Below are positions 1 to 64,000 of a stretch of DNA of 64,000 bases, piece by piece (position 1 is the stretch's first letter; each line of letters opens with the position of its first letter). The stretch is from Thermoplasmata archaeon (GTDB taxonomy: Archaea; Thermoplasmatota; Thermoplasmata; Thermoplasmatales; ARK-15). Made by a program: the position numbers and the translations under genes. The notes beneath the pieces are model-generated. The model saw only the letters and a list, made by a program, of their open reading frames with translations. It did no database searches and was not told the DNA's origin. The stretch covers positions 27,679-91,678 of the forward strand of contig JBAMMA010000006.1 in assembly GCA_039794005.1 (NCBI GenBank). Reading direction: 5' to 3'.

Positions 1-3000
1 CAAAAATGGTTTTAGAGAATATTTCTCCTTCACGTATGATACTGCGTTCTTCACATCATGGAGATGCATGTGATCCTTTGAAAATAGGTATAATCTTTTT
101 ACATTTATGAAGCCAAACATTTCATAAAACTTTTCAGCAAAAATCTTTATTGCGGTTTCACGATCTAAATCGGATTCAATGTATACTAGAGTATTCTTAG
201 GACCCTCGCACAAAACCGATTTTTCTATTAGATATTCTATGATCTTTGATGTCTTTTCCTTTCCCAGGATGGATTCATATTCAATGCTGTTCCTTTCGGG
301 CATAAAAGATTCTTTTATTATGTTGATGATTTTTCTGTCATCCTCCCCTATTTCAGGATTCTTAATAGATTGAAATATTCTTGCGTTTTCCTCGCTCACG
401 TATGTAATGATATCTGGAATGCCCCTCGTCTCGCACAATACCCTACTTCTCTTTAATCTTTCGGTTGATATGTATTGAACGCATTTGCTTGCAATTTCAA
501 TGTCGCTCCTTAAGCCCATGTTCTGTTTTTCAAGGTCCATGGGAAGCCTTTTCATGTTGTACCTATAATAACCCTGCTTAAATGCAGCATATGATAATAT
601 GTCGTAATAAGTTAATTCTCCAGTTATTACTTCATTTGATATTAAAAATTCATCCTTTTTCCTGTAATTTTCAATTTCAATGTTATCTTTATTCTTTATC
701 AAAATATAGCAATTGTCATAATATTTTGATAAAAATTCCATACTTTTCAAAAATTCTTCCCTTGAAACAAATTCATAATCCCTTATCACCAATATATCAT
801 ATTCATATTGTGAAAAAATTGCACCCTCAGGCTCATTTTCCTTTATATAATAATATGTGAATGTTTCAGGGAACTTCTGAATTATTTTGTTTTTTAAATA
901 TATAAATATTGGATCGTATGAATCAATGATAATGCTGTATTTTTCATCTGAAGATCCAATCTCTCCATAGAACCTTATTCCTGAAACATCTTTTATTTCA
1001 AATGATTTAATCAATTCTGAAACCTCTTTTGAATCTACTCCCAATAAATCACAAAGCTCTGATGAAGTCAATGGACCATACGTTTCTATTATCTTCTTGA
1101 AAATATTATCCTTTGGCCTTTCCTCTCCAACATAGATAAATCTGTCCGATGGCTCTATGAATTCATCTTCGTAAAATTCCCTTGATACTATCGCATTTTT
1201 TTCCAGAAGAGTTATATAATTCTTAACTACCTTCTGGTTTAAAGATAATATTGAGGATATTTTTTCAATGTCCACAGAATTGTTTGAGGATAATATGGAA
1301 ATTATATTTTTGATATTATCATCGTATTCAAATTCATAAATCCTGAAAAGGTGTGCGTATTCTTTTAGAATATAAATATACCTATTCCCCAGGAATTTCC
1401 CGTATATTATTTCATTTCTTTTCCTTAAATTCACCCATTCATCCATGCTGAAATTATTCACTCTTAACGATGCTTCAAAAGGAGTCCTGAAAAATATGTA
1501 ATATCTGAATGCCTCCTCTATAGAATTAAACTTTTTCAATGCTTTTGATATTCTATAATTGTTTATTTTATTTATATCAAAGTTGGCCGTTGGCCTTAGA
1601 TTCAGATAGTCTTGATATAGCATATATTGTATATCATAACCTGGAAGAAACTGCCCTGATATTACTATCTTATCATTTTCCATTTCTCTTAAAATATCTT
1701 TTGTTATTTCTTCCCTGGCATTGATGTAATATGATATCTCAGATAATGTTATGGGCCCATAATAACCCAGGATCTTTTCTATCAAAAATTTTCTTGATTC
1801 AATTATATCTGCCCTTTCAACGTTCCTTTTGTCATAATATATTTCACCGGCTTTTATATCTATTCTTTTAATTAAATACGCCTTTTCCAGATTTTTCAAT
1901 ATTTCAAAGACCTCATCCCTTTTAAGTCCAGACAATTTCCATATCTCCGTGGAAGAGTTTTTATTTATTGAATTCAATACCTTGAGAACCTTTTCATCTT
2001 GCACGATATCCCTTGAATATACTGCTGCATAATATTTAACATATTCTGGAATGGTGAACAAAACCTTTTCGGCATATATGGACTCAATTTCACCATTCCT
2101 CAATTTTTCTAAAGCGTATTCTCTCAGTTCATCATATGGGATATCCGAATGATCAAAGATGTTTATTCCCTTTTGCTGCAGTATATCTGCCGCCCCCACA
2201 TCCCTGAAAAATTCGAATATGTCTTCCTTATTTTTAATTTTAAATTTGGATGAAAAGTAGGAATTTATTTCTTCTGGATTGAATAAATATCCCTGATTTT
2301 CTCCAAGAACCTTTTTTAGTATGTTCATGTGTATTTCCCTAAACAATGCTGAGCGGTCCTCCATCAATACTATGTCTGATACACCGGCCAAAATTATTGA
2401 GTTTGCAAATACGGAGGGCCTCTCCGAATAATCCTTCAGTTTTATTTCAATCTCACCATTCTCAATCTTCTTCAAAATTTCCAATGCGTTTGGGACATCC
2501 ATGGTTATGTTGAATATTTCATTAAATGTTTCTTCTATAACAGGGAAATCTGGGATGTCAGATAAAATTTGAAGCATCTTATCGCTTTTCAGCTGCTGTT
2601 TTGTAACGGATATATCTTGTCCCTTATACTTTTTCAAAACCATGAAAGATCTTGCGGCACAATGCCTAAACCTTTGCTTAAAGAGTTCTGAATTAAAAAC
2701 GGCTGACCTTAAATCCCTTAGAAAAGAACTTGAATTTATTAAAGATAGAACGTCTTTCAGTGGAATTTTCTTTTGCACGGTTATCATGAATGCGTCATCT
2801 GTTACAGTTATTCTCGTTCCTACTGAATATTTGTTTGCAATTTTATAGGCATATGCCCTCGAAAGGGAATCGTTCACCCTCCTTCCATATGGGAAATGAA
2901 AAATTATGTTATACATGCCAGATGGGTCAACATAACCCTCAATCAGAAGTGATTTATCTGTTGGAACGTGGTCTATCATCTGCTCCTTTATGTATTTATA

Positions 3001-4860
3001 AATACTAATGGCAGAACCCCTGTCAAGAAAATATTCATCCATTAAATACGATACTACATCTTCATTTTTCAATATCATTTCCTTGATTTTGTTTCTAAAT
3101 TTTCCTACCTCAATGCTCAAGTCAAAGCTCCTTGGGAGCATTTCACCTACCCATGACGGTACCGTAGGCCTCCTACCCTCCGCCTTTTTTACATATACCT
3201 TTGTGCCTCTGGAATATAGATATTCATATGTCCTACCACCGAGAACAAAAATATCTCCCGGCCTTAGCTTCTCTACAAACTTTTCACTCAATTCACCGAT
3301 CCACTGATTGTTTTCATCGAATACGTGAAAATTTGCTTCATCCGGTATTGTGCCTAAATTCATAAAATAGATCATTCTTGTAGATTTCTTCTTCCCGAAT
3401 TTGCCGGATTCCTCATCATACCAAATCTTTGAATATATGATGTCGCCATAGGTTTTAGAGGATAGATAATTTATGACCTGCATGAATTTATCAAAAGAAA
3501 GATCAGAATAACAATAAGATCTCTTTATTAATCTATAAGCATCTTCAACTTTCCATGTATTTTCTAGACTCATTCCCACAATTACCTGTGCCAATACGTC
3601 AAGGGAATTTTTTGGAATGTTTACCCTGTCTATTTTTCCCTTGTAAGCTTCATGTGTCAATACTGCACATTCTATTAGATCGTCCATTTCTAGGGCTATC
3701 ATCCTGCCTTTTGATACGGACCCGTATGCATGACCTGACCTTCCTATTCGTTGTAATCCCTTTGCAATGCTTTTTGGAGAACCTATTTGTATAACCAAAT
3801 CAATATAACCAATGTCAATGCCCAACTCCAGGCTTGTCGATGATATAACGCATTTCAATTGACCGTTCTTCAGCATCTCCTCCACCTTGAACCTGGTATC
3901 TCTTCCCAATGAAGAATGGTGGGCCTCAAGACTCTCTATTCCCCTTTCTCTCAATTTATAGGCAACGTGTTCTGTACCGCTTCTTGTGTTTGTGAAAATC
4001 AATGTAGTTCTATGTGTCTTGATGAATTTTTCAATGACATCATACATTTTCTCGTTTATAATATCAAATGGTGTGTTGAATAGATCATTAACTGGCGTGA
4101 TAACCTTTAAATCGAGGGACTTTTTTGAATCCACTTCCAATATGTATACATCTCTAACCTCTCCATCATCATTGTAACCGGCTAACAATTTTGCCATCTC
4201 CTCAATAGGAGCTTGTGTTGCCGATAAACCTATTCTTACAAGATTTTTTGAATAATTTTGTAACCTTTCCAAATTTAATGAGAGCATTACACCCCTTTTC
4301 GATGATGATAATTCATGTATTTCGTCTACAATTACGTACTTTACGTTCATTAGTTTCTCCCTCATCTTTGTTGATGAGAGCATCAAACCAAAAGATTCTG
4401 GAGTGGTAATAATTATATGCGGTGGAAGTTTTGTCATCTTGCTTCTCTGGGATTGACTTGTATCACCAGACCTGACCATATGCCTTATTTTTGGTATCTT
4501 GATTCCTCTTGATTCCGCCAACTTTTCAATTTCCTCCAAGGGTTCCGTTAAATTTCTATGTATATCATTTGCCAATGCTTTTAGGGGGGATATATAAACA
4601 CAGAAAACCTTATCCTCAAGTTTATTTTCCTTTGCAAGCAAAAATAGTTCATTTATGATCGATAAAAATGCAGTTAGCGTTTTTCCAGAACCTGTAGGAG
4701 CCGAAACAAGAACATTTTTTCCAGAATGTATATATGGGATGGCATATTCTTGAGGTTCTGTCATCTTTTCAAACTTGGAATTAAACCACTCCCTTATTAT
4801 TGGATCAAAAAGCTCGAGAACCTTTTCTTTATCGGTCTTTTTTTCTATTCTGTATATCAT
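1..4860 (-). CDS. lhr: Lhr-type (large helicase-related) SF2 DNA/RNA helicase with long C-terminal extension; 3' end cut by window edge (>=1620 aa)
   Basis: Missing from the ORF track because the frame never closes inside the window. My own minus-strand translation from ATG 4860..4858 gives MIYRIEKKTDKEKVLELFDPIIREWFNSKFEKMTEPQEYAIPYIHSGKNVLVSAPTGSGKTLTAF (Q motif + Walker A). It continues with VIVDEIHELSSSKRGVMLSLNLERL (motif II) and LIFTNTRSGTE...HHSSLGRDTR...SSTSLELGIDIG...IGSPKSIAKGLQRIGRSGH (motifs IV-VI). The frame is open through nt 1 (4860 nt = 1620 codons). Confidence 0.85.
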   Translation of the reverse strand, partial: MIYRIEKKTDKEKVLELFDPIIREWFNSKFEKMTEPQEYAIPYIHSGKNVLVSAPTGSGKTLTAFLSIINELFLLAKENKLEDKVFCVYISPLKALANDIHRNLTEPLEEIEKLAESRGIKIPKIRHMVRSGDTSQSQRSKMTKLPPHIIITTPESFGLMLSSTKMREKLMNVKYVIVDEIHELSSSKRGVMLSLNLERLQNYSKNLVRIGLSATQAPIEEMAKLLAGYNDDGEVRDVYILEVDSKKSLDLKVITPVNDLFNTPFDIINEKMYDVIEKFIKTHRTTLIFTNTRSGTEHVAYKLRERGIESLEAHHSSLGRDTRFKVEEMLKNGQLKCVISSTSLELGIDIGYIDLVIQIGSPKSIAKGLQRIGRSGHAYGSVSKGRMIALEMDDLIECAVLTHEAYKGKIDRVNIPKNSLDVLAQVIVGMSLENTWKVEDAYRLIKRSYCYSDLSFDKFMQVINYLSSKTYGDIIYSKIWYDEESGKFGKKKSTRMIYFMNLGTIPDEANFHVFDENNQWIGELSEKFVEKLRPGDIFVLGGRTYEYLYSRGTKVYVKKAEGRRPTVPSWVGEMLPRSFDLSIEVGKFRNKIKEMILKNEDVVSYLMDEYFLDRGSAISIYKYIKEQMIDHVPTDKSLLIEGYVDPSGMYNIIFHFPYGRRVNDSLSRAYAYKIANKYSVGTRITVTDDAFMITVQKKIPLKDVLSLINSSSFLRDLRSAVFNSELFKQRFRHCAARSFMVLKKYKGQDISVTKQQLKSDKMLQILSDIPDFPVIEETFNEIFNITMDVPNALEILKKIENGEIEIKLKDYSERPSVFANSIILAGVSDIVLMEDRSALFREIHMNILKKVLGENQGYLFNPEEINSYFSSKFKIKNKEDIFEFFRDVGAADILQQKGINIFDHSDIPYDELREYALEKLRNGEIESIYAEKVLFTIPEYVKYYAAVYSRDIVQDEKVLKVLNSINKNSSTEIWKLSGLKRDEVFEILKNLEKAYLIKRIDIKAGEIYYDKRNVERADIIESRKFLIEKILGYYGPITLSEISYYINAREEITKDILREMENDKIVISGQFLPGYDIQYMLYQDYLNLRPTANFDINKINNYRISKALKKFNSIEEAFRYYIFFRTPFEASLRVNNFSMDEWVNLRKRNEIIYGKFLGNRYIYILKEYAHLFRIYEFEYDDNIKNIISILSSNNSVDIEKISSILSLNQKVVKNYITLLEKNAIVSREFYEDEFIEPSDRFIYVGEERPKDNIFKKIIETYGPLTSSELCDLLGVDSKEVSELIKSFEIKDVSGIRFYGEIGSSDEKYSIIIDSYDPIFIYLKNKIIQKFPETFTYYYIKENEPEGAIFSQYEYDILVIRDYEFVSREEFLKSMEFLSKYYDNCYILIKNKDNIEIENYRKKDEFLISNEVITGELTYYDILSYAAFKQGYYRYNMKRLPMDLEKQNMGLRSDIEIASKCVQYISTERLKRSRVLCETRGIPDIITYVSEENARIFQSIKNPEIGEDDRKIINIIKESFMPERNSIEYESILGKEKTSKIIEYLIEKSVLCEGPKNTLVYIESDLDRETAIKIFAEKFYEMFGFINVKRLYLFSKDHMHLHDVKNAVSYVKEKYSLKPFL

Positions 4861-4961
4861 ATTCAGGTACCTTTTCCCCTTATGGAATTGTTAATTATAA
4901 AAATGAAAGGTATATAAAAGTATCTCACAACATTTTTTTATTAAAAATAAGATATTCCCCT

Positions 4962-5477
4962 ATGGATCTTGCAAATATGATCATAGAGTCTGGTGCAATA
5001 ATGTTTGGTGATTTCACACTAACAAGTGGAAAAAAGAGTAACTATTACATCAATATCAAAAAGGCCATAACAAAACCTGAAATTTTAAAAGAGATCGCAA
5101 TTGAGATGTCTAAGAAAATTAAAGATGAATACATTGTGGGAATTGAATTGGGGAGTGTTCCTATCGCAGTTGCAGTTTCATTGGAAATTATGAGGGAATA
5201 TGTTATAGTTAGAAAGGAACAAAAATCACATGGAACAGGATCTTTGATTGAGGGAGAAATAAAGAAAAATTCCAAATATGTTGTTATAGAGGATGTAATA
5301 ACTACAGGTTCATCCGTATTGAGGGCCGTAAATGCAATAAGAGGTGAGGGAGGTATTGTTGAAAGAGTAATTTGCGTCGTTGACAGGGAAGAAGGGGGAG
5401 AAGAGAATCTGAAAAATTACAATGTAAAATTGGACCCTTTATTAAAGGTATCTGAAATATTGAAAAGAAAATTTTAA
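4962..5477 (+). CDS. pyrE: orotate phosphoribosyltransferase
   Basis: The internal ATG at 4962 of ORF 4800..5477 gives a 171-aa protein starting MDLANMIIESGAIMFGDFTLTSGKKSNYYINIK. It has the PRPP-binding loop VVIEDVITTGSSVLRAV. The 54 codons upstream overlap the Lhr start and look non-coding. Confidence 0.85.
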   Translation: MDLANMIIESGAIMFGDFTLTSGKKSNYYINIKKAITKPEILKEIAIEMSKKIKDEYIVGIELGSVPIAVAVSLEIMREYVIVRKEQKSHGTGSLIEGEIKKNSKYVVIEDVITTGSSVLRAVNAIRGEGGIVERVICVVDREEGGEENLKNYNVKLDPLLKVSEILKRKF

Positions 5478-5502
5478 ATAAAATCTTATAAATTTTTAAT
5501 CC

Positions 5503-7782
5503 ATGATTAAAAAAATATTGGCTATTTTTATAATTATTGTTTTGATCTTAACCATACCCATGAATTTTTCAAAGTCTTCCAATCCTTATTGTAATAAAGA
5601 AACGGTCACTTTTTACATTCAAAATTTAACAAATTCAGTAAATGTAAACAATGTTACCACCACATATACATTCAATACTTTAAAAGGTGTAAGGGGTACA
5701 ATTGATCATTCTGTTCATTATATAATTGAGGACTGGTATTTATATCCACTACTGGCTGGAAATTTCTATATTTTTAATGGAACCTTTTGGATATATATTA
5801 GATTTAATGGAACGGATAACAATCCAAATTTATATTTGACTTTATACGAAAGGTCTCCCTCCGGCCAGGAAACACAAATAGCAAGAGGGTCTTCTCATCC
5901 AATACTTGCAACCTCAATAGAATCTTATTCAGTAAGTTTTAACACCACAGGGGTTGAGATTCCCTCTGGATATTCTTTGCATATTCATTTTGAGCTAGCC
6001 GGTGGTACTTCAACAATTTATTGGGTATACTATGGTAATTCTACGTATGCATCTGGAATGAATATAATTACAAATACCTCAATGTATATAAGCTCCGTTG
6101 AAACTTTAAATTATTTAAATCAGCCAGTCAAAGGATTTAGTCCAAATTCAACAAACAAACAAATAACGTTTTTAGCATACATAAACGATCCTCTGGGGGG
6201 ATATGACATAAGAAATGTTTCATTAAACATAAACGGAATTTCTTATATAATGATTAAAATTTCTGGAACAGAGGATTCATATACAAATATATATGAATTG
6301 CAATTAAACTATACCGGCTGGCAAACGGGAAATTATACTTATACCGTCTATGCACTTGACTATTCGGGTTTTTATTATTACCAAAATTATTACAAATATT
6401 TATGCTATCTAAGGTCATACGAATCATATTTTTGGATCGGATTCCCATTAAAGATAGATATCACATTATACACATCATCAGGAATTCCAGTTTCAAATGC
6501 TTACGTTGGATTGCGGGTAAATAATACTGTATACGGAAATTACACTATAAATGGGAAAACCTTAATATATGCATATGCTGGCACATATAATATTTTCATT
6601 GTTTATGACAATTATACTCTGCCTCCTGTAATGAAGACAATAATGAATGGAAAGGTATATGGAAATGTAATTAGTATTTCAAATTCAACAAACATAACGA
6701 TATTTTCAGACATTGGAAATTCATCCATAGAAATTCTGACATCAAACGGAATTCCAATTTACAATGCCCTGGTTTACATTCAATATCCCAATGAAAAGAC
6801 TTTTATTTATCAAACTCCAAAAAATGGAACGTTAACATTTTATAACGTTGGTGGAGGAATTTATAAGGTTGTTGTGTATTATCAGGGAGTTGAAGTGTAC
6901 AATTCTACGGTGAATTTTGTATTTAATACAAGCAGTCCTTCTATTTTATTGAAAATATTTACGAAGGTATACAACGTAGAAATAATAGCTGGAAGCTATG
7001 CAGGAATAAACATTTCAAATGTTATGATTTTCATTAAGAATGTTTATGGATCTGAAAACATTAATACTACGAATTCTTCTGGAATTTCAACATTTGAATT
7101 ACCTTATGGAAATTATCAATATGAAATGGAATATATGAATACAATAGTTTCAGAAGGCAGTTTCAATGTAAGTAATAATGAATCTTTATATATTAAAACA
7201 GAAATATTCAAAGTGAATATAAAAATAGTGGATTCCCTTGGGAATACATTGAATTATTCTTACGTGGAACTAATTGGAAATGGTAACACATTAACCACAA
7301 TTTCAAATGGAACTTTATCATATATAATACCAATTGGAAATTATACAATAAATGTCTATTGGGATAACAAAGACGTGAATTCAACAAACATTTTTGTTTA
7401 TGGAAATGAGAATATAACTATAAATAGCAGGGTATATTATTTGACGGTAAATGTCTATGATTCAAATAACATTCCCCTGAATTCATCATTTGTCATAGTT
7501 GAGAATAATCAAACGGTTGTTGCATTCTCATACAAGCCAATAAACACATTTAAGCTACCTTACGGTAATTATAGGATTTACGTTATTTATAAAGATACTT
7601 ACTATTGGACAGATATAAATTTAATAAAGGAATACAACGTCACATTGAACAGTAATTATTTAATAAATGCAAAACTTCCATTCCCAATACCTTTTTATGA
7701 AACAGTTCTGTTCATTTTTGTTGTTATATTCTTAATTGCAATTGCACTGACTTTCATAATCACAAGAAAGATATTCAAATGA
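5503..7782 (+). CDS. secreted, C-terminally membrane-anchored surface glycoprotein candidate (possible S-layer or cell-surface protein)
   Basis: N-terminal hydrophobic signal/anchor (MIKKILAIFIIIVLILTIPM). C-terminal TM plus basic tail (VLFIFVVIFLIAIALTFIITRKIFK). Dozens of N-x-S/T sequons, Y/N/T/S-rich beta-type composition, and five tandem repeat modules. Confidence 0.55.
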   Translation: MIKKILAIFIIIVLILTIPMNFSKSSNPYCNKETVTFYIQNLTNSVNVNNVTTTYTFNTLKGVRGTIDHSVHYIIEDWYLYPLLAGNFYIFNGTFWIYIRFNGTDNNPNLYLTLYERSPSGQETQIARGSSHPILATSIESYSVSFNTTGVEIPSGYSLHIHFELAGGTSTIYWVYYGNSTYASGMNIITNTSMYISSVETLNYLNQPVKGFSPNSTNKQITFLAYINDPLGGYDIRNVSLNINGISYIMIKISGTEDSYTNIYELQLNYTGWQTGNYTYTVYALDYSGFYYYQNYYKYLCYLRSYESYFWIGFPLKIDITLYTSSGIPVSNAYVGLRVNNTVYGNYTINGKTLIYAYAGTYNIFIVYDNYTLPPVMKTIMNGKVYGNVISISNSTNITIFSDIGNSSIEILTSNGIPIYNALVYIQYPNEKTFIYQTPKNGTLTFYNVGGGIYKVVVYYQGVEVYNSTVNFVFNTSSPSILLKIFTKVYNVEIIAGSYAGINISNVMIFIKNVYGSENINTTNSSGISTFELPYGNYQYEMEYMNTIVSEGSFNVSNNESLYIKTEIFKVNIKIVDSLGNTLNYSYVELIGNGNTLTTISNGTLSYIIPIGNYTINVYWDNKDVNSTNIFVYGNENITINSRVYYLTVNVYDSNNIPLNSSFVIVENNQTVVAFSYKPINTFKLPYGNYRIYVIYKDTYYWTDINLIKEYNVTLNSNYLINAKLPFPIPFYETVLFIFVVIFLIAIALTFIITRKIFK
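6448..7599 (+). repeat. five tandem protein-level repeat modules (about 55 aa each, 80-90 aa period) inside the surface protein; CarboxypepD_reg/PEGA-like pattern
   Basis: Recurrent pattern at aa 316-370, 408-462, 489-546, 569-622 and 645-699. Each has ...(I/V)x(I/V)...G(I/N)P(I/L)xN(A/S)xV....G(T/L)..(F/Y)xLPxGNYxxxVxY. Examples are YGNYQYEMEY, IGNYTINVYW and YGNYRIYVIY. Confidence 0.5.
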
Positions 7783-7783
7783 T

Positions 7784-8344
7784 TTACCAGGGTACATCCT
7801 TTTTTCCAATTTTATATCCTATTATATTTACAAGTCTATGCAATACGATGGTAATGATGATCAAAAATATTATAGAATAAATATTCCAGATGTATTTTAA
7901 AAATAGAGTGCTATTGAAAATATAAAAAAATATTAAAGAGCATATTATAAAAGGATATTGATCCAGGAACAACGCCTCTGATCCGCTTGGGAAATTCATC
8001 CTCCTCTTTATAAACGATCCGCAAGAATCACCTAGCATAGAAGAAAAAGATAGAAAAAACACTATTATAATGGCATACAAAAATGAATTTGAAAATTCTG
8101 GAATGTACGGACTATTTACAAAAGTTGATATCGTTTCTTCAACAATTCCAAAAAATGTTCCTGATAATGTTCCCCCAATGAATCCTTTCCATGTTTTACC
8201 TTTCCCCAATATTCTCCTACCATCTATGAAATTTTTATTAAAATCCATTGGCAATTTCCCTTTGAATATGACAGCAGATGGATTTGCTATGTATGATGGT
8301 ATGAGTAGCCAAAATGTGCCCACTATAACTATAAGAATATTCAT
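7784..8344 (-). CDS. carS: CDP-archaeol synthase (CDP-2,3-bis-O-geranylgeranyl-sn-glycerol synthase)
   Basis: 186-aa polytopic membrane protein. Its N-terminal region LLIPSYIANPSAVIFKGKLPMDFNKNFIDGRRILGKGKTWKGFIGG matches my memory of the CarS/DUF46 signature (P.Y.AN..A..FGG..P.DFGK.F.DGRR.LG.GKTWRG). Confidence 0.8.
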   Translation of the reverse strand: MNILIVIVGTFWLLIPSYIANPSAVIFKGKLPMDFNKNFIDGRRILGKGKTWKGFIGGTLSGTFFGIVEETISTFVNSPYIPEFSNSFLYAIIIVFFLSFSSMLGDSCGSFIKRRMNFPSGSEALFLDQYPFIICSLIFFYIFNSTLFLKYIWNIYSIIFLIIITIVLHRLVNIIGYKIGKKDVPW

Positions 8345-9024
8345 TATATAATCAAATCCGATTCCAAAATTTTATTTAATATTTCAGCAGTACCATCCGA
8401 ATATAATTTTTCCGAATGGAACTTTGATCTGGACCTCAATTTTGGAACAGAATTGCCAATGGTTGCACCGTTTTCGGTAATCTCAAACATATCATAATCA
8501 TTTTCGCCATCTCCAAAAACCATTAATTCCGATGGTTGAACTTTAAAGAAATCCAGTGCATATTTCAAAGCATTCCCTTTATTCACATTTTTGACCAGTA
8601 CCATTATCCTGTCAATATTGCTAACGATGTCAATTTTATCCATATATGGTTCTAAAATCTTTGAACATTTCATGGATTCTTCTATCGGTATTGATATTAA
8701 TAGTTCACCTTTAATAAATGGAATGTGATTTTCTTTTAGCAGTTCCATTAATTCCTTTGCCAAATTTTCCTGCCATTTTTCGAATAATTTTATCCTTAAA
8801 TTTTTTGATGATATATATATGAAATATCCATTTTCATAGATTATGAAATCAACATTGGATTTCATATGCTCTATATGCATCCATCTTCTTCCAGTAACAA
8901 TCCCTATTATAGCGTTTTTCTGCTTTAACTCTTTTAATAGAGGAATTATTCTGTAGTCAAAGGTCAATGAAGAAGTTGTTAAAACTCTATCGTAGTCAAA
9001 AGCAAACATTTTTAATTTTGACAT
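8344..9024 (-). CDS. HAD-superfamily subfamily IIB (Cof-type) phosphatase
   Basis: Motif I FAFDYDRVLT (DxD), GIVTGR, and C-terminal motif FGDGENDYDMF. About 226 aa from ATG 9024. Its stop codon shares one nucleotide (8344) with the carS start (TAATG). Confidence 0.7.
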   Translation of the reverse strand: MSKLKMFAFDYDRVLTTSSLTFDYRIIPLLKELKQKNAIIGIVTGRRWMHIEHMKSNVDFIIYENGYFIYISSKNLRIKLFEKWQENLAKELMELLKENHIPFIKGELLISIPIEESMKCSKILEPYMDKIDIVSNIDRIMVLVKNVNKGNALKYALDFFKVQPSELMVFGDGENDYDMFEITENGATIGNSVPKLRSRSKFHSEKLYSDGTAEILNKILESDLII

Positions 9025-9124
9025 CAATTTTGATATTGTTTAATAGATAAAAAATTTTTTTCAGAAATTTGATTGAATTAAAAATAGAAAAAAATATATT
9101 TTTAATTAAAATAACCACATTATA

Positions 9125-9198
9125 GGGCCCGTGGTCTAGCTGGTTATGACGGTGCCCTTACACGGCGCAGGTCACCGGTTCGAATCCGGTCGGGCCCA
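9125..9198 (+). tRNA. tRNA-Val (anticodon UAC)
   Basis: Manual cloverleaf. Acceptor GGGCCCG/CGGGCCC. Anticodon stem GTGCC/GGCGC with loop CTTACAC. T arm ACCGG-TTCGAAT-CCGGT. Discriminator A. No encoded CCA and no intron. GC-rich stems in an AT-rich context. Confidence 0.93.
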
Positions 9199-10047
9199 TT
9201 AACACATAGGTAATAATAACGAAAAAATTTGATTTTTAAAAAATAAATATGAAAATTAACACTTTTTAATTAGTCAAAGATTCATTATAACCTTTATTAT
9301 AATTTCAATATAATTTTAACAATCTTGATATAGAAATTAAATGTTTAAACATTCTTTACATCTTTTTTAACCCGATACAGAGAATCTTGTGATATAAACT
9401 TATACCTGAAACATTCTTAAGTCTAAATGAAAAAATCAATGAATTCCTTACTCTTAAATATTTCATGATCCTTTATATATTTTAAATAATCCTCCTCATT
9501 TATATTGATTCTCATACTTATATCAAGGTTCTTGGATTACTGCCGATGTATCTGATTCGCTCAAATATTACATGTTTCCTAGCATATATATTGATGTAAT
9601 CGATCTAGTTATCCTTATTCCTAAATTGTTAAGATATCGTAAAATATATTATTTTGTGAATTTTTGAATCCAAAAGAAATGCGTGAAATTTGATTTAGAT
9701 ATTTTCAACCATAAAAGAGAATATTTTAGGAAAATAATTGTTTAAAAAGAAGGTACGAAAAATTGGAGGAGGTTAAAAAACTATATTTAATGTTTATTTG
9801 AGAATTTTAGGATTTTTTCGAATTGAAAAATATGTATCCATAAAAATTAATTTCCACGCTTAAAGGGGATTATTAATATGAAGGGATATATATACTTGCC
9901 TGGTAAGGAATAGATAATATTTGATATTAAAAAGGGCAAATGTGAAAAAATTCTAACAAAATTTTAAATAATGGAATATCATAAATTTTCATTGAAAAAA
10001 TTGATAAATATATTTTAATTTAAAAAAGCATATGAGGTGTATTTAAG

Positions 10048-10251
10048 ATGAATCTATATGAATATATTAATAACTTATTTTCCTTGTTATACCTGCAGAA
10101 TTTAATAAATAAAAATGGGAACATTAAAATAGTAAAGATAAATGCTATTTTAAACGAAAAATCAATTCTTACTTTTCAACCAAATGATGATATAAAGTAT
10201 CCTTTAACAGCCTCTTTTAAAGTTGGTGATTCTTTGATAAAAGAGAAATAA
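10048..10251 (+). CDS. hypothetical small protein (67 aa), first gene of a micro-ORF operon
   Basis: ATG preceded by GAGGTG 8 nt upstream (SD-like). Stop overlaps the next start (TAATG). No recognisable motif. Confidence 0.4.
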   Translation: MNLYEYINNLFSLLYLQNLINKNGNIKIVKINAILNEKSILTFQPNDDIKYPLTASFKVGDSLIKEK

Positions 10252-10445
10252 TGAATATAAAAAAAGAAATAGAAAAGCATGTTAAAGGGGATTTTTATAA
10301 TTTGTATAAAAGATATCCTACTGAAAATGAACTTGAAACATTCATATCTGAAAATATAACATTCGTTATAAAATTTTATCCGGATGAAATTTATCTAATT
10401 CCAATTTATAAAAATATTAATAGAGTGAAAATAAATTTTGGTTAA
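10251..10445 (+). CDS. hypothetical small protein (64 aa)
   Basis: Start overlaps the stop of the preceding ORF. Composition is protein-like (KEIEKHVKGDFYNLYKRYPTENELETFISE). No recognisable motif. Confidence 0.4.
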   Translation: MNIKKEIEKHVKGDFYNLYKRYPTENELETFISENITFVIKFYPDEIYLIPIYKNINRVKINFG

Positions 10446-10456
10446 AGGTGTTGAAC

Positions 10457-10555
10457 ATGATAGATAGCAACTTTGATAGAGAGATCCTTCCAGAAAAGAT
10501 AAATGACCTTTTTGATACATTAAAAGATTTAAAAAATTTATTTGTATTATTATAA
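10457..10555 (+). CDS. hypothetical micro-protein (32 aa)
   Basis: Not in the track because it is shorter than 60 aa. Read by eye: AAAGGTG then 7 nt then ATG; MIDSNFDREILPEKINDLFDTLKDLKNLFVLL, stop TAA at 10553-10555. Confidence 0.25.
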   Translation: MIDSNFDREILPEKINDLFDTLKDLKNLFVLL

Positions 10556-11071
10556 ATATTTTCTTTAATATATCATCTTAAATTAACTGAACTTTCGTAT
10601 ATTCACCATTTATTTCATAATGAAACTGAATAAGCAACTGGATAAAACAATCTGTAATGCGATGAGAGATATGATATGTGAAATTCAGATAGAATTTGAA
10701 CTTCCTTTTATCATATTTTATTTGAAGCTATCTTCCATTTATTTTCCTTTTAAGCTTATATGTTTTCAATGCTTATGATTCCTGATATTTTTCTGTCTTA
10801 AAAAACGATGATGGAATTGCAAATATTCTTTCATTTAACTATTTACATTTCTCTTATTGAGATTATTTTTGTTGAATATTTTTTAAAATTATAGTAAAGA
10901 TAATCCATATTGGTTATTTAAACTGCTTTATCTTTTCAATGAGCGTTATTTATTACTCTCAAGAATTTATTTATATATTTACATTGAAAAATGTTCATGT
11001 ATCTATTCCCCGAAGGTTGCAGTATAAAGATTTTCATAAATCGTTAACATTGCCATAGAAATGTATATTAT

Positions 11072-11095
11072 TATTATGCTCATTTAAGCATAATA
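11072..11095 (+). promoter_or_regulatory. 9-bp inverted repeat (TATTATGCT-N6-AGCATAATA) ending on the A of the wtpA start codon
   Basis: Read directly: tattatgct cattta agcataata, positions 11072-11080 and 11087-11095. Could be an operator or an mRNA hairpin occluding the start codon. Confidence 0.35.
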
Positions 11096-12270
11096 TGAAT
11101 CTGAAAATTTTATCTGTGGTAATGTTTGTTGTGGGAATATTATTGGGCTTAGGGATAGGCTATTCAATCATGAATTTACAAAATACAACAGTTACTAAAA
11201 ATCAGGGTATTTCAGTTATAGCGGCAGGATCTCTGGGTTATGCCTTCAACGAAATTGCACAAAACTGGTCTTCCCTTTATCCTGGCATACCGATTACACC
11301 TGGAGGCGGCATATTCATGGGAAGTGTAAAAGCTGCTTACGAAATAGCAGTTTTACACGAACATTACGACATTTTTGCATCTGCTGCTTCTGATGTAATT
11401 CCTATGGTCTTATATCCAAAATATGCACAATGGATGGTCCTCTTTGCAACAAATGAAATTTCAATATTATATGCACCAAATTCGAATGCAACTGTTGATT
11501 TAAATGGTACCATAATGAAGGTTGACCAAATAAACGAAACGAACTGGTTTATGTTCATAACGGCACCTGGAGTTACAGTTGGAGTGAGCAATGGATCAAC
11601 AGACCCCGCTGGATTTCAGGCCATACAGGCAATGAAGCTAGCCGGAATATATTTGGTTGAAAATGATAACAAAGCTTATAATGAATGGTTCCATGGCGTT
11701 TTGGGATATCCATTAAATGACACAAACGCGATTTTTGAAGCCATATGGTGGCATAAGTACAAAACAGGACATCTTATGCCAGTGGGTATTGAAGCAAGTA
11801 TGGATGCAATGATTAAGACTGGAAAACCATACTTTGGAATATCTTATAGAAGTCTTGCAAAATCTTACGGCCTAGGATATGTGGAATTACCATGGCAGAT
11901 TAATTTAGGTTCAACAAATATAACGGCAATTAATTATTATGCACAGGTTAATAGCAGCGGTGCCCCGATAGGTCTATCAGGAACACCATCTGAAGCATCT
12001 GCCCCTGCTGGACCAATATTTTATGCTGTCACAATACCATCTACAGCAACCAACGTTATGCTTGCAATAGATTATTTGACGATATTATTAGGACCCATTG
12101 GCCATCAAGTTTTGATAAACACATATTTCGATCCATTACCTTCCCCCTACCTGGTATTATTGGGAAACAATGCCACATTCCCATCTGTTTTGTTGCCTTA
12201 TGTACAACCGCTTCCAGAATACCTCCAATCCGGTCCCGGGTACATTGCCGTTATGGGTACTCAATCGTGA
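11095..12270 (+). CDS. wtpA: tungstate/molybdate ABC transporter substrate-binding protein (WtpA/ModA-like), membrane-anchored
   Basis: N-terminal TM anchor. VIAAGSLGYAFNEIAQ, DIFASAASDVIPMVLYPKYAQWMVLFATNEISILYAP and GVSNGSTDPAGFQAIQAMKLA parallel the remembered Pyrococcus WtpA blocks ([55 protein letters not shown]). Confidence 0.7.
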   Translation: MNLKILSVVMFVVGILLGLGIGYSIMNLQNTTVTKNQGISVIAAGSLGYAFNEIAQNWSSLYPGIPITPGGGIFMGSVKAAYEIAVLHEHYDIFASAASDVIPMVLYPKYAQWMVLFATNEISILYAPNSNATVDLNGTIMKVDQINETNWFMFITAPGVTVGVSNGSTDPAGFQAIQAMKLAGIYLVENDNKAYNEWFHGVLGYPLNDTNAIFEAIWWHKYKTGHLMPVGIEASMDAMIKTGKPYFGISYRSLAKSYGLGYVELPWQINLGSTNITAINYYAQVNSSGAPIGLSGTPSEASAPAGPIFYAVTIPSTATNVMLAIDYLTILLGPIGHQVLINTYFDPLPSPYLVLLGNNATFPSVLLPYVQPLPEYLQSGPGYIAVMGTQS

Positions 12271-13223
12271 ATAATTACAAATCTTTTAATTTTTATTTTT
12301 AATTTATTTTTATTTATTTCTGGGAAATTATTTGTTTTTATTATCAGATCACTATTACCCAATCTAGCATTTATTTTATAAAGATTGTATTCGTTTATTA
12401 TACTTTTTATCTCTATTTCAATTCCATCTTCGGATATTTCTATCTCATCAGATTTAAAGGCAACCTTTTTATCTCTTTCGATTCCTAGATATTCATTTAA
12501 GGCATTTTCTAAAATTATGTTATCAAATCCCAGAAATGATGCCACAAATTCAGAGCCAGGATTATTTTCAATATCTTTAAATTTACCTACCTGAATCAAT
12601 TTTCCGGAATTTATTATTCCTATTCTATCCGACAATAACCTTGCCTCCTCCAATGAATGGGTAACATGAAGCGCTGTAAATTTCATATCTTCATGCAGTT
12701 TCTTTAATTCCTCTAGAAACATTTCCCTTGTTTTTGGATCGAGACTTACCAATGGTTCATCTAACAAAAGAATGGAAGGATTAATGGCCAATGCCCTTGC
12801 CAATGATACCTTTTGCTTTTCACCACCGCTCAACTGATATGGATATTTATCAAGAATATTTTCAATTTTTAATTTCTCGATTATATGTTCCACATTTTTA
12901 TATGCATCATTTTTTGGAACCTTTCTTATTCTTAGTCCAAATGTTATGTTATCAATCACTTTCATATGATCAAAGAGGGAATAATCCTGGGTTACATAAC
13001 CGATATTTCTTTTTTCGGGGGGCAATCTTGTTACATCCCTGTTGTTAATTATTATTCTGCCTGAATCTGGTACGACTATGCCTGTGATTATTTCCAATAA
13101 CAATGTCTTTCCACTACCTATTGGACCTAATAGCACGAAATATTCAGATTTATTAATTTTTATATTTATATTTTCAAGATGAAATGATTTTAAATTCAAT
13201 GATACATTTTCAATTTCTATCAT
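12261..13223 (-). CDS. wtpC: ABC transporter ATP-binding protein (WtpC/ModC-like) with C-terminal TOBE-like domain
   Basis: Walker A GPIGSGKT, signature LSGGEKQKVSLARAL, Walker B LLLDEP. Overlaps the permease gene by 4 nt. Confidence 0.8.
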   Translation of the reverse strand: MIEIENVSLNLKSFHLENINIKINKSEYFVLLGPIGSGKTLLLEIITGIVVPDSGRIIINNRDVTRLPPEKRNIGYVTQDYSLFDHMKVIDNITFGLRIRKVPKNDAYKNVEHIIEKLKIENILDKYPYQLSGGEKQKVSLARALAINPSILLLDEPLVSLDPKTREMFLEELKKLHEDMKFTALHVTHSLEEARLLSDRIGIINSGKLIQVGKFKDIENNPGSEFVASFLGFDNIILENALNEYLGIERDKKVAFKSDEIEISEDGIEIEIKSIINEYNLYKINARLGNSDLIIKTNNFPEINKNKLKIKIKRFVIIHD

Positions 13224-14059
13224 GTTCTAAGCCTCGGAACATAAAACAGTCTTTCCTGTCCCTGTATTATCTTTAAAATTATAAATATTGTAAGAGATAT
13301 AATTATCAATAGAGATGATATACCTACTGCACCCTCGAGTCCTGTAACTTCAAATTGGTTGTATACTTCAACTCCCGCAATGCTCTCATATCCGGGAATT
13401 ATATATGGTGCAACTATCAATATCGCACCTACTTCGCTAACTGCCCTTGACCAGCTCAATATTGCACCTGTTAAAATGCTCCTTGCCGTTTGAGGTAAAA
13501 CAATTCTAAATATTACTTGTAACTGCGAGGCCCCAAGGGTTCTTGCAACTATTTCCATCCTTGGTGGCAGAGATTTTATTGCCTCTTCCATGGTTTTTAT
13601 GGCATATGTTCCGCTGACAAAAATGTATGCCATAACAACTGCGAGAATATTATAACCAAAGGATATACCAAAATAATTAAACAGAATCCCTCCCGGTTCT
13701 GATGCAGCAAATACGAAGAGCAATCCTATACCGACTACACTGTGTGGTATCATTATCGGTATTTCAACTATTGCATCTAATATCTTTTTCCCCGGAAAAC
13801 TGAACCTTGATAGAAGGTATGCAAGAGGAAATCCGAAGAATATTATTATTATTGTTGATATTGTGGCGGCGTAAAGTGTAATTTCAACTGAGTTAATATT
13901 CTGTGGTGTTAATAATTGAGTAAATATTGATGATGGTGAAATTAGGGATAGAATCCTTATTATTGGTAGCAAAATGAATAAAATGAAAATGATTGAAATG
14001 ATCCAGATTGTTAACCTAAATGATTTACTGTAACGCATATCCCCTTTTTTAATATGCAT
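13220..14059 (-). CDS. wtpB: ABC transporter permease (WtpB/ModB-like, CysTW family)
   Basis: Six predicted TM segments. EAA-like loop EEAIKSLPPRMEIVARTLGASQLQVIFRIVLP. Operonic with the ATPase. Confidence 0.75.
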   Translation of the reverse strand: MHIKKGDMRYSKSFRLTIWIISIIFILFILLPIIRILSLISPSSIFTQLLTPQNINSVEITLYAATISTIIIIFFGFPLAYLLSRFSFPGKKILDAIVEIPIMIPHSVVGIGLLFVFAASEPGGILFNYFGISFGYNILAVVMAYIFVSGTYAIKTMEEAIKSLPPRMEIVARTLGASQLQVIFRIVLPQTARSILTGAILSWSRAVSEVGAILIVAPYIIPGYESIAGVEVYNQFEVTGLEGAVGISSLLIIISLTIFIILKIIQGQERLFYVPRLRT

Positions 14060-15186
14060 AAAAAAGCATAATAAAATAACAATCTTAATTTTTATCCCTT
14101 ATAATTCGGATTTAGATGATAATTTATATGATTATTCAAATATTTATTTTCTAATCTTGAAAAAATTGTACATTGGCCTGGCATTACAAGATTTATATTG
14201 TTAATTAAAAGAGTATTTTTTCTTTCATTGATTTTATTTAATATCTATGACCTATACGTTCTGACAGGTATCATGATTAAATTTAATACAAAATATTATT
14301 CATGAAAATGGAAAGATAAAATTGGCAGGAGTTTTTTACAATAATGCCTTTTCCCATCATCTATTTTCTTCCTTTCAATTTTATTATTTTTAAAATTAAA
14401 TTTTCTAATTGTATTTTTTTGTACCTGGGCATCGTTTTAAGCACAATTCATTTTCATGCAATAAAGACATGTATAGTGAATATAAAAACAAAATTCAAAA
14501 AATTTTAATCAAATAATATAAATGACGAATTTTGGGGAAGCATAAAATCTCTTATATTTTCAATATCATAAGAAATCAATTTTTTATTATATTTTTTGCA
14601 TAAATAGCATCTTTAAATGAAACGTATTTTCCAAAGATTGAAGAAATCGTTTAATTCTCATTGAAAATATTAAAATAAGACAGATTTTATGATTTTATTC
14701 CGGTCAGCGTAATTCAGATCTTTGATCTGGGATAGAACAAAGTGATTAAAAACTATACTTTCTACTTTAAAAATCTCGTGTCATGGATATAAGTTATAAA
14801 TATTAATTTAAAGGAATACTCGTTAAAGTTTTCCAATCCAATATCCAGACCTATGTCAGAGTCTAAAAAGATATATCATCCTTGATGTACTTTTCCGTAT
14901 TCTTAATTCTTTTTTGTTTTTTTATTTTTATGTCTATTTTTGCTTCTTGTTAAAAAATGGCCAAAAAACACAGAAAATAATAATAGAATCTAACATAAAT
15001 GGAATGCATAGAGGCATATAAAATTTAATTACAGGCTTCGATATTTTTTTAAATATATATTAGCAAATATTATCTTTATGTATTGAAATCCACACCATAC
15101 ATATTCTGAATTTATATAACATTTATAAAAGATTATCAATATATTTTTACATTTTGTCTCCTTATTGAATATTGCCAATTAAAAAA

Positions 15187-16416
15187 TTAATTTCTGGAAT
15201 ATATCCATGAAAGAAGAATAGGTGAAAGAAAAGTTGTACCAATTGTAACAAAAATTGCAGAAGAATAAAGTTCATTGTTTATTATACCGTATAAAAAGGC
15301 GTCGTTTGAAAGTATGAGGCCTATTTCACCCATAGAAAGGAGACCTGCCCCTATAATTATCGATTCCTTTTTTTTATAATTCAACAACCAAGCAGGAATT
15401 GCTGCACCGGATAGTTTTGATATGACCGCAATAGCAAAAATTATTAGGGATATTATTAAAACATTGTATATTATATGTATATTTACTAGCATTCCAACAA
15501 AGACAAAAAATATTGGTGTAAAGAAATCCCGGAGACTTTGAGAATATGTCATTAGATTCTCTTTCCCCTCTATACCAGATAGGATTAGACCAAATGCATA
15601 TGCACCAACTATTATTGTGAGATTCAATGAAAGGGATATCAATACGAAAATGAAAAGCAAAAGCATTATGAATGAAAATCTTGTTATCTCATTTTTGAAT
15701 GTAAAAATCATTTTATTTACATATCTTTTTAATTTAAGACCTATAAACAATGATATGGACCAGAATATGATAACATCGATTATCAAAAAAATTATAGATG
15801 TATAACTGAAAATTGTGTTAATACCGGTTATGATTGCAATTAATGTTATGCTTATCACATCCACAATAACTGTGGAGCTCATTATTGCTATACCTTCCCT
15901 TGAATTTATTTTTCCCATGTCGTACAATAGCTTTGCTGTTATTCCGGTGGAACTTGATGTTAGAACGGCACCTATGAACAGGGCCATCGAGACATTATAT
16001 GTATAAAAATAAATGAATAAAAAACCAAGAAAGAATGGTAACATAGTTTCTCCAATTGAAATTATTAATGATTTTTCCATTGCCCTTACAAACTTTTCGA
16101 TATCTGTATTTAAACCTACATGGAAAAGAAGTAATATAATGCCGATTTCGGCAAATATATAGAACGCCTGTGGTACAGGTATTGTTCCAGACACAGGAGC
16201 AAGAAAACCAGAATCTGTTTCTGGTATCAGGGTAAATCCGATTATTGAAATCGAACCCAGGGCATATGGGCCTATGACTATTCCGGTTATTATTTCACTT
16301 ACTACCTCTGGAAGATTAAAATATCTTTTCCCTATGGATGAAAAAATCCTGGCAACAAGGAGGCTTACGCTGACCAATATGAGAAAATGGATAATTTCAA
16401 AGATAATGTTCATCAT
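15187..16416 (-). CDS. cation:proton antiporter (CPA2, Kef/NapA-type Na+/H+ or K+/H+ exchanger)
   Basis: 409-aa protein with about 11-12 TM segments. N-terminus LPEVVSEIITGIVIGPYALG is typical of the Na_H_exchanger family. Confidence 0.7.
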   Translation of the reverse strand: MMNIIFEIIHFLILVSVSLLVARIFSSIGKRYFNLPEVVSEIITGIVIGPYALGSISIIGFTLIPETDSGFLAPVSGTIPVPQAFYIFAEIGIILLLFHVGLNTDIEKFVRAMEKSLIISIGETMLPFFLGFLFIYFYTYNVSMALFIGAVLTSSSTGITAKLLYDMGKINSREGIAIMSSTVIVDVISITLIAIITGINTIFSYTSIIFLIIDVIIFWSISLFIGLKLKRYVNKMIFTFKNEITRFSFIMLLLFIFVLISLSLNLTIIVGAYAFGLILSGIEGKENLMTYSQSLRDFFTPIFFVFVGMLVNIHIIYNVLIISLIIFAIAVISKLSGAAIPAWLLNYKKKESIIIGAGLLSMGEIGLILSNDAFLYGIINNELYSSAIFVTIGTTFLSPILLSWIYSRN

Positions 16417-16537
16417 AAATATAATGAAAAATAAATAGAAGAATATTTTTTTATAATTAATTTATAAATTAAAATCATTAATATTTATTTATGAATAAGG
16501 AAAGTTTATAATTAAAGATTAAAATGATAAAACATAG

Positions 16538-17086
16538 GTGGAATGTATGGGGAAGATCCTGGTAGGAGAAGTTATGTCAAGCAATCCTCTTATGATGGAA
16601 AAGGATGTTATTTTATTTGACGCAATAAAAATTTCAGTGAATAAAGGTGCAAGCGCTATAATAGTAACAGACAAAGACATTCCTGTAGGTATCGTTACTG
16701 ACAGGGATATCATAACAAAGGTTTTTTACAGGGCTTTGAACCCCTTTGAGATAAAGCTTGAAGATATAATGACAAAACCCATAATAACGATAAGAAAGGA
16801 TGATCCACTAGAAAAGGCTGCAATGATTATAAACAAAAAAAAGATAAGGAAACTTCCAGTGATAGATGATGGAAAGATAGTTGGCCTCCTTTCGGAGAAC
16901 AACATAGTGAAAATCTCACCCTACCTCCTTGTGATTGCTGAAAAAGAGGAGAGCAATGAAAATGAAAAAGAGATTGATGAGGATATATATTATACCGGCA
17001 TATGCGAGGGGTGTGGGAAGTTCAGTCATGAACTTAAATACAAAAACGGGATGTTTTTGTGCCCGGATTGCATTAAGGATTATTGA
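16538..17086 (+). CDS. CBS-pair protein fused to a C-terminal Zn-ribbon (TA0289-like family)
   Basis: Two CBS repeats (VGEVMSSNPLMM...GIVTDRDI; LEDIMTKPIITI...GLLSENNI), an acidic linker, then CEGCGKFSHELKYKNGMFLCPDC. Confidence 0.8.
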   Translation: MECMGKILVGEVMSSNPLMMEKDVILFDAIKISVNKGASAIIVTDKDIPVGIVTDRDIITKVFYRALNPFEIKLEDIMTKPIITIRKDDPLEKAAMIINKKKIRKLPVIDDGKIVGLLSENNIVKISPYLLVIAEKEESNENEKEIDEDIYYTGICEGCGKFSHELKYKNGMFLCPDCIKDY

Positions 17087-17095
17087 GGTGGTAAG

Positions 17096-17770
17096 ATGAA
17101 AATTACATGGTTGGGACATGCGGCTGCGATAATTGAAGGAAAAAAGAGGATACTGGTAGATCCATTCCTAGATGACAATCCATCGTCAAAATTGAAAAAG
17201 GATGATGTTAAGGCCGATCTTATTTTAGTAACACATGGCCATGGAGATCATCTCGGAGATTCAATATACATATCCAAAAAGTTGAACATACCAATAGTGG
17301 CAATATACGAATTGGCGGAATATATCTCATCTAAAGGTGCAGAATCAATTGGAATGAACTTTTCTGGTACATTCGATTTTGATGGTGTGAAAATAACTAT
17401 GGTACCTGCATTGCATTCATCAGGTATAAGCGAGGACGGTTTTCAACACTCTGGTGGCCTTCCATGTGGATATATTATAAGGGACGAGAAGACAATATAC
17501 CATGCAGGGGATACTGGGATATTTGGGGATATGGAATTAATAGGCAAACTCTATTCACCAGACATATCGTTATTACCGATAGGTGGATTCTTCACCATGG
17601 GTGTTGATGAGGCTGTTCTTGCCGCTAAAATGCTTAGGACTAAATATGTAATCCCTATACACTATAATACCTGGGACCCAATTAGAGCAAATCCGGAAGA
17701 ATTAAAGAAGAAGTTGTCGGGGATTTCAGAAGTGATAATATTAAAACCTGGAGAGACAGCTTCATTTTAA
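17096..17770 (+). CDS. UPF0173-family metallo-beta-lactamase-fold hydrolase
   Basis: MKITWLGHAAAIIEGKKRILVDPFL...LILVTHGHGDHLGD. SD-like GAGGTGG 5 nt upstream. Confidence 0.8.
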   Translation: MKITWLGHAAAIIEGKKRILVDPFLDDNPSSKLKKDDVKADLILVTHGHGDHLGDSIYISKKLNIPIVAIYELAEYISSKGAESIGMNFSGTFDFDGVKITMVPALHSSGISEDGFQHSGGLPCGYIIRDEKTIYHAGDTGIFGDMELIGKLYSPDISLLPIGGFFTMGVDEAVLAAKMLRTKYVIPIHYNTWDPIRANPEELKKKLSGISEVIILKPGETASF

Positions 17771-17786
17771 AATTTTTTGATTTTTT

Positions 17787-18683
17787 ATGCTTGAAGTTAA
17801 AATATCATCGTTAAAATTGAGAAATCCCCTCATGTTGGCCAGTGGTATTCTTGATGAGCAAGCAGATTCAATGATCAAAGCCTATGAAATGGGAGCATCT
17901 GCTGTGGTGACAAAATCTATAGGTATTGATGAAAGAGATGGTTATGATAACCCTGTCATTTACGAAACCGATACTGGTCTAATAAATGCGATCGGTCTTG
18001 CAAACCCAGGCATTCATAATTTTAAAGATGAGGTATTAAAGCTAAAAAGTAAAAAAATTCCTGTCATAATGTCAATATTTGGGAAGCCGGATGAATTTAT
18101 AACACTGGCAAAAAAAGCAGAGGATTTTGGTGTGGATGCAATAGAATTAAATCTATCCTGCCCACATGTGAAGGGATATGGCTCTGAAATTGGTCAAGAC
18201 CCTGAAATGGTGGAATATATTGTTAAAGAAGTGAAGAAAAACGTGAAAATACCTGTTTTCACAAAATTGACCCCCAATGTTACAAATATAGTTGATATAG
18301 CAAAATCTGCGGAAAGATCCGATGCATTGGTGTTAATAAACACGGTTAAATCCATAGCCATAGATGTATGGTCTAAAAGACCTGTCCTTTCAAACAGATT
18401 TGGAGGTTATTCAGGGCCTGGAATTAAACCAATAGGTTTAAGGGCTGTTTACGATGTAAGAAAAGAAATGGATATTCCTATCATAGGTGTTGGTGGTATA
18501 TTAAACTGGAGAGATGCAGTTGAATACATACTTGCGGGGGCAAATGCGCTTCAGATAGGTACTGCAATATATTACTATGGATGGAATGTATTTAATGATA
18601 TAAATGAAGGTATTAAAAAATACATGGAAAGTGAAGGTTTTAAAAGCATAGATGAATTTTCAGGCTTGGCACAAAAGTGGTAA
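17787..18683 (+). CDS. pyrD: dihydroorotate dehydrogenase 1B, catalytic subunit
   Basis: LRNPLMLASG, AVVTKSIG, NAIGLANPG, ELNLSCPH, GGYSGPGIKPIGLR, IIGVGGI. Followed by pyrK. Confidence 0.9.
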   Translation: MLEVKISSLKLRNPLMLASGILDEQADSMIKAYEMGASAVVTKSIGIDERDGYDNPVIYETDTGLINAIGLANPGIHNFKDEVLKLKSKKIPVIMSIFGKPDEFITLAKKAEDFGVDAIELNLSCPHVKGYGSEIGQDPEMVEYIVKEVKKNVKIPVFTKLTPNVTNIVDIAKSAERSDALVLINTVKSIAIDVWSKRPVLSNRFGGYSGPGIKPIGLRAVYDVRKEMDIPIIGVGGILNWRDAVEYILAGANALQIGTAIYYYGWNVFNDINEGIKKYMESEGFKSIDEFSGLAQKW

Positions 18684-18685
18684 TA

Positions 18686-19432
18686 ATGTACATGAGGGAA
18701 AAAATAATTGAAAGGGTTAGAGAAAGCGAACATGTTTATACACTAAAATTTAAAAGTGAAATGAAGGTGAAACCAGGACAGTTTGCAATGGTATGGTTAC
18801 CGGGCGTTGATGAAATTCCTCTGAGTTTTTCATATGTGGATGAAATAAAGGGATTTACATTCAAGGTAGTTGGAAATGGAACAAGAGAACTTAGCAAATA
18901 TGATGTGGATGATTACATCATATTTCGAGGACCTTATGGAAATTGGTACTATGATGATGGTGAAAAAGCCTTATTTATAGCTGGAGGTACGGGAATAGCT
19001 TCAATTGCACCATTCATTGAAAAATCTAATGCCAAAAAAAAGTTTGCAATATTGGGAGCAAAATCAAAAGGTGAAATATTTTTCTATAATAGAATAAAAA
19101 ATAGTGTGGATGATATTCTTGTATTTACAGAAGATGGATCATTCGGTGAAAAGGGGATTGTTACGGACGGTCTTTCAAGATTCGATTATGACATTATTTA
19201 TGCATGCGGACCTGAAAAAATGGTTAAAAACATATTAAGTAAAAAACAAATCAAAATGCAGGCAAGTCTCGAAAGGTTGATGAAATGCGGTATAGGGATA
19301 TGCGATTCTTGCTCTATAAATGGATATAGAGTATGCAAAGATGGACCAGTATTCAGCTATGATATACTAATAAACATGGAAGACCTTGGAAATATAAATA
19401 GGTCGGCATCTGGAAAAATTGTAAAAATGTGA
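18686..19432 (+). CDS. pyrK: dihydroorotate dehydrogenase 1B electron-transfer subunit (FAD/[2Fe-2S])
   Basis: FAD/NAD-binding fold (GQFAMVWLPGVDEIPLSFS; FIAGGTGIASIAP). C-terminal cluster motif CGIGICDSCSINGYRVCKDGPVF. Start is ambiguous (GTG 18677, ATG 18686 or 18692). Confidence 0.85.
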   Translation: MYMREKIIERVRESEHVYTLKFKSEMKVKPGQFAMVWLPGVDEIPLSFSYVDEIKGFTFKVVGNGTRELSKYDVDDYIIFRGPYGNWYYDDGEKALFIAGGTGIASIAPFIEKSNAKKKFAILGAKSKGEIFFYNRIKNSVDDILVFTEDGSFGEKGIVTDGLSRFDYDIIYACGPEKMVKNILSKKQIKMQASLERLMKCGIGICDSCSINGYRVCKDGPVFSYDILINMEDLGNINRSASGKIVKM

Positions 19433-19437
19433 TTTAA

Positions 19438-20244
19438 ATGAATGCATATTTTAAAATAATCAGGCCTGTAAATTCATTCATGTCCGCATTCTCAGTTATT
19501 GTTTTATCCATTTCAATAGGAAAAATTGATTTTATAAAAATATTATTTGGTATGTTAGTTACATTTCTTACAACATCTGGTGGTAATGTTATAAATGATT
19601 ATTTTGATTATGAAATAGACAAAATAAACCATCCGGAGAGACCCATTCCCTCTGGAAAGATTGATAGAAATCATGCCCTATACTATTCAATTTTACTTTT
19701 TATTTTAAGCGTTATATTTTCGATATTTCTGGGAATAATACCTTTAATAATAGATGTGATTGCTATTTTATTGTTGATAACATATGAATATAAAACAAAA
19801 AATGTTGGTTTCATAGGGAATTTACAAATTTCATTCTTAATATTCATGTTGTTTCTCTTTACAGGTTCAATATATTCAGAATATATTTTACCGTCCCTGC
19901 TAGGTGTTATGGCAATGTTTTCAAATCTTGCAAGGGAAATAACAAAAGATGTTGAGGACGTTGAGGGAGATATAAACAGAGTAACGTTACCTAAGAGGAT
20001 TGGAATAAAAAAATCGCTTTGGACATCCACAATTTTTGTTTTATTATCTGTTTCATTATCACCCCTACCATACTTCTTAAAATTCTATAATATTTATTAT
20101 ATTATAATAGTATCAATTGCAGATGCTATATTTTTATATTCTTCTTACATACAATGGAAAGATCAAAGGAAAGGTCAAAAATATTTGAAATTGGCAATGA
20201 TAATTGCCTTGATCTCATTCCTCATCGGAGGTCTGTTTAGATGA
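19438..20244 (+). CDS. digeranylgeranylglyceryl phosphate synthase (UbiA-family prenyltransferase)
   Basis: Polytopic membrane protein with NVINDYFDYEIDKINHPERPIPSG and a second Asp-rich motif KDVEDVEGD. Confidence 0.85.
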   Translation: MNAYFKIIRPVNSFMSAFSVIVLSISIGKIDFIKILFGMLVTFLTTSGGNVINDYFDYEIDKINHPERPIPSGKIDRNHALYYSILLFILSVIFSIFLGIIPLIIDVIAILLLITYEYKTKNVGFIGNLQISFLIFMLFLFTGSIYSEYILPSLLGVMAMFSNLAREITKDVEDVEGDINRVTLPKRIGIKKSLWTSTIFVLLSVSLSPLPYFLKFYNIYYIIIVSIADAIFLYSSYIQWKDQRKGQKYLKLAMIIALISFLIGGLFR

Positions 20245-20987
20245 ATGTTGAAAAATATTTGATTGAAAAAATAAAGAATGAAAAAGTGCACCTCACATTA
20301 ATAGATCCCGCTAAACAGAGCCCTGAGAAGGCTGGAGAAATTGCAAAAAATATAGAAAAATCCGGGTCTGACGGAATAATGATCGGTGGCTCAACACATA
20401 TTACAAATGATTTAATGGACAACACAATATTAAAAATCAAGGAAAATTCATCACTTCCGGTTATAATTTTCCCAAGCGGAGTAAGCAGTATTTCAAAACA
20501 TGCTGACGCTATATTTTTCATGAGCATGTTGAATTCATCATCCAGGGAATTTTTAATAGAGCATCAGGTTATGGCATCTAAGCCGATTAAAGATATGAAG
20601 ATAGAACCAATATCAATGGCCTATCTGGTTGTTGAACCCGGTATGACTGTTGGAAAAGTAGGAAGGGCAATTTTAATAAAAAGGGATGACATAAGAACAG
20701 CAGTTTCATATGCTTTGGCCGCCCAGTTCCTAGGATTCCACTTTGTTTATTTGGAGGCTGGTTCTGGTGCACCTGATCCTGTAAGCGAGGAAATGGTAAA
20801 GGCTGTTAAAAGCGAAATAGACATTCCCCTGATAGTTGGTGGGGGTATAAGAACACCCGAAAAGGCAAAAAGTATTGCCTCATCCGGGGCCGATATAATA
20901 GTTACGGGCACACTCGTTGAAAAGCATCAAAATTACGGGGAAATCATAGAATCGATAGTTAAAAGCATAAAAAATATTAAATATTAA
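20241..20987 (+). CDS. geranylgeranylglyceryl phosphate synthase (PcrB/GGGPS family)
   Basis: HLTLIDP, GSDGIMIGGS, FVYLEAGSGA, IPLIVGGGIRTPEKA. ATGA start/stop overlap with the DGGGPS gene. Confidence 0.85.
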   Translation: MNVEKYLIEKIKNEKVHLTLIDPAKQSPEKAGEIAKNIEKSGSDGIMIGGSTHITNDLMDNTILKIKENSSLPVIIFPSGVSSISKHADAIFFMSMLNSSSREFLIEHQVMASKPIKDMKIEPISMAYLVVEPGMTVGKVGRAILIKRDDIRTAVSYALAAQFLGFHFVYLEAGSGAPDPVSEEMVKAVKSEIDIPLIVGGGIRTPEKAKSIASSGADIIVTGTLVEKHQNYGEIIESIVKSIKNIKY

Positions 20988-21007
20988 AATGATTATATTC
21001 ATTTTGA

Positions 21008-21331
21008 ATGCTTATTAAAGACAAGAATAATAAGGATGCAGAAAATACAGATTTATCTCTATCAATACTCTATGATAAAGAGAAGAATATTGAGAACGAA
21101 ATAAAGGAGATATCTCTGGAAATTACAAAAATAAAGAATGATCTGACAGAAATCAAAAAATCGCTCGGTATTCTGCAGAACAGTCTTTCCACTTTAAATG
21201 TTATATCCACAAAAATAAGCTCAATTGAATTCACTTTGAATGATAAACTTGATAAAAAAACGGATGAAATCGTATCAACCATATTAACGACAATTCCGGA
21301 AAAAAAAGAAAGAAAGAAAAAAAATTTATAA
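21008..21331 (+). CDS. hypothetical coiled-coil protein with basic C-terminal tail (107 aa)
   Basis: Heptad-like K/E/I/L-rich sequence (NIENEIKEISLEITKIKNDLTEIKKSLGILQNSLSTL) ending PEKKERKKKNL. Lies 12 nt upstream of the large ATPase gene. Confidence 0.45.
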   Translation: MLIKDKNNKDAENTDLSLSILYDKEKNIENEIKEISLEITKIKNDLTEIKKSLGILQNSLSTLNVISTKISSIEFTLNDKLDKKTDEIVSTILTTIPEKKERKKKNL

Positions 21332-21343
21332 TGGTTGATTGAA

Positions 21344-23869
21344 ATGGGAGGGGAATTAGACGTTAAAAATAATGCATATTATTTTAGCTTTCCCAACGTT
21401 CATGTAGACAAGGAAACGCACAAAGATTTGTCTTTGATATATTCCAACTATGTACATTCAACGCACAGATCATTTGGAATAGGCATTTTTGTAAATAATG
21501 GGAACGTAAATTTCTTTACATCTAACGATGACATATATTCATTGAAAACGATTTACAAGAATTTAGAGAGGGATCATATAATAGGTAAATTTGATATCAG
21601 GAATTTTAATCATAATTTTACATCTGCATTTACGAAAAAGGATTTTATAAATCCGTATAATGAAAGGATAGATTTTTTTGAACACATAATATCTTACATT
21701 TCATGGTTCCACGATATATCTTTTCTGCTTTACATACTTCTCGAACCTTGGTATTATGAAAAAAATAGGAAGGTTTTCAAAATAAGGATTAAACTTTCAC
21801 TTGATGATAAAAATTATTCGGATAGATTGATATCAATAATAGAATCCTACTGGGGAAATGCTAACAATAGATTGAAAATGGTTCCTGAAAATAGGATTAA
21901 CATATTTTACAAAAAGTATGCATATTTGGATAACAAATTCTTTCATACAATAATTCCTTATCCAGGGGAGCACATATTAAAAATTAAAAAGAAAAATATC
22001 GAAAATGATATAAAGATAAGAATACCGATTGGAAATGATTCTGTATCATCAGAGGAGATTAATTTATTGTTAAATGAATATGATGGTTCTACAACATTTA
22101 TAATAGGACAAACAGGTTCTGGTAAAAGTACTCTTTTATTAAACATTTTTTCAAGAATTAAAGAATTGGATTATCCAATAATAGTTCTAGATCCGACGGG
22201 AGATTTGGCCAGAAAGATGATTAATATAACTGACGATAAAAGAACAATATACATTTCTCCCATTGAAGTTCCTGTTTCAATGAATTTGATGAAGAGTGCA
22301 CATGAAAATATAAAATATAGTGCTCCCAAAATTGCTGAAGATTTAATAATGATGTTAAAAGATGTTACAGAGAGCGAATCAAAAATACCCGGAGGCCTTG
22401 TTGGGACAAAAATTGAAGATATAATAAGAAATTCCGTTGCCGGTTTGGCAGAACTGCCAAATACAACAATTCTTGACATTTATGATATTATTTCAAATGA
22501 GGAAAAGAGGAAAATGTTTCATTCGATTTCAAAAAACGAGGAGTTTAAAAATTTCCTTGAAAGAATTGAAGATATGGATGATGAAGACATTGGAAGCACC
22601 AGGAGGGTATTATCATTCATAAAAACGAATCCAATTTTAAAAGAAATGTTATGTTCACGATCACCACTCTTTGACTTCGAGGAAATATTTGAAAAAAATA
22701 TGATTGTGATCATAGACGGAGATAGATCTAACATAGGTGAAAATGTATCTAAATTCATATTATCTTCAATGTTGACAATGATATGGATAAATGTGCAGAG
22801 GAAAAATAAAAAGGCATTTTTAATATTGGATGAAATACAGGACTATTCAAATTCATCGCTGAATGAAATGGTATCAATGGGAAGGAAAAATAATGTTGAA
22901 ATACTGATGGCAACAACACATCTGTCATCTTTAAAACCCGGCATCATAGATTCTCTTATGGCAAATGCAAAAAATTTCGTTATATTTAAGAGCTCACCTT
23001 CAGACGCGAGGGATTTTTCAGAAAAGATAGGAATTGACAAAAACGTTTTAATTAATCTGGATATTGGAAAGGCATACTTCCATTCATCTTATTATTCGGG
23101 AATAATAAACACACATAATATCAAATTTATTGAAAAGGATTACAGAAATATAATTTCTTATTCAAAAATGTATGTTCATAACATTCCAAAGAAAAATAAA
23201 TCCATTATTTATGACACAATATTTTTGAAATCCATGAACGTTGAGCCTTCGATTGAAGAAATAAAGAACATCAGGATATATTCAAAAACCGGTGATCAGG
23301 ATAGCATAGAAGAAGAAATAAAAAATCTATTGGATAATGGTGAAATTGAGATCAAGAACAGCGTTATATCATTGAAAAACAACATAGTTTTGGATAAAAG
23401 GATAGAAAAATTGATTTCCCTTGGTTTGCTAATTAGGGAAAATGGAGAACACAAATACCTTTGTTTCCCCTATTCGGGTTTTGGATCATTGAACTTTTTT
23501 GAAAAGGTAAATGTGGAATTTTTGGAAAATGAAATAATATTAAACGATAAAATATATTCCCTGGAAGAATTCTTGCAGATAAAGAATGATGATAAATTGC
23601 TGAAATTAATTGAAAACATGTTTGGATCTTTAGATGGGAAAAATATTATAATTACATCATCAAGAAAAATTTCAGAATGTTTTAGAAAATTATATCCGGA
23701 TGAATCAAAATATTATATGAATACATTGGAAAGAGCTATTAAAAATGAATTGTTGAGGAATAAAAAAGCTGAATTGATAAAAACAAAAATAGGAAAAATA
23801 TCCATGAGGGTTTTAAAACTAAATATTTCCAAAATGCCAGATTGCGATATATACATTGATAATTCATAG
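21344..23869 (+). CDS. large P-loop NTPase of the FtsK/HerA superfamily (TraD/VirD4-coupling-protein-like or HerA-like) with unknown N-terminal domain and wHTH-like C-terminal region
   Basis: Walker A FIIGQTGSGKSTLL (nt 22106-22132) followed by IIVLDPTGD. About 230 aa of mostly helical insertion. Walker B AFLILDEIQDY (22817-22834), then MGRKNNVEILMATTHLSSL. C-terminal LDKRIEKLISLGLLIRENGEHKY. The track start is TTG 21335; the first ATG is 21344. Confidence 0.6.
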   Translation: MGGELDVKNNAYYFSFPNVHVDKETHKDLSLIYSNYVHSTHRSFGIGIFVNNGNVNFFTSNDDIYSLKTIYKNLERDHIIGKFDIRNFNHNFTSAFTKKDFINPYNERIDFFEHIISYISWFHDISFLLYILLEPWYYEKNRKVFKIRIKLSLDDKNYSDRLISIIESYWGNANNRLKMVPENRINIFYKKYAYLDNKFFHTIIPYPGEHILKIKKKNIENDIKIRIPIGNDSVSSEEINLLLNEYDGSTTFIIGQTGSGKSTLLLNIFSRIKELDYPIIVLDPTGDLARKMINITDDKRTIYISPIEVPVSMNLMKSAHENIKYSAPKIAEDLIMMLKDVTESESKIPGGLVGTKIEDIIRNSVAGLAELPNTTILDIYDIISNEEKRKMFHSISKNEEFKNFLERIEDMDDEDIGSTRRVLSFIKTNPILKEMLCSRSPLFDFEEIFEKNMIVIIDGDRSNIGENVSKFILSSMLTMIWINVQRKNKKAFLILDEIQDYSNSSLNEMVSMGRKNNVEILMATTHLSSLKPGIIDSLMANAKNFVIFKSSPSDARDFSEKIGIDKNVLINLDIGKAYFHSSYYSGIINTHNIKFIEKDYRNIISYSKMYVHNIPKKNKSIIYDTIFLKSMNVEPSIEEIKNIRIYSKTGDQDSIEEEIKNLLDNGEIEIKNSVISLKNNIVLDKRIEKLISLGLLIRENGEHKYLCFPYSGFGSLNFFEKVNVEFLENEIILNDKIYSLEEFLQIKNDDKLLKLIENMFGSLDGKNIIITSSRKISECFRKLYPDESKYYMNTLERAIKNELLRNKKAELIKTKIGKISMRVLKLNISKMPDCDIYIDNS

Positions 23870-25441
23870 AAAATCGAAAAGTGTACTCTGTCCTTTAATA
23901 TTTTTTCTATTCAATTTATTATCACTTTTGCTCATGTTTTTCAACTTTGATTTCATCTTTTTTTCTTTCATCAATGAGGCATAATACATGTTTTCGTCCA
24001 TTGTATCCTCGTATATTAAAAACACAACCCTCCCCGGCCTTGCCCTTCCGGTTCTACCTCTCCTCTGTATATTTCTTATTTCTGAACCTACGGCCTCATG
24101 GAATATTACGAGGTCTGTTTCGGGGATATCTAAGCCTTCTTCTCCGATCTGAGTGCTTATTAATACGTTTATTTCACCGTTTTTAAACATTTCAAGTATT
24201 TTTATCTGTTCTTTTTGAGACATGCCCTTGTCTGAACCCTTTGAGCTCTGACCCAAAAACCTTGATGGCTTAACTCCGGGTAATGTTGATAAATAATTAT
24301 AAAGATCCATGTTTATGTTTCTATAATTTGTAAAGACAATTATCCTGGATTTTGGATTTCTCTTTAACTGATCCAATATAATATCTCCTATCACCTTTAT
24401 CTTAGGTGATATTGATGACTTTTCAACCAAATACTTTGCTCCAATTATCAGATCTACAAATTCTTTCATTTTGGATAATTTCATATCACCCTTGTTTTTC
24501 TTCTCAATTCCATTTTTATATATTTCTTCGAGGTATTCTAGAGATGTTTTTGGGTCCTGGGTTTCAAGGTATTCGATTGCAACCAACATCTTCATTATTA
24601 TTCCTATATAAGATAACAATGGATAAAATGATTTATTACCATTCTGTATTTCATTCCATATGCTTTTTTGCAATTCAACAACTTGACCCTTTGTCAATTT
24701 CTTTGGTATATTTATGTCTGGATACTTTTCTTCAATCTCATTTATTACCTTCGATATTATTTCCCTCAACTTTTCCCTCATGGGTTCAAATTCTGAGGGA
24801 AATTCCAATTTTATAACTTCTATCTTTACACCGTGTATGTATGGGGTAACATCTTCATCGGATTCTGTTCTTATTTCAACATTTTCAATATGAAGATTTT
24901 GCATGATCTCCTTCAGTCTTTCCTCATCTGATCCTGGAGATGCCGTCAAGCCTATTATCAACGCATTTTTACATTTTTCTGTAACATATGTATAAGCATA
25001 CTTTCCAACAGACCTATGAGCTTCATCGACTATGAGCAGTTTTATTTCATCCGGATTGAAAATATTTGATGAAATGTCATTTTCAATAACTTGTGGTGTG
25101 CTAACAATGATGTCGTTATTTTCATAAAGTTCTTTTCTCTGTTCTTTTTTAATGGTTCCCGTTATACTAACGATCTTTTGATTTTTCAGATATTTTTTAA
25201 GCCTTTCTGCATGCTGGTTTACCAAAGGCCTAGTAGGGGCAAGCAGTAATATTTTAGGGCCTCTTTTGTTTAAAAGTTCAGCCATGATGAGAATCGCAAT
25301 TTCTGTTTTTCCTGCACCCGTTGGCAAAACTATTAATGAATTTTTTCCCTTATTTAATACACTTTTTGCAATTGATTCCTGGTATTTTCTTCTCTCCAAT
25401 GTATTTTCTTTTATTTCTGGATGATTTACGTATTCAGGCAT
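23864..25441 (-). CDS. hef: Hef/FANCM-family SF2 helicase, helicase domains only (no XPF-type nuclease domain)
   Basis: Collinear with the remembered Pyrococcus Hef helicase part: RRKYQESIAKSVL..NSLIVLPTGAGKTEIA, LLLAPTRPLVNQHAE, LLIVDEAHRSVGKYAY, GLTASPG, IIVFTNYR, LISTQIGEEGLDIPE, IQRRGRTGR. The ORF stops at aa 525, where Hef has its linker. Confidence 0.8.
   Translation of the reverse strand: MPEYVNHPEIKENTLERRKYQESIAKSVLNKGKNSLIVLPTGAGKTEIAILIMAELLNKRGPKILLLAPTRPLVNQHAERLKKYLKNQKIVSITGTIKKEQRKELYENNDIIVSTPQVIENDISSNIFNPDEIKLLIVDEAHRSVGKYAYTYVTEKCKNALIIGLTASPGSDEERLKEIMQNLHIENVEIRTESDEDVTPYIHGVKIEVIKLEFPSEFEPMREKLREIISKVINEIEEKYPDINIPKKLTKGQVVELQKSIWNEIQNGNKSFYPLLSYIGIIMKMLVAIEYLETQDPKTSLEYLEEIYKNGIEKKNKGDMKLSKMKEFVDLIIGAKYLVEKSSISPKIKVIGDIILDQLKRNPKSRIIVFTNYRNINMDLYNYLSTLPGVKPSRFLGQSSKGSDKGMSQKEQIKILEMFKNGEINVLISTQIGEEGLDIPETDLVIFHEAVGSEIRNIQRRGRTGRARPGRVVFLIYEDTMDENMYYASLMKEKKMKSKLKNMSKSDNKLNRKNIKGQSTLFDFL
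23867..23890 (-). other. C-terminal PIP-box-like motif QSTLFDFL (putative PCNA-interacting peptide) of the Hef-like helicase
   Basis: The last eight residues fit Q-x-x-L-x-x-F-(F/L). Compare the remembered archaeal RFC-L C-terminal QATLFDFL. Confidence 0.5.
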
Positions 25442-26057
25442 GCCAGAAGGTCACCAACCATCCAGATATTCCATTTAATATGTATTGAACTGCAAAAGCT
25501 GCAACCAAAAGTCCTAAAATTCTTGTAAACGCCCTGGAACCCTTGAGACCTATTAATTTAAACACTTTATCGGCATATAAGAAGAATAGATAGACTGTCA
25601 AAAATACCAATGCCATTGAAACTAATACTAGAATATAATTATATGATTTCATCAATATTATTATTAAAGAGATTGCACCTGGACCCGCAAGCATTGGTGT
25701 AGCCAATGGGACAATACCAACATCTCCGGATTCCTGGAACGATTCTTCACCTTTCTTTGATATTCTTGGTTTGTCCCCCTCTCTTACCATTTCTATACCT
25801 ATCAATAGAATTAATATTCCTCCGGCAATTTCCAATGCCTCTATTGAGATACCAAATAGAGATAGTATATAATCTCCTGCAAATGCGAAAAATAATAAAA
25901 TTAAAAAGCCGTATACTGTACTTTCATACCTTGTTTTTTTCTTTTCATTTTCATCCATATTGCTTGTTAAAGAAATATATAATGCTAAGGATGCAAAGGG
26001 ATCTATCATAACAAACAATGGAATAAAAACGTCCAAAAACTGATAAATTGTAAACAT
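25434..26057 (-). CDS. MarC-family (UPF0056) integral membrane protein
   Basis: 207 aa, about 6 TM segments. N-terminus FIPLFVMIDPFASLALYISLT and GDVGIVPLATPMLAGPGAISL are typical of MarC. Confidence 0.7.
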   Translation of the reverse strand: MFTIYQFLDVFIPLFVMIDPFASLALYISLTSNMDENEKKKTRYESTVYGFLILLFFAFAGDYILSLFGISIEALEIAGGILILLIGIEMVREGDKPRISKKGEESFQESGDVGIVPLATPMLAGPGAISLIIILMKSYNYILVLVSMALVFLTVYLFFLYADKVFKLIGLKGSRAFTRILGLLVAAFAVQYILNGISGWLVTFWHA

Positions 26058-26058
26058 A

Positions 26059-26256
26059 TTATTTAACCCATGTAGCCCTTTCTATATCCCTTTCTTTTTT
26101 TGTTTTTTTCTTGTATTGCTTATAATGTTCTTTGCATAGATGTATATGAGAGGAATTTGTTTTAAGACTAAACATATTTTCTACCTTTTCCCTTGGCAAT
26201 GACTTTACAGCCTGTTCACTGCATCCTGAGACATCACATATCGTATTTTCTCTCAT
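26059..26256 (-). CDS. hypothetical small basic protein with Cys/His cluster (65 aa)
   Basis: CDVSGC...HIHLCKEHYKQYKKKTKKERD. Stop lies 1 nt from the marC-like start. No family recognised. Confidence 0.4.
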   Translation of the reverse strand: MRENTICDVSGCSEQAVKSLPREKVENMFSLKTNSSHIHLCKEHYKQYKKKTKKERDIERATWVK

Positions 26257-26708
26257 GTTTGATAATAGAAACCATTGAATATAAAATTTTTATTATAAGT
26301 ATTACGAATGAAAAGATAGGCTTTTTCTCTAGATACAGGTGGGGTCCAGGAAGTATTATAACGATAATATTATGGATTTCTTTATCAATAATATTTTTTA
26401 TTTTATATTTAAATTATAAATATAAATCTTATTTATTTTTATCCATTTTATCTATGATAGCCACGTTTATAATATTAATAGTAAAGGGTTCTGAGAATAT
26501 AACGATAGATGAAAATAATGATGATGATATAATTGACAAGGATGGCTTTGTTTTGATGGATATTGACATTAATAAACCCGGGGTAGTTAAAATAGAAAAT
26601 CAGATCTGGTCTGCAAAAAGCGACGAATATATAAAAAAAGGGGAAAGGGTAATTGTAGTTAGAAGAGAAGGACTCTATTTAATTGTCAAAAAAATAAATT
26701 TTAAATAA
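26193..26708 (+). CDS. NfeD-like membrane protein (short form, C-terminal OB-fold)
   Basis: Three hydrophobic segments, then PGVVKIENQIWSAKSDEYIKKGERVIVVRREGLYLIVKK (NfeD C-terminal beta-barrel signature). The start is uncertain: the track ATG overlaps the divergent 65-aa gene, and an in-frame TTG at 26259 is an alternative. Confidence 0.6.
   Translation: MAMTLQPVHCILRHHISYFLSCLIIETIEYKIFIISITNEKIGFFSRYRWGPGSIITIILWISLSIIFFILYLNYKYKSYLFLSILSMIATFIILIVKGSENITIDENNDDDIIDKDGFVLMDIDINKPGVVKIENQIWSAKSDEYIKKGERVIVVRREGLYLIVKKINFK
26699..26708 (+). promoter_or_regulatory. TATA-box candidate (TTTTAAATAA) for the RNase P RNA gene, overlapping the NfeD stop codon
   Basis: Centred about 27 nt upstream of the first nucleotide of the P1 helix (26730), the canonical archaeal TATA-to-TSS spacing. 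Confidence 0.45.
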
Positions 26709-26729
26709 CAAAAATTTTTAGTTTAATAT

Positions 26730-27030
26730 GCGAAGAGCCCGAGGGCAACTGACGCTGGTATCTATGTGATACCGGTGAGGAAAGTCCCCCCTCCTGAGAC
26801 ACCGGTCACACCGCAAGGTGTGGTCTCGAGAGAGACGGCAATGGCACAGAAACGACACAGCCATGGTAAAGGATGATTTCATGCGAAGGACGTTTCCATG
26901 GATTTGTTGAAACGGCCAACCACCGGGGAGCAAGCCCAAGCAAACGCGATGACAGGTCTCTCGAGCGTTGGGTGGGGCGCATAGTCGAATGTTGCCTGAA
27001 ACAGAAGGGGGCTTACTACGGGCACTTCGC
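26730..27030 (+). ncRNA. rnpB: RNase P RNA (archaeal type A-like)
   Basis: GC-rich island of about 300 nt. P1 pairing is GCGAAGAGCCCG...CGGGCACTTCGC. Universal CR-I GAGGAAAGTCC at about 26778. CR-V-like ACAGAAGGGGGCTTAC at 27001-27016. The ORFs on both strands here (26718..27032, 26873..27055) have Arg/Pro/Gly/Cys-rich nonsense composition. Confidence 0.9.
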
Positions 27031-27031
27031 A

Positions 27032-30000
27032 CTAAATTTCATAATACCTGTATGAAAACGCCTTTTTAACGCTATTTGATATTTCATCGAATATTTCTTT
27101 TAATGTTTCAATATAATCCCTCTTTCCACTTTCAATTTCATCAATTTCTTCGTACAACTTCGCTGTTCTGTTTTCACTTACAAGATGCGGATAATTGTTT
27201 ATTAGATATCCATAACCTTCTTCTCCCAGGGTTGTTGAATATAGATATTTAGACTTATCTTTTATAACATATTTCCTCGTCTCCAGGTTTGTGATTATCA
27301 TTGAATATGTGCTTGGTCTTCCCAATTTCTTGTTTTTCATATCCCTTACCAGTTCACCTTCCGTATAAGGATTTACTTCCGATATGTATATGTTCCACTT
27401 GGGCTGTAAAATACATTCCTTCATGCACATCCTTTTTACACTTTCACCCATTGATTCTTTTATGACTGAGGGTGTGTAAACAAACTTCTTTAAAATGTTC
27501 ATATCTATATCATCAAGTTTAACAGAAACAATTCTCTTTTCCATGTTCTTTATTTCTATGATTTTGCCGTTCAATTCACCCTCCAATATTATATTCTCCT
27601 CCTCATATTTCACATTGTCAATCTGTGATGTTATAAATCTTTTGAATATCATATTGTATAATAATAAATGGTCCTTTGTCAATCTGCCTTCAAATGATAT
27701 TTCACCAGATTCTATTGAATCTATGAGCATTTCGAGGTCTAGGGGTTTTGTTGGCCTGATGCATTCATGCGTACCGGATTCTCCCCAACTCCTTGGTTTG
27801 AAAAATTCAATATCATCTTTTCCAAATATCTGTTTAAAATACGATTTTGCAATCGATATGCCGTGCCGTGATACGTGGGTGGAATCGGTTCTATGGTATG
27901 TTATTAAACCTAGCTCAAAGAGATCCTGGGCCAGGTTCATGGTCTTTCCAACATCGAATTTTAATATATATGAGGCATCGGTTAAAAGCGTATCGGTGGT
28001 ATAAGGAGGCAATATTGCCATATCATTTATTTTATATTCTATGGACTTTAGCCTTGCTTTTATTGGCTCCGTAACCTGAGAATCAATTATAAACGATAAT
28101 TTTTCTATACCTTCTATCTTCAGTATTGTTGAAAGTCTTCTCATTTTATAATATTCTTTTGTCCTTTCTACAATCCATCCCAAGACCGGTGTTTGAACCC
28201 TTCCTGCGCTCAAATTCTTGTTTATTTTACAGTTTACCTTATCGCTTAGACCCACCTTCTTGCAATAGAATCTCCAAAATACAGTCTGCATTTTCCTTGA
28301 TAAAACAAACCCAACCCACCTGTCTTCAATCCTCCTTACTAGCTGGGCTTTGATCATATTCAAATCCATTTCCCTTGGGCTATTTATCGCCTTTAGTATG
28401 GCCTCTTTTGTCACCTCATGGAATTCCACCCTCTTTATGTTTCTGTTCATAGGCCTGATATTTAAAAATATGTCCCATGCAATCTTTTCGCCTTCAATAT
28501 CCGGATCTGTACCTATAAAAACCTCATCCACTTCAAATGCAAGCTTTCTTATATCTTCAATTGTATTAATTTTATCCATTACTATTTCTTCACCGCATTT
28601 TGGACACCTGTTTCTAATGGAATCTGTTACCTGATGGCCATTCTTACACCTCTTGATGGAATTGTAATATGGAATAAAATTGATTTCACCATCTTTTTCA
28701 ACCTTTTCAATTCCATAGAATCCCAATGGTCTGGTTGTAAGATCAAAAAGATGGCCCTGTGATGCAACGATCATCATTGTCATTTTACCAAGGAATGTTT
28801 CGTAAATCCTTATTCCGTTCATGTCAAAAAATCCAGGTTTTCCAAAAAATGATGATATTGTCCTTGCTTTAGTAGGAGATTCGACAACCATTAAAACATG
28901 TTTCATTTCCGATAATGATGATATTACATTTTTTTCAATGCCATCATTCATTATATCCCTATCTTTTTCAACCTCCCTTATGTTTAATTCCAAATTTTCA
29001 ATTCTCTCTTTTTCAAAATCTTTGAATTCTATATCGGGAATTGAAATTTTCAATTTATTCTCAAACTTTGAAAAGAGGGCATCGTTTTCATATAACACTA
29101 TAGATATCCCCTTTGTAAGTTGTCCTCTGAACAATCTTGAAGTTCTACCAGATGCATGAATATATGTTGTATGTGACGGTACCATGACCCAGCCATTCAT
29201 AATAACAAAGTTTGTCTGCTTATTCATATAATCTGTAAATTCGGGATCGTTTAGATATCTTTCAACGATCTCATATGCCTTTTTGATATCTTCATCAACA
29301 TTTTGTTCCTCAATCTTTTTCTGTAAAACAATCAATGCCCCTTGGCTCATGTTTTTTAACATCTTTTTCATCTTTTTTGATAATGAAGAAATCTCGGGAT
29401 CATTGCTTTTTCTGGCAATTAAATTTAATATTCTTACCATCTGCTGGAATGGTAGTATTTCACCTATCTTTATTGCAAATTTCGGAATACCATAAAAAAT
29501 GGAATACTTAATTCTCCATGGTATATCTATACCTCTTACCAAAAGACCATTATGACTCGACACTCCGACGAGAACATTCACTTTACCATTGATAAAATCT
29601 TCAATACCCTTAGAATTTTTGGAAGTAATGGCCAAAGATTTTATTCCATTTTTATTTAAATATTTTGATATTTCTTCAGCCTTTTCAATTCCATATTCCG
29701 GAGATACAAATATTATTATTCCATCCTTAAACATTTTAACCATATTTAATATTTTGTTCATGCCATCTTCCAGTTTAGCCTTATAATCTATGATATTTCT
29801 CAAAAATATTGAAACGCTACCGGGCCTGAAGCCTAAAACGGATGTGATCAATTTATTACCACCTGTCATTGTTGCGGATGAAAATATTATAATTTTATCC
29901 TTCAACTTTTTATTTTTAATTTCCTGCAGCTTTCTATACCTCTCAACATCATCTTGTTCCTTCAATATTTCCTGTATCCTTGAAATATCGTTTTCATCAA

Positions 30001-30700
30001 ATCCTATTACCTTCAATATGGAATATACACCCTTTTTTGTTTTTATCGCTGAATCAATATCATCAACAAAGATTAAATTGTATTCCAAAGAAGTTATTTT
30101 TTCAGCATTGTTCATTATATATCTTCCTGTAAAAACGGCAATATCAAAGTTTCCGGAATAAAAATTGTTCTCATTTTCTATTCTTTCAGCTTTTTTCATT
30201 CCTGAATGAACGGAGACTATTTTTGGATTTAAGCCCAATTTTTCAGCATATTCTTTTAAAATTTTTAATGATTGATCTAGCAATGTTCTTGTTTGAAATA
30301 TCAGTATAGATTTTTTACCTTTTGTAAAATAGTATAAAGAGGATATCAATCCAAAGGTAGTTTTACCAAAACCTGTAGGTGCTACAATTCCAAAACTTTG
30401 ACCTCTAGATAATCTGGATATCCAGGACCTTTGAATTCCTGAAGGAGAAAAACCTATTGAACCTTTAAACAGCTTTTCAAAATCTTTCAACATATTGATT
30501 GTATTTTCCATCCATTGCAAATTTTTCAGCTTACCTAAAAATTTCAAATTTTCAACCAATTCAATTGGACTACTGAATTCTTTATGACCTGATAGACACT
30601 CCTCACAAACAGAGCCATAAAATAGCCTTCGTGCATTAATATTTTTACCACAATTCGGACATGTATTAATAAACGTTGATTCTGGTATATAAGAATTCAT
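27032..30700 (-). CDS. rgy: reverse gyrase (SF2 helicase-like domain fused to type IA topoisomerase)
   Basis: 1222 aa. N-terminal Zn finger CPNCGK...CEECL. Walker A APTGFGKTTFG. DDID box. Toprim VMVVESPTKA...GTDPDIEGEKIAWD. Second Zn finger CKNGH...CPKCG. Active-site region LITYHRTDSTHVS. Confidence 0.95.
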   Translation of the reverse strand: MNSYIPESTFINTCPNCGKNINARRLFYGSVCEECLSGHKEFSSPIELVENLKFLGKLKNLQWMENTINMLKDFEKLFKGSIGFSPSGIQRSWISRLSRGQSFGIVAPTGFGKTTFGLISSLYYFTKGKKSILIFQTRTLLDQSLKILKEYAEKLGLNPKIVSVHSGMKKAERIENENNFYSGNFDIAVFTGRYIMNNAEKITSLEYNLIFVDDIDSAIKTKKGVYSILKVIGFDENDISRIQEILKEQDDVERYRKLQEIKNKKLKDKIIIFSSATMTGGNKLITSVLGFRPGSVSIFLRNIIDYKAKLEDGMNKILNMVKMFKDGIIIFVSPEYGIEKAEEISKYLNKNGIKSLAITSKNSKGIEDFINGKVNVLVGVSSHNGLLVRGIDIPWRIKYSIFYGIPKFAIKIGEILPFQQMVRILNLIARKSNDPEISSLSKKMKKMLKNMSQGALIVLQKKIEEQNVDEDIKKAYEIVERYLNDPEFTDYMNKQTNFVIMNGWVMVPSHTTYIHASGRTSRLFRGQLTKGISIVLYENDALFSKFENKLKISIPDIEFKDFEKERIENLELNIREVEKDRDIMNDGIEKNVISSLSEMKHVLMVVESPTKARTISSFFGKPGFFDMNGIRIYETFLGKMTMMIVASQGHLFDLTTRPLGFYGIEKVEKDGEINFIPYYNSIKRCKNGHQVTDSIRNRCPKCGEEIVMDKINTIEDIRKLAFEVDEVFIGTDPDIEGEKIAWDIFLNIRPMNRNIKRVEFHEVTKEAILKAINSPREMDLNMIKAQLVRRIEDRWVGFVLSRKMQTVFWRFYCKKVGLSDKVNCKINKNLSAGRVQTPVLGWIVERTKEYYKMRRLSTILKIEGIEKLSFIIDSQVTEPIKARLKSIEYKINDMAILPPYTTDTLLTDASYILKFDVGKTMNLAQDLFELGLITYHRTDSTHVSRHGISIAKSYFKQIFGKDDIEFFKPRSWGESGTHECIRPTKPLDLEMLIDSIESGEISFEGRLTKDHLLLYNMIFKRFITSQIDNVKYEEENIILEGELNGKIIEIKNMEKRIVSVKLDDIDMNILKKFVYTPSVIKESMGESVKRMCMKECILQPKWNIYISEVNPYTEGELVRDMKNKKLGRPSTYSMIITNLETRKYVIKDKSKYLYSTTLGEEGYGYLINNYPHLVSENRTAKLYEEIDEIESGKRDYIETLKEIFDEISNSVKKAFSYRYYEI

Positions 30701-30821
30701 GATTTATTTATTAAAATATACATTTAAAAAATATTCCATAATATTTTATATTTATTTGTTTAAATATTTTACATAAAAATATAAAAAATTTTTTTAAACA
30801 ATATTTTGGATATTTTTATCC

Positions 30822-32087
30822 ATGAGCATTTTGATTAAAAATGGATTTATCGTAACTCAAAATAAAAACAGAGATATATTTCTTGGGGATATTTATATTG
30901 AGGGAAATAGGATAGTGGAAATCGGAAAAAATCTATCCTATGAAGCAGAATACAGAATAGATGCCACAAACAATATAATAATCCCGGGGTTGATAAATAC
31001 TCACACCCATGTTGGAATGGGTGGATTTAGAGGATTGATTGAGGACATGCAGTTAGACGATTTTTTAAAAAAGACATTCGACCTGGACTCAAAAAGAACA
31101 GATGAGGACATATACCATTCATCCATGGTCTCCATTGCAGAGATGCTTAGAAATGGGATAACATCATTTTTGGATCTTTATTATTCTGAGGACATTATAG
31201 CAAAGGCCGTAAGGGATTCCGGCATTAGGGGATTTTTGTCTTGGGTCACACTTGATGAAAGGTATACAACGCAGAAGGGAAATCCCCTTAAAAATGCCGA
31301 GGATTTTATCATTAAATTCAAAGGTAATGAAAGGATCTATCCATCAGTTGGCTTTCAAGGCGTATACGTATGTTCTGATGAGACTTTAATGAAGGGAAAA
31401 GAAATCGCTGAAAGGCACAATACTTTAATGCACATGCATCTGAGCGAAACTAGAAAGGAGGTATACGATTTTCTAAAAAAGACAAATAAAAGACCCGTTG
31501 AGCATCTATATGACATTGGATTTTTAAATGACAGATTAATGGCAGTTCATACTGTATGGATTACGATAAGAGAAGTAAAATTCCTGAGTGAAAAGAGAGT
31601 TAATATATCCCACAATCCAGTTAGTAATATGAAACTTGGCACTGGTGGAGCTTCTCCTATTCCTGAATTGATTAAATACAATGCTAATGTAACACTTGGT
31701 ACTGATAGCAATACTACAAACAATAATCTTGACTTGTTCGATGTGATGAAAACCACAGGGCTTTTGCACAAAAATGAGAGATGGGACGCATCAATTTTAA
31801 AGGCCCAGGAAATTTTTGATATGGCCACAATAAATGCTGCAAAGGCCCTAAAGATGGAAAACCATTTGGGTTCCATAGAGGAGGGTAAAATGGCAGATAT
31901 TGCGATCATTGATCCATATCCAAATGGCATTCCGCTCAGAAAAGATTCTTTAATTCCAAATTTAGTCTATTCAATAAAAGGCCTTAACGTGACAAAAACT
32001 ATAGTTGATGGAAAAATCGTAATGGATAATGGAAAATTGACTTTATACGATATGGAAAAGACAATAAACTTCTTCAAAAATCTTTAA
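30822..32087 (+). CDS. amidohydrolase of the MtaD/DadD family (5'-methylthioadenosine/S-adenosylhomocysteine/5'-deoxyadenosine deaminase-like)
   Basis: PGLINTHTHVGM, HMHLSET, AVHTVW, TLGTDS. About 420 aa, typical of this chlorohydrolase/deaminase clade. Confidence 0.75.
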   Translation: MSILIKNGFIVTQNKNRDIFLGDIYIEGNRIVEIGKNLSYEAEYRIDATNNIIIPGLINTHTHVGMGGFRGLIEDMQLDDFLKKTFDLDSKRTDEDIYHSSMVSIAEMLRNGITSFLDLYYSEDIIAKAVRDSGIRGFLSWVTLDERYTTQKGNPLKNAEDFIIKFKGNERIYPSVGFQGVYVCSDETLMKGKEIAERHNTLMHMHLSETRKEVYDFLKKTNKRPVEHLYDIGFLNDRLMAVHTVWITIREVKFLSEKRVNISHNPVSNMKLGTGGASPIPELIKYNANVTLGTDSNTTNNNLDLFDVMKTTGLLHKNERWDASILKAQEIFDMATINAAKALKMENHLGSIEEGKMADIAIIDPYPNGIPLRKDSLIPNLVYSIKGLNVTKTIVDGKIVMDNGKLTLYDMEKTINFFKNL

Positions 32088-33279
32088 TCAACTTATAAAA
32101 AACCTTTGCATCGTTTACCATATTTTTTATAACGCAGTATTCATCTGGACTATGTTCAACAGGTTCTAAAGTTGCCCAGACGACAGCATGATAACCCCTT
32201 TTCCTCGCCATTGCCGCTACTGTTCCACCACCAATGCCTATCAATTTTGGTTCTACTTTCAGTACATCATTTATACTCTTTTTTAAATTTACAACCAATG
32301 GTGAACTCTCTGGCGTTTTTGGAGCAGGGTCGTTTCTCTGAACTGTTTCTAAGGTTATTTCTATTCCATACTTATTTTTGTATGATTCAACAATTTTTAT
32401 AATCGTATTTAAAACATCATCTATTTTATATTCTGGTAGGATCCTCATATCAAAATATACCTTTGCACTTCCAGGAATTGTATTGATATTTTGAACAGCG
32501 CTCGACATCATCGTAGGTTCAAATGTCGAATATGGGGGTATGAAAACATTATCATAGATATCGAAATTTTTGTGCAATTCCTTGTCTATTTCCATGGAAA
32601 TTTCAAATAAATATCTTGAGGAATTTTTTCCGAGATCTGGCCTTGATCCATGAGACTGTTTCCCAATGACCTTTATTCCTAGCCACAGTATGCCTTTTTC
32701 GGCAATCTCTATTTCATCCCCCTTTTCGTTACCGGCATCTGGAATTATAAAATAATCATCCTTACCAAATTCCTTATAATTTTCCATAACATATTCCATG
32801 CCATATTTTGAGCCAACCTCTTCATCGCTTAATGACATGAAACCTATGTTGTATTTTGGCCTGATCCCATTATCTATTATCGCCTTTATTGCAAAAAGGC
32901 CTGCCACCAAATCTTGACCGTTATCCTCTGTACCCCTTCCATATATCCTATCATTAACAACGGTGGCCTTGAATGGATCGTAATGCCATTGATTAATATC
33001 CCCTTCAGGAACTGTATCCATATGGGCTGCAATCCATATCGTCTTTTCCCTAATTTTACCATAATATTTTGCTATAATATTTGGCCTAGTGTAGTTTTTA
33101 TCATCTATTGCATTCAATTCTTTTATATAATCAAAACCCATGTTTTCAATGTAATTCTTTATAAATCTAGATCTTTCCCATTCACCATTTCCACCGAGAT
33201 CCGGGCTTATTGCCTTTATCGGTATCATTGATGTCATGAATTCTATCATCTCTTCTCTATAATCTTCAATTTCTTTCAT
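32074..33279 (-). CDS. M20-family metallohydrolase (ArgE/DapE/ACY1-like deacylase or peptidase)
   Basis: IAAHMDTVP, GRGTEDNGQ, SDEEVGS, and the dimerisation-domain segment KGILWLGIKVIGKQSHGS. Confidence 0.75.
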   Translation of the reverse strand: MKEIEDYREEMIEFMTSMIPIKAISPDLGGNGEWERSRFIKNYIENMGFDYIKELNAIDDKNYTRPNIIAKYYGKIREKTIWIAAHMDTVPEGDINQWHYDPFKATVVNDRIYGRGTEDNGQDLVAGLFAIKAIIDNGIRPKYNIGFMSLSDEEVGSKYGMEYVMENYKEFGKDDYFIIPDAGNEKGDEIEIAEKGILWLGIKVIGKQSHGSRPDLGKNSSRYLFEISMEIDKELHKNFDIYDNVFIPPYSTFEPTMMSSAVQNINTIPGSAKVYFDMRILPEYKIDDVLNTIIKIVESYKNKYGIEITLETVQRNDPAPKTPESSPLVVNLKKSINDVLKVEPKLIGIGGGTVAAMARKRGYHAVVWATLEPVEHSPDEYCVIKNMVNDAKVFYKLIKDF

Positions 33280-33460
33280 ACTTTACACCCTTTTCAGGTA
33301 ACAAAACTGGGATGCCATCAATGATTTCATAATATACATTACAACTTTCGCATAACAATTTTCCAGAAAAAATTTCATTATCCCTCCCAACACTTTCAAT
33401 AAGTGTGAGAGGGTTTTTGCACACAGGGCATACTATTATTTTTAACGTTTCACTTTTCAT
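33266..33460 (-). CDS. trm112: Trm112-family small zinc-ribbon protein (methyltransferase activator)
   Basis: LKIIVCPVCKNPL...LLCESCNVYYEIIDGIPVLLPE, 64 aa. Confidence 0.75.
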   Translation of the reverse strand: MKSETLKIIVCPVCKNPLTLIESVGRDNEIFSGKLLCESCNVYYEIIDGIPVLLPEKGVKYERN

Positions 33461-33808
33461 TTATATGCTGTATAACAAATATATTCCATATATTAACGAT
33501 ATTATTGCAATTACCCATAGTATACCATTGATGAGTGATTTTCTTTTTATGCCGAGATCGAATATTATTCCCCTTAGGCCATTAAGACCATGGTAAACAA
33601 CTGCCAATAAAAATCCAATGTAGAATGCTTTCCACCATGGGTTCTGTATTCTTTGCAAAATAGCCTGAATCGTCAATTCTATAGAACCTTCGACGTGCAT
33701 TATCCATAGATGAACGCCAAGGAAAAATACCATAAAAATTGCGGTAATTAATTGCAAAAGCCATGCCAGTGGCGCAATTGATCCTTTTATACTTTCCTGA
33801 TTTGTCAT
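33461..33808 (-). CDS. sdhD: succinate dehydrogenase membrane subunit D-like
   Basis: 115 aa, three TM helices. Immediately downstream of sdhC in the sdhABCD order. Confidence 0.6.
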   Translation of the reverse strand: MTNQESIKGSIAPLAWLLQLITAIFMVFFLGVHLWIMHVEGSIELTIQAILQRIQNPWWKAFYIGFLLAVVYHGLNGLRGIIFDLGIKRKSLINGILWVIAIISLIYGIYLLYSI

Positions 33809-33826
33809 TATATATCACCTCATTTT

Positions 33827-34237
33827 TTAAGAATGCAGGAATGCATCAACAACAACATAACTCAGCAGAATCCATCCTATTATGCCTAATGCCATCATTA
33901 TCCAGAAGAATAATTGTCTCTTCTTTGTTCCAATGCCAAACTCATTTATAACCAACCTAATACCATTTGCGCCATGATAAAATATCACGAGGAATAGCAA
34001 TATATCGAGTGCAACGAATGGAGGGCTTTCAACGGTTTTTAGGAAATTCTTGAAATTTGATCCTCCTGTTGATTGTGTCCCTATTAACTGTGATAATGCG
34101 GCGAAGTGGATATAAAGGTATAACAATATTACAAGACCCGTTAGCCTGTGGAAAAGGAATGCAATTCCATCGGATAAATGCCTTCCTTTCAATTTTATCC
34201 AATATAATGAATCCTTTAATGACATTTTATTCACCAC
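33827..34237 (-). CDS. sdhC: succinate dehydrogenase cytochrome b subunit C-like
   Basis: 136 aa, three TM helices with conserved His (FLFHRLTGLV...YHGANGIR). Overlaps the sdhB stop. Confidence 0.65.
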   Translation of the reverse strand: MVNKMSLKDSLYWIKLKGRHLSDGIAFLFHRLTGLVILLYLYIHFAALSQLIGTQSTGGSNFKNFLKTVESPPFVALDILLFLVIFYHGANGIRLVINEFGIGTKKRQLFFWIMMALGIIGWILLSYVVVDAFLHS

Positions 34238-34976
34238 CTTTTATGTGGAATATTCTCTTTAATTCATATGCTGCTGCCTGAACCTTTAGCTTTTGAATTG
34301 CGGTTGCAGGATCTATCTCCTTTGGACATGCATTGGAACATTCAGATGAGAAGTGGCATCTCCAACAACCCTCTGGGTCGCTCACTATCGCCAGCCTTAA
34401 ATTTTTACCCTGGTCCCTGCTATCTGCATTGAACCTGTATGCGGCAGTTAATGCAGCAGGGCCCAGATAATTCGGATCGCTATTTGATATTGGACATGCT
34501 GCTGTACATGCACCGCATTTTATACATAATGTTAAAATATAATATTTTTTCAATTCCTTTGGATATTGCAATAATTGACCTTCTGGATTGTCCTTCCTGA
34601 TCAAATATGGTTTAACATTTTCATGCTTCCTGAAAAATTCATCGAAATCAACAACAAGATCCCTAATCCATTTAAATGCGGCACCTTGTAAAGGTTCGAT
34701 TATGAACACCTTTTTGCCATTCTCAATTTTTGCGGGCTCAATCTTTGAAAATAATGTGGAACATGTGGTCCTTGGGAAATTATTTACCATCATTGCACAT
34801 GAACCGCAAACTTCCATACGGCATGATGCCCTGAAAGAGAGTGAATGGTCTATGTTATCCCTGACATAAAAAAGGCCGTCAAGTACCGTAGTGTCCTTTT
34901 CAATGGGGATTTCATAATCTTTATATTCCCAGTGTGATGGATCTCCCCTTTTTATCCTTAATATTATGTTCTCCAT
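34227..34976 (-). CDS. sdhB: succinate dehydrogenase/fumarate reductase iron-sulfur subunit
   Basis: [2Fe-2S] motif SCRMEVCGSCAMMVN. [4Fe-4S] CIKCGACTAACP. [3Fe-4S] CHFSSECSNACPKEI. Confidence 0.9.
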   Translation of the reverse strand: MENIILRIKRGDPSHWEYKDYEIPIEKDTTVLDGLFYVRDNIDHSLSFRASCRMEVCGSCAMMVNNFPRTTCSTLFSKIEPAKIENGKKVFIIEPLQGAAFKWIRDLVVDFDEFFRKHENVKPYLIRKDNPEGQLLQYPKELKKYYILTLCIKCGACTAACPISNSDPNYLGPAALTAAYRFNADSRDQGKNLRLAIVSDPEGCWRCHFSSECSNACPKEIDPATAIQKLKVQAAAYELKRIFHIKGGE

Positions 34977-34985
34977 ATTATCACC

Positions 34986-36689
34986 TCAATATTTCCTCTC
35001 TTCTGGCTGCCACTTCGTAACCCTTACAGGTATGTATGACAGTTCAATCTTTCCATCCCTCTTAATCGCTATGGTATGCTTCATCCAATTAACATCATCC
35101 CTCTTTGGATAATCGGTTCTATAATGAGCTCCTCTGCTCTCTTTTCTTGCGATTGCACCCAATATTACTACTTCCGCAACCTCCAACAAATTGCTCAATT
35201 CTAAATATGTTACCAAATTCATGTTGTAAAACATATTTTTATCTTCAACGTAAACGTTTTCAAACCTCTTTTGTAATTCCTTTACCTTTTGCAATGCATC
35301 TGTCAAATCCTTTTCATTCCTGAATATTCCAACCTTTTCTTGCATGGTGTTTTGCAGCTCCTTTCTAAGGCTTGCAACACTTTCAGAACCTCTCTCCTTG
35401 AAAGGTTCTTTGAATATTCTGTTTTCTTCTTCCTTTACCCTTTGCATGTTCAATTCTGGTATGTTTGAAACCTTCTGAACATATTTTGCAGCTGAAACAC
35501 CTGTTATATCTCCATATGCAAGGCACTCCGCCGTTGAATTTGATCCCAGCCTGTTTGCACCGTGTATGCTAACACATGCCGCCTCACCTGCGGCAAAAAT
35601 ACCTGGTATTGGAGACATTCCATCTATATCCACCTGGATACCACCCATTGTATAATGTGCCGCAGGCCTTACAGGTATTGGTTCTTTTGCAGGATCTATG
35701 CCATTAAACTTTATTGTCAAATCCCTTATGGCAGGCAATCTCTCCTTTATCTCTTCATCACCTAAATGCCTTAAGTCCAACAATACATATGGACCCCATG
35801 GGCCTTCGAATCCTCTTCCGGCCTGAATTTCCCACATGATTGACCTTGACACCACATCCCTCGGCGCAAGTTCCTTTTTCTGTGGAGCATACCTCTGCAT
35901 AAATCTTTCTCCATCCTTATTTATTAAATAACCGCCTTCTCCCCTGGCACCTTCTGTTATAAGAATACCAGAAGGAACAAGGCCTGTTGGATGGAATTGA
36001 ACAAATTCCATATCCTCCAGAAGCATTCCAGCCCTCAGTGCCATTGCAGCTCCATCACCTGTAACAGTATGTGAATAAGTTGTGAATGGGTACAACCTTC
36101 CAAGACCGCCTGTTGCTATAAGCAACCCTTTTCCCTGGAATATTTCATATTCACCTGTTTTCATGTTTATGGCAGTCAATGCATTAAATCTTCCATTATC
36201 AATGATTATTGATGTGGCAAAATATTCCTGAAACTTTTCAACACCATCATATGTCAAAAGCCTTTCATAAAGGGTATGCATAGCATGGAATCCTGTTCTG
36301 TCTGCAGCGTATGTTGCCCTTGGAAAACTGTGTCCACCAAAAGGCCTTTGTGCTATCTTTCCATCATCCCTTCTGCTCCATGGCATTCCCCAGTGGTCCA
36401 GATACAGAATTTCGTTTGGCATTGTTCTAACAAATCTTTCCACTGCGTCCTGATCTGCAAGGTAATCTGATCCCTTTATAGTATCGTATGCATGCAGATC
36501 GTAGCTATCCCCTTCATACAAAACTGCTGCAGTCCCGCCCTCTGCAGCCACAGAATGTGATCTTAGGAAGTATAACTTTGATACTATCGCTATGGTCAAA
36601 TTTTTATCCGTTTCCTTCGCAGAAATTGCAGCCCTGAGACCGGCCAAACCTGCACCCAATATGATTAAATCAGCTTTATGAACATTCAT
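34986..36689 (-). CDS. sdhA: succinate dehydrogenase/fumarate reductase flavoprotein subunit
   Basis: ADLIILGAGLAGLRAA, covalent-FAD His region RSHSVAAEGG, HPTG, GANRLGSNS, ESRGAHYR. Confidence 0.92.
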   Translation of the reverse strand: MNVHKADLIILGAGLAGLRAAISAKETDKNLTIAIVSKLYFLRSHSVAAEGGTAAVLYEGDSYDLHAYDTIKGSDYLADQDAVERFVRTMPNEILYLDHWGMPWSRRDDGKIAQRPFGGHSFPRATYAADRTGFHAMHTLYERLLTYDGVEKFQEYFATSIIIDNGRFNALTAINMKTGEYEIFQGKGLLIATGGLGRLYPFTTYSHTVTGDGAAMALRAGMLLEDMEFVQFHPTGLVPSGILITEGARGEGGYLINKDGERFMQRYAPQKKELAPRDVVSRSIMWEIQAGRGFEGPWGPYVLLDLRHLGDEEIKERLPAIRDLTIKFNGIDPAKEPIPVRPAAHYTMGGIQVDIDGMSPIPGIFAAGEAACVSIHGANRLGSNSTAECLAYGDITGVSAAKYVQKVSNIPELNMQRVKEEENRIFKEPFKERGSESVASLRKELQNTMQEKVGIFRNEKDLTDALQKVKELQKRFENVYVEDKNMFYNMNLVTYLELSNLLEVAEVVILGAIARKESRGAHYRTDYPKRDDVNWMKHTIAIKRDGKIELSYIPVRVTKWQPEERKY

Positions 36690-36962
36690 AATAATCGCCT
36701 TTTGAACATCTTAGATGTAATTATTATTGATATTTAAAATTCATGATTAAATAAAATTAAATATAATTTTTAAAATTTTAGTTTCCAAATATATTTATTT
36801 ATCCGTATCATCAATTTCTTATATTTTTAATTATTTTTATTAATTCATCTATTTCCTTGAAATATCCTTTTCATTCATTCTATCTGATTAATAAAATTAT
36901 CATATTATAAATTAGACTATGTAAATAACCTTGTTTTATTCCATTTTTTCTCTATTAAATTA

Positions 36963-36982
36963 TATATCATTGCAATGATATA
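36963..36982. repeat. perfect 20-bp palindrome TATATCATTG/CAATGATATA between tRNA-Thr and the sdh operon
   Basis: Read directly from the sequence. Lies 23-42 nt downstream of the tRNA-Thr 3' end and about 275 nt upstream of the sdhA start, all on the minus strand. Confidence 0.9.
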
Positions 36983-37004
36983 AAATGAATAAAAATTAAA
37001 TAGG

Positions 37005-37077
37005 AGCCACCGGAGGGAATTGAACCCCCGACCTGCTGATTACAAGTCAGCCGCTCTACCGACTGAGCTACGGTGGC
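37005..37077 (-). tRNA. tRNA-Thr (anticodon UGU)
   Basis: The reverse complement folds as a cloverleaf. Acceptor GCCACCG/CGGTGGC. D arm GCTC-AGTCGGTA-GAGC. Anticodon stem GCTGA/TCAGC with loop CTTGTAA. T arm GGGGG-TTCAATT-CCCTC. Discriminator U. Confidence 0.92.
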
Positions 37078-37128
37078 AGAAATCTATTATTTTGAATATA
37101 AAAGGCATTAATAAATTTATTGAAGTTT

Positions 37129-37467
37129 TTATTTACCCTTTTTTAAATCCTGGAGCATCCTTTCATATTCTTCCTTTGTTATTTCTCCACTCGCATATCT
37201 TTTTCTTAAAATTTCGATCGCTTCATCCTTTTCAAATTTTTCTACCTTTGCACTTTTTATGATTCTTAACAAGAATGTTATGAGTATGAATAAAACTGCT
37301 ACCAAAAAAATGTATATGTAATATATTGCAATGTTTAGTAAATAAATAAAATATGGGCAACAATAACCCTTTGGATTTATAGATAATTCAATTACAGTAT
37401 ATGTCAAAAAAACTATTATCGCCACGATTATTGCTATGATAGTTATAATCAATCTTTCACGTTTCAT
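37129..37467 (-). CDS. membrane protein with C-terminal SHOCT domain
   Basis: Two or three TM helices, then EAIEILRKRYASGEITKEEYERMLQDLKK (SHOCT signature). Confidence 0.6.
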   Translation of the reverse strand: MKRERLIITIIAIIVAIIVFLTYTVIELSINPKGYCCPYFIYLLNIAIYYIYIFLVAVLFILITFLLRIIKSAKVEKFEKDEAIEILRKRYASGEITKEEYERMLQDLKKGK

Positions 37468-37556
37468 ATAAACAATAAATGATATTGTAGTTAAAATTAT
37501 TATTGATTATTACAAATGTTTTAAGTATATAATGGCAATATAGAAAAACGATAATT

Positions 37557-38360
37557 ATGGAACCTGACCTTTCAAAGATTAAGCCAATATTACAGGGCAG
37601 AAGTAAGCTTGATGAAAATATGAAGAAAATAAAATACAAAATAATGGTTATGAGTGGAAAGGGTGGAGTTGGTAAAACTACTGTGGCAGTAAACTTAGCT
37701 GTTGAGCTTTCAAACAAAGGATATAAGGTAGGTCTTTTAGACTCTGACATTCACGGACCAAATGTACCTAAGATGTTAAATATAGAAGATGAACAACTAT
37801 ATGGTGATGATTCAGGCATATATCCCTTGGAAATAACTCCAAATTTGAAGGTAATATCGATTGGTATGATGTTGCCCGAAAAAGATGCCCCAATAATATG
37901 GAGAGGCTCTTTAAAGCATAAAATGATTCAACAATTCCTGGAACAGGTGAATTGGGGTGAATTGGATTTTTTGGTCGTAGATCTCCCTCCCGGCACAGGA
38001 GACGAACCACTTAGCATTGCACAGCTGATAAAAGATGTTTCGGGTGTTGTAATAGTTATTACGCCTCAGGAAGTTGCCCTAATGGATGCTAGAAAAGCAA
38101 TAAATTTTGCAAAGGAACTCAACTTGAAAATATTGGGCATAATAGAAAACATGGTGGGTAGTGTATTTGGAGAAGGGGGCGGAGAAAAGGTCTCAAAGGA
38201 ATACAACGTCCCATTTCTTGGAAAAATACCGATGGACCCTGAGATCGTGAAATCGGGCGATTCCGGAGAACCTTTCGTTTTAAAGGATACAGAATCTGCA
38301 AAGGTTTTTAAAGAGATCGTTGAAAAAATTATCAATAATCTTCCAAAGAAAGAAGGGTGA
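37557..38360 (+). CDS. Mrp/NBP35/ApbC-family Fe-S cluster carrier ATPase
   Basis: Deviant Walker [47 protein letters not shown]. Start may be an internal Met. Confidence 0.85.
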
Positions 38361-39321
38361 TATATCTATTTAGGCTCTTGTGAACATACAATTTATGTAT
38401 TTCCAAAACATGGAAATATTCCTTTGCGAATTCAACGTATTTTTCTGATGGGAATATTATTGATACATGACCCTTTTCTTTTATTACATCTCTGAACGTT
38501 TTCAGGGCCCTCTGATATAGATGATCTATTGGTTCAGTTTTAAATGAACTTCTTCCATATGGTGGATCTGTGACAATTGCATCAAATTTTCCAAGCTCCT
38601 TGATCAATGAAAAATCTCCACGGTAAATTTCAGTTTTTATATTATAATATGAAGTATTCGTGATACAACCATTAACCATCTTTGATTCAATATCTATTCC
38701 TACGGATTCTATTCCCATGAGGCCTGCCTCTATTAATATTGATCCTCCCCCACAGAATGGGTCTGCAATCCTGCCACCTCTCTTTACCCTTGCAATATTA
38801 ACCATGGCCCTTGCCAGCTTTGGCTTCATTGCAAGATTAGTCTTATAAGGTCTTTTATCTGGATGCCTCTCTAAAAACCCTTTATCCGGTATTGGCAACA
38901 AATTTGTAAAATAATAAAGATCATCTATATGATATATTCCGATTTCAACATCCGGATTTTTTAAATTTACTTTACCCTCTATATTTTTTCCAATCTTTTT
39001 TTCGATCTCCATCCTATTTATATTTTTGTTAACAAAATCAAAATACCTTACGGCGAATGTTACTCCTTCTGCCATTTTTCCGGTTACATCATTTATAATG
39101 TCTTTTACATAGAATAAAACTATGCCGATCCTCTTAAGAAATGCAGACCTATCTATAATTGGTTCAATCTCATCAGATTCAACCATAACAACTGGCTTTT
39201 CCATCAATATTTTATGATTTATATTTTCACCTTCAAAAATGCCTTCTATTTCAGATATTGGAAGTGTATTATGCTCCTTTGAAAGTTCTAAAATTGATTT
39301 TATTCCCATGTGTATGCGCAA
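38332..39321 (-). CDS. trm11: tRNA (guanine10-N2)-methyltransferase, THUMP + class I MTase (archaeal Trm11/Trm-G10)
   Basis: N-terminal THUMP-like region. SAM site [13 protein letters not shown]. Catalytic IVTDPPYG. Confidence 0.75.
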
Positions 39322-39494
39322 ACAATCATATTTTCTTCAATTTTTATGAAATATTTACATTTCTTGCATTCAATTGTAGGAACCATATCTTTATAAAGAG
39401 GGCAGTATACTTCACCTTCTTCTATTTTCCTATACTTTGGGGCTAAAGTCTCAAAATGCTTTTCCTCATCCATCAAAAAGCATATATTAATCAT
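39300..39494 (-). CDS. hypothetical small Cys-containing protein (possible zinc ribbon)
   Basis: [29 protein letters not shown]. Sits between folD and trm11 on the same strand and overlaps the trm11 start. Confidence 0.35.
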   Translation of the reverse strand: MINICFLMDEEKHFETLAPKYRKIEEGEVYCPLYKDMVPTIECKKCKYFIKIEENMIVCAYTWE

Positions 39495-39502
39495 GGTATA
39501 AA

Positions 39503-40348
39503 TTATTTATTTTCCATCAATGAAAATGCATTTTCCACAACCTGTGATGTAACTACCATCGTGGTCACAGATCCAACACCTCCAGGCACTGGCGTTATTG
39601 ATGCCTTCTTTGAAATGCTTTCAAAGTCAGCATCACCAACAATTCTGTTATTCACAGAATTTATACCAACATCTATTATCACAGAATTTTCCCTCACCAT
39701 TTCTTCCTTCAAGAAATTTGGCTTCCCGACCGCCACCACAATTATATCCGATTCCAAGGTTTTTTCCTTTAAATTGTTTGTCTTGCTATGACAGATTCTT
39801 ACCGTTGCATCCCTATTTAAAAGCAGCATTGCCAAGGGTTTTCCAACAACTTGTGTTCTATTTATTATGCAAACATCTTTTCCCTTTATATCTATTTTAT
39901 AATATTCCAAGATTTTGATTACGGCCATTGGAGTTGATGGGACGTGTTTTTCATAACCTGCCATCATCATTCCTAAATTATAAGGGCTTTGACCATCACT
40001 ATCCTTTCTTGGGTCTATTGCATTTAAAATCTTTTCTTTTTCAATGCTTTTTGGAAGGGGCATCTCAACCATTATTGAATGTATTTCCTCGTTTTTATTC
40101 AATTCTTCAATCTTTTTTATTATATCCAATGTTTGAACATTTTCATCAAAATATATAATTTCTGCATCTATTCCCAGTTTGTTCATATTTTTTATTTTAG
40201 ATTTTGAATAAATTTCAGATGCGGGATCTTTTCCCACCAGTATTGTTCTAAATACAGGTTTTTTATTATATCTTTTGTAAAATTCTTCGACCATCCCTTT
40301 AACATTTTCTTCCATATTTCTTGCAACGATTTTTCCATCCAATATCAT
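39503..40348 (-). CDS. folD: bifunctional methylenetetrahydrofolate dehydrogenase/methenyl-THF cyclohydrolase
   Basis: MILDGKIVA..., ILVGKDPASEIYSKSK, PLP, TPMAVIKILE, VVGKPLAMLL, VGINSV, TPVPGGVGSVT. Confidence 0.9.
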   Translation of the reverse strand: MILDGKIVARNMEENVKGMVEEFYKRYNKKPVFRTILVGKDPASEIYSKSKIKNMNKLGIDAEIIYFDENVQTLDIIKKIEELNKNEEIHSIMVEMPLPKSIEKEKILNAIDPRKDSDGQSPYNLGMMMAGYEKHVPSTPMAVIKILEYYKIDIKGKDVCIINRTQVVGKPLAMLLLNRDATVRICHSKTNNLKEKTLESDIIVVAVGKPNFLKEEMVRENSVIIDVGINSVNNRIVGDADFESISKKASITPVPGGVGSVTTMVVTSQVVENAFSLMENK

Positions 40349-40409
40349 GGTTGGGATAATGCATTAGATATTAAAAATAGTTTATATTTTCATATACAAT
40401 TTTATTATT

Positions 40410-40856
40410 ATGTTATCAGATTCGGACATATTGAAAATTATAAATAAAGGAGAATTGACCATAGAGAATTTTTGCGAAGAATGCCTAACACCCAATGGAT
40501 ATGATGTACGCATAAATGAATGCCTTTATGATAATGAAAAATCGTGCAAGATACCAAAAAACAAATTTTTCATAGTATCTACGATAGAGATATTTCAATT
40601 CCCGGAAGATATTGCTGGGCAGATATGGTTAAGAACAACATACGCCAGAAAAGGAATATTTATTTCTGGAGGTTTGATAGATGCAGGATTTAAGGGAAAT
40701 TTAAACATATTTCTGTACAACTCAAATGAAGAGATAGAATTTAAAAAATATGATAGAATAGCGCAGGTAGTGTTCTTTAAATTATCAACAAAGGCAGAAA
40801 AGGGATATTCAAAAAGGTCAGGACACTATCAGAATCAATACGGAATAATAAGATAA
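40410..40856 (+). CDS. dcd: dCTP deaminase/dUTPase-family protein (short archaeal form)
   Basis: LTPNGYDVRI, GLIDAGFKGNLNIFLYN, RIAQVVF. 148 aa. Confidence 0.7.
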   Translation: MLSDSDILKIINKGELTIENFCEECLTPNGYDVRINECLYDNEKSCKIPKNKFFIVSTIEIFQFPEDIAGQIWLRTTYARKGIFISGGLIDAGFKGNLNIFLYNSNEEIEFKKYDRIAQVVFFKLSTKAEKGYSKRSGHYQNQYGIIR

Positions 40857-40914
40857 ATTTAATAAAAAGAATTAATTAACTTTATAAAAAGAAACATTAA
40901 ACAAGTGAAGAGTT

Positions 40915-41346
40915 ATGTTTGAAATAACATTAAAAATGATAAGTCCTACACCTCAGGAAAACGATATTGATAATGAATTAATTGAAATTCTATCATCTAT
41001 AGGATATTTGCCAGAAACAAAGGGAAATGATAAAAATGAAATTAAAAACAGCGTACCTTTCAAATTATTTAGGGATTGTTTTATAAACAATCCAAACAAA
41101 TATTGGACTCCGGAGGAGATGATCACATTTTTAAATACAACAAGGCCTACGGTATATAGACATTTGAATAAATTAAAATCTCTAGACCTTTTGGAAGAAT
41201 TGAATGAGGGGAGAACAAAATATTACAGGTTGAGAAATGGAAGCTTTCTTGCGGCATGGAATTTTGTTGAGGCAAATGTCAGAATTGCACTTCAAAATTA
41301 TAGAAAAAGGATTGAATATATTGAGAATAAAAAGGGAGGTATATAA
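40915..41346 (+). CDS. winged helix-turn-helix transcriptional regulator
   Basis: WTPEEMITFLNTTRPTVYRHLNKLKSLDLLEELNEGRTKYYRL (HTH plus wing). Confidence 0.6.
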   Translation: MFEITLKMISPTPQENDIDNELIEILSSIGYLPETKGNDKNEIKNSVPFKLFRDCFINNPNKYWTPEEMITFLNTTRPTVYRHLNKLKSLDLLEELNEGRTKYYRLRNGSFLAAWNFVEANVRIALQNYRKRIEYIENKKGGI

Positions 41347-41347
41347 C

Positions 41348-41599
41348 ATGAACCAGCTAACTAAGGGATCTAAGGTAAAAATTTATTTGATGAACGACAA
41401 CATACCTGAAGTAGATGGAGAATTCGAGGGATTTTTAAACCTTGGAGAGGATTCTGCTATTTTGATAAAATCATGCAATGATAAGAAAAAGAAATATAAA
41501 ATAATACCTGTTCCAGCTATTGCTTATCTTGAAGTTACAGAATTGAGTGAGGAAAAAGAGGAGGATGAATCGAACAAAAATGTCACATACTTTGCATAA
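41348..41599 (+). CDS. hypothetical small protein with beta-rich core and acidic tail (83 aa)
   Basis: Internal ATG of track ORF 41237..41599, right after the regulator stop. MNQLTKGSKVKIYLMNDNIPEVDGEFEGFLNLGEDSAILIK...SEEKEEDES. Any Sm/OB-like fold is only a guess. Confidence 0.35.
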   Translation: MNQLTKGSKVKIYLMNDNIPEVDGEFEGFLNLGEDSAILIKSCNDKKKKYKIIPVPAIAYLEVTELSEEKEEDESNKNVTYFA

Positions 41600-42560
41600 A
41601 TTTGAATTTTCAAAACTCCCAAACGTTATGGATTCCGAATCTATCATTGATATAGCATTTAAAAGGGCAAAAAAGATAGACCTGGCAAGGCATCCGGACA
41701 AAGTTGCAATGTATAGGAATTGGGACATAAACAAATTAAAAGAAATGGAAAAAACTGTAAAGGATTTGTGCAATAACTACATTAAATCTTATCCAATAAT
41801 TGAAAATCTTGACCCTTTTTACCAAGACCTTGTAAAAATATTAATTGATGTAAATAGATATAAAATATCACTTTCTTCAATTAAATGGTGCAAAAATAGG
41901 ATTGTTGAACTTACTACCAAGACAGTAAAAAAACTTGAATCAACAAGGGATATGGATGATTTTAAGAATATAATGAATTCTTATTTTGGAAGGTTTTCTT
42001 CATTTGTAAAAGGCGTTGACGAATATTTAAAATATCTTGAATATGCTAGGAAGAGGCTGAAAGACATTCCTAGTATCGATACGGATATGTTTACAGTTGT
42101 TGTTGCCGGATATCCAAACGTGGGAAAATCTGAATTAATTAAGAGAATTTCATCAGCAAAACCTGAAGTTGCACCATACCCTTTCACAACAAAGGGGATA
42201 TTGATAGGCCATAACACTATAGGAATGGTAAAAATACAGATCGTTGACACACCAGGCATTTTAGACAGGCCATTTGATGAGATGAATGACATGGAAAAAC
42301 AAGCAATTCTTGCAATGAGGCATCTTGCAGATGTTATAATATTTGTAATTGACCCAAGTGAAACCTGTGGATATCCAATAGAAAAGCAGGAAAAATTGCT
42401 TGAAAACATAAAGAATGATTTTAATGTCAAAATCATCGAAGTTGAAAACAAGTCCGATTTAAAAATAAGAAACAATAATAGATTAAAGATTTCTGCTCTT
42501 AAAAACGAAAACATTGATAAATTGATGGATGAAATAAAAAAGGTGATGGAAGGTGGATGA
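41547..42560 (+). CDS. NOG1-family GTPase (archaeal Nog1/ribosome-biogenesis-type GTP-binding protein)
   Basis: NOG1 N-terminal helical region. G1 VVVAGYPNVGKSELI, G2 FTTKG, G3 VDTPGILDRP, G4 ENKSD. The true start is probably Met at 41580 (MSHTLHKFEF). Confidence 0.8.
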   Translation: MRKKRRMNRTKMSHTLHKFEFSKLPNVMDSESIIDIAFKRAKKIDLARHPDKVAMYRNWDINKLKEMEKTVKDLCNNYIKSYPIIENLDPFYQDLVKILIDVNRYKISLSSIKWCKNRIVELTTKTVKKLESTRDMDDFKNIMNSYFGRFSSFVKGVDEYLKYLEYARKRLKDIPSIDTDMFTVVVAGYPNVGKSELIKRISSAKPEVAPYPFTTKGILIGHNTIGMVKIQIVDTPGILDRPFDEMNDMEKQAILAMRHLADVIIFVIDPSETCGYPIEKQEKLLENIKNDFNVKIIEVENKSDLKIRNNNRLKISALKNENIDKLMDEIKKVMEGG

Positions 42561-44211
42561 TATAAGGGAATTGATAAGAAAGATTGCCGCAACAAATGCT
42601 TTGGAACATGATGGAAAAGCGGATGCAAAGGCAGTTATAGGAAAAATCGTATCTGCAAGACCAGACTTAAAAGGTAATATTAAGGAGATTATACCTATCG
42701 TTAACGAAATTGTGAATGAGATTAATTCTATTGGCATAGAAGAGATAAAGAAAATTGGGGTATTGGAAAAAGAAAAGCAAGAAAAAAATGAAGAAAAGAC
42801 TTTACCTCCTCTTCCCGATGTTAAAGGTAAGGTAATAATGAGAATGGCCCCCTCTCCCTCCGGGCCCCTTCACATAGGGCATTCCAGAATGGCAATATTA
42901 AATGATGAATATGTAAAAATGTATGATGGCATAAACATATTAAGGATTGAGGATACAAATCCAGGAAACGTTGAACTGGAAGCCTATGACATGATCAAAG
43001 AAGATTTAGAATGGCTAGGGGTAAAAGTGGACAAAATTGTAATTCAGACAGATAGGTTTGATGTATACTATAAATATGCAAAAACTCTTCTGGAAATGGG
43101 GAAGGCTTACATAACACTATGCGATGAAAAGGAATGGAGATCTTTAAAGGCTAAGCAGAAACCCTGTCCAGACAGGGATATTGATCCATCAATTCACCTT
43201 GAAAGATGGGAAAAAATGCTCTCCGGAGAATATGAAGAAAGACAGGCGGTATATGTTATTAAAACAGACCTGTCTCACCCAAATCCTGCCATTAGGGATT
43301 GGGCAGCCTTCAGAATAATTAAAAAGCCGAAACATCCAAGGACTGGAGATAAATTCATTGTATATCCTTTGATGAATTTTTCGGTAGCCATCGATGACCA
43401 TGATCTAAATTTAACACACATAATAAGGGGCAAGGATCACCTGAACAACACTTACAGGCAGTTGTACATATATGAATATTTGAACTGGCCAAAACCTGTT
43501 TTTATACACTATGGAAAGGTAAAAATTGAAAATTCAATTTTGAAGACATCTATAATAAAAAAGGGGATTAGAAATGGGGAATACTCTGGATGGGACGATG
43601 TGAGATTGGGAACCTTAAAGGCCCTAAAGAAAAGAGGAATAAGACCGGAATCAATAAGAAAATACTGGATAGACGTTGGATTAAAAGATGTGGATATAAT
43701 ATTTTCATGGGAACTGTTATATTCATATAACAGGAAGATCATAGATCCTCTAACAAAAAGGTATTTTTTTGTTTCCGATCCAGTTGAATTTTCATTAATT
43801 GCAAATGTGGATTTAAAGGCAAGAATTCCTCTGCATCCTTCAATAAAGGAATATGGTTTCAGGGAATACAGCGTGAAAAATGGTGACAAGATAATGATAA
43901 CGAAAAAAGACTATGAGGATGTGAAGAATTCAGTATTTAGGCTAAAGGATTTTGGTAATTTCAAAATTGAGGATAATAAATTAATCTTCATAAACAATGA
44001 TACATCAAATCTCAAAAATATGAAGATCATACATTGGGTTCCTGGCAATTCAATTAAATGCAGAGTTTACAAGCCAGATGGAAAAATTGAGGAAGGTTAT
44101 GCTGAACCATTGTCTATAAACGATGTTAATAATGTTGTGCAGTTTGAAAGGTTTGGTTTTGTAAAGTTGGAGAAAAATGATATTTTAATGGGATATTATA
44201 CGCATTCTTAA
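42553..44211 (+). CDS. gltX: glutamyl-tRNA synthetase (archaeal/eukaryal type)
   Basis: MRMAPSPSGPLHIGHSRMAILN (HIGH), LRIEDTNP, RGKDHL, LKTSI (KMSKS-like). 552 aa. Confidence 0.9.
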   Translation: MDDIRELIRKIAATNALEHDGKADAKAVIGKIVSARPDLKGNIKEIIPIVNEIVNEINSIGIEEIKKIGVLEKEKQEKNEEKTLPPLPDVKGKVIMRMAPSPSGPLHIGHSRMAILNDEYVKMYDGINILRIEDTNPGNVELEAYDMIKEDLEWLGVKVDKIVIQTDRFDVYYKYAKTLLEMGKAYITLCDEKEWRSLKAKQKPCPDRDIDPSIHLERWEKMLSGEYEERQAVYVIKTDLSHPNPAIRDWAAFRIIKKPKHPRTGDKFIVYPLMNFSVAIDDHDLNLTHIIRGKDHLNNTYRQLYIYEYLNWPKPVFIHYGKVKIENSILKTSIIKKGIRNGEYSGWDDVRLGTLKALKKRGIRPESIRKYWIDVGLKDVDIIFSWELLYSYNRKIIDPLTKRYFFVSDPVEFSLIANVDLKARIPLHPSIKEYGFREYSVKNGDKIMITKKDYEDVKNSVFRLKDFGNFKIEDNKLIFINNDTSNLKNMKIIHWVPGNSIKCRVYKPDGKIEEGYAEPLSINDVNNVVQFERFGFVKLEKNDILMGYYTHS

Positions 44212-45374
44212 CCCTTTATCTTTTTGTTAAATTCATCTTTTATTCTTTCTACAGCATTATCCTTGAATATGTTGATTATTGCATTGTAAACGGCATGTAT
44301 TCCTATTAATAGACTTTCCTTTGCATTTTCTGGATTTGAGGCGATTCTGAAATCATCACTATGGCCGGGTATTCCCGGATATCCAATCTTTATATCAATA
44401 TGTCCGGTGGGAACTACCTTGCTAACGTTAGCTTCATCCGTTGAACCTGAAGGAAAAGGTTTTTCCTTGTCTATTCTCCTTGGATGTATGTTTAATTTTT
44501 TTAATTCCATTTCTATGTAATCATTTATGGTTTCATTATTCAGATAATCTGAATATAATGGTGTTATTCTCTCATACTGGCATTTTGCTCCAAAGGCATT
44601 GGATGTACTTAAAATCAAATTTTTTATTTTATTTTCAAAATCTTCTAAAAATTCTCCGGATGATGACCTCATATCTATTTCAAGGACAGCCCTTTCAGGA
44701 ATAACGTTTGTAGCATATCCGCATTCCCTAAATACCATTCCTATAACGAGATTGTCTTTAACGTTTGCTTTATCCCTAAACATGTTTATGTTGACATAAC
44801 TGGCTACTGCAGCATCAAGAGCGTTTATACCCTTTTCAGGAGAATCTGCTACATGTGAAGATTTTCCTATAAATGTTGCCTTTGATGTTACATCTGCCAA
44901 TGTTACGGCACCAAGGTTCCAGGAATCGTCCGGATGCATACCAACCACAAAGTCAACATCTTTAAATGCACCCTCTTCTACCATTTTAGCCTTGCTACCA
45001 GCATATTCACCAATACCCTCCTCAGATGGGGTGCCAAAAACAACTATCTTTGCATCATTCAATATTTTGGATAGATTTATTGCAACTCCATAGGCCCAGG
45101 CGGCTATGAGATTGTGACCACAGGAATGACCATTGGGAAGGGCATCATATTCTGCCAGTATTCCAACGGAATATTTTCCTCCCCCATATTCTGCTCTAAA
45201 TGCTGTCTCCATTCCCAAATATGGCTTTATCACTTTGAAATTATGTTTTGATAATTTTTCAGCGAGCAAATTAGAAGATTTATATTCCTTTGAACCTATT
45301 TCGGCAAAATCATAAATCATCCTTGATATTTCCAAAATTTCTTTTTCACAGCATATTTTAATATTAAAATCCAT
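44208..45374 (-). CDS. M20D-family amidohydrolase (AbgB/hippurate-hydrolase-like)
   Basis: AEYDALPNGHSCGHNLIA, FGTPSEEG, GMHP. 388 aa. Confidence 0.7.
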   Translation of the reverse strand: MDFNIKICCEKEILEISRMIYDFAEIGSKEYKSSNLLAEKLSKHNFKVIKPYLGMETAFRAEYGGGKYSVGILAEYDALPNGHSCGHNLIAAWAYGVAINLSKILNDAKIVVFGTPSEEGIGEYAGSKAKMVEEGAFKDVDFVVGMHPDDSWNLGAVTLADVTSKATFIGKSSHVADSPEKGINALDAAVASYVNINMFRDKANVKDNLVIGMVFRECGYATNVIPERAVLEIDMRSSSGEFLEDFENKIKNLILSTSNAFGAKCQYERITPLYSDYLNNETINDYIEMELKKLNIHPRRIDKEKPFPSGSTDEANVSKVVPTGHIDIKIGYPGIPGHSDDFRIASNPENAKESLLIGIHAVYNAIINIFKDNAVERIKDEFNKKIKG

Positions 45375-45392
45375 GTTACCTGTAATATTTTT

Positions 45393-47354
45393 CTAATACC
45401 TAATTTTTACCTCTTCGTAAGCATCCCTGAGCAATTTTAAATAATAAGGTATTGAATAGTCCACATTTTGATAACTAGATGTGGCCTTTAACGGCCTTTC
45501 AGAATATATTATGTATTTTACGTGCTCGGATGGATATAATAATAAATCCTTTCTATAATATTCATCTAATATTTGCTTTGTGGGCGTATTTACCAAATAT
45601 TCCCAGGGATATTTGGTAATTCTTTTTTCCAAAAGCAATTTCTCTGGGTTTACATCCCTATTTTCCAGCATTTCCTTGTACTTGAAAAATAATTTATTTA
45701 GATCAATCTTTTCAACATCTTCTTTATTTTTAACATTTTTCAATAATTCCAATGCCTCCGTTTGAAATTCTTTAATAAATTCTGGTGTATCATGCCTCCT
45801 AAGCATAATACCACGAATTTTATATTCCCCATTTATATTATAGGCAATATATCTTCCAGGGGAACCTAAATATTGTTCGCCCTTTAATGGGATTATTTTC
45901 ATCCAATAATATTTTCCAGATAGTTCAATGGGCAGTTCCGTTTCTTTTTCTATTTCTTCAACAATGCTTTCTTCCACAAAACCTGATAACCATAAGGAAT
46001 CTACTATTATTGATATTACATCATACCCATGCTTTTCAACAATGTCTTTTGTCTTTATTATGATATCCCTGGCATATGCATTTATGCTTTCATGTACTTC
46101 AATGCTTCCAAATTTAGCATTCCTGTACCCTGTATATCCAAATGAAGTCACAAGCATCCATTTAAATGCCTTGTCTATTCCCTCTAAATCTTTGATTGTT
46201 TTCTTCAATTTTTTTATCTTTATCCTAAGATCGAGGAAATCTTCAAGCGCATATGACAAAAAACCCCTCTTTTCCATGCTAACTTTATACCCTATCTCGG
46301 GCACAATTTCACATCTTTCACATTCTGAATTGACAGTCTCCAATGAAAGGTTTTTCTTTACTATTATTGATGGATACATTGAGGTAAAATCAAGCTCAGA
46401 TACCTCCCAGTATATTCCAGGAGATACCTGATATACTAGGCCTCCTTTGTCAGATTTTATTAACATTTCGAGGCTCTTTTCCTTTTCTGGCCTCGATTTA
46501 TGGTATGGAACGGCAATACCGTTTCTAAGCGCCTTTGAAACTTCCATGCTTGAAATTAATGTTCCCGGTGTAGACCTAGCTGCATATGATGGATCTAAGG
46601 AGGATATTGATGAGGATGCCAGAACACCAAAAATTCCACCTTCAGAATATATAAAGCTAGTTTTTGGATCTATAAGAGATCTTCCCCTTGGAACATAGGT
46701 CAATTCCTTGTGATATTTATAACCATAGGAAAAGTATTCCTTTTGTCTTATTAAATTCCATCCTGGAATTCTTCCTATGTAAAATTCAACATTTCTATTT
46801 TTTGAATCATAGATCCAATTTGGCAAAATTGTATCTATATCATCCATTATCAAAATATCTGGGTCTTCTTCCATCACAATATCCATAATTTTCAAATAAT
46901 CTCTCAAGGGGATGTATTTACCGTTGTATTCATATCCCGTGCTATCTCTTTTAAATTTTATGATTTTTAATCCAGAAAAATTTGGTATTCCCCCTTTATA
47001 ATCATAATAATTCAATTTATTTTCGGACAAATATCTCAATGATAACCTTATATCCACATTGTATAAATCTACCAGATAATAGTTAAAATATTTTTCAACC
47101 AAAGATGATATTTTGAAGAACGATTGTGGAACTGTTTTTATATAATATCCATCGATTTCACCGAACACCGTCTTAATTCTTTTTTTCCCCTTTTCTACGA
47201 TTCCAGGGAATTCTATTTCAAATATCCTTTCAGAAATATTTCTTTCATCGGATATTAAAAATTCCGGATAATATTTCTCTCTCTTTATTATTATCTTATC
47301 ATTTTCTTTAAAGAATAATATTGCATCTCTTAATATCTCTATTGAGACGAGCAT
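45393..47354 (-). CDS. short family-B DNA polymerase, PolB2-like (degenerate exonuclease motifs, divergent motifs B and C)
   Basis: KGG LVYQVSPG (YxGG region). Motif A ELDFTSMYPSII (D322). Motif B variant KWMLVTSFGYTGYRNAKFG. Motif C position reads IIVDS (D452, nt 45999-46001) instead of YGDTDS. YKIRGIMLRRHDTPEF matches the KxKG..RRD block. No DIE Exo I motif, and the Exo II region reads DPDILIMDDIDTILPNW. Confidence 0.7.
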   Translation of the reverse strand: MLVSIEILRDAILFFKENDKIIIKREKYYPEFLISDERNISERIFEIEFPGIVEKGKKRIKTVFGEIDGYYIKTVPQSFFKISSLVEKYFNYYLVDLYNVDIRLSLRYLSENKLNYYDYKGGIPNFSGLKIIKFKRDSTGYEYNGKYIPLRDYLKIMDIVMEEDPDILIMDDIDTILPNWIYDSKNRNVEFYIGRIPGWNLIRQKEYFSYGYKYHKELTYVPRGRSLIDPKTSFIYSEGGIFGVLASSSISSLDPSYAARSTPGTLISSMEVSKALRNGIAVPYHKSRPEKEKSLEMLIKSDKGGLVYQVSPGIYWEVSELDFTSMYPSIIVKKNLSLETVNSECERCEIVPEIGYKVSMEKRGFLSYALEDFLDLRIKIKKLKKTIKDLEGIDKAFKWMLVTSFGYTGYRNAKFGSIEVHESINAYARDIIIKTKDIVEKHGYDVISIIVDSLWLSGFVEESIVEEIEKETELPIELSGKYYWMKIIPLKGEQYLGSPGRYIAYNINGEYKIRGIMLRRHDTPEFIKEFQTEALELLKNVKNKEDVEKIDLNKLFFKYKEMLENRDVNPEKLLLEKRITKYPWEYLVNTPTKQILDEYYRKDLLLYPSEHVKYIIYSERPLKATSSYQNVDYSIPYYLKLLRDAYEEVKIRY

Positions 47355-47584
47355 TTTATTTCAATCTTTTCAATTTCTTTCTCCATTTCTATCAATATTG
47401 ATAAAAAAACTGCCTCAAGAGGGTCTTCAAGAGAATATGTGGATTCTGCAGAATACCTTTTTGCCTTTTCTATGATCCTTTCAATGTATTTTTTATCCTC
47501 TGAATGCATGGCCTTCATAAACGACTGCCATCTATCAATTATATTGTTTATTTCCTGCCTCATCGTTGAAACATTCCTACCCAT
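47339..47584 (-). CDS. hypothetical small helical protein (81 aa), operonic with the PolB2-like gene
   Basis: Overlaps the polymerase start by 16 nt. Helix-favouring sequence (QEINNIIDRWQSFMKAMHSEDKKYIERIIEKAKRY). Confidence 0.45.
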   Translation of the reverse strand: MGRNVSTMRQEINNIIDRWQSFMKAMHSEDKKYIERIIEKAKRYSAESTYSLEDPLEAVFLSILIEMEKEIEKIEIKCSSQ

Positions 47585-47589
47585 TCACA

Positions 47590-48147
47590 TCACCCATTTT
47601 GATTATTGAAGTCAAATAAAGATAGCTGACCTGGTATATAATAGAAGTGATAATTCTTTTCACCATATTTTATGTTGTATCCATAACTATGCTTTTCAGT
47701 GATTATGTATGGAAATTTGGATGTTATGGAAAATGGGTATGATGAAAAGAACAATGTTATGGAATTATTTTCACTTGTATATTCCACGAGACCATTAACA
47801 ATTCCAGATATTAATGCATACTTTTCATCGTTCCTGAGGTCAGAATATGATATGGGGTCAAAATAATACATTAAAAGGTCATATTTATTTTTCAATTCCT
47901 TTATAATTTCAATGATCTGATAAAATGTGAAACCCCTTCTAATTTTTATTTTTATATCATTTCTGAATTTTTTAATGATGTTATATGAATGCCTTAAATT
48001 CAGAGGTGAATAATTCCCCAATATTATGTAATCTGACATGCCAAAAATTTGTGATTCAACCAGGAGCCTATCCGAGGGAAAAATCTCAGGATTTTTTATT
48101 ATGTACATCTTTCCATAATCAAATATGTCCAAAAGATTTAAAATCAT
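47590..48147 (-). CDS. hypothetical protein; possible P-loop-less RecA/RadB/KaiC-like fold with C-terminal PIP-like motif
   Basis: 185 aa. The order of hydrophobic strands and helices parallels RadB (LLDIFDYGKMYIIKN.. where RadB has LD.LLGGG....V.G, but no GKT). DLLMYYFDPIS sits at the Walker-B-like position. Ends GQLSLFDFNNQNG. Confidence 0.3.
   Translation of the reverse strand: MILNLLDIFDYGKMYIIKNPEIFPSDRLLVESQIFGMSDYIILGNYSPLNLRHSYNIIKKFRNDIKIKIRRGFTFYQIIEIIKELKNKYDLLMYYFDPISYSDLRNDEKYALISGIVNGLVEYTSENNSITLFFSSYPFSITSKFPYIITEKHSYGYNIKYGEKNYHFYYIPGQLSLFDFNNQNG
47608..47628 (-). other. PIP-box-like motif QLSLFDF five residues from the C-terminus of the 185-aa protein
   Basis: Fits Q-x-x-L-x-x-F, but the eighth position is N rather than aromatic. 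Confidence 0.35.
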
Positions 48148-48188
48148 TTTAGAATTTAAAAAACAATAATAGATTTAAAATTTTTTAA

Positions 48189-48737
48189 TCACGATAGCAT
48201 AATATCCATCTGATCATATCCCACCTGCTGTAAAAGTGTTGGGTTTTCAAAGAAACCTGTACCTGTAATGTTTATTAAATATTCATAATAATATATCAAA
48301 AATATTGATTTGTGAAAATGCGGTAAATAAAATTCTTTGTATTCAAAGACTTTATACGTTCCACTGCTGTATAAAGGCATTAACGCATGCTGGAATGGAA
48401 AATATGCCTGCGCTGGAGAATCCATCTGTTGGAAAAGTATTGAAAGTGAAGAATAATTCTTTAAAGATTGGTATATTTCCTGAATATCGATTTGATATAA
48501 ATTTGACTTAGAAACATTATAAATGTGAGTATAATTTTTAATTTCATTTGTGTTATATATCTTTTCTATTGTTGATAAATTTACAAATGCTACATTTATT
48601 GGAACAACTGTAGTCTGTGGCGCATTACCCCAGAAAGTTGCATTCTTTACTGAATAATAAATTTCAAAATAAAATGCTACCACCAAAACTACCACCAAAA
48701 TAATTATTATTGCCAAAATCTTCTTTAAAGACATCAT
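48189..48737 (-). CDS. hypothetical N-terminally anchored extracytoplasmic protein (182 aa)
   Basis: Signal anchor KKILAIIIILVVVLVVAFYF followed by an N-x-S/T-rich, Tyr-rich domain. No motif recognised. Confidence 0.45.
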   Translation of the reverse strand: MMSLKKILAIIIILVVVLVVAFYFEIYYSVKNATFWGNAPQTTVVPINVAFVNLSTIEKIYNTNEIKNYTHIYNVSKSNLYQIDIQEIYQSLKNYSSLSILFQQMDSPAQAYFPFQHALMPLYSSGTYKVFEYKEFYLPHFHKSIFLIYYYEYLINITGTGFFENPTLLQQVGYDQMDIMLS

Positions 48738-48812
48738 CGTGGGTATATATTAAATTAAATTAATAAATTTTATTTTCACAAATATTTATGAACCCATCGA
48801 GGATTAAGATAT

Positions 48813-51434
48813 ATGATGTCAGATCCATTAGACCTTGAAATTCTTCATAATAGAGGTTTTGTGAGAAAGAAGTGCGAAAAATGTGGAGCAACATTTTGGA
48901 CTTCAGACCCAGATAGAAATACATGTGGTGAATTTCCATGCGATCCTTACATTTTTCTGGATAAAAGGATAATGAAAGAGGAAATTAATTTTTATGAAAT
49001 GATGGATAAATTTATAGAATTTTTTAAAAGTAGAAATCATGGAAAAATAGAAAGATTTCCCGTAGTTGCTAGATGGAGAAAGGATGTTTTTCTTGTAAAT
49101 GCTTCTATATACGATTTTCAGCCACACATAACATCTGGAGAAGTCCCCCCACCTGCAAATCCTCTGGTTGTGGCACAGCCATGCATTAGACTTGTTGATA
49201 TTGATGATGTAGGTAAAACAGGAAGACATTTAACAAGCTTTATCATGATGGCACACCATGCGTTCAACTATCCGGATAAATACGTATATTGGAAAGATGA
49301 AACGGTTTCATACGCCCTGGATTTTCTGGAAAGTTTAGGAATAGATAAAAATTATATAACTTTGAAGGAAAATCCGTGGACAGGAGGAGGGAATGGAGGA
49401 TATGCATTTGAGGTAATAGTTGGAGGTCTTGAGGTGGCCACTCTTGTTTTCATGGAATTCATTGAGGATCCAAATGGTGATATTGAACTGAATGGCCAAA
49501 AATTTAGGAAAATGGATATAAGGGTTGTTGACACTGGATATGGATTGGAAAGGTTTGTCTGGGTATCTAAGTCATCACCCTCTATTTTCGATGCCATTTA
49601 TTCAGACATAATAAATAGAATTTTAGAAATTTCAAATAAAAAGTTTCCTGAATCTTACAATGAATTCATGAAAAGATTTGTTTCAATCAAAGACAAGAGT
49701 GAGGATGTATTGATTGAATGGGCAAAAAAAATAATAATGGATCTCGGTTTGGATGATTCTTACATTGATTTTCTGAACTATATAAGGAAGATCGAGCTGA
49801 TTGTAGACCATACGAGATCTGCTCTCTTTATGTTAAATGATGGGGCTGTACCATCTAACGTAAAATCCGGGTATCTTGCAAGATTTGTTCTAAGGAGGTT
49901 GTTTAGGGTTTTGGAGGAAACAAATTTGATCGGCCATATGGATTACATATTTAAATTGGAAATGGAATATTTCAAGTCAATGCTTGATGAGGAGATGTTT
50001 CCAGTAATAATGGATATGGTAAAAGTTGAATATGAAAGATATAAAGAGAACATTAAAAAGTCCGAGAATATTATTGAAAAATACTTGCAAAAAGGGAATG
50101 TTGATTTAGATACACTGATACAACTTTATGATTCATATGGTATTTTGCCTGAAATCGTTGCAGAAAAGGCAAAGGAAAAGGGGATTTTGATAAAAATACC
50201 GGAGAATTTTAGGTCTATCGTGGCATCTAAACATGAAAGGTCTCAGGAAAAAGAAAAGGAAAAGACGGTGAAATTAAATTTGAAACCAACCAGGACACTT
50301 TATTATGAAGACCCTTACATGAAAGAATTTGATGCGAATATAATATTCATAGGGGAAAATTTTGTGGTTCTGGATCAAACCGCATTTTACCCTGAAGGAG
50401 GAGGACAACCTTCAGATCTCGGTTATATGATGCAAGATGAAAAGAAATATTTTGTTAAGGATGTGCAAAAGTATGGAGATGTTATATTGCATTATTTAGA
50501 GAATGAAAATGAAATGCCAAGGATTGGAAAAGTTCACGGAGTGATAAATTGGGATAGAAGGGCAAGGCTTATGAGAAATCATACTGCAACACACATTCTT
50601 TTACACAGCTGCAGAAAAATTTTAGGAAAACATGTGTGGCAAGCTGGTGCACAGAAAGATGTTTTATATTCCAGATTGGATATAACGCATTACAAGAGGA
50701 TTTCCAATGAAGAAATAAGGCAAATTGAAAAGGAGGCCATGAAAATCATAACCGAATGCGTTCCTGTATCAGCGGAATGGATGGACAGGAATGAGGCTGA
50801 AAAACTTTATGGATTCAGGTTATATGAAGGTGGAATTCCACCGGGCGAAAAAATCAGGGTTGTTAAAGTAGGCAATTACGATGCGGAAGGTTGTGGTGGC
50901 ACACATGTTAAAAATACAGGTGAAATAGGTTTCATAAAAATTATAAAGGAAGAAAAAATACAGGACGGTGTTTCAAGGATAATATTCACTTCCTGGCTTG
51001 GAGCCATTGAAGAGGTGCATAAAATAGAAAACATTCTAAATATATCTTCGGGTATTTTAAAAGTAGAACATGACAAATTGCCTAAGACGATTGAAAGATT
51101 TTTTGAAGAATGGAAAGAATTGAAGAAATATAAAGAAAAAATGCAGGAGAGGATCATTTATTATATAATAGAGGATATAAAAAATAAAAAAATAGATATA
51201 AAAAATGGCAAAATATCTTATGGTGAGGTGGAAAAGGATATTTTATTCAACGTTGCTAAACTGCTAAAGGAAAAAAAGATTGATGCCATTTTAAAATCTG
51301 AGAATCTAATAGGCATTGTAGATTCTGGAAACATTAAAATCCCAGAAAATATAAAATATAAGGACGTTGGATTTATAAAAATTATAGAGGGTGCAAAATT
51401 GGATGATGTTGTTTCAATGTTGGAGGTTAAATAA
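48813..51434 (+). CDS. alaS: alanyl-tRNA synthetase
   Basis: 873 aa. N-terminal archaeal Zn-ribbon-like CEKCGATFWT...C. Class II core (FEVIVGGLEVATLVFMEF). Editing-domain HxxxH/CxxxH (MRNHTATHILLH ... AEGCGGTHV). Confidence 0.92.
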   Translation: MMSDPLDLEILHNRGFVRKKCEKCGATFWTSDPDRNTCGEFPCDPYIFLDKRIMKEEINFYEMMDKFIEFFKSRNHGKIERFPVVARWRKDVFLVNASIYDFQPHITSGEVPPPANPLVVAQPCIRLVDIDDVGKTGRHLTSFIMMAHHAFNYPDKYVYWKDETVSYALDFLESLGIDKNYITLKENPWTGGGNGGYAFEVIVGGLEVATLVFMEFIEDPNGDIELNGQKFRKMDIRVVDTGYGLERFVWVSKSSPSIFDAIYSDIINRILEISNKKFPESYNEFMKRFVSIKDKSEDVLIEWAKKIIMDLGLDDSYIDFLNYIRKIELIVDHTRSALFMLNDGAVPSNVKSGYLARFVLRRLFRVLEETNLIGHMDYIFKLEMEYFKSMLDEEMFPVIMDMVKVEYERYKENIKKSENIIEKYLQKGNVDLDTLIQLYDSYGILPEIVAEKAKEKGILIKIPENFRSIVASKHERSQEKEKEKTVKLNLKPTRTLYYEDPYMKEFDANIIFIGENFVVLDQTAFYPEGGGQPSDLGYMMQDEKKYFVKDVQKYGDVILHYLENENEMPRIGKVHGVINWDRRARLMRNHTATHILLHSCRKILGKHVWQAGAQKDVLYSRLDITHYKRISNEEIRQIEKEAMKIITECVPVSAEWMDRNEAEKLYGFRLYEGGIPPGEKIRVVKVGNYDAEGCGGTHVKNTGEIGFIKIIKEEKIQDGVSRIIFTSWLGAIEEVHKIENILNISSGILKVEHDKLPKTIERFFEEWKELKKYKEKMQERIIYYIIEDIKNKKIDIKNGKISYGEVEKDILFNVAKLLKEKKIDAILKSENLIGIVDSGNIKIPENIKYKDVGFIKIIEGAKLDDVVSMLEVK

Positions 51435-53101
51435 TGTTCAACGTACATGAAATAGATTCTATTGTTAGAAAATACTTTTCCGTTTATGAGGCAAAATTAA
51501 CGCCTGAATATTTGGAATATAAGGTATTGATATATCCATCACATAAAGAAACAATGAAACAATTCAGAATGTTGTGGAAGGAATTGAAAAGTTTTGAATA
51601 TTTACCAACTTTGTCGGATGAAAAAGGTGAATACATTATAAGGGTAATACCATTTCCACAACAAAAGGGATTTTCAATATGGGTAAACATAATTCTATTG
51701 ATTGCAACACTCATATCAACAATTTTGGTGGGTGCTTCAAACTATGGAGGATATTTCAACGAATATTGGCTCAGCGCGAATTCGATCATAGGTGGAACAT
51801 TATTTTTTGCTATTCCATTAATGGCAATACTTGGATTACATGAACTCGGCCATTACTTTGCTTCAAAGAGGAATGGTGTAAGGGCATCCCTACCGTTTTT
51901 TATTCCTGCACCGACTATGGTAGGAACGCTTGGAGCATTCATATCAATAAGGGAACCAATACCCGATAGAAAAGCTCTTTTAGAAATAGGAGCTTCAGGT
52001 CCGATTGTTGGATTTATTGTGGCAATACCCATAGCAATATTCGGCAATTATCTGGGGAATATAATGCATCCAGTTATACAGGATTCAGCGACGAGAATGG
52101 TAATATATCCACCTCTAATATACAACATAATAAATCTATTTGTTCCGGAGACTTCTTATATGTTTCCCATGGCGTTTGCCGCGTGGGTGGGATTTGTTGT
52201 TACAGCGATTAACCTTCTGCCCATAGGACAGCTTGATGGTGGGCATATAGCGAGGGCCCTGCTTGGAAATAAATCAAAATATCTAAGCTATGCGTTCTTT
52301 GTATTCCTGCTAATAATTGGGTTATTCTATATAGGTTGGCTAATTTTTGCGCTTTTTGTCCTAATATTGGGACTTAATCACCCCCCTTCACTTAATGACG
52401 TGTCTAAAATTGAAAAGAAGGGATATACGATAGGAATAATTTCAATATTGTTGATATCAGTTACTTTTGTACCGGTGCCGATAAATGAATATGTATTATA
52501 TGAAAGGATAAATGTTCAGACTCCTAGCACGCAAGTTCCATTAATAATAAATTGCATTGAAAATTACACGGGAAAAATAATAATAAAGAATACGGGTGAT
52601 AAGATTGAAAATGTTAGTGTAAATGTAATATCACCGTTAAAAGTTGATTATAAAAATTACATTGGAAATCTCTCTGTTAATTCTTCATGGATAGAATATT
52701 TCAACGTTAGCATAAATAACAATACAAAACCCGGGTTGTACAATGTAACGTTTATTTTCAAAACAATCCTTGAAAGTTATAGCGCTTATTATAACATGTC
52801 TATAATTGTATTTAATAAAACAAACAATATAAAATTCATAAATCCAACATATTACACAAATGTATCAAAGATCAACGAATCTTTTATCTACACTGGAAAT
52901 ACAACTACGATGATAAAAATATGGCCCATTAACAATGCATCGATTTTCATAAACAACATTTTGATGAATAATTCAGCACAGATAATGGTAAATCCAAACT
53001 CGATTACGAACATGACGATCTTGTTTAAAAATCCTGGAAACTACAATTTAATATTATATTATGATGAAAATGCTACATGCATGAGGATTAGCTATGTCTG
53101 A
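51434..53101 (+). CDS. M50-family (site-2 protease type) intramembrane metalloprotease with C-terminal extracytoplasmic domain
   Basis: HELGHYFASK (HExxH) in a TM helix. Second motif NLLPIGQLDGGH. About 190 C-terminal residues are rich in N-x-S/T. Confidence 0.8.
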   Translation: MFNVHEIDSIVRKYFSVYEAKLTPEYLEYKVLIYPSHKETMKQFRMLWKELKSFEYLPTLSDEKGEYIIRVIPFPQQKGFSIWVNIILLIATLISTILVGASNYGGYFNEYWLSANSIIGGTLFFAIPLMAILGLHELGHYFASKRNGVRASLPFFIPAPTMVGTLGAFISIREPIPDRKALLEIGASGPIVGFIVAIPIAIFGNYLGNIMHPVIQDSATRMVIYPPLIYNIINLFVPETSYMFPMAFAAWVGFVVTAINLLPIGQLDGGHIARALLGNKSKYLSYAFFVFLLIIGLFYIGWLIFALFVLILGLNHPPSLNDVSKIEKKGYTIGIISILLISVTFVPVPINEYVLYERINVQTPSTQVPLIINCIENYTGKIIIKNTGDKIENVSVNVISPLKVDYKNYIGNLSVNSSWIEYFNVSINNNTKPGLYNVTFIFKTILESYSAYYNMSIIVFNKTNNIKFINPTYYTNVSKINESFIYTGNTTTMIKIWPINNASIFINNILMNNSAQIMVNPNSITNMTILFKNPGNYNLILYYDENATCMRISYV

Positions 53102-54203
53102 TATTTTCACCATAAATAGCACAAGTGGTAAGGCAAGGAGTGGCATTATTAAAACGCCTCATGGATATGTCAAAACACCAGTATTTATGCCAGTTGCCAC
53201 AAAGGGAACAATAAAGACAATTCCATCATGGGATTTTAAATCGCTGAGGATAGAGATGATTATATCTAACGCATTCCATTTATATTTTAGGCCTGGGCTA
53301 GAAATTATTAAAAAGTTTGGAGGCCTACACAAATTCATAAACTTTGAAGGATCGATATTCACAGACAGCGGCGGTTTCCAAATGTCAAATGAAGACTTTT
53401 ACTTTGGAATTAGGGAAAATGGAATAATATTTAGAGACCCGGTTTCAGGAGAGAAGATATTGTTTACTCCTGAACTTTCCGCAAAGATCCAGAATGAGAT
53501 AGGTTCTGATATTGCCATGGCCCTGGATTATGTTTTGCCATACGGTAAAAGCAAAAGAAGAATGGAAGAGGCTGTAAAATTAACTTACAATTGGGCAAAA
53601 TTGTTCAGGGAAAAAAGGGATGGTATTTCATTTGGAATTGTTCAGGGGGGAACATTTAAGGATCTCAGGGAAAGAAGTGCAAATGAAATAACATCTATAG
53701 ATTTTGAAGGTTATGCAATAGGCGGATTATCTATGGGAGAGCCGAAGGAACTGATGATGGATATACTGGAATACACGGTAGATTTACTGCCAAGAGAAAA
53801 ACCGAGATATTTTATGGGATTGGGATCCCCACTGGACATTATAAAGGGGGTAATGTTAGGTATAGATATCTTTGATTCTGTATTTCCAACCAGAAACGCA
53901 AGGCATGGACTGGCATTGACATGGAATGGACCCATAAATCTCAGAAAAAATTATCTAAAAGATAATTTCAATAAACTGGATGAAAGATGCGAGTGTAAAA
54001 CATGCAATTTTTATAATATTTCATATATTCATCATCTCTTCAAGGAAAATGAAATATTGGGGCTCTATTTATTAACAATCCATAACATAAATTTCATGAT
54101 GGATTTAATGGAAAAGATAAGGGAAGGCATTGAAAAAAATACAATAAATGAATTATATGAAAAGTTAGAGGAGGCGTATGGTAAAAATGGTGATAAGAAA
54201 TAA
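53094..54203 (+). CDS. tgt: tRNA-guanine transglycosylase, catalytic domain only, bacterial/eukaryal-like motifs
   Basis: TPVFMPVATKGT, FTDSGGFQ, ALDYV, FGIVQGG, YAIGGLSMGEP, PRYFMGLGSP, DIFDSVFPTRNARHG. Zn site CECKTCNFYNISYIHHL. 369 aa, no PUA region. Confidence 0.85.
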   Translation: MSDIFTINSTSGKARSGIIKTPHGYVKTPVFMPVATKGTIKTIPSWDFKSLRIEMIISNAFHLYFRPGLEIIKKFGGLHKFINFEGSIFTDSGGFQMSNEDFYFGIRENGIIFRDPVSGEKILFTPELSAKIQNEIGSDIAMALDYVLPYGKSKRRMEEAVKLTYNWAKLFREKRDGISFGIVQGGTFKDLRERSANEITSIDFEGYAIGGLSMGEPKELMMDILEYTVDLLPREKPRYFMGLGSPLDIIKGVMLGIDIFDSVFPTRNARHGLALTWNGPINLRKNYLKDNFNKLDERCECKTCNFYNISYIHHLFKENEILGLYLLTIHNINFMMDLMEKIREGIEKNTINELYEKLEEAYGKNGDKK

Positions 54204-55827
54204 AATCATTGAAAATAAGGATACATTGGTTGAAGAACTTTCTAAAATTGATGATGGAAGCGTAATAGCAATTGCCGGGTTCAACAATTCTGTTACCCCT
54301 TTGTACATTATGTATTCATTAATAGATTCATATAAAAAATATGGGAGGCCAAAAAACATATTTATTGAGGCAGACTCCTTCCCTGGAGTTCCAGGGACAG
54401 GCTTAGACATAATAATGAAAGAAATTTATGAAAATAGGTGGAAAGATTTCATTTCGGGTATATTAATACCATATTTATATAGATCTGAATACCTACAAAG
54501 GCTTGCGATGGAAAATTATTTTGAAATATATAGCTTCAGCATAGGCATAACAACATCACTTTTCAGGGAACTGGGTTCAGGAAGACCTGGTGTTTTAACA
54601 AAGATAGGTCTTGGAACATTTCACGATCCAAGGCTTGATAATTCAGCGGTAAATGAAAAAGCGAGAATTAAAAAGAGGTGCAAGGCGGAATTGATTAATA
54701 TAAATAATGAGGAATACCTTTTGTATACAGCACCAAAACCACAGATTGCATTTGTAAGGGCCACATCCTCGGACATTGATGGAAATCTTTCTATGGAGGA
54801 GGAGGGGATTTATGGTGCGACCTTGCCTGTGGTTTTGGCGACAAAGTCAAATCCTGGAGGAAAGGTATTTGCTCAGGTAAAATATGTAGTTTCTCAGAAA
54901 AGTAGATCCCCGAAGGAAATACATGTACCCGGGCCTCTCGTTGATTATATCGTTCATGCGCCAAAAGAATATGCTCCTCAGGGTTCAACAGTATATTACG
55001 ATCCCATGATATCTGGCCAGAGCATACCTAATGAAATAAAAATTAAATTTCCAAACAGGGAGATGGATGAGAGGTTCGTCATAAGGAGGAGGGTTGCTTA
55101 CGAAATTGCAAAATTGATTGCACGTGAAAAGAGAGACATAATAGTAAATTTTGGTACGGGCCTTCCAACAGAAATATCTTCCGTTTTGGCTGAGGAGGGC
55201 ATATCTGAATGTATTCATACCACAGTTGAATCGGGACCTTGGGGAGGTGTTGCATTAACCGGAAATGATTTTGGACTTTCATATGGCCCTTATTCAATAA
55301 TACAACAGGCCGATCAATTTATCGTTTATGAGGGAGGAATTGCAGATTTGACATCACTAGGTTTTCTGGAGGTTGATAAAAATGGAAACGTGAATCCATC
55401 GTATACTGGCGAAAGGATACCTGGTCCGGGTGGATTTTCTGACATATCGAGCGGAATTAATAGGATATATTTTGCTGGCGGTTTTACAGGAGGCGAAAGA
55501 GATATAAGAGTACATGAAAATAAATTAATAATAAAAAAGGATGGAGACATTATAAAATTCGTTGAAAGAGTGAAAAAGGTATTTTTCTCTGGGGAATATG
55601 CAATAAAAAGGAAAAAGGAAGTATTATACATAACTGAAAGGGCAGTATTTACCCTGACGGAAAGTGGGTTAAAATTGATAGAGATAGCCCCCGGGGTTGA
55701 TATAGATAAGGACATTTTGGAAAAGATGGAATTCAAGCCAATTATTGATGAATATGATTTTATACCAGAGATTATATTTTCAAATAAAAAAATGAATTTA
55801 AAGGAAATATCAAATTGTTTGATATAG
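54178..55827 (+). CDS. family I acyl-CoA:acetate/3-ketoacid CoA-transferase (YdiF-like, fused alpha-beta)
   Basis: DGSVIAIAGF, ATSSDIDGNLSMEEEG, catalytic-Glu region HTTVESGPWGG, EVDKNGNVN. 549 aa. Confidence 0.7.
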   Translation: MVKMVIRNKIIENKDTLVEELSKIDDGSVIAIAGFNNSVTPLYIMYSLIDSYKKYGRPKNIFIEADSFPGVPGTGLDIIMKEIYENRWKDFISGILIPYLYRSEYLQRLAMENYFEIYSFSIGITTSLFRELGSGRPGVLTKIGLGTFHDPRLDNSAVNEKARIKKRCKAELININNEEYLLYTAPKPQIAFVRATSSDIDGNLSMEEEGIYGATLPVVLATKSNPGGKVFAQVKYVVSQKSRSPKEIHVPGPLVDYIVHAPKEYAPQGSTVYYDPMISGQSIPNEIKIKFPNREMDERFVIRRRVAYEIAKLIAREKRDIIVNFGTGLPTEISSVLAEEGISECIHTTVESGPWGGVALTGNDFGLSYGPYSIIQQADQFIVYEGGIADLTSLGFLEVDKNGNVNPSYTGERIPGPGGFSDISSGINRIYFAGGFTGGERDIRVHENKLIIKKDGDIIKFVERVKKVFFSGEYAIKRKKEVLYITERAVFTLTESGLKLIEIAPGVDIDKDILEKMEFKPIIDEYDFIPEIIFSNKKMNLKEISNCLI

Positions 55828-57287
55828 GGGTGAAAGGATTGGATAATATTAATGAATTGATTGAAAAATACAAGTCAATTGAGGCAATAAATCATGCAAA
55901 GAGGTTGATGTTTTGGGACATGGAGACGGTAATGCCGCCGTCTGGGATAGAGGAGAGGTCTGAAGTTTTATCAAATATTGAAAACTATCAAAAGAAGATG
56001 TATCTGGAATTGAAGGATCTGGTAGATAAAATTGAAGAGAATGATGATTATTCAGAGGCAATAAAAAGGATATTAAAAAAGCAAATACACTATTATTCAT
56101 CATTGCCCGATGAAATCAACAGGGAGATCACAAAAATATCTGCCATTGCAGAGAGTGTTTGGAAAATTGCCAAGAATAGAAATAATTTCAAAATTGTCGA
56201 ACCATATTTAGAAAAAATTGTAGACTTGGAGATTAAAATAACCGAATACCTTGGATATAAAAAGCATCCGTATGATGCATTGCTTGATAATTATGAAGAA
56301 GATTTTACAGTTGATGATGGAGATAAAGTATTCGATTATTTAATAAGAGAGACAAAAGGAATGATAGATAAGGTGATGGATAAAGAATTTTCAAAAACAC
56401 AAAAAATAAAAAATGAAAAATATAAAAAGGAATGGATGGTTTCAATATCGAATGATCTAAAAAATATATTCAAAATACCTGAAGACAAATTTAGGATTGA
56501 TGAATCCGTTCATCCATTCACAATAAATATTTCACCAGACGATGTTAGAATTACAACAAAATTTGAGCTTATTGACTTCAAAAAATCGCTTTTTGCAACA
56601 ATACACGAAATGGGACATGCTATATATCTTTTAAACATTAACAAGGAATATGGATGCACTCCATTATATTCATCGCCATCGTTTGGGTTTGATGAATCAC
56701 AATCAAGGTTTCTTGAAAATTTCATAGGTAAAAGCAAAGAATTCACCGAATTTTTTTATCCAATTTTGAAAAGACATCTGCCATTCATTAAAAAATATGA
56801 TACTGATGAAATATACTATTATTTCAACAATATAGATAGAACGCCAATTAGAATTGATGCTGATGAATTGACTTATAATATTCATATTGCAATAAGGTAT
56901 GATATTGAAAAGAATTTGATTGAAGGTAAATATAAAGTTAGTGAAATACCTGAAATATGGGATTCCAAAATGGAGGAATACCTGGGGATTAGGCCTAGGA
57001 ATCACAAGGAGGGAATTCTTCAAGACATACACTGGTATCAGGGGAGTTTTGGTTACTTTCCAACATATACACTTGGAAACATAATAGCTGCAATAATATG
57101 GTATAAAATAGAAAATATCAGAGAACATTTAATGAATGGTGATTTTGACCAAATCTTTGAATTTCTTAAAAATAATATACACATATATGGTGCCCTATAC
57201 TCGCCAAAGGATTTGCTAAGAAGATCATTTAACGAAGATTATAATCCAGAATATTTAATAAAATATTTTAAAGAAAAATTTATTTAA
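55815..57287 (+). CDS. M32 carboxypeptidase (carboxypeptidase Taq / thermostable carboxypeptidase 1 family)
   Basis: LMFWDMETVMP, HPFT, DVRITT, HEMGHAIY (HExxH), IHWYQGSFGYFPTYTLGN. No ATG lies upstream of the conserved N-terminal helix, so the track TTG start at 55815 (or GTG at 55830) is needed. Confidence 0.85.
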   Translation: MFDIGVKGLDNINELIEKYKSIEAINHAKRLMFWDMETVMPPSGIEERSEVLSNIENYQKKMYLELKDLVDKIEENDDYSEAIKRILKKQIHYYSSLPDEINREITKISAIAESVWKIAKNRNNFKIVEPYLEKIVDLEIKITEYLGYKKHPYDALLDNYEEDFTVDDGDKVFDYLIRETKGMIDKVMDKEFSKTQKIKNEKYKKEWMVSISNDLKNIFKIPEDKFRIDESVHPFTINISPDDVRITTKFELIDFKKSLFATIHEMGHAIYLLNINKEYGCTPLYSSPSFGFDESQSRFLENFIGKSKEFTEFFYPILKRHLPFIKKYDTDEIYYYFNNIDRTPIRIDADELTYNIHIAIRYDIEKNLIEGKYKVSEIPEIWDSKMEEYLGIRPRNHKEGILQDIHWYQGSFGYFPTYTLGNIIAAIIWYKIENIREHLMNGDFDQIFEFLKNNIHIYGALYSPKDLLRRSFNEDYNPEYLIKYFKEKFI

Positions 57288-57386
57288 AAAGGTAAATATT
57301 TCTATTAAATTATATTGATAACATACTTTAAAATAAAAATTTTATTATTTTTATTTTCAATTTCAAATATAAATTAATTAAGTTTT

Positions 57387-57401
57387 CGAAAAATTTAAAT
57401 A
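57387..57401 (+). promoter_or_regulatory. BRE/TATA candidate (CGAAAAA-TTTAAATA) for gar1-tfb; spacing implies a leaderless or near-leaderless mRNA
   Basis: The TATA centre is about 25 nt upstream of the gar1 ATG (57423). A purine-rich CGAAA lies immediately upstream. No SD-like sequence lies in between. Confidence 0.4.
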
Positions 57402-57422
57402 GTATATAAATATTTAATCTAT

Positions 57423-57710
57423 ATGTCTGAACTTGCCATCAAGGTGGGCAAGGTAATAGCTATTAGAGGAAACATGTTGATTGCAAAATCTTTCAAGGTT
57501 CCTAATGTTGGAGATGAGGTATACGATTCTAATGGAAAACTTGTGGGACGTATAATTAACATTTTTGGTCCAGTAAATTCACCGTATTTCAGAGTAAGGA
57601 TAGAAAAGGGGAAGGAGGTAAAAGGTTATTTGTTTACAAAAGGTGATAAAGATGGCGGAGGAAGAAAGGAAGGAAAAAAGGGACATAAGGAATTGGATAG
57701 AAGAGATTGA
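57423..57710 (+). CDS. gar1: H/ACA ribonucleoprotein complex subunit Gar1
   Basis: [15 protein letters not shown]...[31 protein letters not shown] is the Gar1 beta-barrel signature. Charged Gly/Lys/Arg tail overlaps tfb. Confidence 0.85.
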
Positions 57711-58608
57711 TAAATGTCCTAAATGCGGTTCAACACACCTCGCCAGAGATTATGAGAGAGGCGAATTGACCTGTCTAGACTGCGGTTTTGTCATTGATGA
57801 GGGATATATAGACCAGGGACCAGATTGGAGAGCTTTTGATGCAGAACAAAAAGAGGAAAGGGTTAGAACCGGAGCACCCATGACATATACAATACACGAT
57901 AAGGGATTATCAACTGAAATTTCTTGGAAAAACAAGGATTCATATGGGAAAAATATTCCAACAAGAAACAGGTCTCAATTATATAGATTGAGGAAATGGC
58001 AAAGAAGGATAAAGGTTTCAAATGCTGCGGAGAGAAATCTTTCGCAGGCCCTCCAGGAACTTGAGAGAATGGCAAGCAATTTAAACCTTTCTAAGGAGGT
58101 AAGGGAAGCTGCCGCTGTAATATACAGGAAAGCCGTGAGGGAAAACATGATAAGGGGCAGGAGCATTGAAGGCGTTGTTGCAGCGAGCATATATGCCGCA
58201 TGCAGGCAGTTAGGTATACCGAGGACACTTGAGGAAATTGCATCAATAACGAGAATAAAGAAGAAAGACATAGGGAGGATATTCAGGATAATGTCCAGGA
58301 CTTTGAAGCTAGGTCTATTCCCATCAAAACCAGAGGAATATGTTGACAGGTTCTGCGCAAAACTTAATTTATCTCCAAAGGTAAAAAACAGGACAATGGA
58401 GATAATAAAAATGGCGGAAGAAAAGGGATTATCTTCTGGAAGAGGTCCAACAGGGCTTGTTGCGGCCGCCCTTTATATTGCATCCGTAATGGAAAATGAA
58501 AGAAGAACACAGAGGGAAATAGCAGAAGTAGCTGGAGTTACAGAAGTAACAATAAGAAACAGATACAAAGAGATGGCTGAAAAATTGGGTTTAAAAATAG
58601 ATATTTAA
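57652..58608 (+). CDS. tfb: transcription initiation factor B (TFIIB homologue)
   Basis: Zn ribbon [25 protein letters not shown]-reader/linker. Two cyclin-fold repeats ([18 protein letters not shown]..., [34 protein letters not shown]). ATG at 57652; the track start is GTG at 57643. Confidence 0.93.
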
Positions 58609-58686
58609 AATTTTTAAAATTTATTTATATATCTTATTAGAAAGCTTTATATATTATTAACTATTATATATTTAAGGTGAAGTTTT

Positions 58687-59043
58687 ATGGTAGAATTTGA
58701 TGAAAAGGATGAGGAGTTGGTAAAGGATCTTGTATCCGCAGGTTTACAGAAAAATATTGCTAGGAGTTTGGTTTATTTAAAAAAGGTAGATGAGGCTACT
58801 TCAGTTGAAATTGAAAGGTCAGCAAAATTAAGGCAACCAGAGGTATCAATAGCAATGCAGTGGCTGGAAAAGAAAGGTTGGATTACAAAAAGGGATATTA
58901 AGAAAGAGGGAAAGGGAAGACCGGTATATAAATATAAATTGGCTAAATCCTTCAAGGACATTGTCAATGAAATTGAGAATGATTTAAAGGCAAAGATTGA
59001 TGAAATACAAAAAGTAATACAGGATTTAAAATCAATTACCTGA
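58687..59043 (+). CDS. winged helix-turn-helix transcriptional regulator (ArsR/TrmB-like small archaeal type)
   Basis: ATSVEIERSAKLRQPEVSIAMQWLEKKGWITKRDIKKEGKGRPVYKYKL, then a C-terminal coiled coil. SD-like AAGGTGA 6 nt upstream. Confidence 0.65.
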   Translation: MVEFDEKDEELVKDLVSAGLQKNIARSLVYLKKVDEATSVEIERSAKLRQPEVSIAMQWLEKKGWITKRDIKKEGKGRPVYKYKLAKSFKDIVNEIENDLKAKIDEIQKVIQDLKSIT

Positions 59044-59649
59044 TTTTCTATTTTTATATATTTTATATATTATATATATAAGTATTAGTATCCCTATTAT
59101 AATAATAACAGGATCCAATGAAGATATGACATTTACTATTATATTCCAGTTACTTCCAAGATAATATGCCGTGTAAGATAAAATTACACTCCATATGAGT
59201 GTTCCAAGGAATGTGTAAATTGAAAATTTTACTATGTTCATTTTACCTATGCCTGCGGGCAGGGATATTATTCCCCTTATAACCGGTAAAAGTCTTGCTA
59301 TAAAAACTGATTCAGGGCCATATTTATTAAACCATCTCTCAGCCCTTTCAAGGTCTTCCTCGTATATGAAAAAATATTTACCATATTTTATTATCAATTC
59401 TCTTCCTCCAAAATATCCTATATAATATGCTATCAATGAACCTGCCAATCCCCCCAGCGTTGAAAACATTATAACGAGGTAAATGTTCAAATAATTGAGA
59501 TATGCGAGATATGCAGAAAATGGAATTATTACCTCGCTAGGCAATGGAAGCATTGCAGATTCCAATGTCATTAAAATGAATATACCAAGATATCCATGCT
59601 CTTTCAGATAATTTATTACGAAATTTACAACCACGGAAGATATCGACAT
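59032..59649 (-). CDS. DedA-family (SNARE-associated/VTT domain) membrane protein
   Basis: GYLGIFILMTLESAMLPLPSEVIIPFSAYLA and FIARLLPVIRGIISLPAG. Confidence 0.8.
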   Translation of the reverse strand: MSISSVVVNFVINYLKEHGYLGIFILMTLESAMLPLPSEVIIPFSAYLAYLNYLNIYLVIMFSTLGGLAGSLIAYYIGYFGGRELIIKYGKYFFIYEEDLERAERWFNKYGPESVFIARLLPVIRGIISLPAGIGKMNIVKFSIYTFLGTLIWSVILSYTAYYLGSNWNIIVNVISSLDPVIIIIGILILIYIIYKIYKNRKSGN

Positions 59650-59724
59650 CTTGAATTATCACCAAACAATGTTTCAAATAAAAAGCATAAATAAAAATTT
59701 ATTTGTTTTAAAAAATTTAAAAAT

Positions 59725-61086
59725 TCATGAGTCTAAAAATGCCCTGTAGGCTTCATACGTGCTGTAAAGATCTAATTTGCTAACTATTTCAAACGGGGAA
59801 TGCATACTCATCAAGCCTGGCCCTATGTCAATTACCTCCATTCCATACTTTGCAAAGTATTTTGCTACTGTTCCACCGCCACCTTCATCCACCTTCCCCA
59901 AAAGGCCAAATTGATATTTTATGTTATTCTTCTCAAATATTGAAACCATTTCGGCCACGAGTTCTGCCCTCGCTTCACTCGTTGAATATTTTCCTCCGGA
60001 TCCGGTATATTTTGTTATTATAACACCGTGACCGGCCTTTGCTGCGTTCAACATATCATGAACACTCTTAAATAATGGATTCACGACGGCATTAACATCT
60101 GCACTTATCACTTTGCTCTTATGCAAAATATCCAAATATAAAGAATATGAATATTCAACCCCTGCCGCATCCAGCGCCTTTGTTATAACATATTCAATCA
60201 AATTGCTCTGTGCACCTGTATTTCCATCACTTCCAATCTCTTCCCTATCCAATAATATCACTATTTCATTTCCATTTTTTCTTGAATCCATCAGTGCATG
60301 AAATGATGTGAATGCACAAATTCTATCATCCTGTCCATATCCACCCACCATGGATTTGTCAAATCCAACATCCCTTGCACGTCCCGCAGGTACAATTTCT
60401 ATATCTGATGAATATAAATCCGTTTCATCAATGTTGTATTTTTCCTTTAGCAATTTCAATATGAATGATTTGAGTGGATTCTTTTCATCGGATTTATCAG
60501 GCATGTGTGATGCCAGGATTTGCAGATCCTCACCTTCAAAGCCTTCAAGGAGTTTTTTCTCACCCTGTACCTTCTTGGCTAAATGAGGCAAAAGGTCTGG
60601 TATGGTAAAAACAGGGTCTTCTTCATTTTCACCAATGTTTATCTTTACCTTTGTCCCATCCTTCTTTACAACTATTCCTTTAATAGCCAATGGCCTACTT
60701 ACCCATTGATATTTCTTTATCCCACCATAATAATGCGTTTTAAATAAAACGGTCTCTGTATCTTTATCTTCAACTATAGGATAAGGCTTTAGATCGAGCC
60801 TCGGGGAATCAATATGCGCTGCAATTATTTTGAATCCATTTTCAAAACTGCCAGAAAGATTTACAAACGCTATGGCTTTACCATTTTTCTTTATGTAAAA
60901 TTTATTTCCTCTATATCCTTGATAATATTCTTCAAATCCATTTTCCCTGGCAATGTTTTCAAAATATTCCACAGCTTCTCTTTCAGTTTTTACGTTGCTC
61001 AAGAATTCTTTATATTTCTCTGCAAATTCAAATACCTTCTTTTTTTTATTTTCATCTATTTCATACCAACCACTTTTATTTTCCAT
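59725..61086 (-). CDS. M18-family aminopeptidase (aspartyl aminopeptidase-like)
   Basis: IIAAHIDSPRLDLKP, GYGQDDRIC, DREEIGS, SADVNAV, MHSP. 453 aa. Confidence 0.8.
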   Translation of the reverse strand: MENKSGWYEIDENKKKKVFEFAEKYKEFLSNVKTEREAVEYFENIARENGFEEYYQGYRGNKFYIKKNGKAIAFVNLSGSFENGFKIIAAHIDSPRLDLKPYPIVEDKDTETVLFKTHYYGGIKKYQWVSRPLAIKGIVVKKDGTKVKINIGENEEDPVFTIPDLLPHLAKKVQGEKKLLEGFEGEDLQILASHMPDKSDEKNPLKSFILKLLKEKYNIDETDLYSSDIEIVPAGRARDVGFDKSMVGGYGQDDRICAFTSFHALMDSRKNGNEIVILLDREEIGSDGNTGAQSNLIEYVITKALDAAGVEYSYSLYLDILHKSKVISADVNAVVNPLFKSVHDMLNAAKAGHGVIITKYTGSGGKYSTSEARAELVAEMVSIFEKNNIKYQFGLLGKVDEGGGGTVAKYFAKYGMEVIDIGPGLMSMHSPFEIVSKLDLYSTYEAYRAFLDS

Positions 61087-61090
61087 ATTT

Positions 61091-61906
61091 TCACCTCTCT
61101 ATGACAATTGAAGCATAACCAACTACATCCTTCATCTTGACAATATCACCACTTGTGGCATATTTCAAAAGCCTTGGATTTCCATTAAGGGCCATAATTG
61201 CAGTGGCAATAGGCCCATATCCACATGCTGTGACCTCTCCACTTTCAACATATTCATAAAATGATTTTACATCTTTATTTAGAAGTTTTTCAATTGCAAT
61301 CAAATCGTTTCTATATGCAACTTCCTTAGGAACATAATGGGAAAAATCTGATGATGCAATTAAAACTGCATTATAATCGTTTATTGCATCCTTTATTATT
61401 CCAGACAAAATTTTTGCAAATTCATAATATTGTGATAACATGACTATAGGAACTATTTTTATATCGTGCTTTAAATATTGAAGAAAAGGAAGCTGTACTT
61501 CTATGGAATGTTCAAATGCATGTGCCTCCTTTGAAACATCAACGATATCCCTTATGATTCTTCTGTTCAATTCTTCATCTATCTTTACCCTTCCAAAGGG
61601 TGTATAATAATCCTCTGTGGTGGCCGATATAGCACTGCCTATTCCTGTGTGGTTTGGACCTATGATTATAAATGTTTCCGGATATCCATCTTTTGCCAAT
61701 TCACTATAAAAATGGGCTGCAACAGGTCCGGAATAAAAATACCCTGCATGAGGAACGATTCCACCCAACACCTTTCCCAACCTTATTGTATTTAGTGAAG
61801 GTATTTTTCCAGGACCTATTGGATGTAAATATGATTCCTCTATAGCCATTTTTAGGTCTTTTGGATTTGATGGATAGAACTGTCCGGCAACGGCAGGCAT
61901 CCTCAT
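61091..61906 (-). CDS. MEMO1-family protein (AmmeMemoRadiSam system protein B)
   Basis: [53 protein letters not shown]. Confidence 0.85.
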
Positions 61907-62499
61907 AAGGGTGCCTCGAAGTCTTCCGGTTTATATGGAAATTCCTCGTAATTCTTTATCTTTCCGTAGTTTAACATTGCCTCTCTGGCAAGGAGATAAT
62001 AAACTAAAGACAAAGCCTTCCTACCCTTGTTGTTTGTAGGAATTACCAAATCCACATAGGATATCCTATTGTTAACATCACACAATGCAATTATAGGTAT
62101 TCCAATCTTCACGGCCTCTTTCATTGCCTGCTGGTCTATGATTGGATCATTGATTATTATCAAATCCGCCTCAACGTAATTCGGCAATTCTGGGTTTGTC
62201 AAAGTACCTGGTATAAACCTGCCCGCTATTGCTTTCGTTCCAACAACCTCTGAAAACTTTTTGATTGGTTGGTGTGCATACTGTCTCTGGGCAACAAGAA
62301 GAACCTTTGATGGTTCATATCTGGATATGAATTTCCCGGCAATCCTTATCCTGGAATCTGTCTTTGATATATCCAGAATATAGAGACCATCGGACCTAAT
62401 TTTGTATATAAAAGATGTCATATGCTTTGTCTTTACCTGCGTACCTATCTGTACTCCGGCCTTCAAATATTCATCCTCTGAAACTAATAAATCCACCAT
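61903..62499 (-). CDS. rps2: 30S ribosomal protein S2 (uS2)
   Basis: [59 protein letters not shown]. 4-nt overlap with the MEMO gene. Confidence 0.9.
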
Positions 62500-62501
62500 G
62501 C

Positions 62502-63710
62502 TTAATCCTCCATATACTCTTCTATTCTAATTAGCTGGTTCAACTTTGATGTTCTCTCCCCTCCAATAGCACCCGTCTTTATATATTCTCCGCCAACGCC
62601 AACTGCAATCTCGGCTAGCGCATTATCCTCAGTTTCACCACTCCTGTGGGATACGATTGTCGTATATGCAGCCTCCTTTGCCATCTTTGTTGTTTTGATG
62701 AAATCTGTTAAAGTTCCTATCTGGTTTGGCTTTAATAATATTGCATTTGCAGAATCGGATTCAATGCCCTTCATAAGTCTGTCAGGATTTGTTACGAAAA
62801 GATCATCGCCTACAACCAAGGTTTTAGAGCCTACCAGTCTGGTCAATTTTGAAAATCCTTCAAAATCATTTTCCTCCAAAGGATCTTCTAAATATTTAAT
62901 TTCATACTCATCCACTAAACCTTCCAAAAATTCTATCTGCTCATCTTTTTCCAATTCTCTGCCTTTGTAAATATATTTTCCATTGCTAAAGAATGATGTT
63001 GCGGCCACATCCAAGCCTGGGAATATTTCTATGTCATATCTGCTTCTAAAATCATCTATAACGGATTTTAATATTTTTAAAGCCTCCTCATCATTTAGTG
63101 GAGCAACCCAGGCCCTTTCGTCTCCAACACCAATGGAAATGTTCGGGAATTTATCCCTTAATTTTTTGCCAACCGCTTTGTGTATTTCAGCATTAATGAA
63201 TATTGATTCTGAAACCTTTCTAGCGTGTGATATAACAAGGAATTCCTGTATTGTAGTTCCATTTATTGCATGCTTTCCTCCCCCGATGATGTTTGCAACC
63301 GGGATGGGCATTCTAATTGAAACATGGCCCCCCAAATATCTATGTAATGGCAAACCTATGTCATTGGCGGCCGCCTTTGCAACAGATATTGAAGTTGCAA
63401 TGGCCAAATTTCCACCGATGGTAGAGAAGTTTGTTGTTCCATCTATGGTATGCAAAATATGGTCTATGTATTTTTGGTTGAATACATCCTGACCTATCAA
63501 TTCAGGGGCAACCTTTTCTTTGAATATCTTAAGAGATTCATCAATACCCCTGGGTGGATAGTCCTTCACTTCATTACTCCCCTTACTTGCACCTGAGGGT
63601 GCAATTGCTATCCCAACGGCATTATTGTCTGTATGTATTTCAACCTCTATGGTTGGATTGCCCCGGGAATCCAAGACCTTTCTAGCAAATGCAGCATCAA
63701 TAATACTCAT
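62502..63710 (-). CDS. eno: enolase (2-phosphoglycerate dehydratase)
   Basis: [62 protein letters not shown]. Confidence 0.93.
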
Positions 63711-63727
63711 GATATCACCATATTATT

Positions 63728-64000
63728 TCATTTATTTAAATTCTTTTTATACTTTATTGCAGCCTGTGCTGCAGCCAACCTTGCAATAGGTATTCTATAT
63801 GGGGATGCTGAAACATAATTCAATCCTATGATATGTGAAAATTCGACTGCCGATGGTTCTCCACCATGTTCTCCGCATATTCCTACCTCTAGATTTGGAT
63901 TTGTGCTTCTCCCCTTTTCCACACCTATCTTCATCAATTCACCAACACCATCTCTATCAAGTATTTCAAATGGATTGTTTTTGAGTATGTTCATTTCGAG
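63728..64000 (-). CDS. ppdK: pyruvate, phosphate dikinase, C-terminal end (5' part lies beyond the window)
   Basis: [44 protein letters not shown] is the PPDK C-terminal signature (CGEHGGDP...[17 protein letters not shown]), not the PEP-synthase one. The frame stays open to nt 64000 upstream of the track Met. Confidence 0.8.

Follow-up and report, generated by a model that had tools for sequence, protein, structure and literature searches.

Coupling proteins (VirD4/TraG/TrwB/TraD), HerA and the FtsK/SpoIIIE proteins are related ATPases, and the characterised members of this branch (TrwB, HerA, FtsK) act on DNA or DNA-protein substrates. Coupling proteins carry an N-terminal transmembrane anchor and are linked to a relaxase and a secretion system. 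HerA is accompanied by NurA, Sir2 or another partner, and ATPases of the VirB4/CedB type by adjacent CedA-type membrane proteins. FtsK/SpoIIIE proteins are chromosomal and vertically inherited. Besides a membrane domain they have a motor flanked by an accessory N-terminal part and by a C-terminal winged helix, which in FtsK reads DNA polarity signals. To our knowledge, Archaea have no FtsK, and chromosome resolution, segregation and exchange are poorly understood in most of them. Ced and Ted are systems of Crenarchaeota.

Among the archaeal members of this branch are TraG-like proteins encoded on conjugative plasmids of Sulfolobales, the ORF1019 family (pTC1; pAH1, pMGB1, pARN3, pARN4, pNOB8 family). 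These are about 1020 aa long and plasmid-borne, and their genes lie beside those of a TrbE-like ATPase and of several membrane proteins. The pAH1 protein consists of an N-terminal domain of ~255 aa, a core and a long C-terminus. ORF1019 is the pTC version of a VirD/TraG-like protein conserved among these plasmids, and the function of such proteins has been inferred, not tested (PMC4390865).

Here we describe a relative of these proteins encoded by a Thermoplasmata archaeon, in a stretch of 64,000 nucleotides (the window) of contig JBAMMA010000006.1. Belonging to the FtsK/HerA/coupling-protein superfamily, this soluble P-loop ATPase defines a well-delimited hypothetical protein family rather than a new kind of system. 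What is new is the absence of an anchor, the unusual end domains and the fixed, fast-evolving chromosomal gene; the motor type itself is already known.

The ATPase core and its relatives

A first-pass annotation made from the sequence alone had described two open reading frames, a 107-aa coiled-coil gene and a large ATPase gene, and both are real (Table 1). For the latter, the ATG at 21344 is preferred over the TTG at 21335 because orthologues begin at the equivalent 'MG...', and it leaves the 12-nt gap behind the coiled-coil gene that had been remarked upon. The locus had also been thought AT-rich. The GC content of the ATPase gene is indeed low (28.9% against an ORF mean of 34.0 +/- 4.7%; 7th lowest of 51), but its GC3 of 28.4% is ordinary (30.6 +/- 5.2%).

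Table 1. Genes, domains and motifs at the locus (window positions; amino-acid positions in the numbering of the 841-aa protein)
Feature	Position	Strand	Remarks
UbiA-family prenyltransferase	19438-20244	+	upstream, co-directional
PcrB/GGGP synthase	20241-20987	+	upstream, co-directional
Coiled-coil gene	21008..21331	+	107 aa; polybasic C-terminal tail; ORF and translation
ATPase ORF, alternative TTG start	21335..23869	+	844 aa
ATPase gene	21344..23869	+	841 aa from ATG 21344; preferred start
Clade-specific part of N-terminal alpha/beta domain	21344..21775	+	aa 1-144; pLDDT about 70-89
Conserved module	21776..23113	+	aa 145-590; pre-core element with PYPG motif, then RecA-like nucleotide-binding domain
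Walker A GQTGSGKST	22106..22132	+	aa 255-263; (nearly) invariant in all full-length orthologues
VLDPTGD			aa 281-287
All-alpha insertion, Walker A to Walker B	22286..22693	+	~aa 315-450; TrwB-like kind
Walker B FLILDE	22817..22834	+	aa 492-497; D496 and E497 invariant
GRKNN and ATTH	22880..22921	+	aa 513-517 and 523-526
Clade-specific C-terminal region	23120..23866	+	aa 593-841; probable tandem winged helix, then alpha/beta module; pLDDT about 80-92
Hef helicase without nuclease domain	23864..25441	-	convergent; NF010337 Hef match

All the motifs noted previously (GQTGSGKST, VLDPTGD, LILDE, GRKNN, ATTH) were found. The Walker motifs, examined for decay, are intact in every orthologue, and G513, R514, K515, T524, T525 and H526 are also invariant, so that the core is catalytically intact as judged from motif conservation. 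One position sets the clade apart: the His of ATTH replaces a sensor-like Gln, relatives outside the clade having TQ or HQ there. The mostly helical insertion, estimated at ~230 aa, agrees with a Walker A to Walker B spacing of 228 residues and with the helices of the AlphaFold model at residues 315-450 (pLDDT about 85-90). The proposed FtsK/HerA/coupling-protein-like layout is likewise upheld, by Pfam matches to PF10412 (TrwB_AAD_bind; 26.8 bits, cut-off 20.5; residues 252-565) and PF01935 (28.2 bits, cut-off 23.2; only 66 residues, 256-321, around the P-loop), and by Foldseek matches to HerA (4d2i, the best, 2e-10) and TrwB (1e9s, E 3e-9, TM-score about 0.5 on the target), with the matches to these two proteins lying between E 1e-10 and 1e-8.

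The VirD4/TraG-like proteins of the Sulfolobales conjugative plasmids are its nearest named relatives. These gave the strongest tblastn matches among 72,556 plasmids (pAH1 8e-22, pMGB1 6e-21 and pTC 1e-20, the last in ORF1019), and hhalign against five of the proteins gave a colinear alignment of residues 185-736 with 216-821 (probability 99.6, E 6.9e-24). A tblastn alignment of the pAH1 protein with P0017 covers 602 residues. TraG-like proteins of haloarchaeal and Thermococcus plasmids are also among the closest named relatives. Colinearity with the ORF1019 family takes in the pre-core, the helical insertion and the rest of the core, and seems to reach the winged-helix stretch too. The 145 residues at the N-terminus of the ATPase and the ~130 at its C-terminus have no detectable similarity to these proteins. 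The plasmid partners are absent from the ATPase locus.

TrwB of plasmid R388 shares the RecA-like domain and the all-alpha domain between Walker A and Walker B, but the ATPase has an additional 220-aa N-terminal and 250-aa C-terminal domain. In contrast to coupling proteins it has no transmembrane anchor, a property that it shares with the pAH1 protein, and no relaxase or secretion system is found near its gene. No convincing transmembrane helix was detected in Kyte-Doolittle plots with 19-residue windows. The maximum, 1.62, concerns a single borderline window that is polar in orthologues and modelled as helix plus beta-strand, in agreement with the earlier remark that the N-terminal helices of true coupling proteins are missing. 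The ATPase has no match to PF02534 (T4SS-DNA_transf) at E up to 0.01 and fails the TraD model TIGR03743 (21.7 bits, cut-off 366).

Although public annotation labels relatives of the ATPase 'HerA domain-containing', the protein fails the HerA equivalog NF042943 (17.3 bits, cut-off 800), and PADLOC HerA models match it with E 7e-5 or weaker. The gene is flanked by PcrB, the coiled-coil gene and Hef, and not by partners of HerA. With FtsK/SpoIIIE the ATPase shares the superfamily, the order of accessory N-terminal part, motor and C-terminal winged helix (only plausible in the ATPase), and chromosomal, vertical inheritance; it differs in having no membrane domain and a core of coupling-protein type with a helical insertion, and the FtsK motor family PF01580 was not matched at E up to 0.01. 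A functional likeness to FtsK would be speculation by analogy. PF12846 (AAA_10, VirB4/CedB type) was not matched either, some orthologues matching weakly and below the cut-off, and the only polytopic membrane protein adjoining the ATPase is MarC, as part of the general synteny.

More distant relatives occur in phages, bacteria and other Thermoplasmata. Phage G gp156 is the sole phage protein matched by sequence (core, E 6e-4), and PHROG family phrog_5156 matches at 1.3e-26 over positions 396-734 of its 824-position profile. Sequence similarity to the gp156 family, which includes the Slash and JL proteins, is confined to the core, and gp156 is paired with the VirB4-like gp155 in a host and setting entirely unlike those of the ATPase. 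In hhalign comparisons, residues 145-590 align with bacterial proteins bearing DUF8128 (PF26449) N-terminal domains (E 8.8e-40), while the first 150 aa have no similarity to them. Protein P0006 bears a precomputed PF26449 label. DUF87 proteins of the wider Thermoplasmata match residues 143-593 with a hhalign E of 1.7e-54.

Terminal domains

The terminal regions had been regarded as novel. No Pfam family or PDB sequence matched the ~145 N-terminal or the 250 C-terminal residues, and comparison of the N-terminus, profile against profile, with those of the bacterial, plasmid and wider Thermoplasmata relatives gave no similarity. Novelty therefore holds at the level of known sequence families, but a combined model of the N- and C-terminal parts, built without the ATPase core (mean pLDDT 79), resembles phage G gp156, and the C-terminus weakly resembles that of plasmid TraG-like proteins. 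The only significant structural matches of this model are Bacillus phage proteins (phage G gp156, Slash and JL; E 3e-6 to 4e-5), which hints at an uncharacterised clade of stand-alone coupling-protein-like ATPases common to archaea, candidate-phyla bacteria and phages. That to gp156 (E 3.4e-6) is at the level of fold, not of sequence, and is not apportioned between the two domains. As no HerA chain was found among the PDB matches of the model, a HAS-barrel N-terminal domain is unsupported. Taken alone, the C-terminal region aligns weakly but colinearly with the plasmid TraG-like C-termini (hhalign E 0.021); for the N-terminal 150 aa against the Sulfolobales proteins, E was 0.034.

The winged-helix-like segment suspected in the C-terminal region is plausible only. 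The modelled topology is appropriate (helix-helix-helix-hairpin at 620-677 and helix-hairpin at 685-709), and the region probably contains a tandem winged helix, but the Foldseek matches to winged-helix proteins (PadR, Pex, RTP, MAGE/Nse3, TFIIIC) are sub-threshold, with E above 0.1.

Chromosomal setting and the coiled-coil gene

The slot behind UbiA and PcrB is occupied by the ATPase gene in six divergent Thermoplasmata lineages (L001, L002/3, L004/5, L012/13, L016, L022) and represents its most persistent adjacency. In four lineages PcrB extends some 20-26 nt past the ATPase start; in one it directly abuts the ATPase gene. The convergent Hef gene (NF010337, 583 bits, model positions 2-519 of 781), whose 3′ end overlaps that of the ATPase gene by 6 nt, is kept downstream in L001, L002, L004, L012 and L022, and the syntenic block also takes in pyrD, pyrK and MarC. 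None of the approximately 40 annotated ORFs of the window is a conjugation, NurA, Ced, integrase or defence gene, and no relaxase, VirB4 or mating-pair-formation gene was found among them or in seven syntenic loci. Of 15 pAH1 ORFs used in tblastn, including those for the TrbE-like ATPase and the integrase, only the TraG-like ORF matched, in the ATPase gene itself. The first-pass annotation was right that no conjugation or HerA-NurA partner lies nearby. Since the same slot is occupied in six lineages, GC3 is ordinary, the neighbours are housekeeping genes and the viral contigs searched contain no relative, the ATPase gene is, on genomic evidence, a fixed chromosomal gene inherited vertically. 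The suggested defence or mobile two-gene module is thus only partly upheld: the locus is neither a defence island nor a mobile element but a fixed slot in a housekeeping segment, with normal GC3 and no mobile-element markers in the window. The clade forms a narrow group of uncultured, probably thermophilic Thermoplasmata.

The ATPase evolves faster than every neighbour with which it was compared: its identity is 62% where that of the neighbours is 70-89%, and 34-36% where theirs is 53-73%. Identity is about 46% in the core and 21-27% in the flanks. Full-length reading frames are nevertheless present in at least eight clusters, and pN is 0.23, far under a saturated pS of 0.75.

The coiled-coil protein has a strong heptad signal, reached by none of 1000 shuffled sequences, and ends in PEKKERKKKNL. 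Comparison of its gene with the 73%-identical orthologue in L001 gave pN 0.195 against a saturated pS of 0.86, by which it is judged a real coding gene under purifying selection. In a set of 5.8 billion proteins its homologues form only two clusters, 98% and 72% identical. Wherever it is present (window, L001, L020, L021) the gene directly precedes that of the ATPase, with which it is probably co-transcribed. It is however confined to the closest relatives, in which the ATPase is at least 62% identical, and is absent from five deeper lineages in which PcrB overlaps or abuts the ATPase gene. The idea of a two-gene system does not survive this co-occurrence analysis, as the pairing is conserved in the closest subclade only. 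On this distribution, the coiled-coil gene is a recent lineage-specific accessory and not a founding part of an old two-gene system. Its product may serve as an adaptor or regulator of the ATPase.

Possible functions

Among the roles considered for the ATPase, that of a ring DNA translocase, in housekeeping or DNA transfer, is the likeliest. The explanation that we favour, with evenly balanced confidence, is a chromosomal, soluble coupling-protein-like ATPase that acts as a ring DNA translocase in a host DNA transaction and not in plasmid conjugation. By homology, the protein would assemble into a ring, as TrwB, HerA and FtsK do, and ATP hydrolysis would drive the ring along DNA or let it pump DNA through the channel at its centre. 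Selection of the DNA or of a protein partner may fall to the C-terminal winged helices, and the N-terminal domain may be an oligomerisation or docking collar. The host process could be the processing or segregation of chromosomes, or DNA transfer from cell to cell. That the gene evolves faster than its whole neighbourhood is hard to square with a housekeeping role, and the His found in place of the sensor-like Gln of all other relatives also counts against this explanation.

A defence ATPase directed against viruses or plasmids, of HerA type or like Mad8 of the MADS system, which would sense or act on invading DNA with the coiled-coil protein as its partner, appears unlikely. The PADLOC mad8 profile does match the ATPase (2e-21), weak HerA profile matches and a structural likeness to the HerA of SIR2-HerA complexes point the same way, a small partner gene exists, and the fastest-evolving gene nearby, fastest of all in its terminal domains, is what an arms race predicts. 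The mad profiles were, however, derived from alignments that HHpred made with PDB entries, and the mad8 match therefore mainly reflects the common HerA/coupling-protein-type core. No other mad gene (those for a methylase, specificity subunit, kinase and others) and no effector (nuclease, Sir2, methylase or kinase) is present in the window or the syntenic loci, the slot amid housekeeping genes is not a variable island, and most lineages lack the coiled-coil partner. Equally unlikely in our estimation is a coupling ATPase domesticated from an ancient archaeal conjugative element and now exporting or importing chromosomal DNA between wall-less Thermoplasmata cells, with a Ced/Ted-like function. 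That the nearest named relatives are plasmid TraG-like proteins, one of which (pAH1) is also anchor-less and similar in its three-part layout, with an alignment that may reach into the winged-helix region, speaks for such an origin; but a VirB4/TrbE-like ATPase, channel protein, integrase or other plasmid gene is missing from the window and the syntenic loci, the search with pAH1 ORFs recovered the ATPase alone, and the protein itself lacks a membrane anchor. That the gene is a decaying, non-functional remnant is extremely improbable and disfavoured. Its quick divergence, low GC and the loss of a CxxC motif and a ~13-aa segment in the window subclade would be compatible with decay, but not the full-length frames, the invariance of all catalytic motifs or the low pN.

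A coupling-type motor that came out of the plasmid world, lost its anchor and became chromosomally fixed would be a concrete candidate for a role in chromosome resolution, segregation or exchange, and a stronger one if the wider Thermoplasmata family proved orthologous. It is distinctly unlikely that the ATPase represents a class-wide, anchor-less chromosomal DNA pump of Thermoplasmata, fast-evolving here and with termini of its own. Such a pump would be the missing archaeal counterpart of FtsK, for chromosome unlinking or segregation, or the motor of a hitherto unrecognised cell-to-cell route of DNA exchange in these wall-less archaea, and signals on the chromosome would be read by its C-terminal winged helices. 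Very unlikely, finally, is a role tied to the membrane-lipid genes (GGGP synthase and UbiA-family prenyltransferase) or a non-DNA substrate (protein or RNA). The UbiA-PcrB-ATPase adjacency does persist in L016 and L022, where all other neighbours have been rearranged, and the PcrB overlap suggests co-transcription. TrwB, HerA and FtsK nevertheless act on DNA or DNA-protein substrates, and with the whole block syntenic, including pyrD, pyrK and MarC, the adjacency may be simple inherited gene order. The wider Thermoplasmata relatives adjoin not lipid genes but those of a DRG-type GTPase and three KaiC-like ATPases.

Gene structure and genomic setting

The window belongs to a housekeeping segment of an archaeal chromosome with low GC (33%) and includes genes for reverse gyrase, RNase P RNA, two tRNAs, Ala- and Glu/Gln-type tRNA synthetases, succinate dehydrogenase, a family-B DNA polymerase, CDP-archaeol synthase and TGT. 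The nearest homologues carry the source label "Thermoplasmata archaeon". Both ORFs of the proposed two-gene system are present as the first-pass annotation gave them (see the table). Since the position corresponding to the in-frame ATG at 21344 ("MG...") is the start in all orthologues, the ATPase is best taken as a protein of 841 aa, and it is with this start that the 12-nt gap between the two genes is obtained.

Features of the window and of related loci (residue numbers refer to the 841-aa ATPase)
Feature	Position	Strand	Residues	Remarks
Reading frame >1600 aa	1-4800	-		runs off the window start; N-terminal DEAD/DEAH helicase motifs, as in Lhr-type large helicases
759-aa ORF	5503-7782	+		beside CDP-archaeol synthase gene; no Pfam match at E up to 1e-5
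Very low GC region	9200-11095			starts just past tRNA-Val
Very low GC region	14060-15186			
Small coiled-coil ORF	21008-21331	+		107 aa
Large ORF (ATPase)	21335-23869	+		844 aa counted from TTG
Walker A, GQTGSGKST			255-263	
VLDPTGD			281-287	
Walker B, FLILDE			492-497	
GRKNN			513-517	
ATTH	22910-22921		523-526	
CxxC site of deeper orthologues	~23460-23560		~707-740	columns 760-815 of the ATPase orthologue alignment
Hef helicase	23864-25441	-		583 bits, positions 2-519 of 781-position Hef model
65-aa ORF	26059-26256	-		downstream of MarC
104-aa ORF	26718-27032	-		opposite strand to RNase P RNA; 54.6% GC
RNase P RNA, archaeal	26733-27027	+		231 bits
Reverse gyrase	27032-30700	-		
DUF87 ATPase, locus L011	10642-12768			wider Thermoplasmata family
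DUF87 ATPase, locus L014	8406-10592			wider Thermoplasmata family
DUF87 ATPase, locus L015	8513-10638			wider Thermoplasmata family
gp155-gp156, locus L017	5271-9413			Bacillus phage G

All the motifs named from the sequence are found in the ATPase. Walker A and Walker B are separated by 228 residues, and the insertion described as mostly helical appears in the structural model as a confidently predicted all-helical block (approximately residues 315-450). None of the orthologues compared departs from the Walker A, Walker B and GRK motifs, and this conservation, together with that of the reading frames, rules out gene decay. No transmembrane helix is supported, as the first-pass annotation had noted. 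The His of ATTH is invariant in the ATPase clade. It stands in place of a Gln (TQ or HQ), located after Walker B, that does not vary among the plasmid and bacterial relatives or in the wider Thermoplasmata family.

Directly upstream on the same strand, and either overlapping or only narrowly spaced, are pyrD, pyrK and the genes for a UbiA-family prenyltransferase and PcrB/GGGP synthase. On the 3′ side lies a convergent Hef helicase gene with a 6-nt overlap, an arrangement kept in five lineages. Its score is just under the 610-bit cut-off of the Hef model and, as only part of the model is matched, the protein lacks the nuclease domain. A search of the window for conjugation, NurA, Mre11/Rad50, Ced-like, integrase and defence genes yielded none, which confirms the reported absence of conjugation, HerA-NurA and Ced-type genes. 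In a tblastn search with 15 pAH1 ORFs, among them the TrbE-like ATPase and the integrase of this conjugative plasmid, the ATPase gene alone was matched.

Full-length relatives of the ATPase are rare: five were retrieved from an index of 5.8 billion proteins (95, 62, 36, 34 and 36% identity) and two or three further clusters came from an exhaustive HMMER scan covering 1.84 billion cluster representatives. A scan of viral contigs yielded no relative, species-representative genomes gave, among the matches listed, only distant bacterial matches to the core, and no paper on this Thermoplasmata family was found in the literature. The ATPase gene follows those for UbiA and PcrB at six loci (L001, L002/3, L004/5, L012/13, L022 and L016), a count that takes in all full-length relatives with a retrieved context as well as the more distant P0020. 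Convergent Hef is present at all of these except L016. Since the remaining neighbours are rearranged in L016 and L022, the step from PcrB to the ATPase is the linkage that persists best, and in four lineages the two genes overlap by 20-26 nt at the ATPase start. This shared gene order indicates that the ATPase gene has kept a fixed position by vertical inheritance.

Among the genes compared at the locus, the ATPase gene evolves fastest. Between the window and L001, ATPase identity is 62% (neighbours 70-89%) and with the deeper relatives it falls to 34-36% (neighbours 53-73%). Divergence is concentrated in the ends of the protein, with a core approximately 46% identical and flanks of 21-27%. 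The impression that the locus is AT-rich holds in part: its GC content of 28.9% is the seventh lowest among 51 ORFs, but GC3 is ordinary (28.4% compared to 30.6 +/- 5.2%). The low GC reflects an Ile-, Lys- and Asn-rich composition rather than foreign origin, which is rejected on the basis of the ordinary GC3 and the fixed synteny.

The small coiled-coil gene

The 107-aa protein has a polybasic tail and a strong heptad periodicity, reached by none of 1000 shuffles, in agreement with its description as a coiled-coil protein. Compared with a 73%-identical orthologue, non-synonymous divergence is 0.195 and synonymous divergence is saturated at 0.86, implying a real gene under purifying selection. 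Only two clusters of homologues occur in the database. Wherever the coiled-coil gene occurs (the window, L001, L020 and L021), the ATPase gene follows it; all of these loci fall within a subclade whose ATPases are at least 62% identical, and the five deeper lineages leave no space for the small gene. Judged by the first-pass annotation's own condition, conservation of the pairing, a conserved two-gene system is therefore not upheld: the ATPase is older and stands alone in most lineages and the small gene is a recent accessory.

The deeper orthologues retain a Cys and a CxxC motif (e.g. "DCEECYS") in the C-terminal region of the ATPase, which may bind zinc. In the subclade of the window, which gained the coiled-coil gene, the CxxC and a segment of approximately 13 aa have been lost.

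Core and terminal domains of the ATPase

The core belongs to the coupling-protein branch of the FtsK/HerA superfamily, in keeping with the FtsK/HerA/T4CP-like assignment of the first-pass annotation. Its scores exceed the Pfam cut-offs for PF10412 (TrwB) and PF01935 (DUF87), and the full-length model matches subunits of the HerA and TrwB hexamers (E 1e-10 to 1e-8). At E up to 1e-3 the exhaustive scan returned 9606 proteins, nearly all of which span only positions ~227-585. A "terminase large subunit" match (phrog_2666, 2e-11) is confined to the part of the core from Walker B onwards and was treated as superfamily noise, and identification as Mad8 was rejected, since the profile is generic and other mad genes are absent.

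The next tier (E 1e-55 to 1e-33) consists mostly of "DUF87" proteins of 780-830 aa from other Thermoplasmata, with which residues 143-593 align in profile-profile comparison (E 1.7e-54). Their genes lie between those for a DRG-type GTPase and three KaiC-like ATPases, within a few kb of the L1-L10-L12 ribosomal genes. This ribosomal cluster is also found upstream in L012 and L022, which hints at, but does not prove, positional orthology; the three KaiC-like genes were sought in the window and are not there. At L011, L014 and L015, a divergent DRG-type GTPase gene precedes the DUF87 ATPase and three consecutive KaiC-like genes (PF06745) follow it, apparently as a conserved and uncharacterised cluster of four ATPase genes close to L1-L10-L12 and Nop/fibrillarin genes. 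The bacterial relatives (residues 145-590 align, E 8.8e-40) are stand-alone proteins in unremarkable contexts with an N-terminal DUF8128 domain, mentioned in no paper that was found.

Among 72,556 plasmids, the strongest matches are from the Sulfolobales conjugative plasmids pAH1 (8e-22), pMGB1 (6e-21) and pTC (1e-20), followed by haloarchaeal and Thermococcus plasmids. The Sulfolobales gene is the conserved VirD/TraG-like ORF1019 (PMC4390865), and a profile of five such proteins is colinear with ATPase residues 185-736 (probability 99.6, E 6.9e-24). The pAH1 protein likewise has no transmembrane helix and shares the three-part plan of an N-terminal domain of ~255 aa, a core and a long C-terminus. 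These TraG-like proteins are the closest named family. The ATPase differs from them in context, having no accompanying TrbE-like ATPase, membrane transfer protein or plasmid, and in its terminal domains.

The first ~145 residues, part of an N-terminal domain in which no motif had been recognised, and the last 250 have no sequence-level match outside the family. When the two regions were concatenated as one profile, searches of PDB sequences, Pfam and the 5.8-billion-protein index (8000 candidates scored) returned only family members, and no significant similarity (best E 0.021) emerged when the N-terminal 150 and C-terminal 250 aa were compared by local hhalign with the flanking regions of the proteins from the wider Thermoplasmata, from bacteria and from plasmids. 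The putative C-terminal winged-helix stretch aligns colinearly with the plasmid TraG-like proteins, marginally when taken alone (E 0.021).

Modelled jointly with the core omitted (11 aligned sequences, mean pLDDT 79), the N-terminal region is predicted as a two-lobed alpha/beta domain and the C-terminal region as a helix-helix-helix-hairpin (620-677), a helix-hairpin (685-709) and an alpha/beta module. Both hairpin segments show "L..L...G.I.r", a typical winged-helix signature. The suggested wHTH-like segment thus agrees with modelled topology and signature, but the PDB Foldseek matches, to the winged-helix proteins PadR, Pex, RTP, MAGE/Nse3 and TFIIIC and to the VirB4 homologue TrwK, are weak, with none below E 0.02. 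Against predicted viral structures the combined model of the two regions matches Bacillus phage G gp156 (3.4e-6) and proteins of phages Slash (9.6e-6) and JL (3.9e-5), linking the archaeal end domains with Bacillus phages. Independently, gp156 is the only phage match to the core by sequence, and the uncharacterised family phrog_5156 is matched by gp156 as well as by the ATPase. In this jumbo phage the coupling-protein-like gp156, annotated as "MsbA-like", adjoins the VirB4/TraG-P-loop-like gp155, which is likewise uncharacterised.

Possible functions and other features of the window

The ATPase is an intact, conserved, soluble, coupling-protein-like protein with clade-specific end domains, vertically inherited and fast evolving. 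By analogy with TrwB, HerA and FtsK, it would form a ring and ATP hydrolysis would move DNA through the ring channel, with the C-terminal winged helices possibly recognising a substrate or partner and the N-terminal domain making the collar. Its fixed place in the chromosome and the absence of transfer genes make a role in a host DNA transaction the likelier one, although the protein may instead act in DNA exchange with partners encoded elsewhere in the genome. A defence role, as suggested in the first-pass annotation, was also considered: fast evolution and the mad8/HerA-type profile matches are in its favour, but there is no effector, island context or patchy distribution. A role tied to the probably co-transcribed lipid genes is possible, but would be without precedent in this branch of ATPases. 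The ATPase, a rarely sampled and unannotated architecture inside a well-known superfamily, is a candidate archaeal chromosomal DNA pump.

Elsewhere in the window, the two regions of very low GC (22-25%) contain no ORF of at least 70 aa and only short, imperfect AT-rich repeats. The 104-aa ORF is spurious, since it lies across the RNase P RNA gene. The 65-aa ORF is 57-85% identical in L001, L002/3, L004 and L012; no NCBIfam model recognises it, and for the syntenic loci no Pfam match is on record. The presence of reverse gyrase in this 33%-GC Thermoplasmata genome suggests a thermophilic lifestyle.

Follow-up and report, generated by a model that had tools for sequence, protein, structure and literature searches.

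Three tightly packed genes lie on the minus strand of the window, i.e. the whole 64-kb stretch of DNA that was analysed. The first gene (47590..48147, read from 48147 to 47590 with an ATG start) encodes a 185-aa protein for which synteny, an AF2 model searched with Foldseek and hhalign comparisons point to an inactivated RecA/RadA-fold protein, iRadA. After a gap of 5 nt comes the gene encoding PPB2 (arCOG07300 / DUF8156; 47584 to 47339, same strand), an 81-aa helical small subunit recognised by its MGRNVSTMR start and by the PF26485 matches of its orthologues. This gene overlaps by 16 nt that of PolB2 (47354 to 45393, same strand), a 653-aa family-B DNA polymerase assigned to the PolB2 group from Pfam, NCBIfam and its homologues. 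The three genes would be co-transcribed and, probably, co-translated. None of the three proteins was present in the protein collection on exact look-up. The closest relatives of the proteins encoded in the window come from uncultured Thermoplasmata. The host belongs to an uncultured Thermoplasmata lineage and is probably thermophilic, because the window encodes a reverse gyrase. The G+C content of the window is 33%.

The 185-aa protein begins with MILNLLDIFDYGKMYIIKN and ends with IPGQLSLFDFNNQNG. All of the strings quoted by the initial annotation, which had read this protein by eye as a P-loop-less RecA fold with a PIP-like C-terminus, were present in the translation of the ORF, with PSDR at residues 24-27, DLLMYYFDPIS at residues 90-100 and QLSLFDFN, with Asn at its position 8, at residues 174-181.

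The two neighbouring proteins carry features already described for their families. The start of the 81-aa protein, MGRNVSTMR (residues 1-9; 47558..47584, minus strand), as read from the sequence, has both Arg3 and Arg9 and fits the published 'MGRT' arm of PPB2, for which these two arginines were reported (PMC11791011). The window PPB2 itself gave no match against the local Pfam copy; precomputed PF26485 matches exist for its orthologues in loci L001-L003 and L007, with a weak match in L005, and ORFs of the MGR...S.R type were found upstream of PolB2 in ~50 loci. PPB2 is predicted to form trimers, with an N-terminal arm placed between PolB2 and iRadA near the DNA (PMC11791011). As for the polymerase, it matches Pfam DNA_pol_B (E 8.9e-22) and NCBIfam NF004416 (E 1.4e-147; 493 bits, slightly under the cut-off of 516), and its homologues show 33-68% identity. 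Its motif C reads IVD instead of the canonical DxD (residues 450-452; 45999..46007, minus strand), I450, V451 and D452 being invariant in an alignment of 10 PolB2 sequences, and the supplement of PMC11791011 likewise gives PolB2 of Thermoplasmata as IVD or IID at this motif. The D(K/R) motif, D302-K303 (46446..46451, minus strand), comes after a candidate iRadA-docking segment, AVPYHKSRPEKEKSLEMLIKS. D302, G304 and G305 are invariant in the same alignment, and a docking role of the PolB2 element preceding this motif was proposed in PMC11791011. The exonuclease domain appears decayed, by eye only, with FKRDS where FDIET would be expected. Finally, the pattern Q..[LIMV]..[FWY][FWYLIMN] had zero matches over the entire PolB2 and the 81-aa PPB2, in line with the earlier statement that the PolB2-like polymerase has no PIP motif.

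The same gene order, i.e. a protein of ~160-185 aa, an MGR protein of ~80 aa and PolB2, was found in loci L001-L005 and L007, on contigs from Thermoplasmata, Methanomassiliicoccales and other archaea. A scan of GTDB species genomes added 80 further PolB2 loci, ~45 of which have both ORFs directly upstream; the corresponding genomes belong to Thermoplasmata, Methanoregula, Methanothrix and Archaeoglobus. The three-gene order is found beside PolB2 homologues in Thermoplasmata, Methanomicrobia and Archaeoglobi. It is the order already known in the literature as the "mutasome" operon, iRadA-PPB2-PolB2 (Makarova 2014; Timinskas 2025). Makarova et al. (2014) reported that PolB2, arCOG07300 and an inactivated RadA form a conserved operon (PMC4104785), and Timinskas et al. 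(2025) named iRadA and PPB2 and modelled a PolB2-iRadA-(PPB2)3 heteropentamer (PMC11791011). For Thermoplasmata, the supplement of the latter work lists type 1a operons with polymerases of the IVD/IID kind, and QSHLEAFG is one of the iRadA motifs it gives (PMC11791011).

In Pfam and NCBIfam scans, no model matched the 185-aa protein, and its homologues were found at 95%, 74% and 35% identity. As a profile of the window clade compared with 1.84 billion cluster representatives returned only two relatives (74% and 35%), we took a route through the homologues of PolB2. The resulting family alignment comprises 46 sequences, all from the same gene position upstream of PolB2. When a profile of 20 sequences was used in a word-indexed search, 18 proteins were retrieved. 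Across the 46 members, the nearly invariant columns are G12, P20, G44, N45, R71, F73, T74, D97, Q174 and L177. Homology was then assessed by two approaches that are free of circularity. An HMM built without the window clade gave the window protein 18.9 bits (p ~4e-8, for one a-priori target), and hhalign of the window clade against the proteins from Methanomicrobia and Archaeoglobus gave a probability of 96% (E 2.6e-9) over residues 9-180, a span that takes in the C-terminal motif. With homologues at three levels of identity and a profile-profile match over nearly the whole protein, the gene of the 185-aa protein is real.

With an alignment of 20 sequences, AF2 returned a model with a pTM of 0.68 and a pLDDT of ~70-88 for residues 1-140, and of <50 for residues 142-185, which include the C-terminal motif. 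With only three close homologues, the pLDDT was 32.6 and the model was unusable. The confidence of the 20-sequence model is moderate. Its elements follow one another as strand 14-17, loop 18-24, helix 25-34, strand 39-43, helix 51-59, strand 67-71, helix 75-84, strand 91-95, helix 106-127 and strand 130-134, beyond which come a low-confidence beta region and the tail. The strand-helix units thus begin at residue 14 and the protein is devoid of the N-terminal helical (HhH) domain, for which 185 aa leave insufficient length. Foldseek against the PDB gave 135 matches at E <= 1e-3. The top 50 (E 4e-6 to 9e-5; query TM-scores 0.47-0.58) consisted only of RecA, RadA, Rad51, Dmc1, Rad51 paralogues, KaiC, T7 gp4 and Twinkle, i.e. 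of the RecA superfamily throughout. Neither GK[ST] nor GxxxxGK[ST] was found in the window protein or in the 46 family members. A RecA fold without a P-loop, as first suggested by eye, is thus what the model and the alignment point to. The likening of this protein to RadB and KaiC holds for the RecA-superfamily fold and fails for RadB or KaiC as closest relative, the nearest described family being the RadA-derived iRadA.

The lost ATPase site can be placed on this model. The initial annotation had the Walker A GKT replaced by PSDR and DLLMYYFDPIS at the Walker B strand, and both placements agree with the predicted structure. The segment KNPEIFPSDR (residues 18-27; 48067..48096, minus strand), which is without GxxxxGK[ST], falls by element order at the Walker A loop and the start of the following helix. 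The family consensus at these residues is I-A-P-E, with P20 in 42 of the 46 members. DLLMYYFDPIS (47848..47880, minus strand) consists of strand 91-95 followed by the Asp of the Walker B position, D97, kept in 45 of 46 members, and would be the fourth strand, as in Rad51. This residue-level mapping of Walker A and B was deduced from the order of secondary structures, not from a residue-by-residue structural superposition: three strand-helix units before a hydrophobic strand ending in Asp would correspond to the order of the Rad51 core.

Two other conserved segments belong to this core. The motif GNYS (residues 44-47; 48007..48018, minus strand), with G44 and N45 each in 42 of 46 members, comes after strand 2. 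It seems to align, by eye, with 'TEGTF' of Rad51, and the position of the catalytic Glu would then also be lost. GNYS was considered as a P-loop remnant as well, and tentatively rejected by comparing the AF2 element order with that of Rad51, since the Walker B strand would then be preceded by one strand-helix unit fewer than in Rad51. The signature RR.FT..Q, RRGFTFYQ in the window protein (residues 70-77; 47917..47940, minus strand), spans strand 3 and helix 3, with R71, F73 and T74 in 42 of 46 members, Q77 in 41 and R70 in 37. Could these residues still serve a nucleotide? The protein might bind or hydrolyse it through non-canonical residues (D97, R70/R71, N45) and be a regulated switch, the part played by RecA-ATP in Pol V, instead of a passive scaffold. 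The conservation of D97 (45/46), of R71 and GN (42/46) and of R70 (37/46) would suit such a switch, and ATP is used in the Pol V mutasome (PMC11791011 discussion). However, the glycine-lysine-serine/threonine of the P-loop occurs in 0 of 46 members, the conserved residues are equally explicable as interface or structural residues, and the literature treats the family as inactivated (PMC4104785; PMC11791011), so that we hold nucleotide use to be extremely unlikely.

We also looked for links to RadA at the sequence level. HMMER searches of PDB sequences with the 185-aa protein and the family profiles retrieved nothing relevant, and none of the Pfam or NCBIfam models matched by the 46 relatives was of the RecA type. 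With hhalign, the probability was <1%, not significant, both against human RAD51 (a query sequence checked against 5jzc, 744.6 bits over the full length) and against a 5-sequence profile made of RAD51 and haloarchaeal RadA/RadB. The only segment paired in either run was RRGFT..Q with ARAFN..HQ, a non-significant pairing, which extended through the Walker B strand in the RAD51 run alone. RadA/RadB were not found by tblastn of RAD51 against the window and all collected loci. The protein might also have an origin outside RadA, either as what is left of a different ASCE P-loop ATPase (such as one with an ABC-type NBD) or as a generic Rossmann-like domain, in which case the RecA matches would reflect general alpha/beta similarity. 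Besides the non-significant hhalign comparisons with RadA/RadB, this view could draw on 14 of the 46 relatives, which weakly match the helix and Walker B of ABC-transporter ATPases in NCBIfam (best 22.8 bits, E 2.6e-5), and on a MacB chain in the PDB profile search (E 0.88). But the ABC matches extend over only ~50 residues, which form a generic helix-strand-Asp unit, and their scores are far below the curated cut-offs; we judged them a generic helix-Walker B resemblance and set them aside. Moreover, ABC, SMC and Rossmann dehydrogenase folds are missing from the Foldseek top 50, all of which is RecA superfamily. The RadA assignment of the PolB2-operon proteins by HHpred is itself published (PMC4104785; PMC11791011 methods), and one arCOG of inactivated RadA is so eroded that only HHpred detects RadA (PMC4104785). 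A non-RadA origin is for these reasons very improbable.

The C-terminal peptide of the protein, YIPGQLSLFDFNNQNG, carries Q174, L177 and F180. Residues 174-181, QLSLFDFN (47605..47628, minus strand), followed by a 4-residue tail, form a predicted PIP-like clamp-binding motif, recognised by its conservation and by its likeness to PIP termini. The Q at position 1, the aliphatic residue at position 4 and the aromatic residue at position 7 are all there (Q174, L177, F180). Position 8, which calls for an aromatic or hydrophobic residue, is Asn181, as had been correctly noted; it is Asp in the 74% orthologue and Met in the 35% clade. The motif lies at an accessible terminus, with 4 residues behind it, and falls in the part of the model that was predicted with low confidence (residues 154-185).

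The C-termini of the 46 members were compared, and the motif proved to be conserved in orthologues, as the initial annotation required of it. Q174 and L177, which are each found in 45 of 46 members, rank among the 11 best-conserved columns; position 3 is T or S in 41 members and position 7 is F in 25. In most relatives the motif makes up the last residues of the protein and the chain ends at position 7. It reads QLSIFDF in the 74% orthologue, QISLDYFMEV and QTSLEYFMEV in the 35% clade, and Q.TLE[AV]F in Methanothrix, Archaeoglobus and Methanomassiliicoccales. Methanoregula has QRTLEVS/T, in which Q and L are kept with no aromatic residue. The window has 51 non-overlapping ORFs of 100 aa or more, and just 2 of them end with a PIP-like motif: the 185-aa protein and a Hef-like helicase (23864..25441, minus strand) with DEAD/ResIII and Helicase_C domains. 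Given this rarity and the conservation of Q174 and L177, the C-terminal motif is, as far as sequences can tell, more than a chance resemblance. It resembles PIP termini of the same lineages, namely that of the helicase, whose C-terminus does read QSTLFDFL, and that of the Methanothrix FEN1 (GQSTLDRWF). No PCNA gene was identified within the 64-kb window.

The analysis establishes the operon structure, family membership by synteny and profile homology, a predicted RecA-like fold, a missing Walker A and a motif that is conserved and sits at the C-terminus. The 185-aa protein is very likely iRadA, a non-catalytic subunit of RadA/RecA fold in the PolB2 translesion complex, whose C-terminal motif would bind PCNA. 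For the formation of the complex, the binding to PCNA and the role in translesion synthesis or mutagenesis, we infer from the literature and by analogy. A role as PCNA adaptor for a polymerase that has no PIP motif, as the initial annotation had suspected, is plausible on this basis, and agrees with the prediction of Timinskas et al. (2025) for iRadA (PMC11791011). In that work, clamp-binding motifs are more common on the C-terminus of iRadA than on PolB2, and rarely found on both.

The protein could instead be iRadA with a Q-x-T/S-L terminus docking on another partner (PolB2, the PPB2 trimer or a replisome protein), its likeness to a PIP box being partial and coincidental. Q and L persist in 45 of 46 members each, even in the QRTLEVS/T of Methanoregula where the aromatic anchors of a PIP box are missing, and relatives that keep Q and L without an aromatic residue fit PCNA less well than another conserved partner. 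Most members, ending at position 7, have no position 8 at all, and in the window protein this position is Asn. In the published HMM scan, besides, PCNA motifs were assigned to no more than a fraction of the iRadA proteins (PMC11791011). The aromatic-bearing motifs nevertheless match QSTLFDFL of Hef and GQSTLDRWF of the Methanothrix FEN1, AlphaFold-Multimer and AF3 models put iRadA motifs in the PCNA pocket (PMC11791011), and neither PolB2 nor PPB2 has a clamp motif here. We thus regard docking on another partner alone as quite unlikely. A broader reading of the same conservation is that the Q-x-T/S-L peptide of iRadA is obligatory in the euryarchaeal branch, either as the sole general clamp adaptor of PolB2, through a relaxed 7-residue terminal variant of the PIP box, or for another conserved partner; this generalisation is speculative and rather doubtful for now. 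There is likewise a small chance that the near-universal Q..L without aromatic residues reflects a partner that is not, or not only, PCNA.

Under the iRadA reading with PCNA as the partner, the complex would work along the lines of the model published for this family. A RadA/RecA-fold protein would have lost its N-terminal domain and its ATP-binding site and become a subunit on which PolB2 docks, through a strand-helix element mimicking the RadA/Rad51 filament contact. The PPB2 trimer would send one of its N-terminal arms (MGR...R9) into the space that separates PolB2 from iRadA, next to the DNA. The terminal peptide GQLSLFDFN of iRadA would enter the hydrophobic pocket of PCNA, and this binding would recruit PolB2, itself without a clamp-binding motif, to stalled primer ends.

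The window protein shares with known iRadA (arCOG07763 / arCOG04294 / arCOG08101; e.g. S. islandicus F0NED7) its gene position and order (operon type 1a), a core of the RecA/RadA type from which the N-terminal helical domain and the ATPase site are missing, and a C-terminal clamp-binding-like motif where the cognate PolB2 has none. It differs from them in being very divergent, uncovered by any family model or annotation, and in its motif of the FDF type (QLSLFDF and an NNQNG tail), whereas most relatives end with Q.TLE.F. Archaeal RadB, too, consists of a RecA core alone, ~200 aa long and with no N-terminal HhH domain, and a RadB locus (L091) appears among the RecA-fold relatives. However, the Walker A of RadB is intact (it reads GPPAAGKT in the sequence compared here), and RadB is not linked to PolB2/PPB2 and has no significant sequence similarity to the 185-aa protein. 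RadB is not known to have a C-terminal PIP motif. In the eukaryotic family-B polymerases Pol delta and Pol zeta, Pol32/p66 is a non-catalytic subunit whose C-terminal peptide, of the QxxLxxFF type, anchors the polymerase on PCNA; Pol32 has a winged-helix N-terminus and is otherwise mostly disordered. The folds of Pol32/p66 and iRadA are unrelated, with no RecA ancestry in Pol32/p66. The parallel with Pol zeta was drawn in PMC11791011. Pol V is comparable in having a RecA-family accessory subunit of a translesion polymerase, bound through a mimic of the filament interface, and an N-terminal arm of the small subunit near the active site (PMC11791011). In contrast to iRadA, the RecA of Pol V has an active ATPase and is taken over from the recombination filament. 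Pol V also differs in that its polymerase belongs to family Y and that UmuC, rather than RecA, bears the clamp motif.

Our results support the by-eye reading of this protein as essentially right, yet it rediscovers the published in-silico concept of iRadA, and the current picture of the PolB2 mutasome is unchanged by the window case. PolB2 is a damage-inducible polymerase of translesion synthesis and mutagenesis in many archaea, and its route to stalled primer ends is known from structure predictions only. In Sulfolobus, PolB2/Dpo2 is described as a damage-inducible extender of translesion synthesis (PMC7390963; PMC8764526), and a 2026 review states that the mutasome complex, in silico so far, awaits experimental verification (PMC13324097). 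What the window adds is a very divergent and unannotated lineage, a motif of the FDF type and a Q..L terminus that is nearly universal in the euryarchaeal branch despite missing aromatic residues. Public annotation misses the iRadA family of the window, with 'hypothetical protein' labels and no Pfam or NCBIfam model; the close relatives of the 185-aa protein are annotated in this way. As its PolB2 and PPB2 are without a clamp motif and its dead-RadA subunit has a strong one of the FDF type, the operon is a convenient construct for the idea of a recombinase-derived clamp adaptor.

In the window, the end of the gene for the small subunit PPB2 shares 16 nt with the start of that for the family-B polymerase PolB2 (47339-47354). 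In five relatives (loci L001-L005), the same junction, located around position 4001-4020, shows overlaps of 4-20 nt. These overlaps suggest that the two subunits are translationally coupled.

The gene encoding iRadA, the RadA-like protein with an inactivated ATPase at the head of this operon, is preceded by an A/T-rich spacer of 41 nt (48148-48188). Within this spacer, TTTTAAAT- and TTTTTTAAAT-like elements are found about 10-35 nt ahead of the iRadA ATG, which may correspond to a TATA box and a near-leaderless transcript. On the other side of the spacer lies a gene encoding a membrane-like protein of 182 aa with a hydrophobic helix at its N-terminus (48189-48737, minus strand), for which no family match was obtained. 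This protein is conserved upstream of iRadA solely in the closest relative (L001, 2616-3164), and is absent from this position in more distant operons.

We then considered the organization of the other PolB2 loci. No MGR-type PPB2 ORF was found directly upstream of the PolB2 homologue on the Methanothrix chromosome (L006/L031), nor in about 30 other PolB2-like loci; in these, the gene order of the operon may differ, or the polymerase gene may be a solo copy or a paralogue. Two of the ORFs preceding PPB2-PolB2 are longer than the usual length of about 175 aa, namely 375 aa in Methanocalculus chunghsingensis (L074, 1489-2616) and 319 aa in L038 (1801-2760), and may result from N-terminal fusions or mis-assigned starts. 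The 375-aa protein still ends in GQVSLGAF. In addition, a metagenomic copy of the operon (L007) is flanked by genes encoding an SNF2/PLD-type helicase-nuclease, an SNase/LTD protein and a phage-integrase-like protein (7201-10043 and 1941-2966). These neighbours hint at a location on a mobile or defence island.

The Methanoregula-type iRadA proteins (upstream ORFs of L013, L016, L020, L021, L024, L032, L041, L065 and others) terminate in QRTLEVS or QRTLEVT, preceded by an Arg/Ser-rich linker. These ends retain the Q and L of the PCNA-interacting peptide (PIP), without any aromatic residue, and could be either a PIP of unusually relaxed form or a motif that binds a different partner. Residues 64-113 of the L021 protein, as well as 13 other relatives, gave weak but recurrent NCBIfam matches to ABC-transporter ATPases (best match, 22.8 bits). 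The matched part is the C-terminal helix and Walker B region of these ATPases, facing the pattern VRRAFT..QLL....hhhhEHDPTLF of the iRadA-position proteins. We judged this to be a generic resemblance.

Elsewhere in the window, the Hef-like helicase (525 aa; 23864-25441, minus strand) displays ResIII/DEAD and Helicase_C domains, no nuclease domain being detected among its domain matches, and ends in KGQSTLFDFL, a canonical archaeal PIP. The adjoining gene (21335-23869, plus strand) encodes a protein of 844 aa with weak matches to HerA/DUF87, TrwB-like and AAA_22 ATPases, which may be a DNA translocase. Finally, the window carries a gene encoding a reverse gyrase of 1222 aa (27032-30700, minus strand; zf_Rg, DEAD, Toprim and Topoisom_bac domains). 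The window has a G+C content of 33% and its relatives are Thermoplasmata; in this setting, the gene suggests a thermophilic or hyperthermophilic host.
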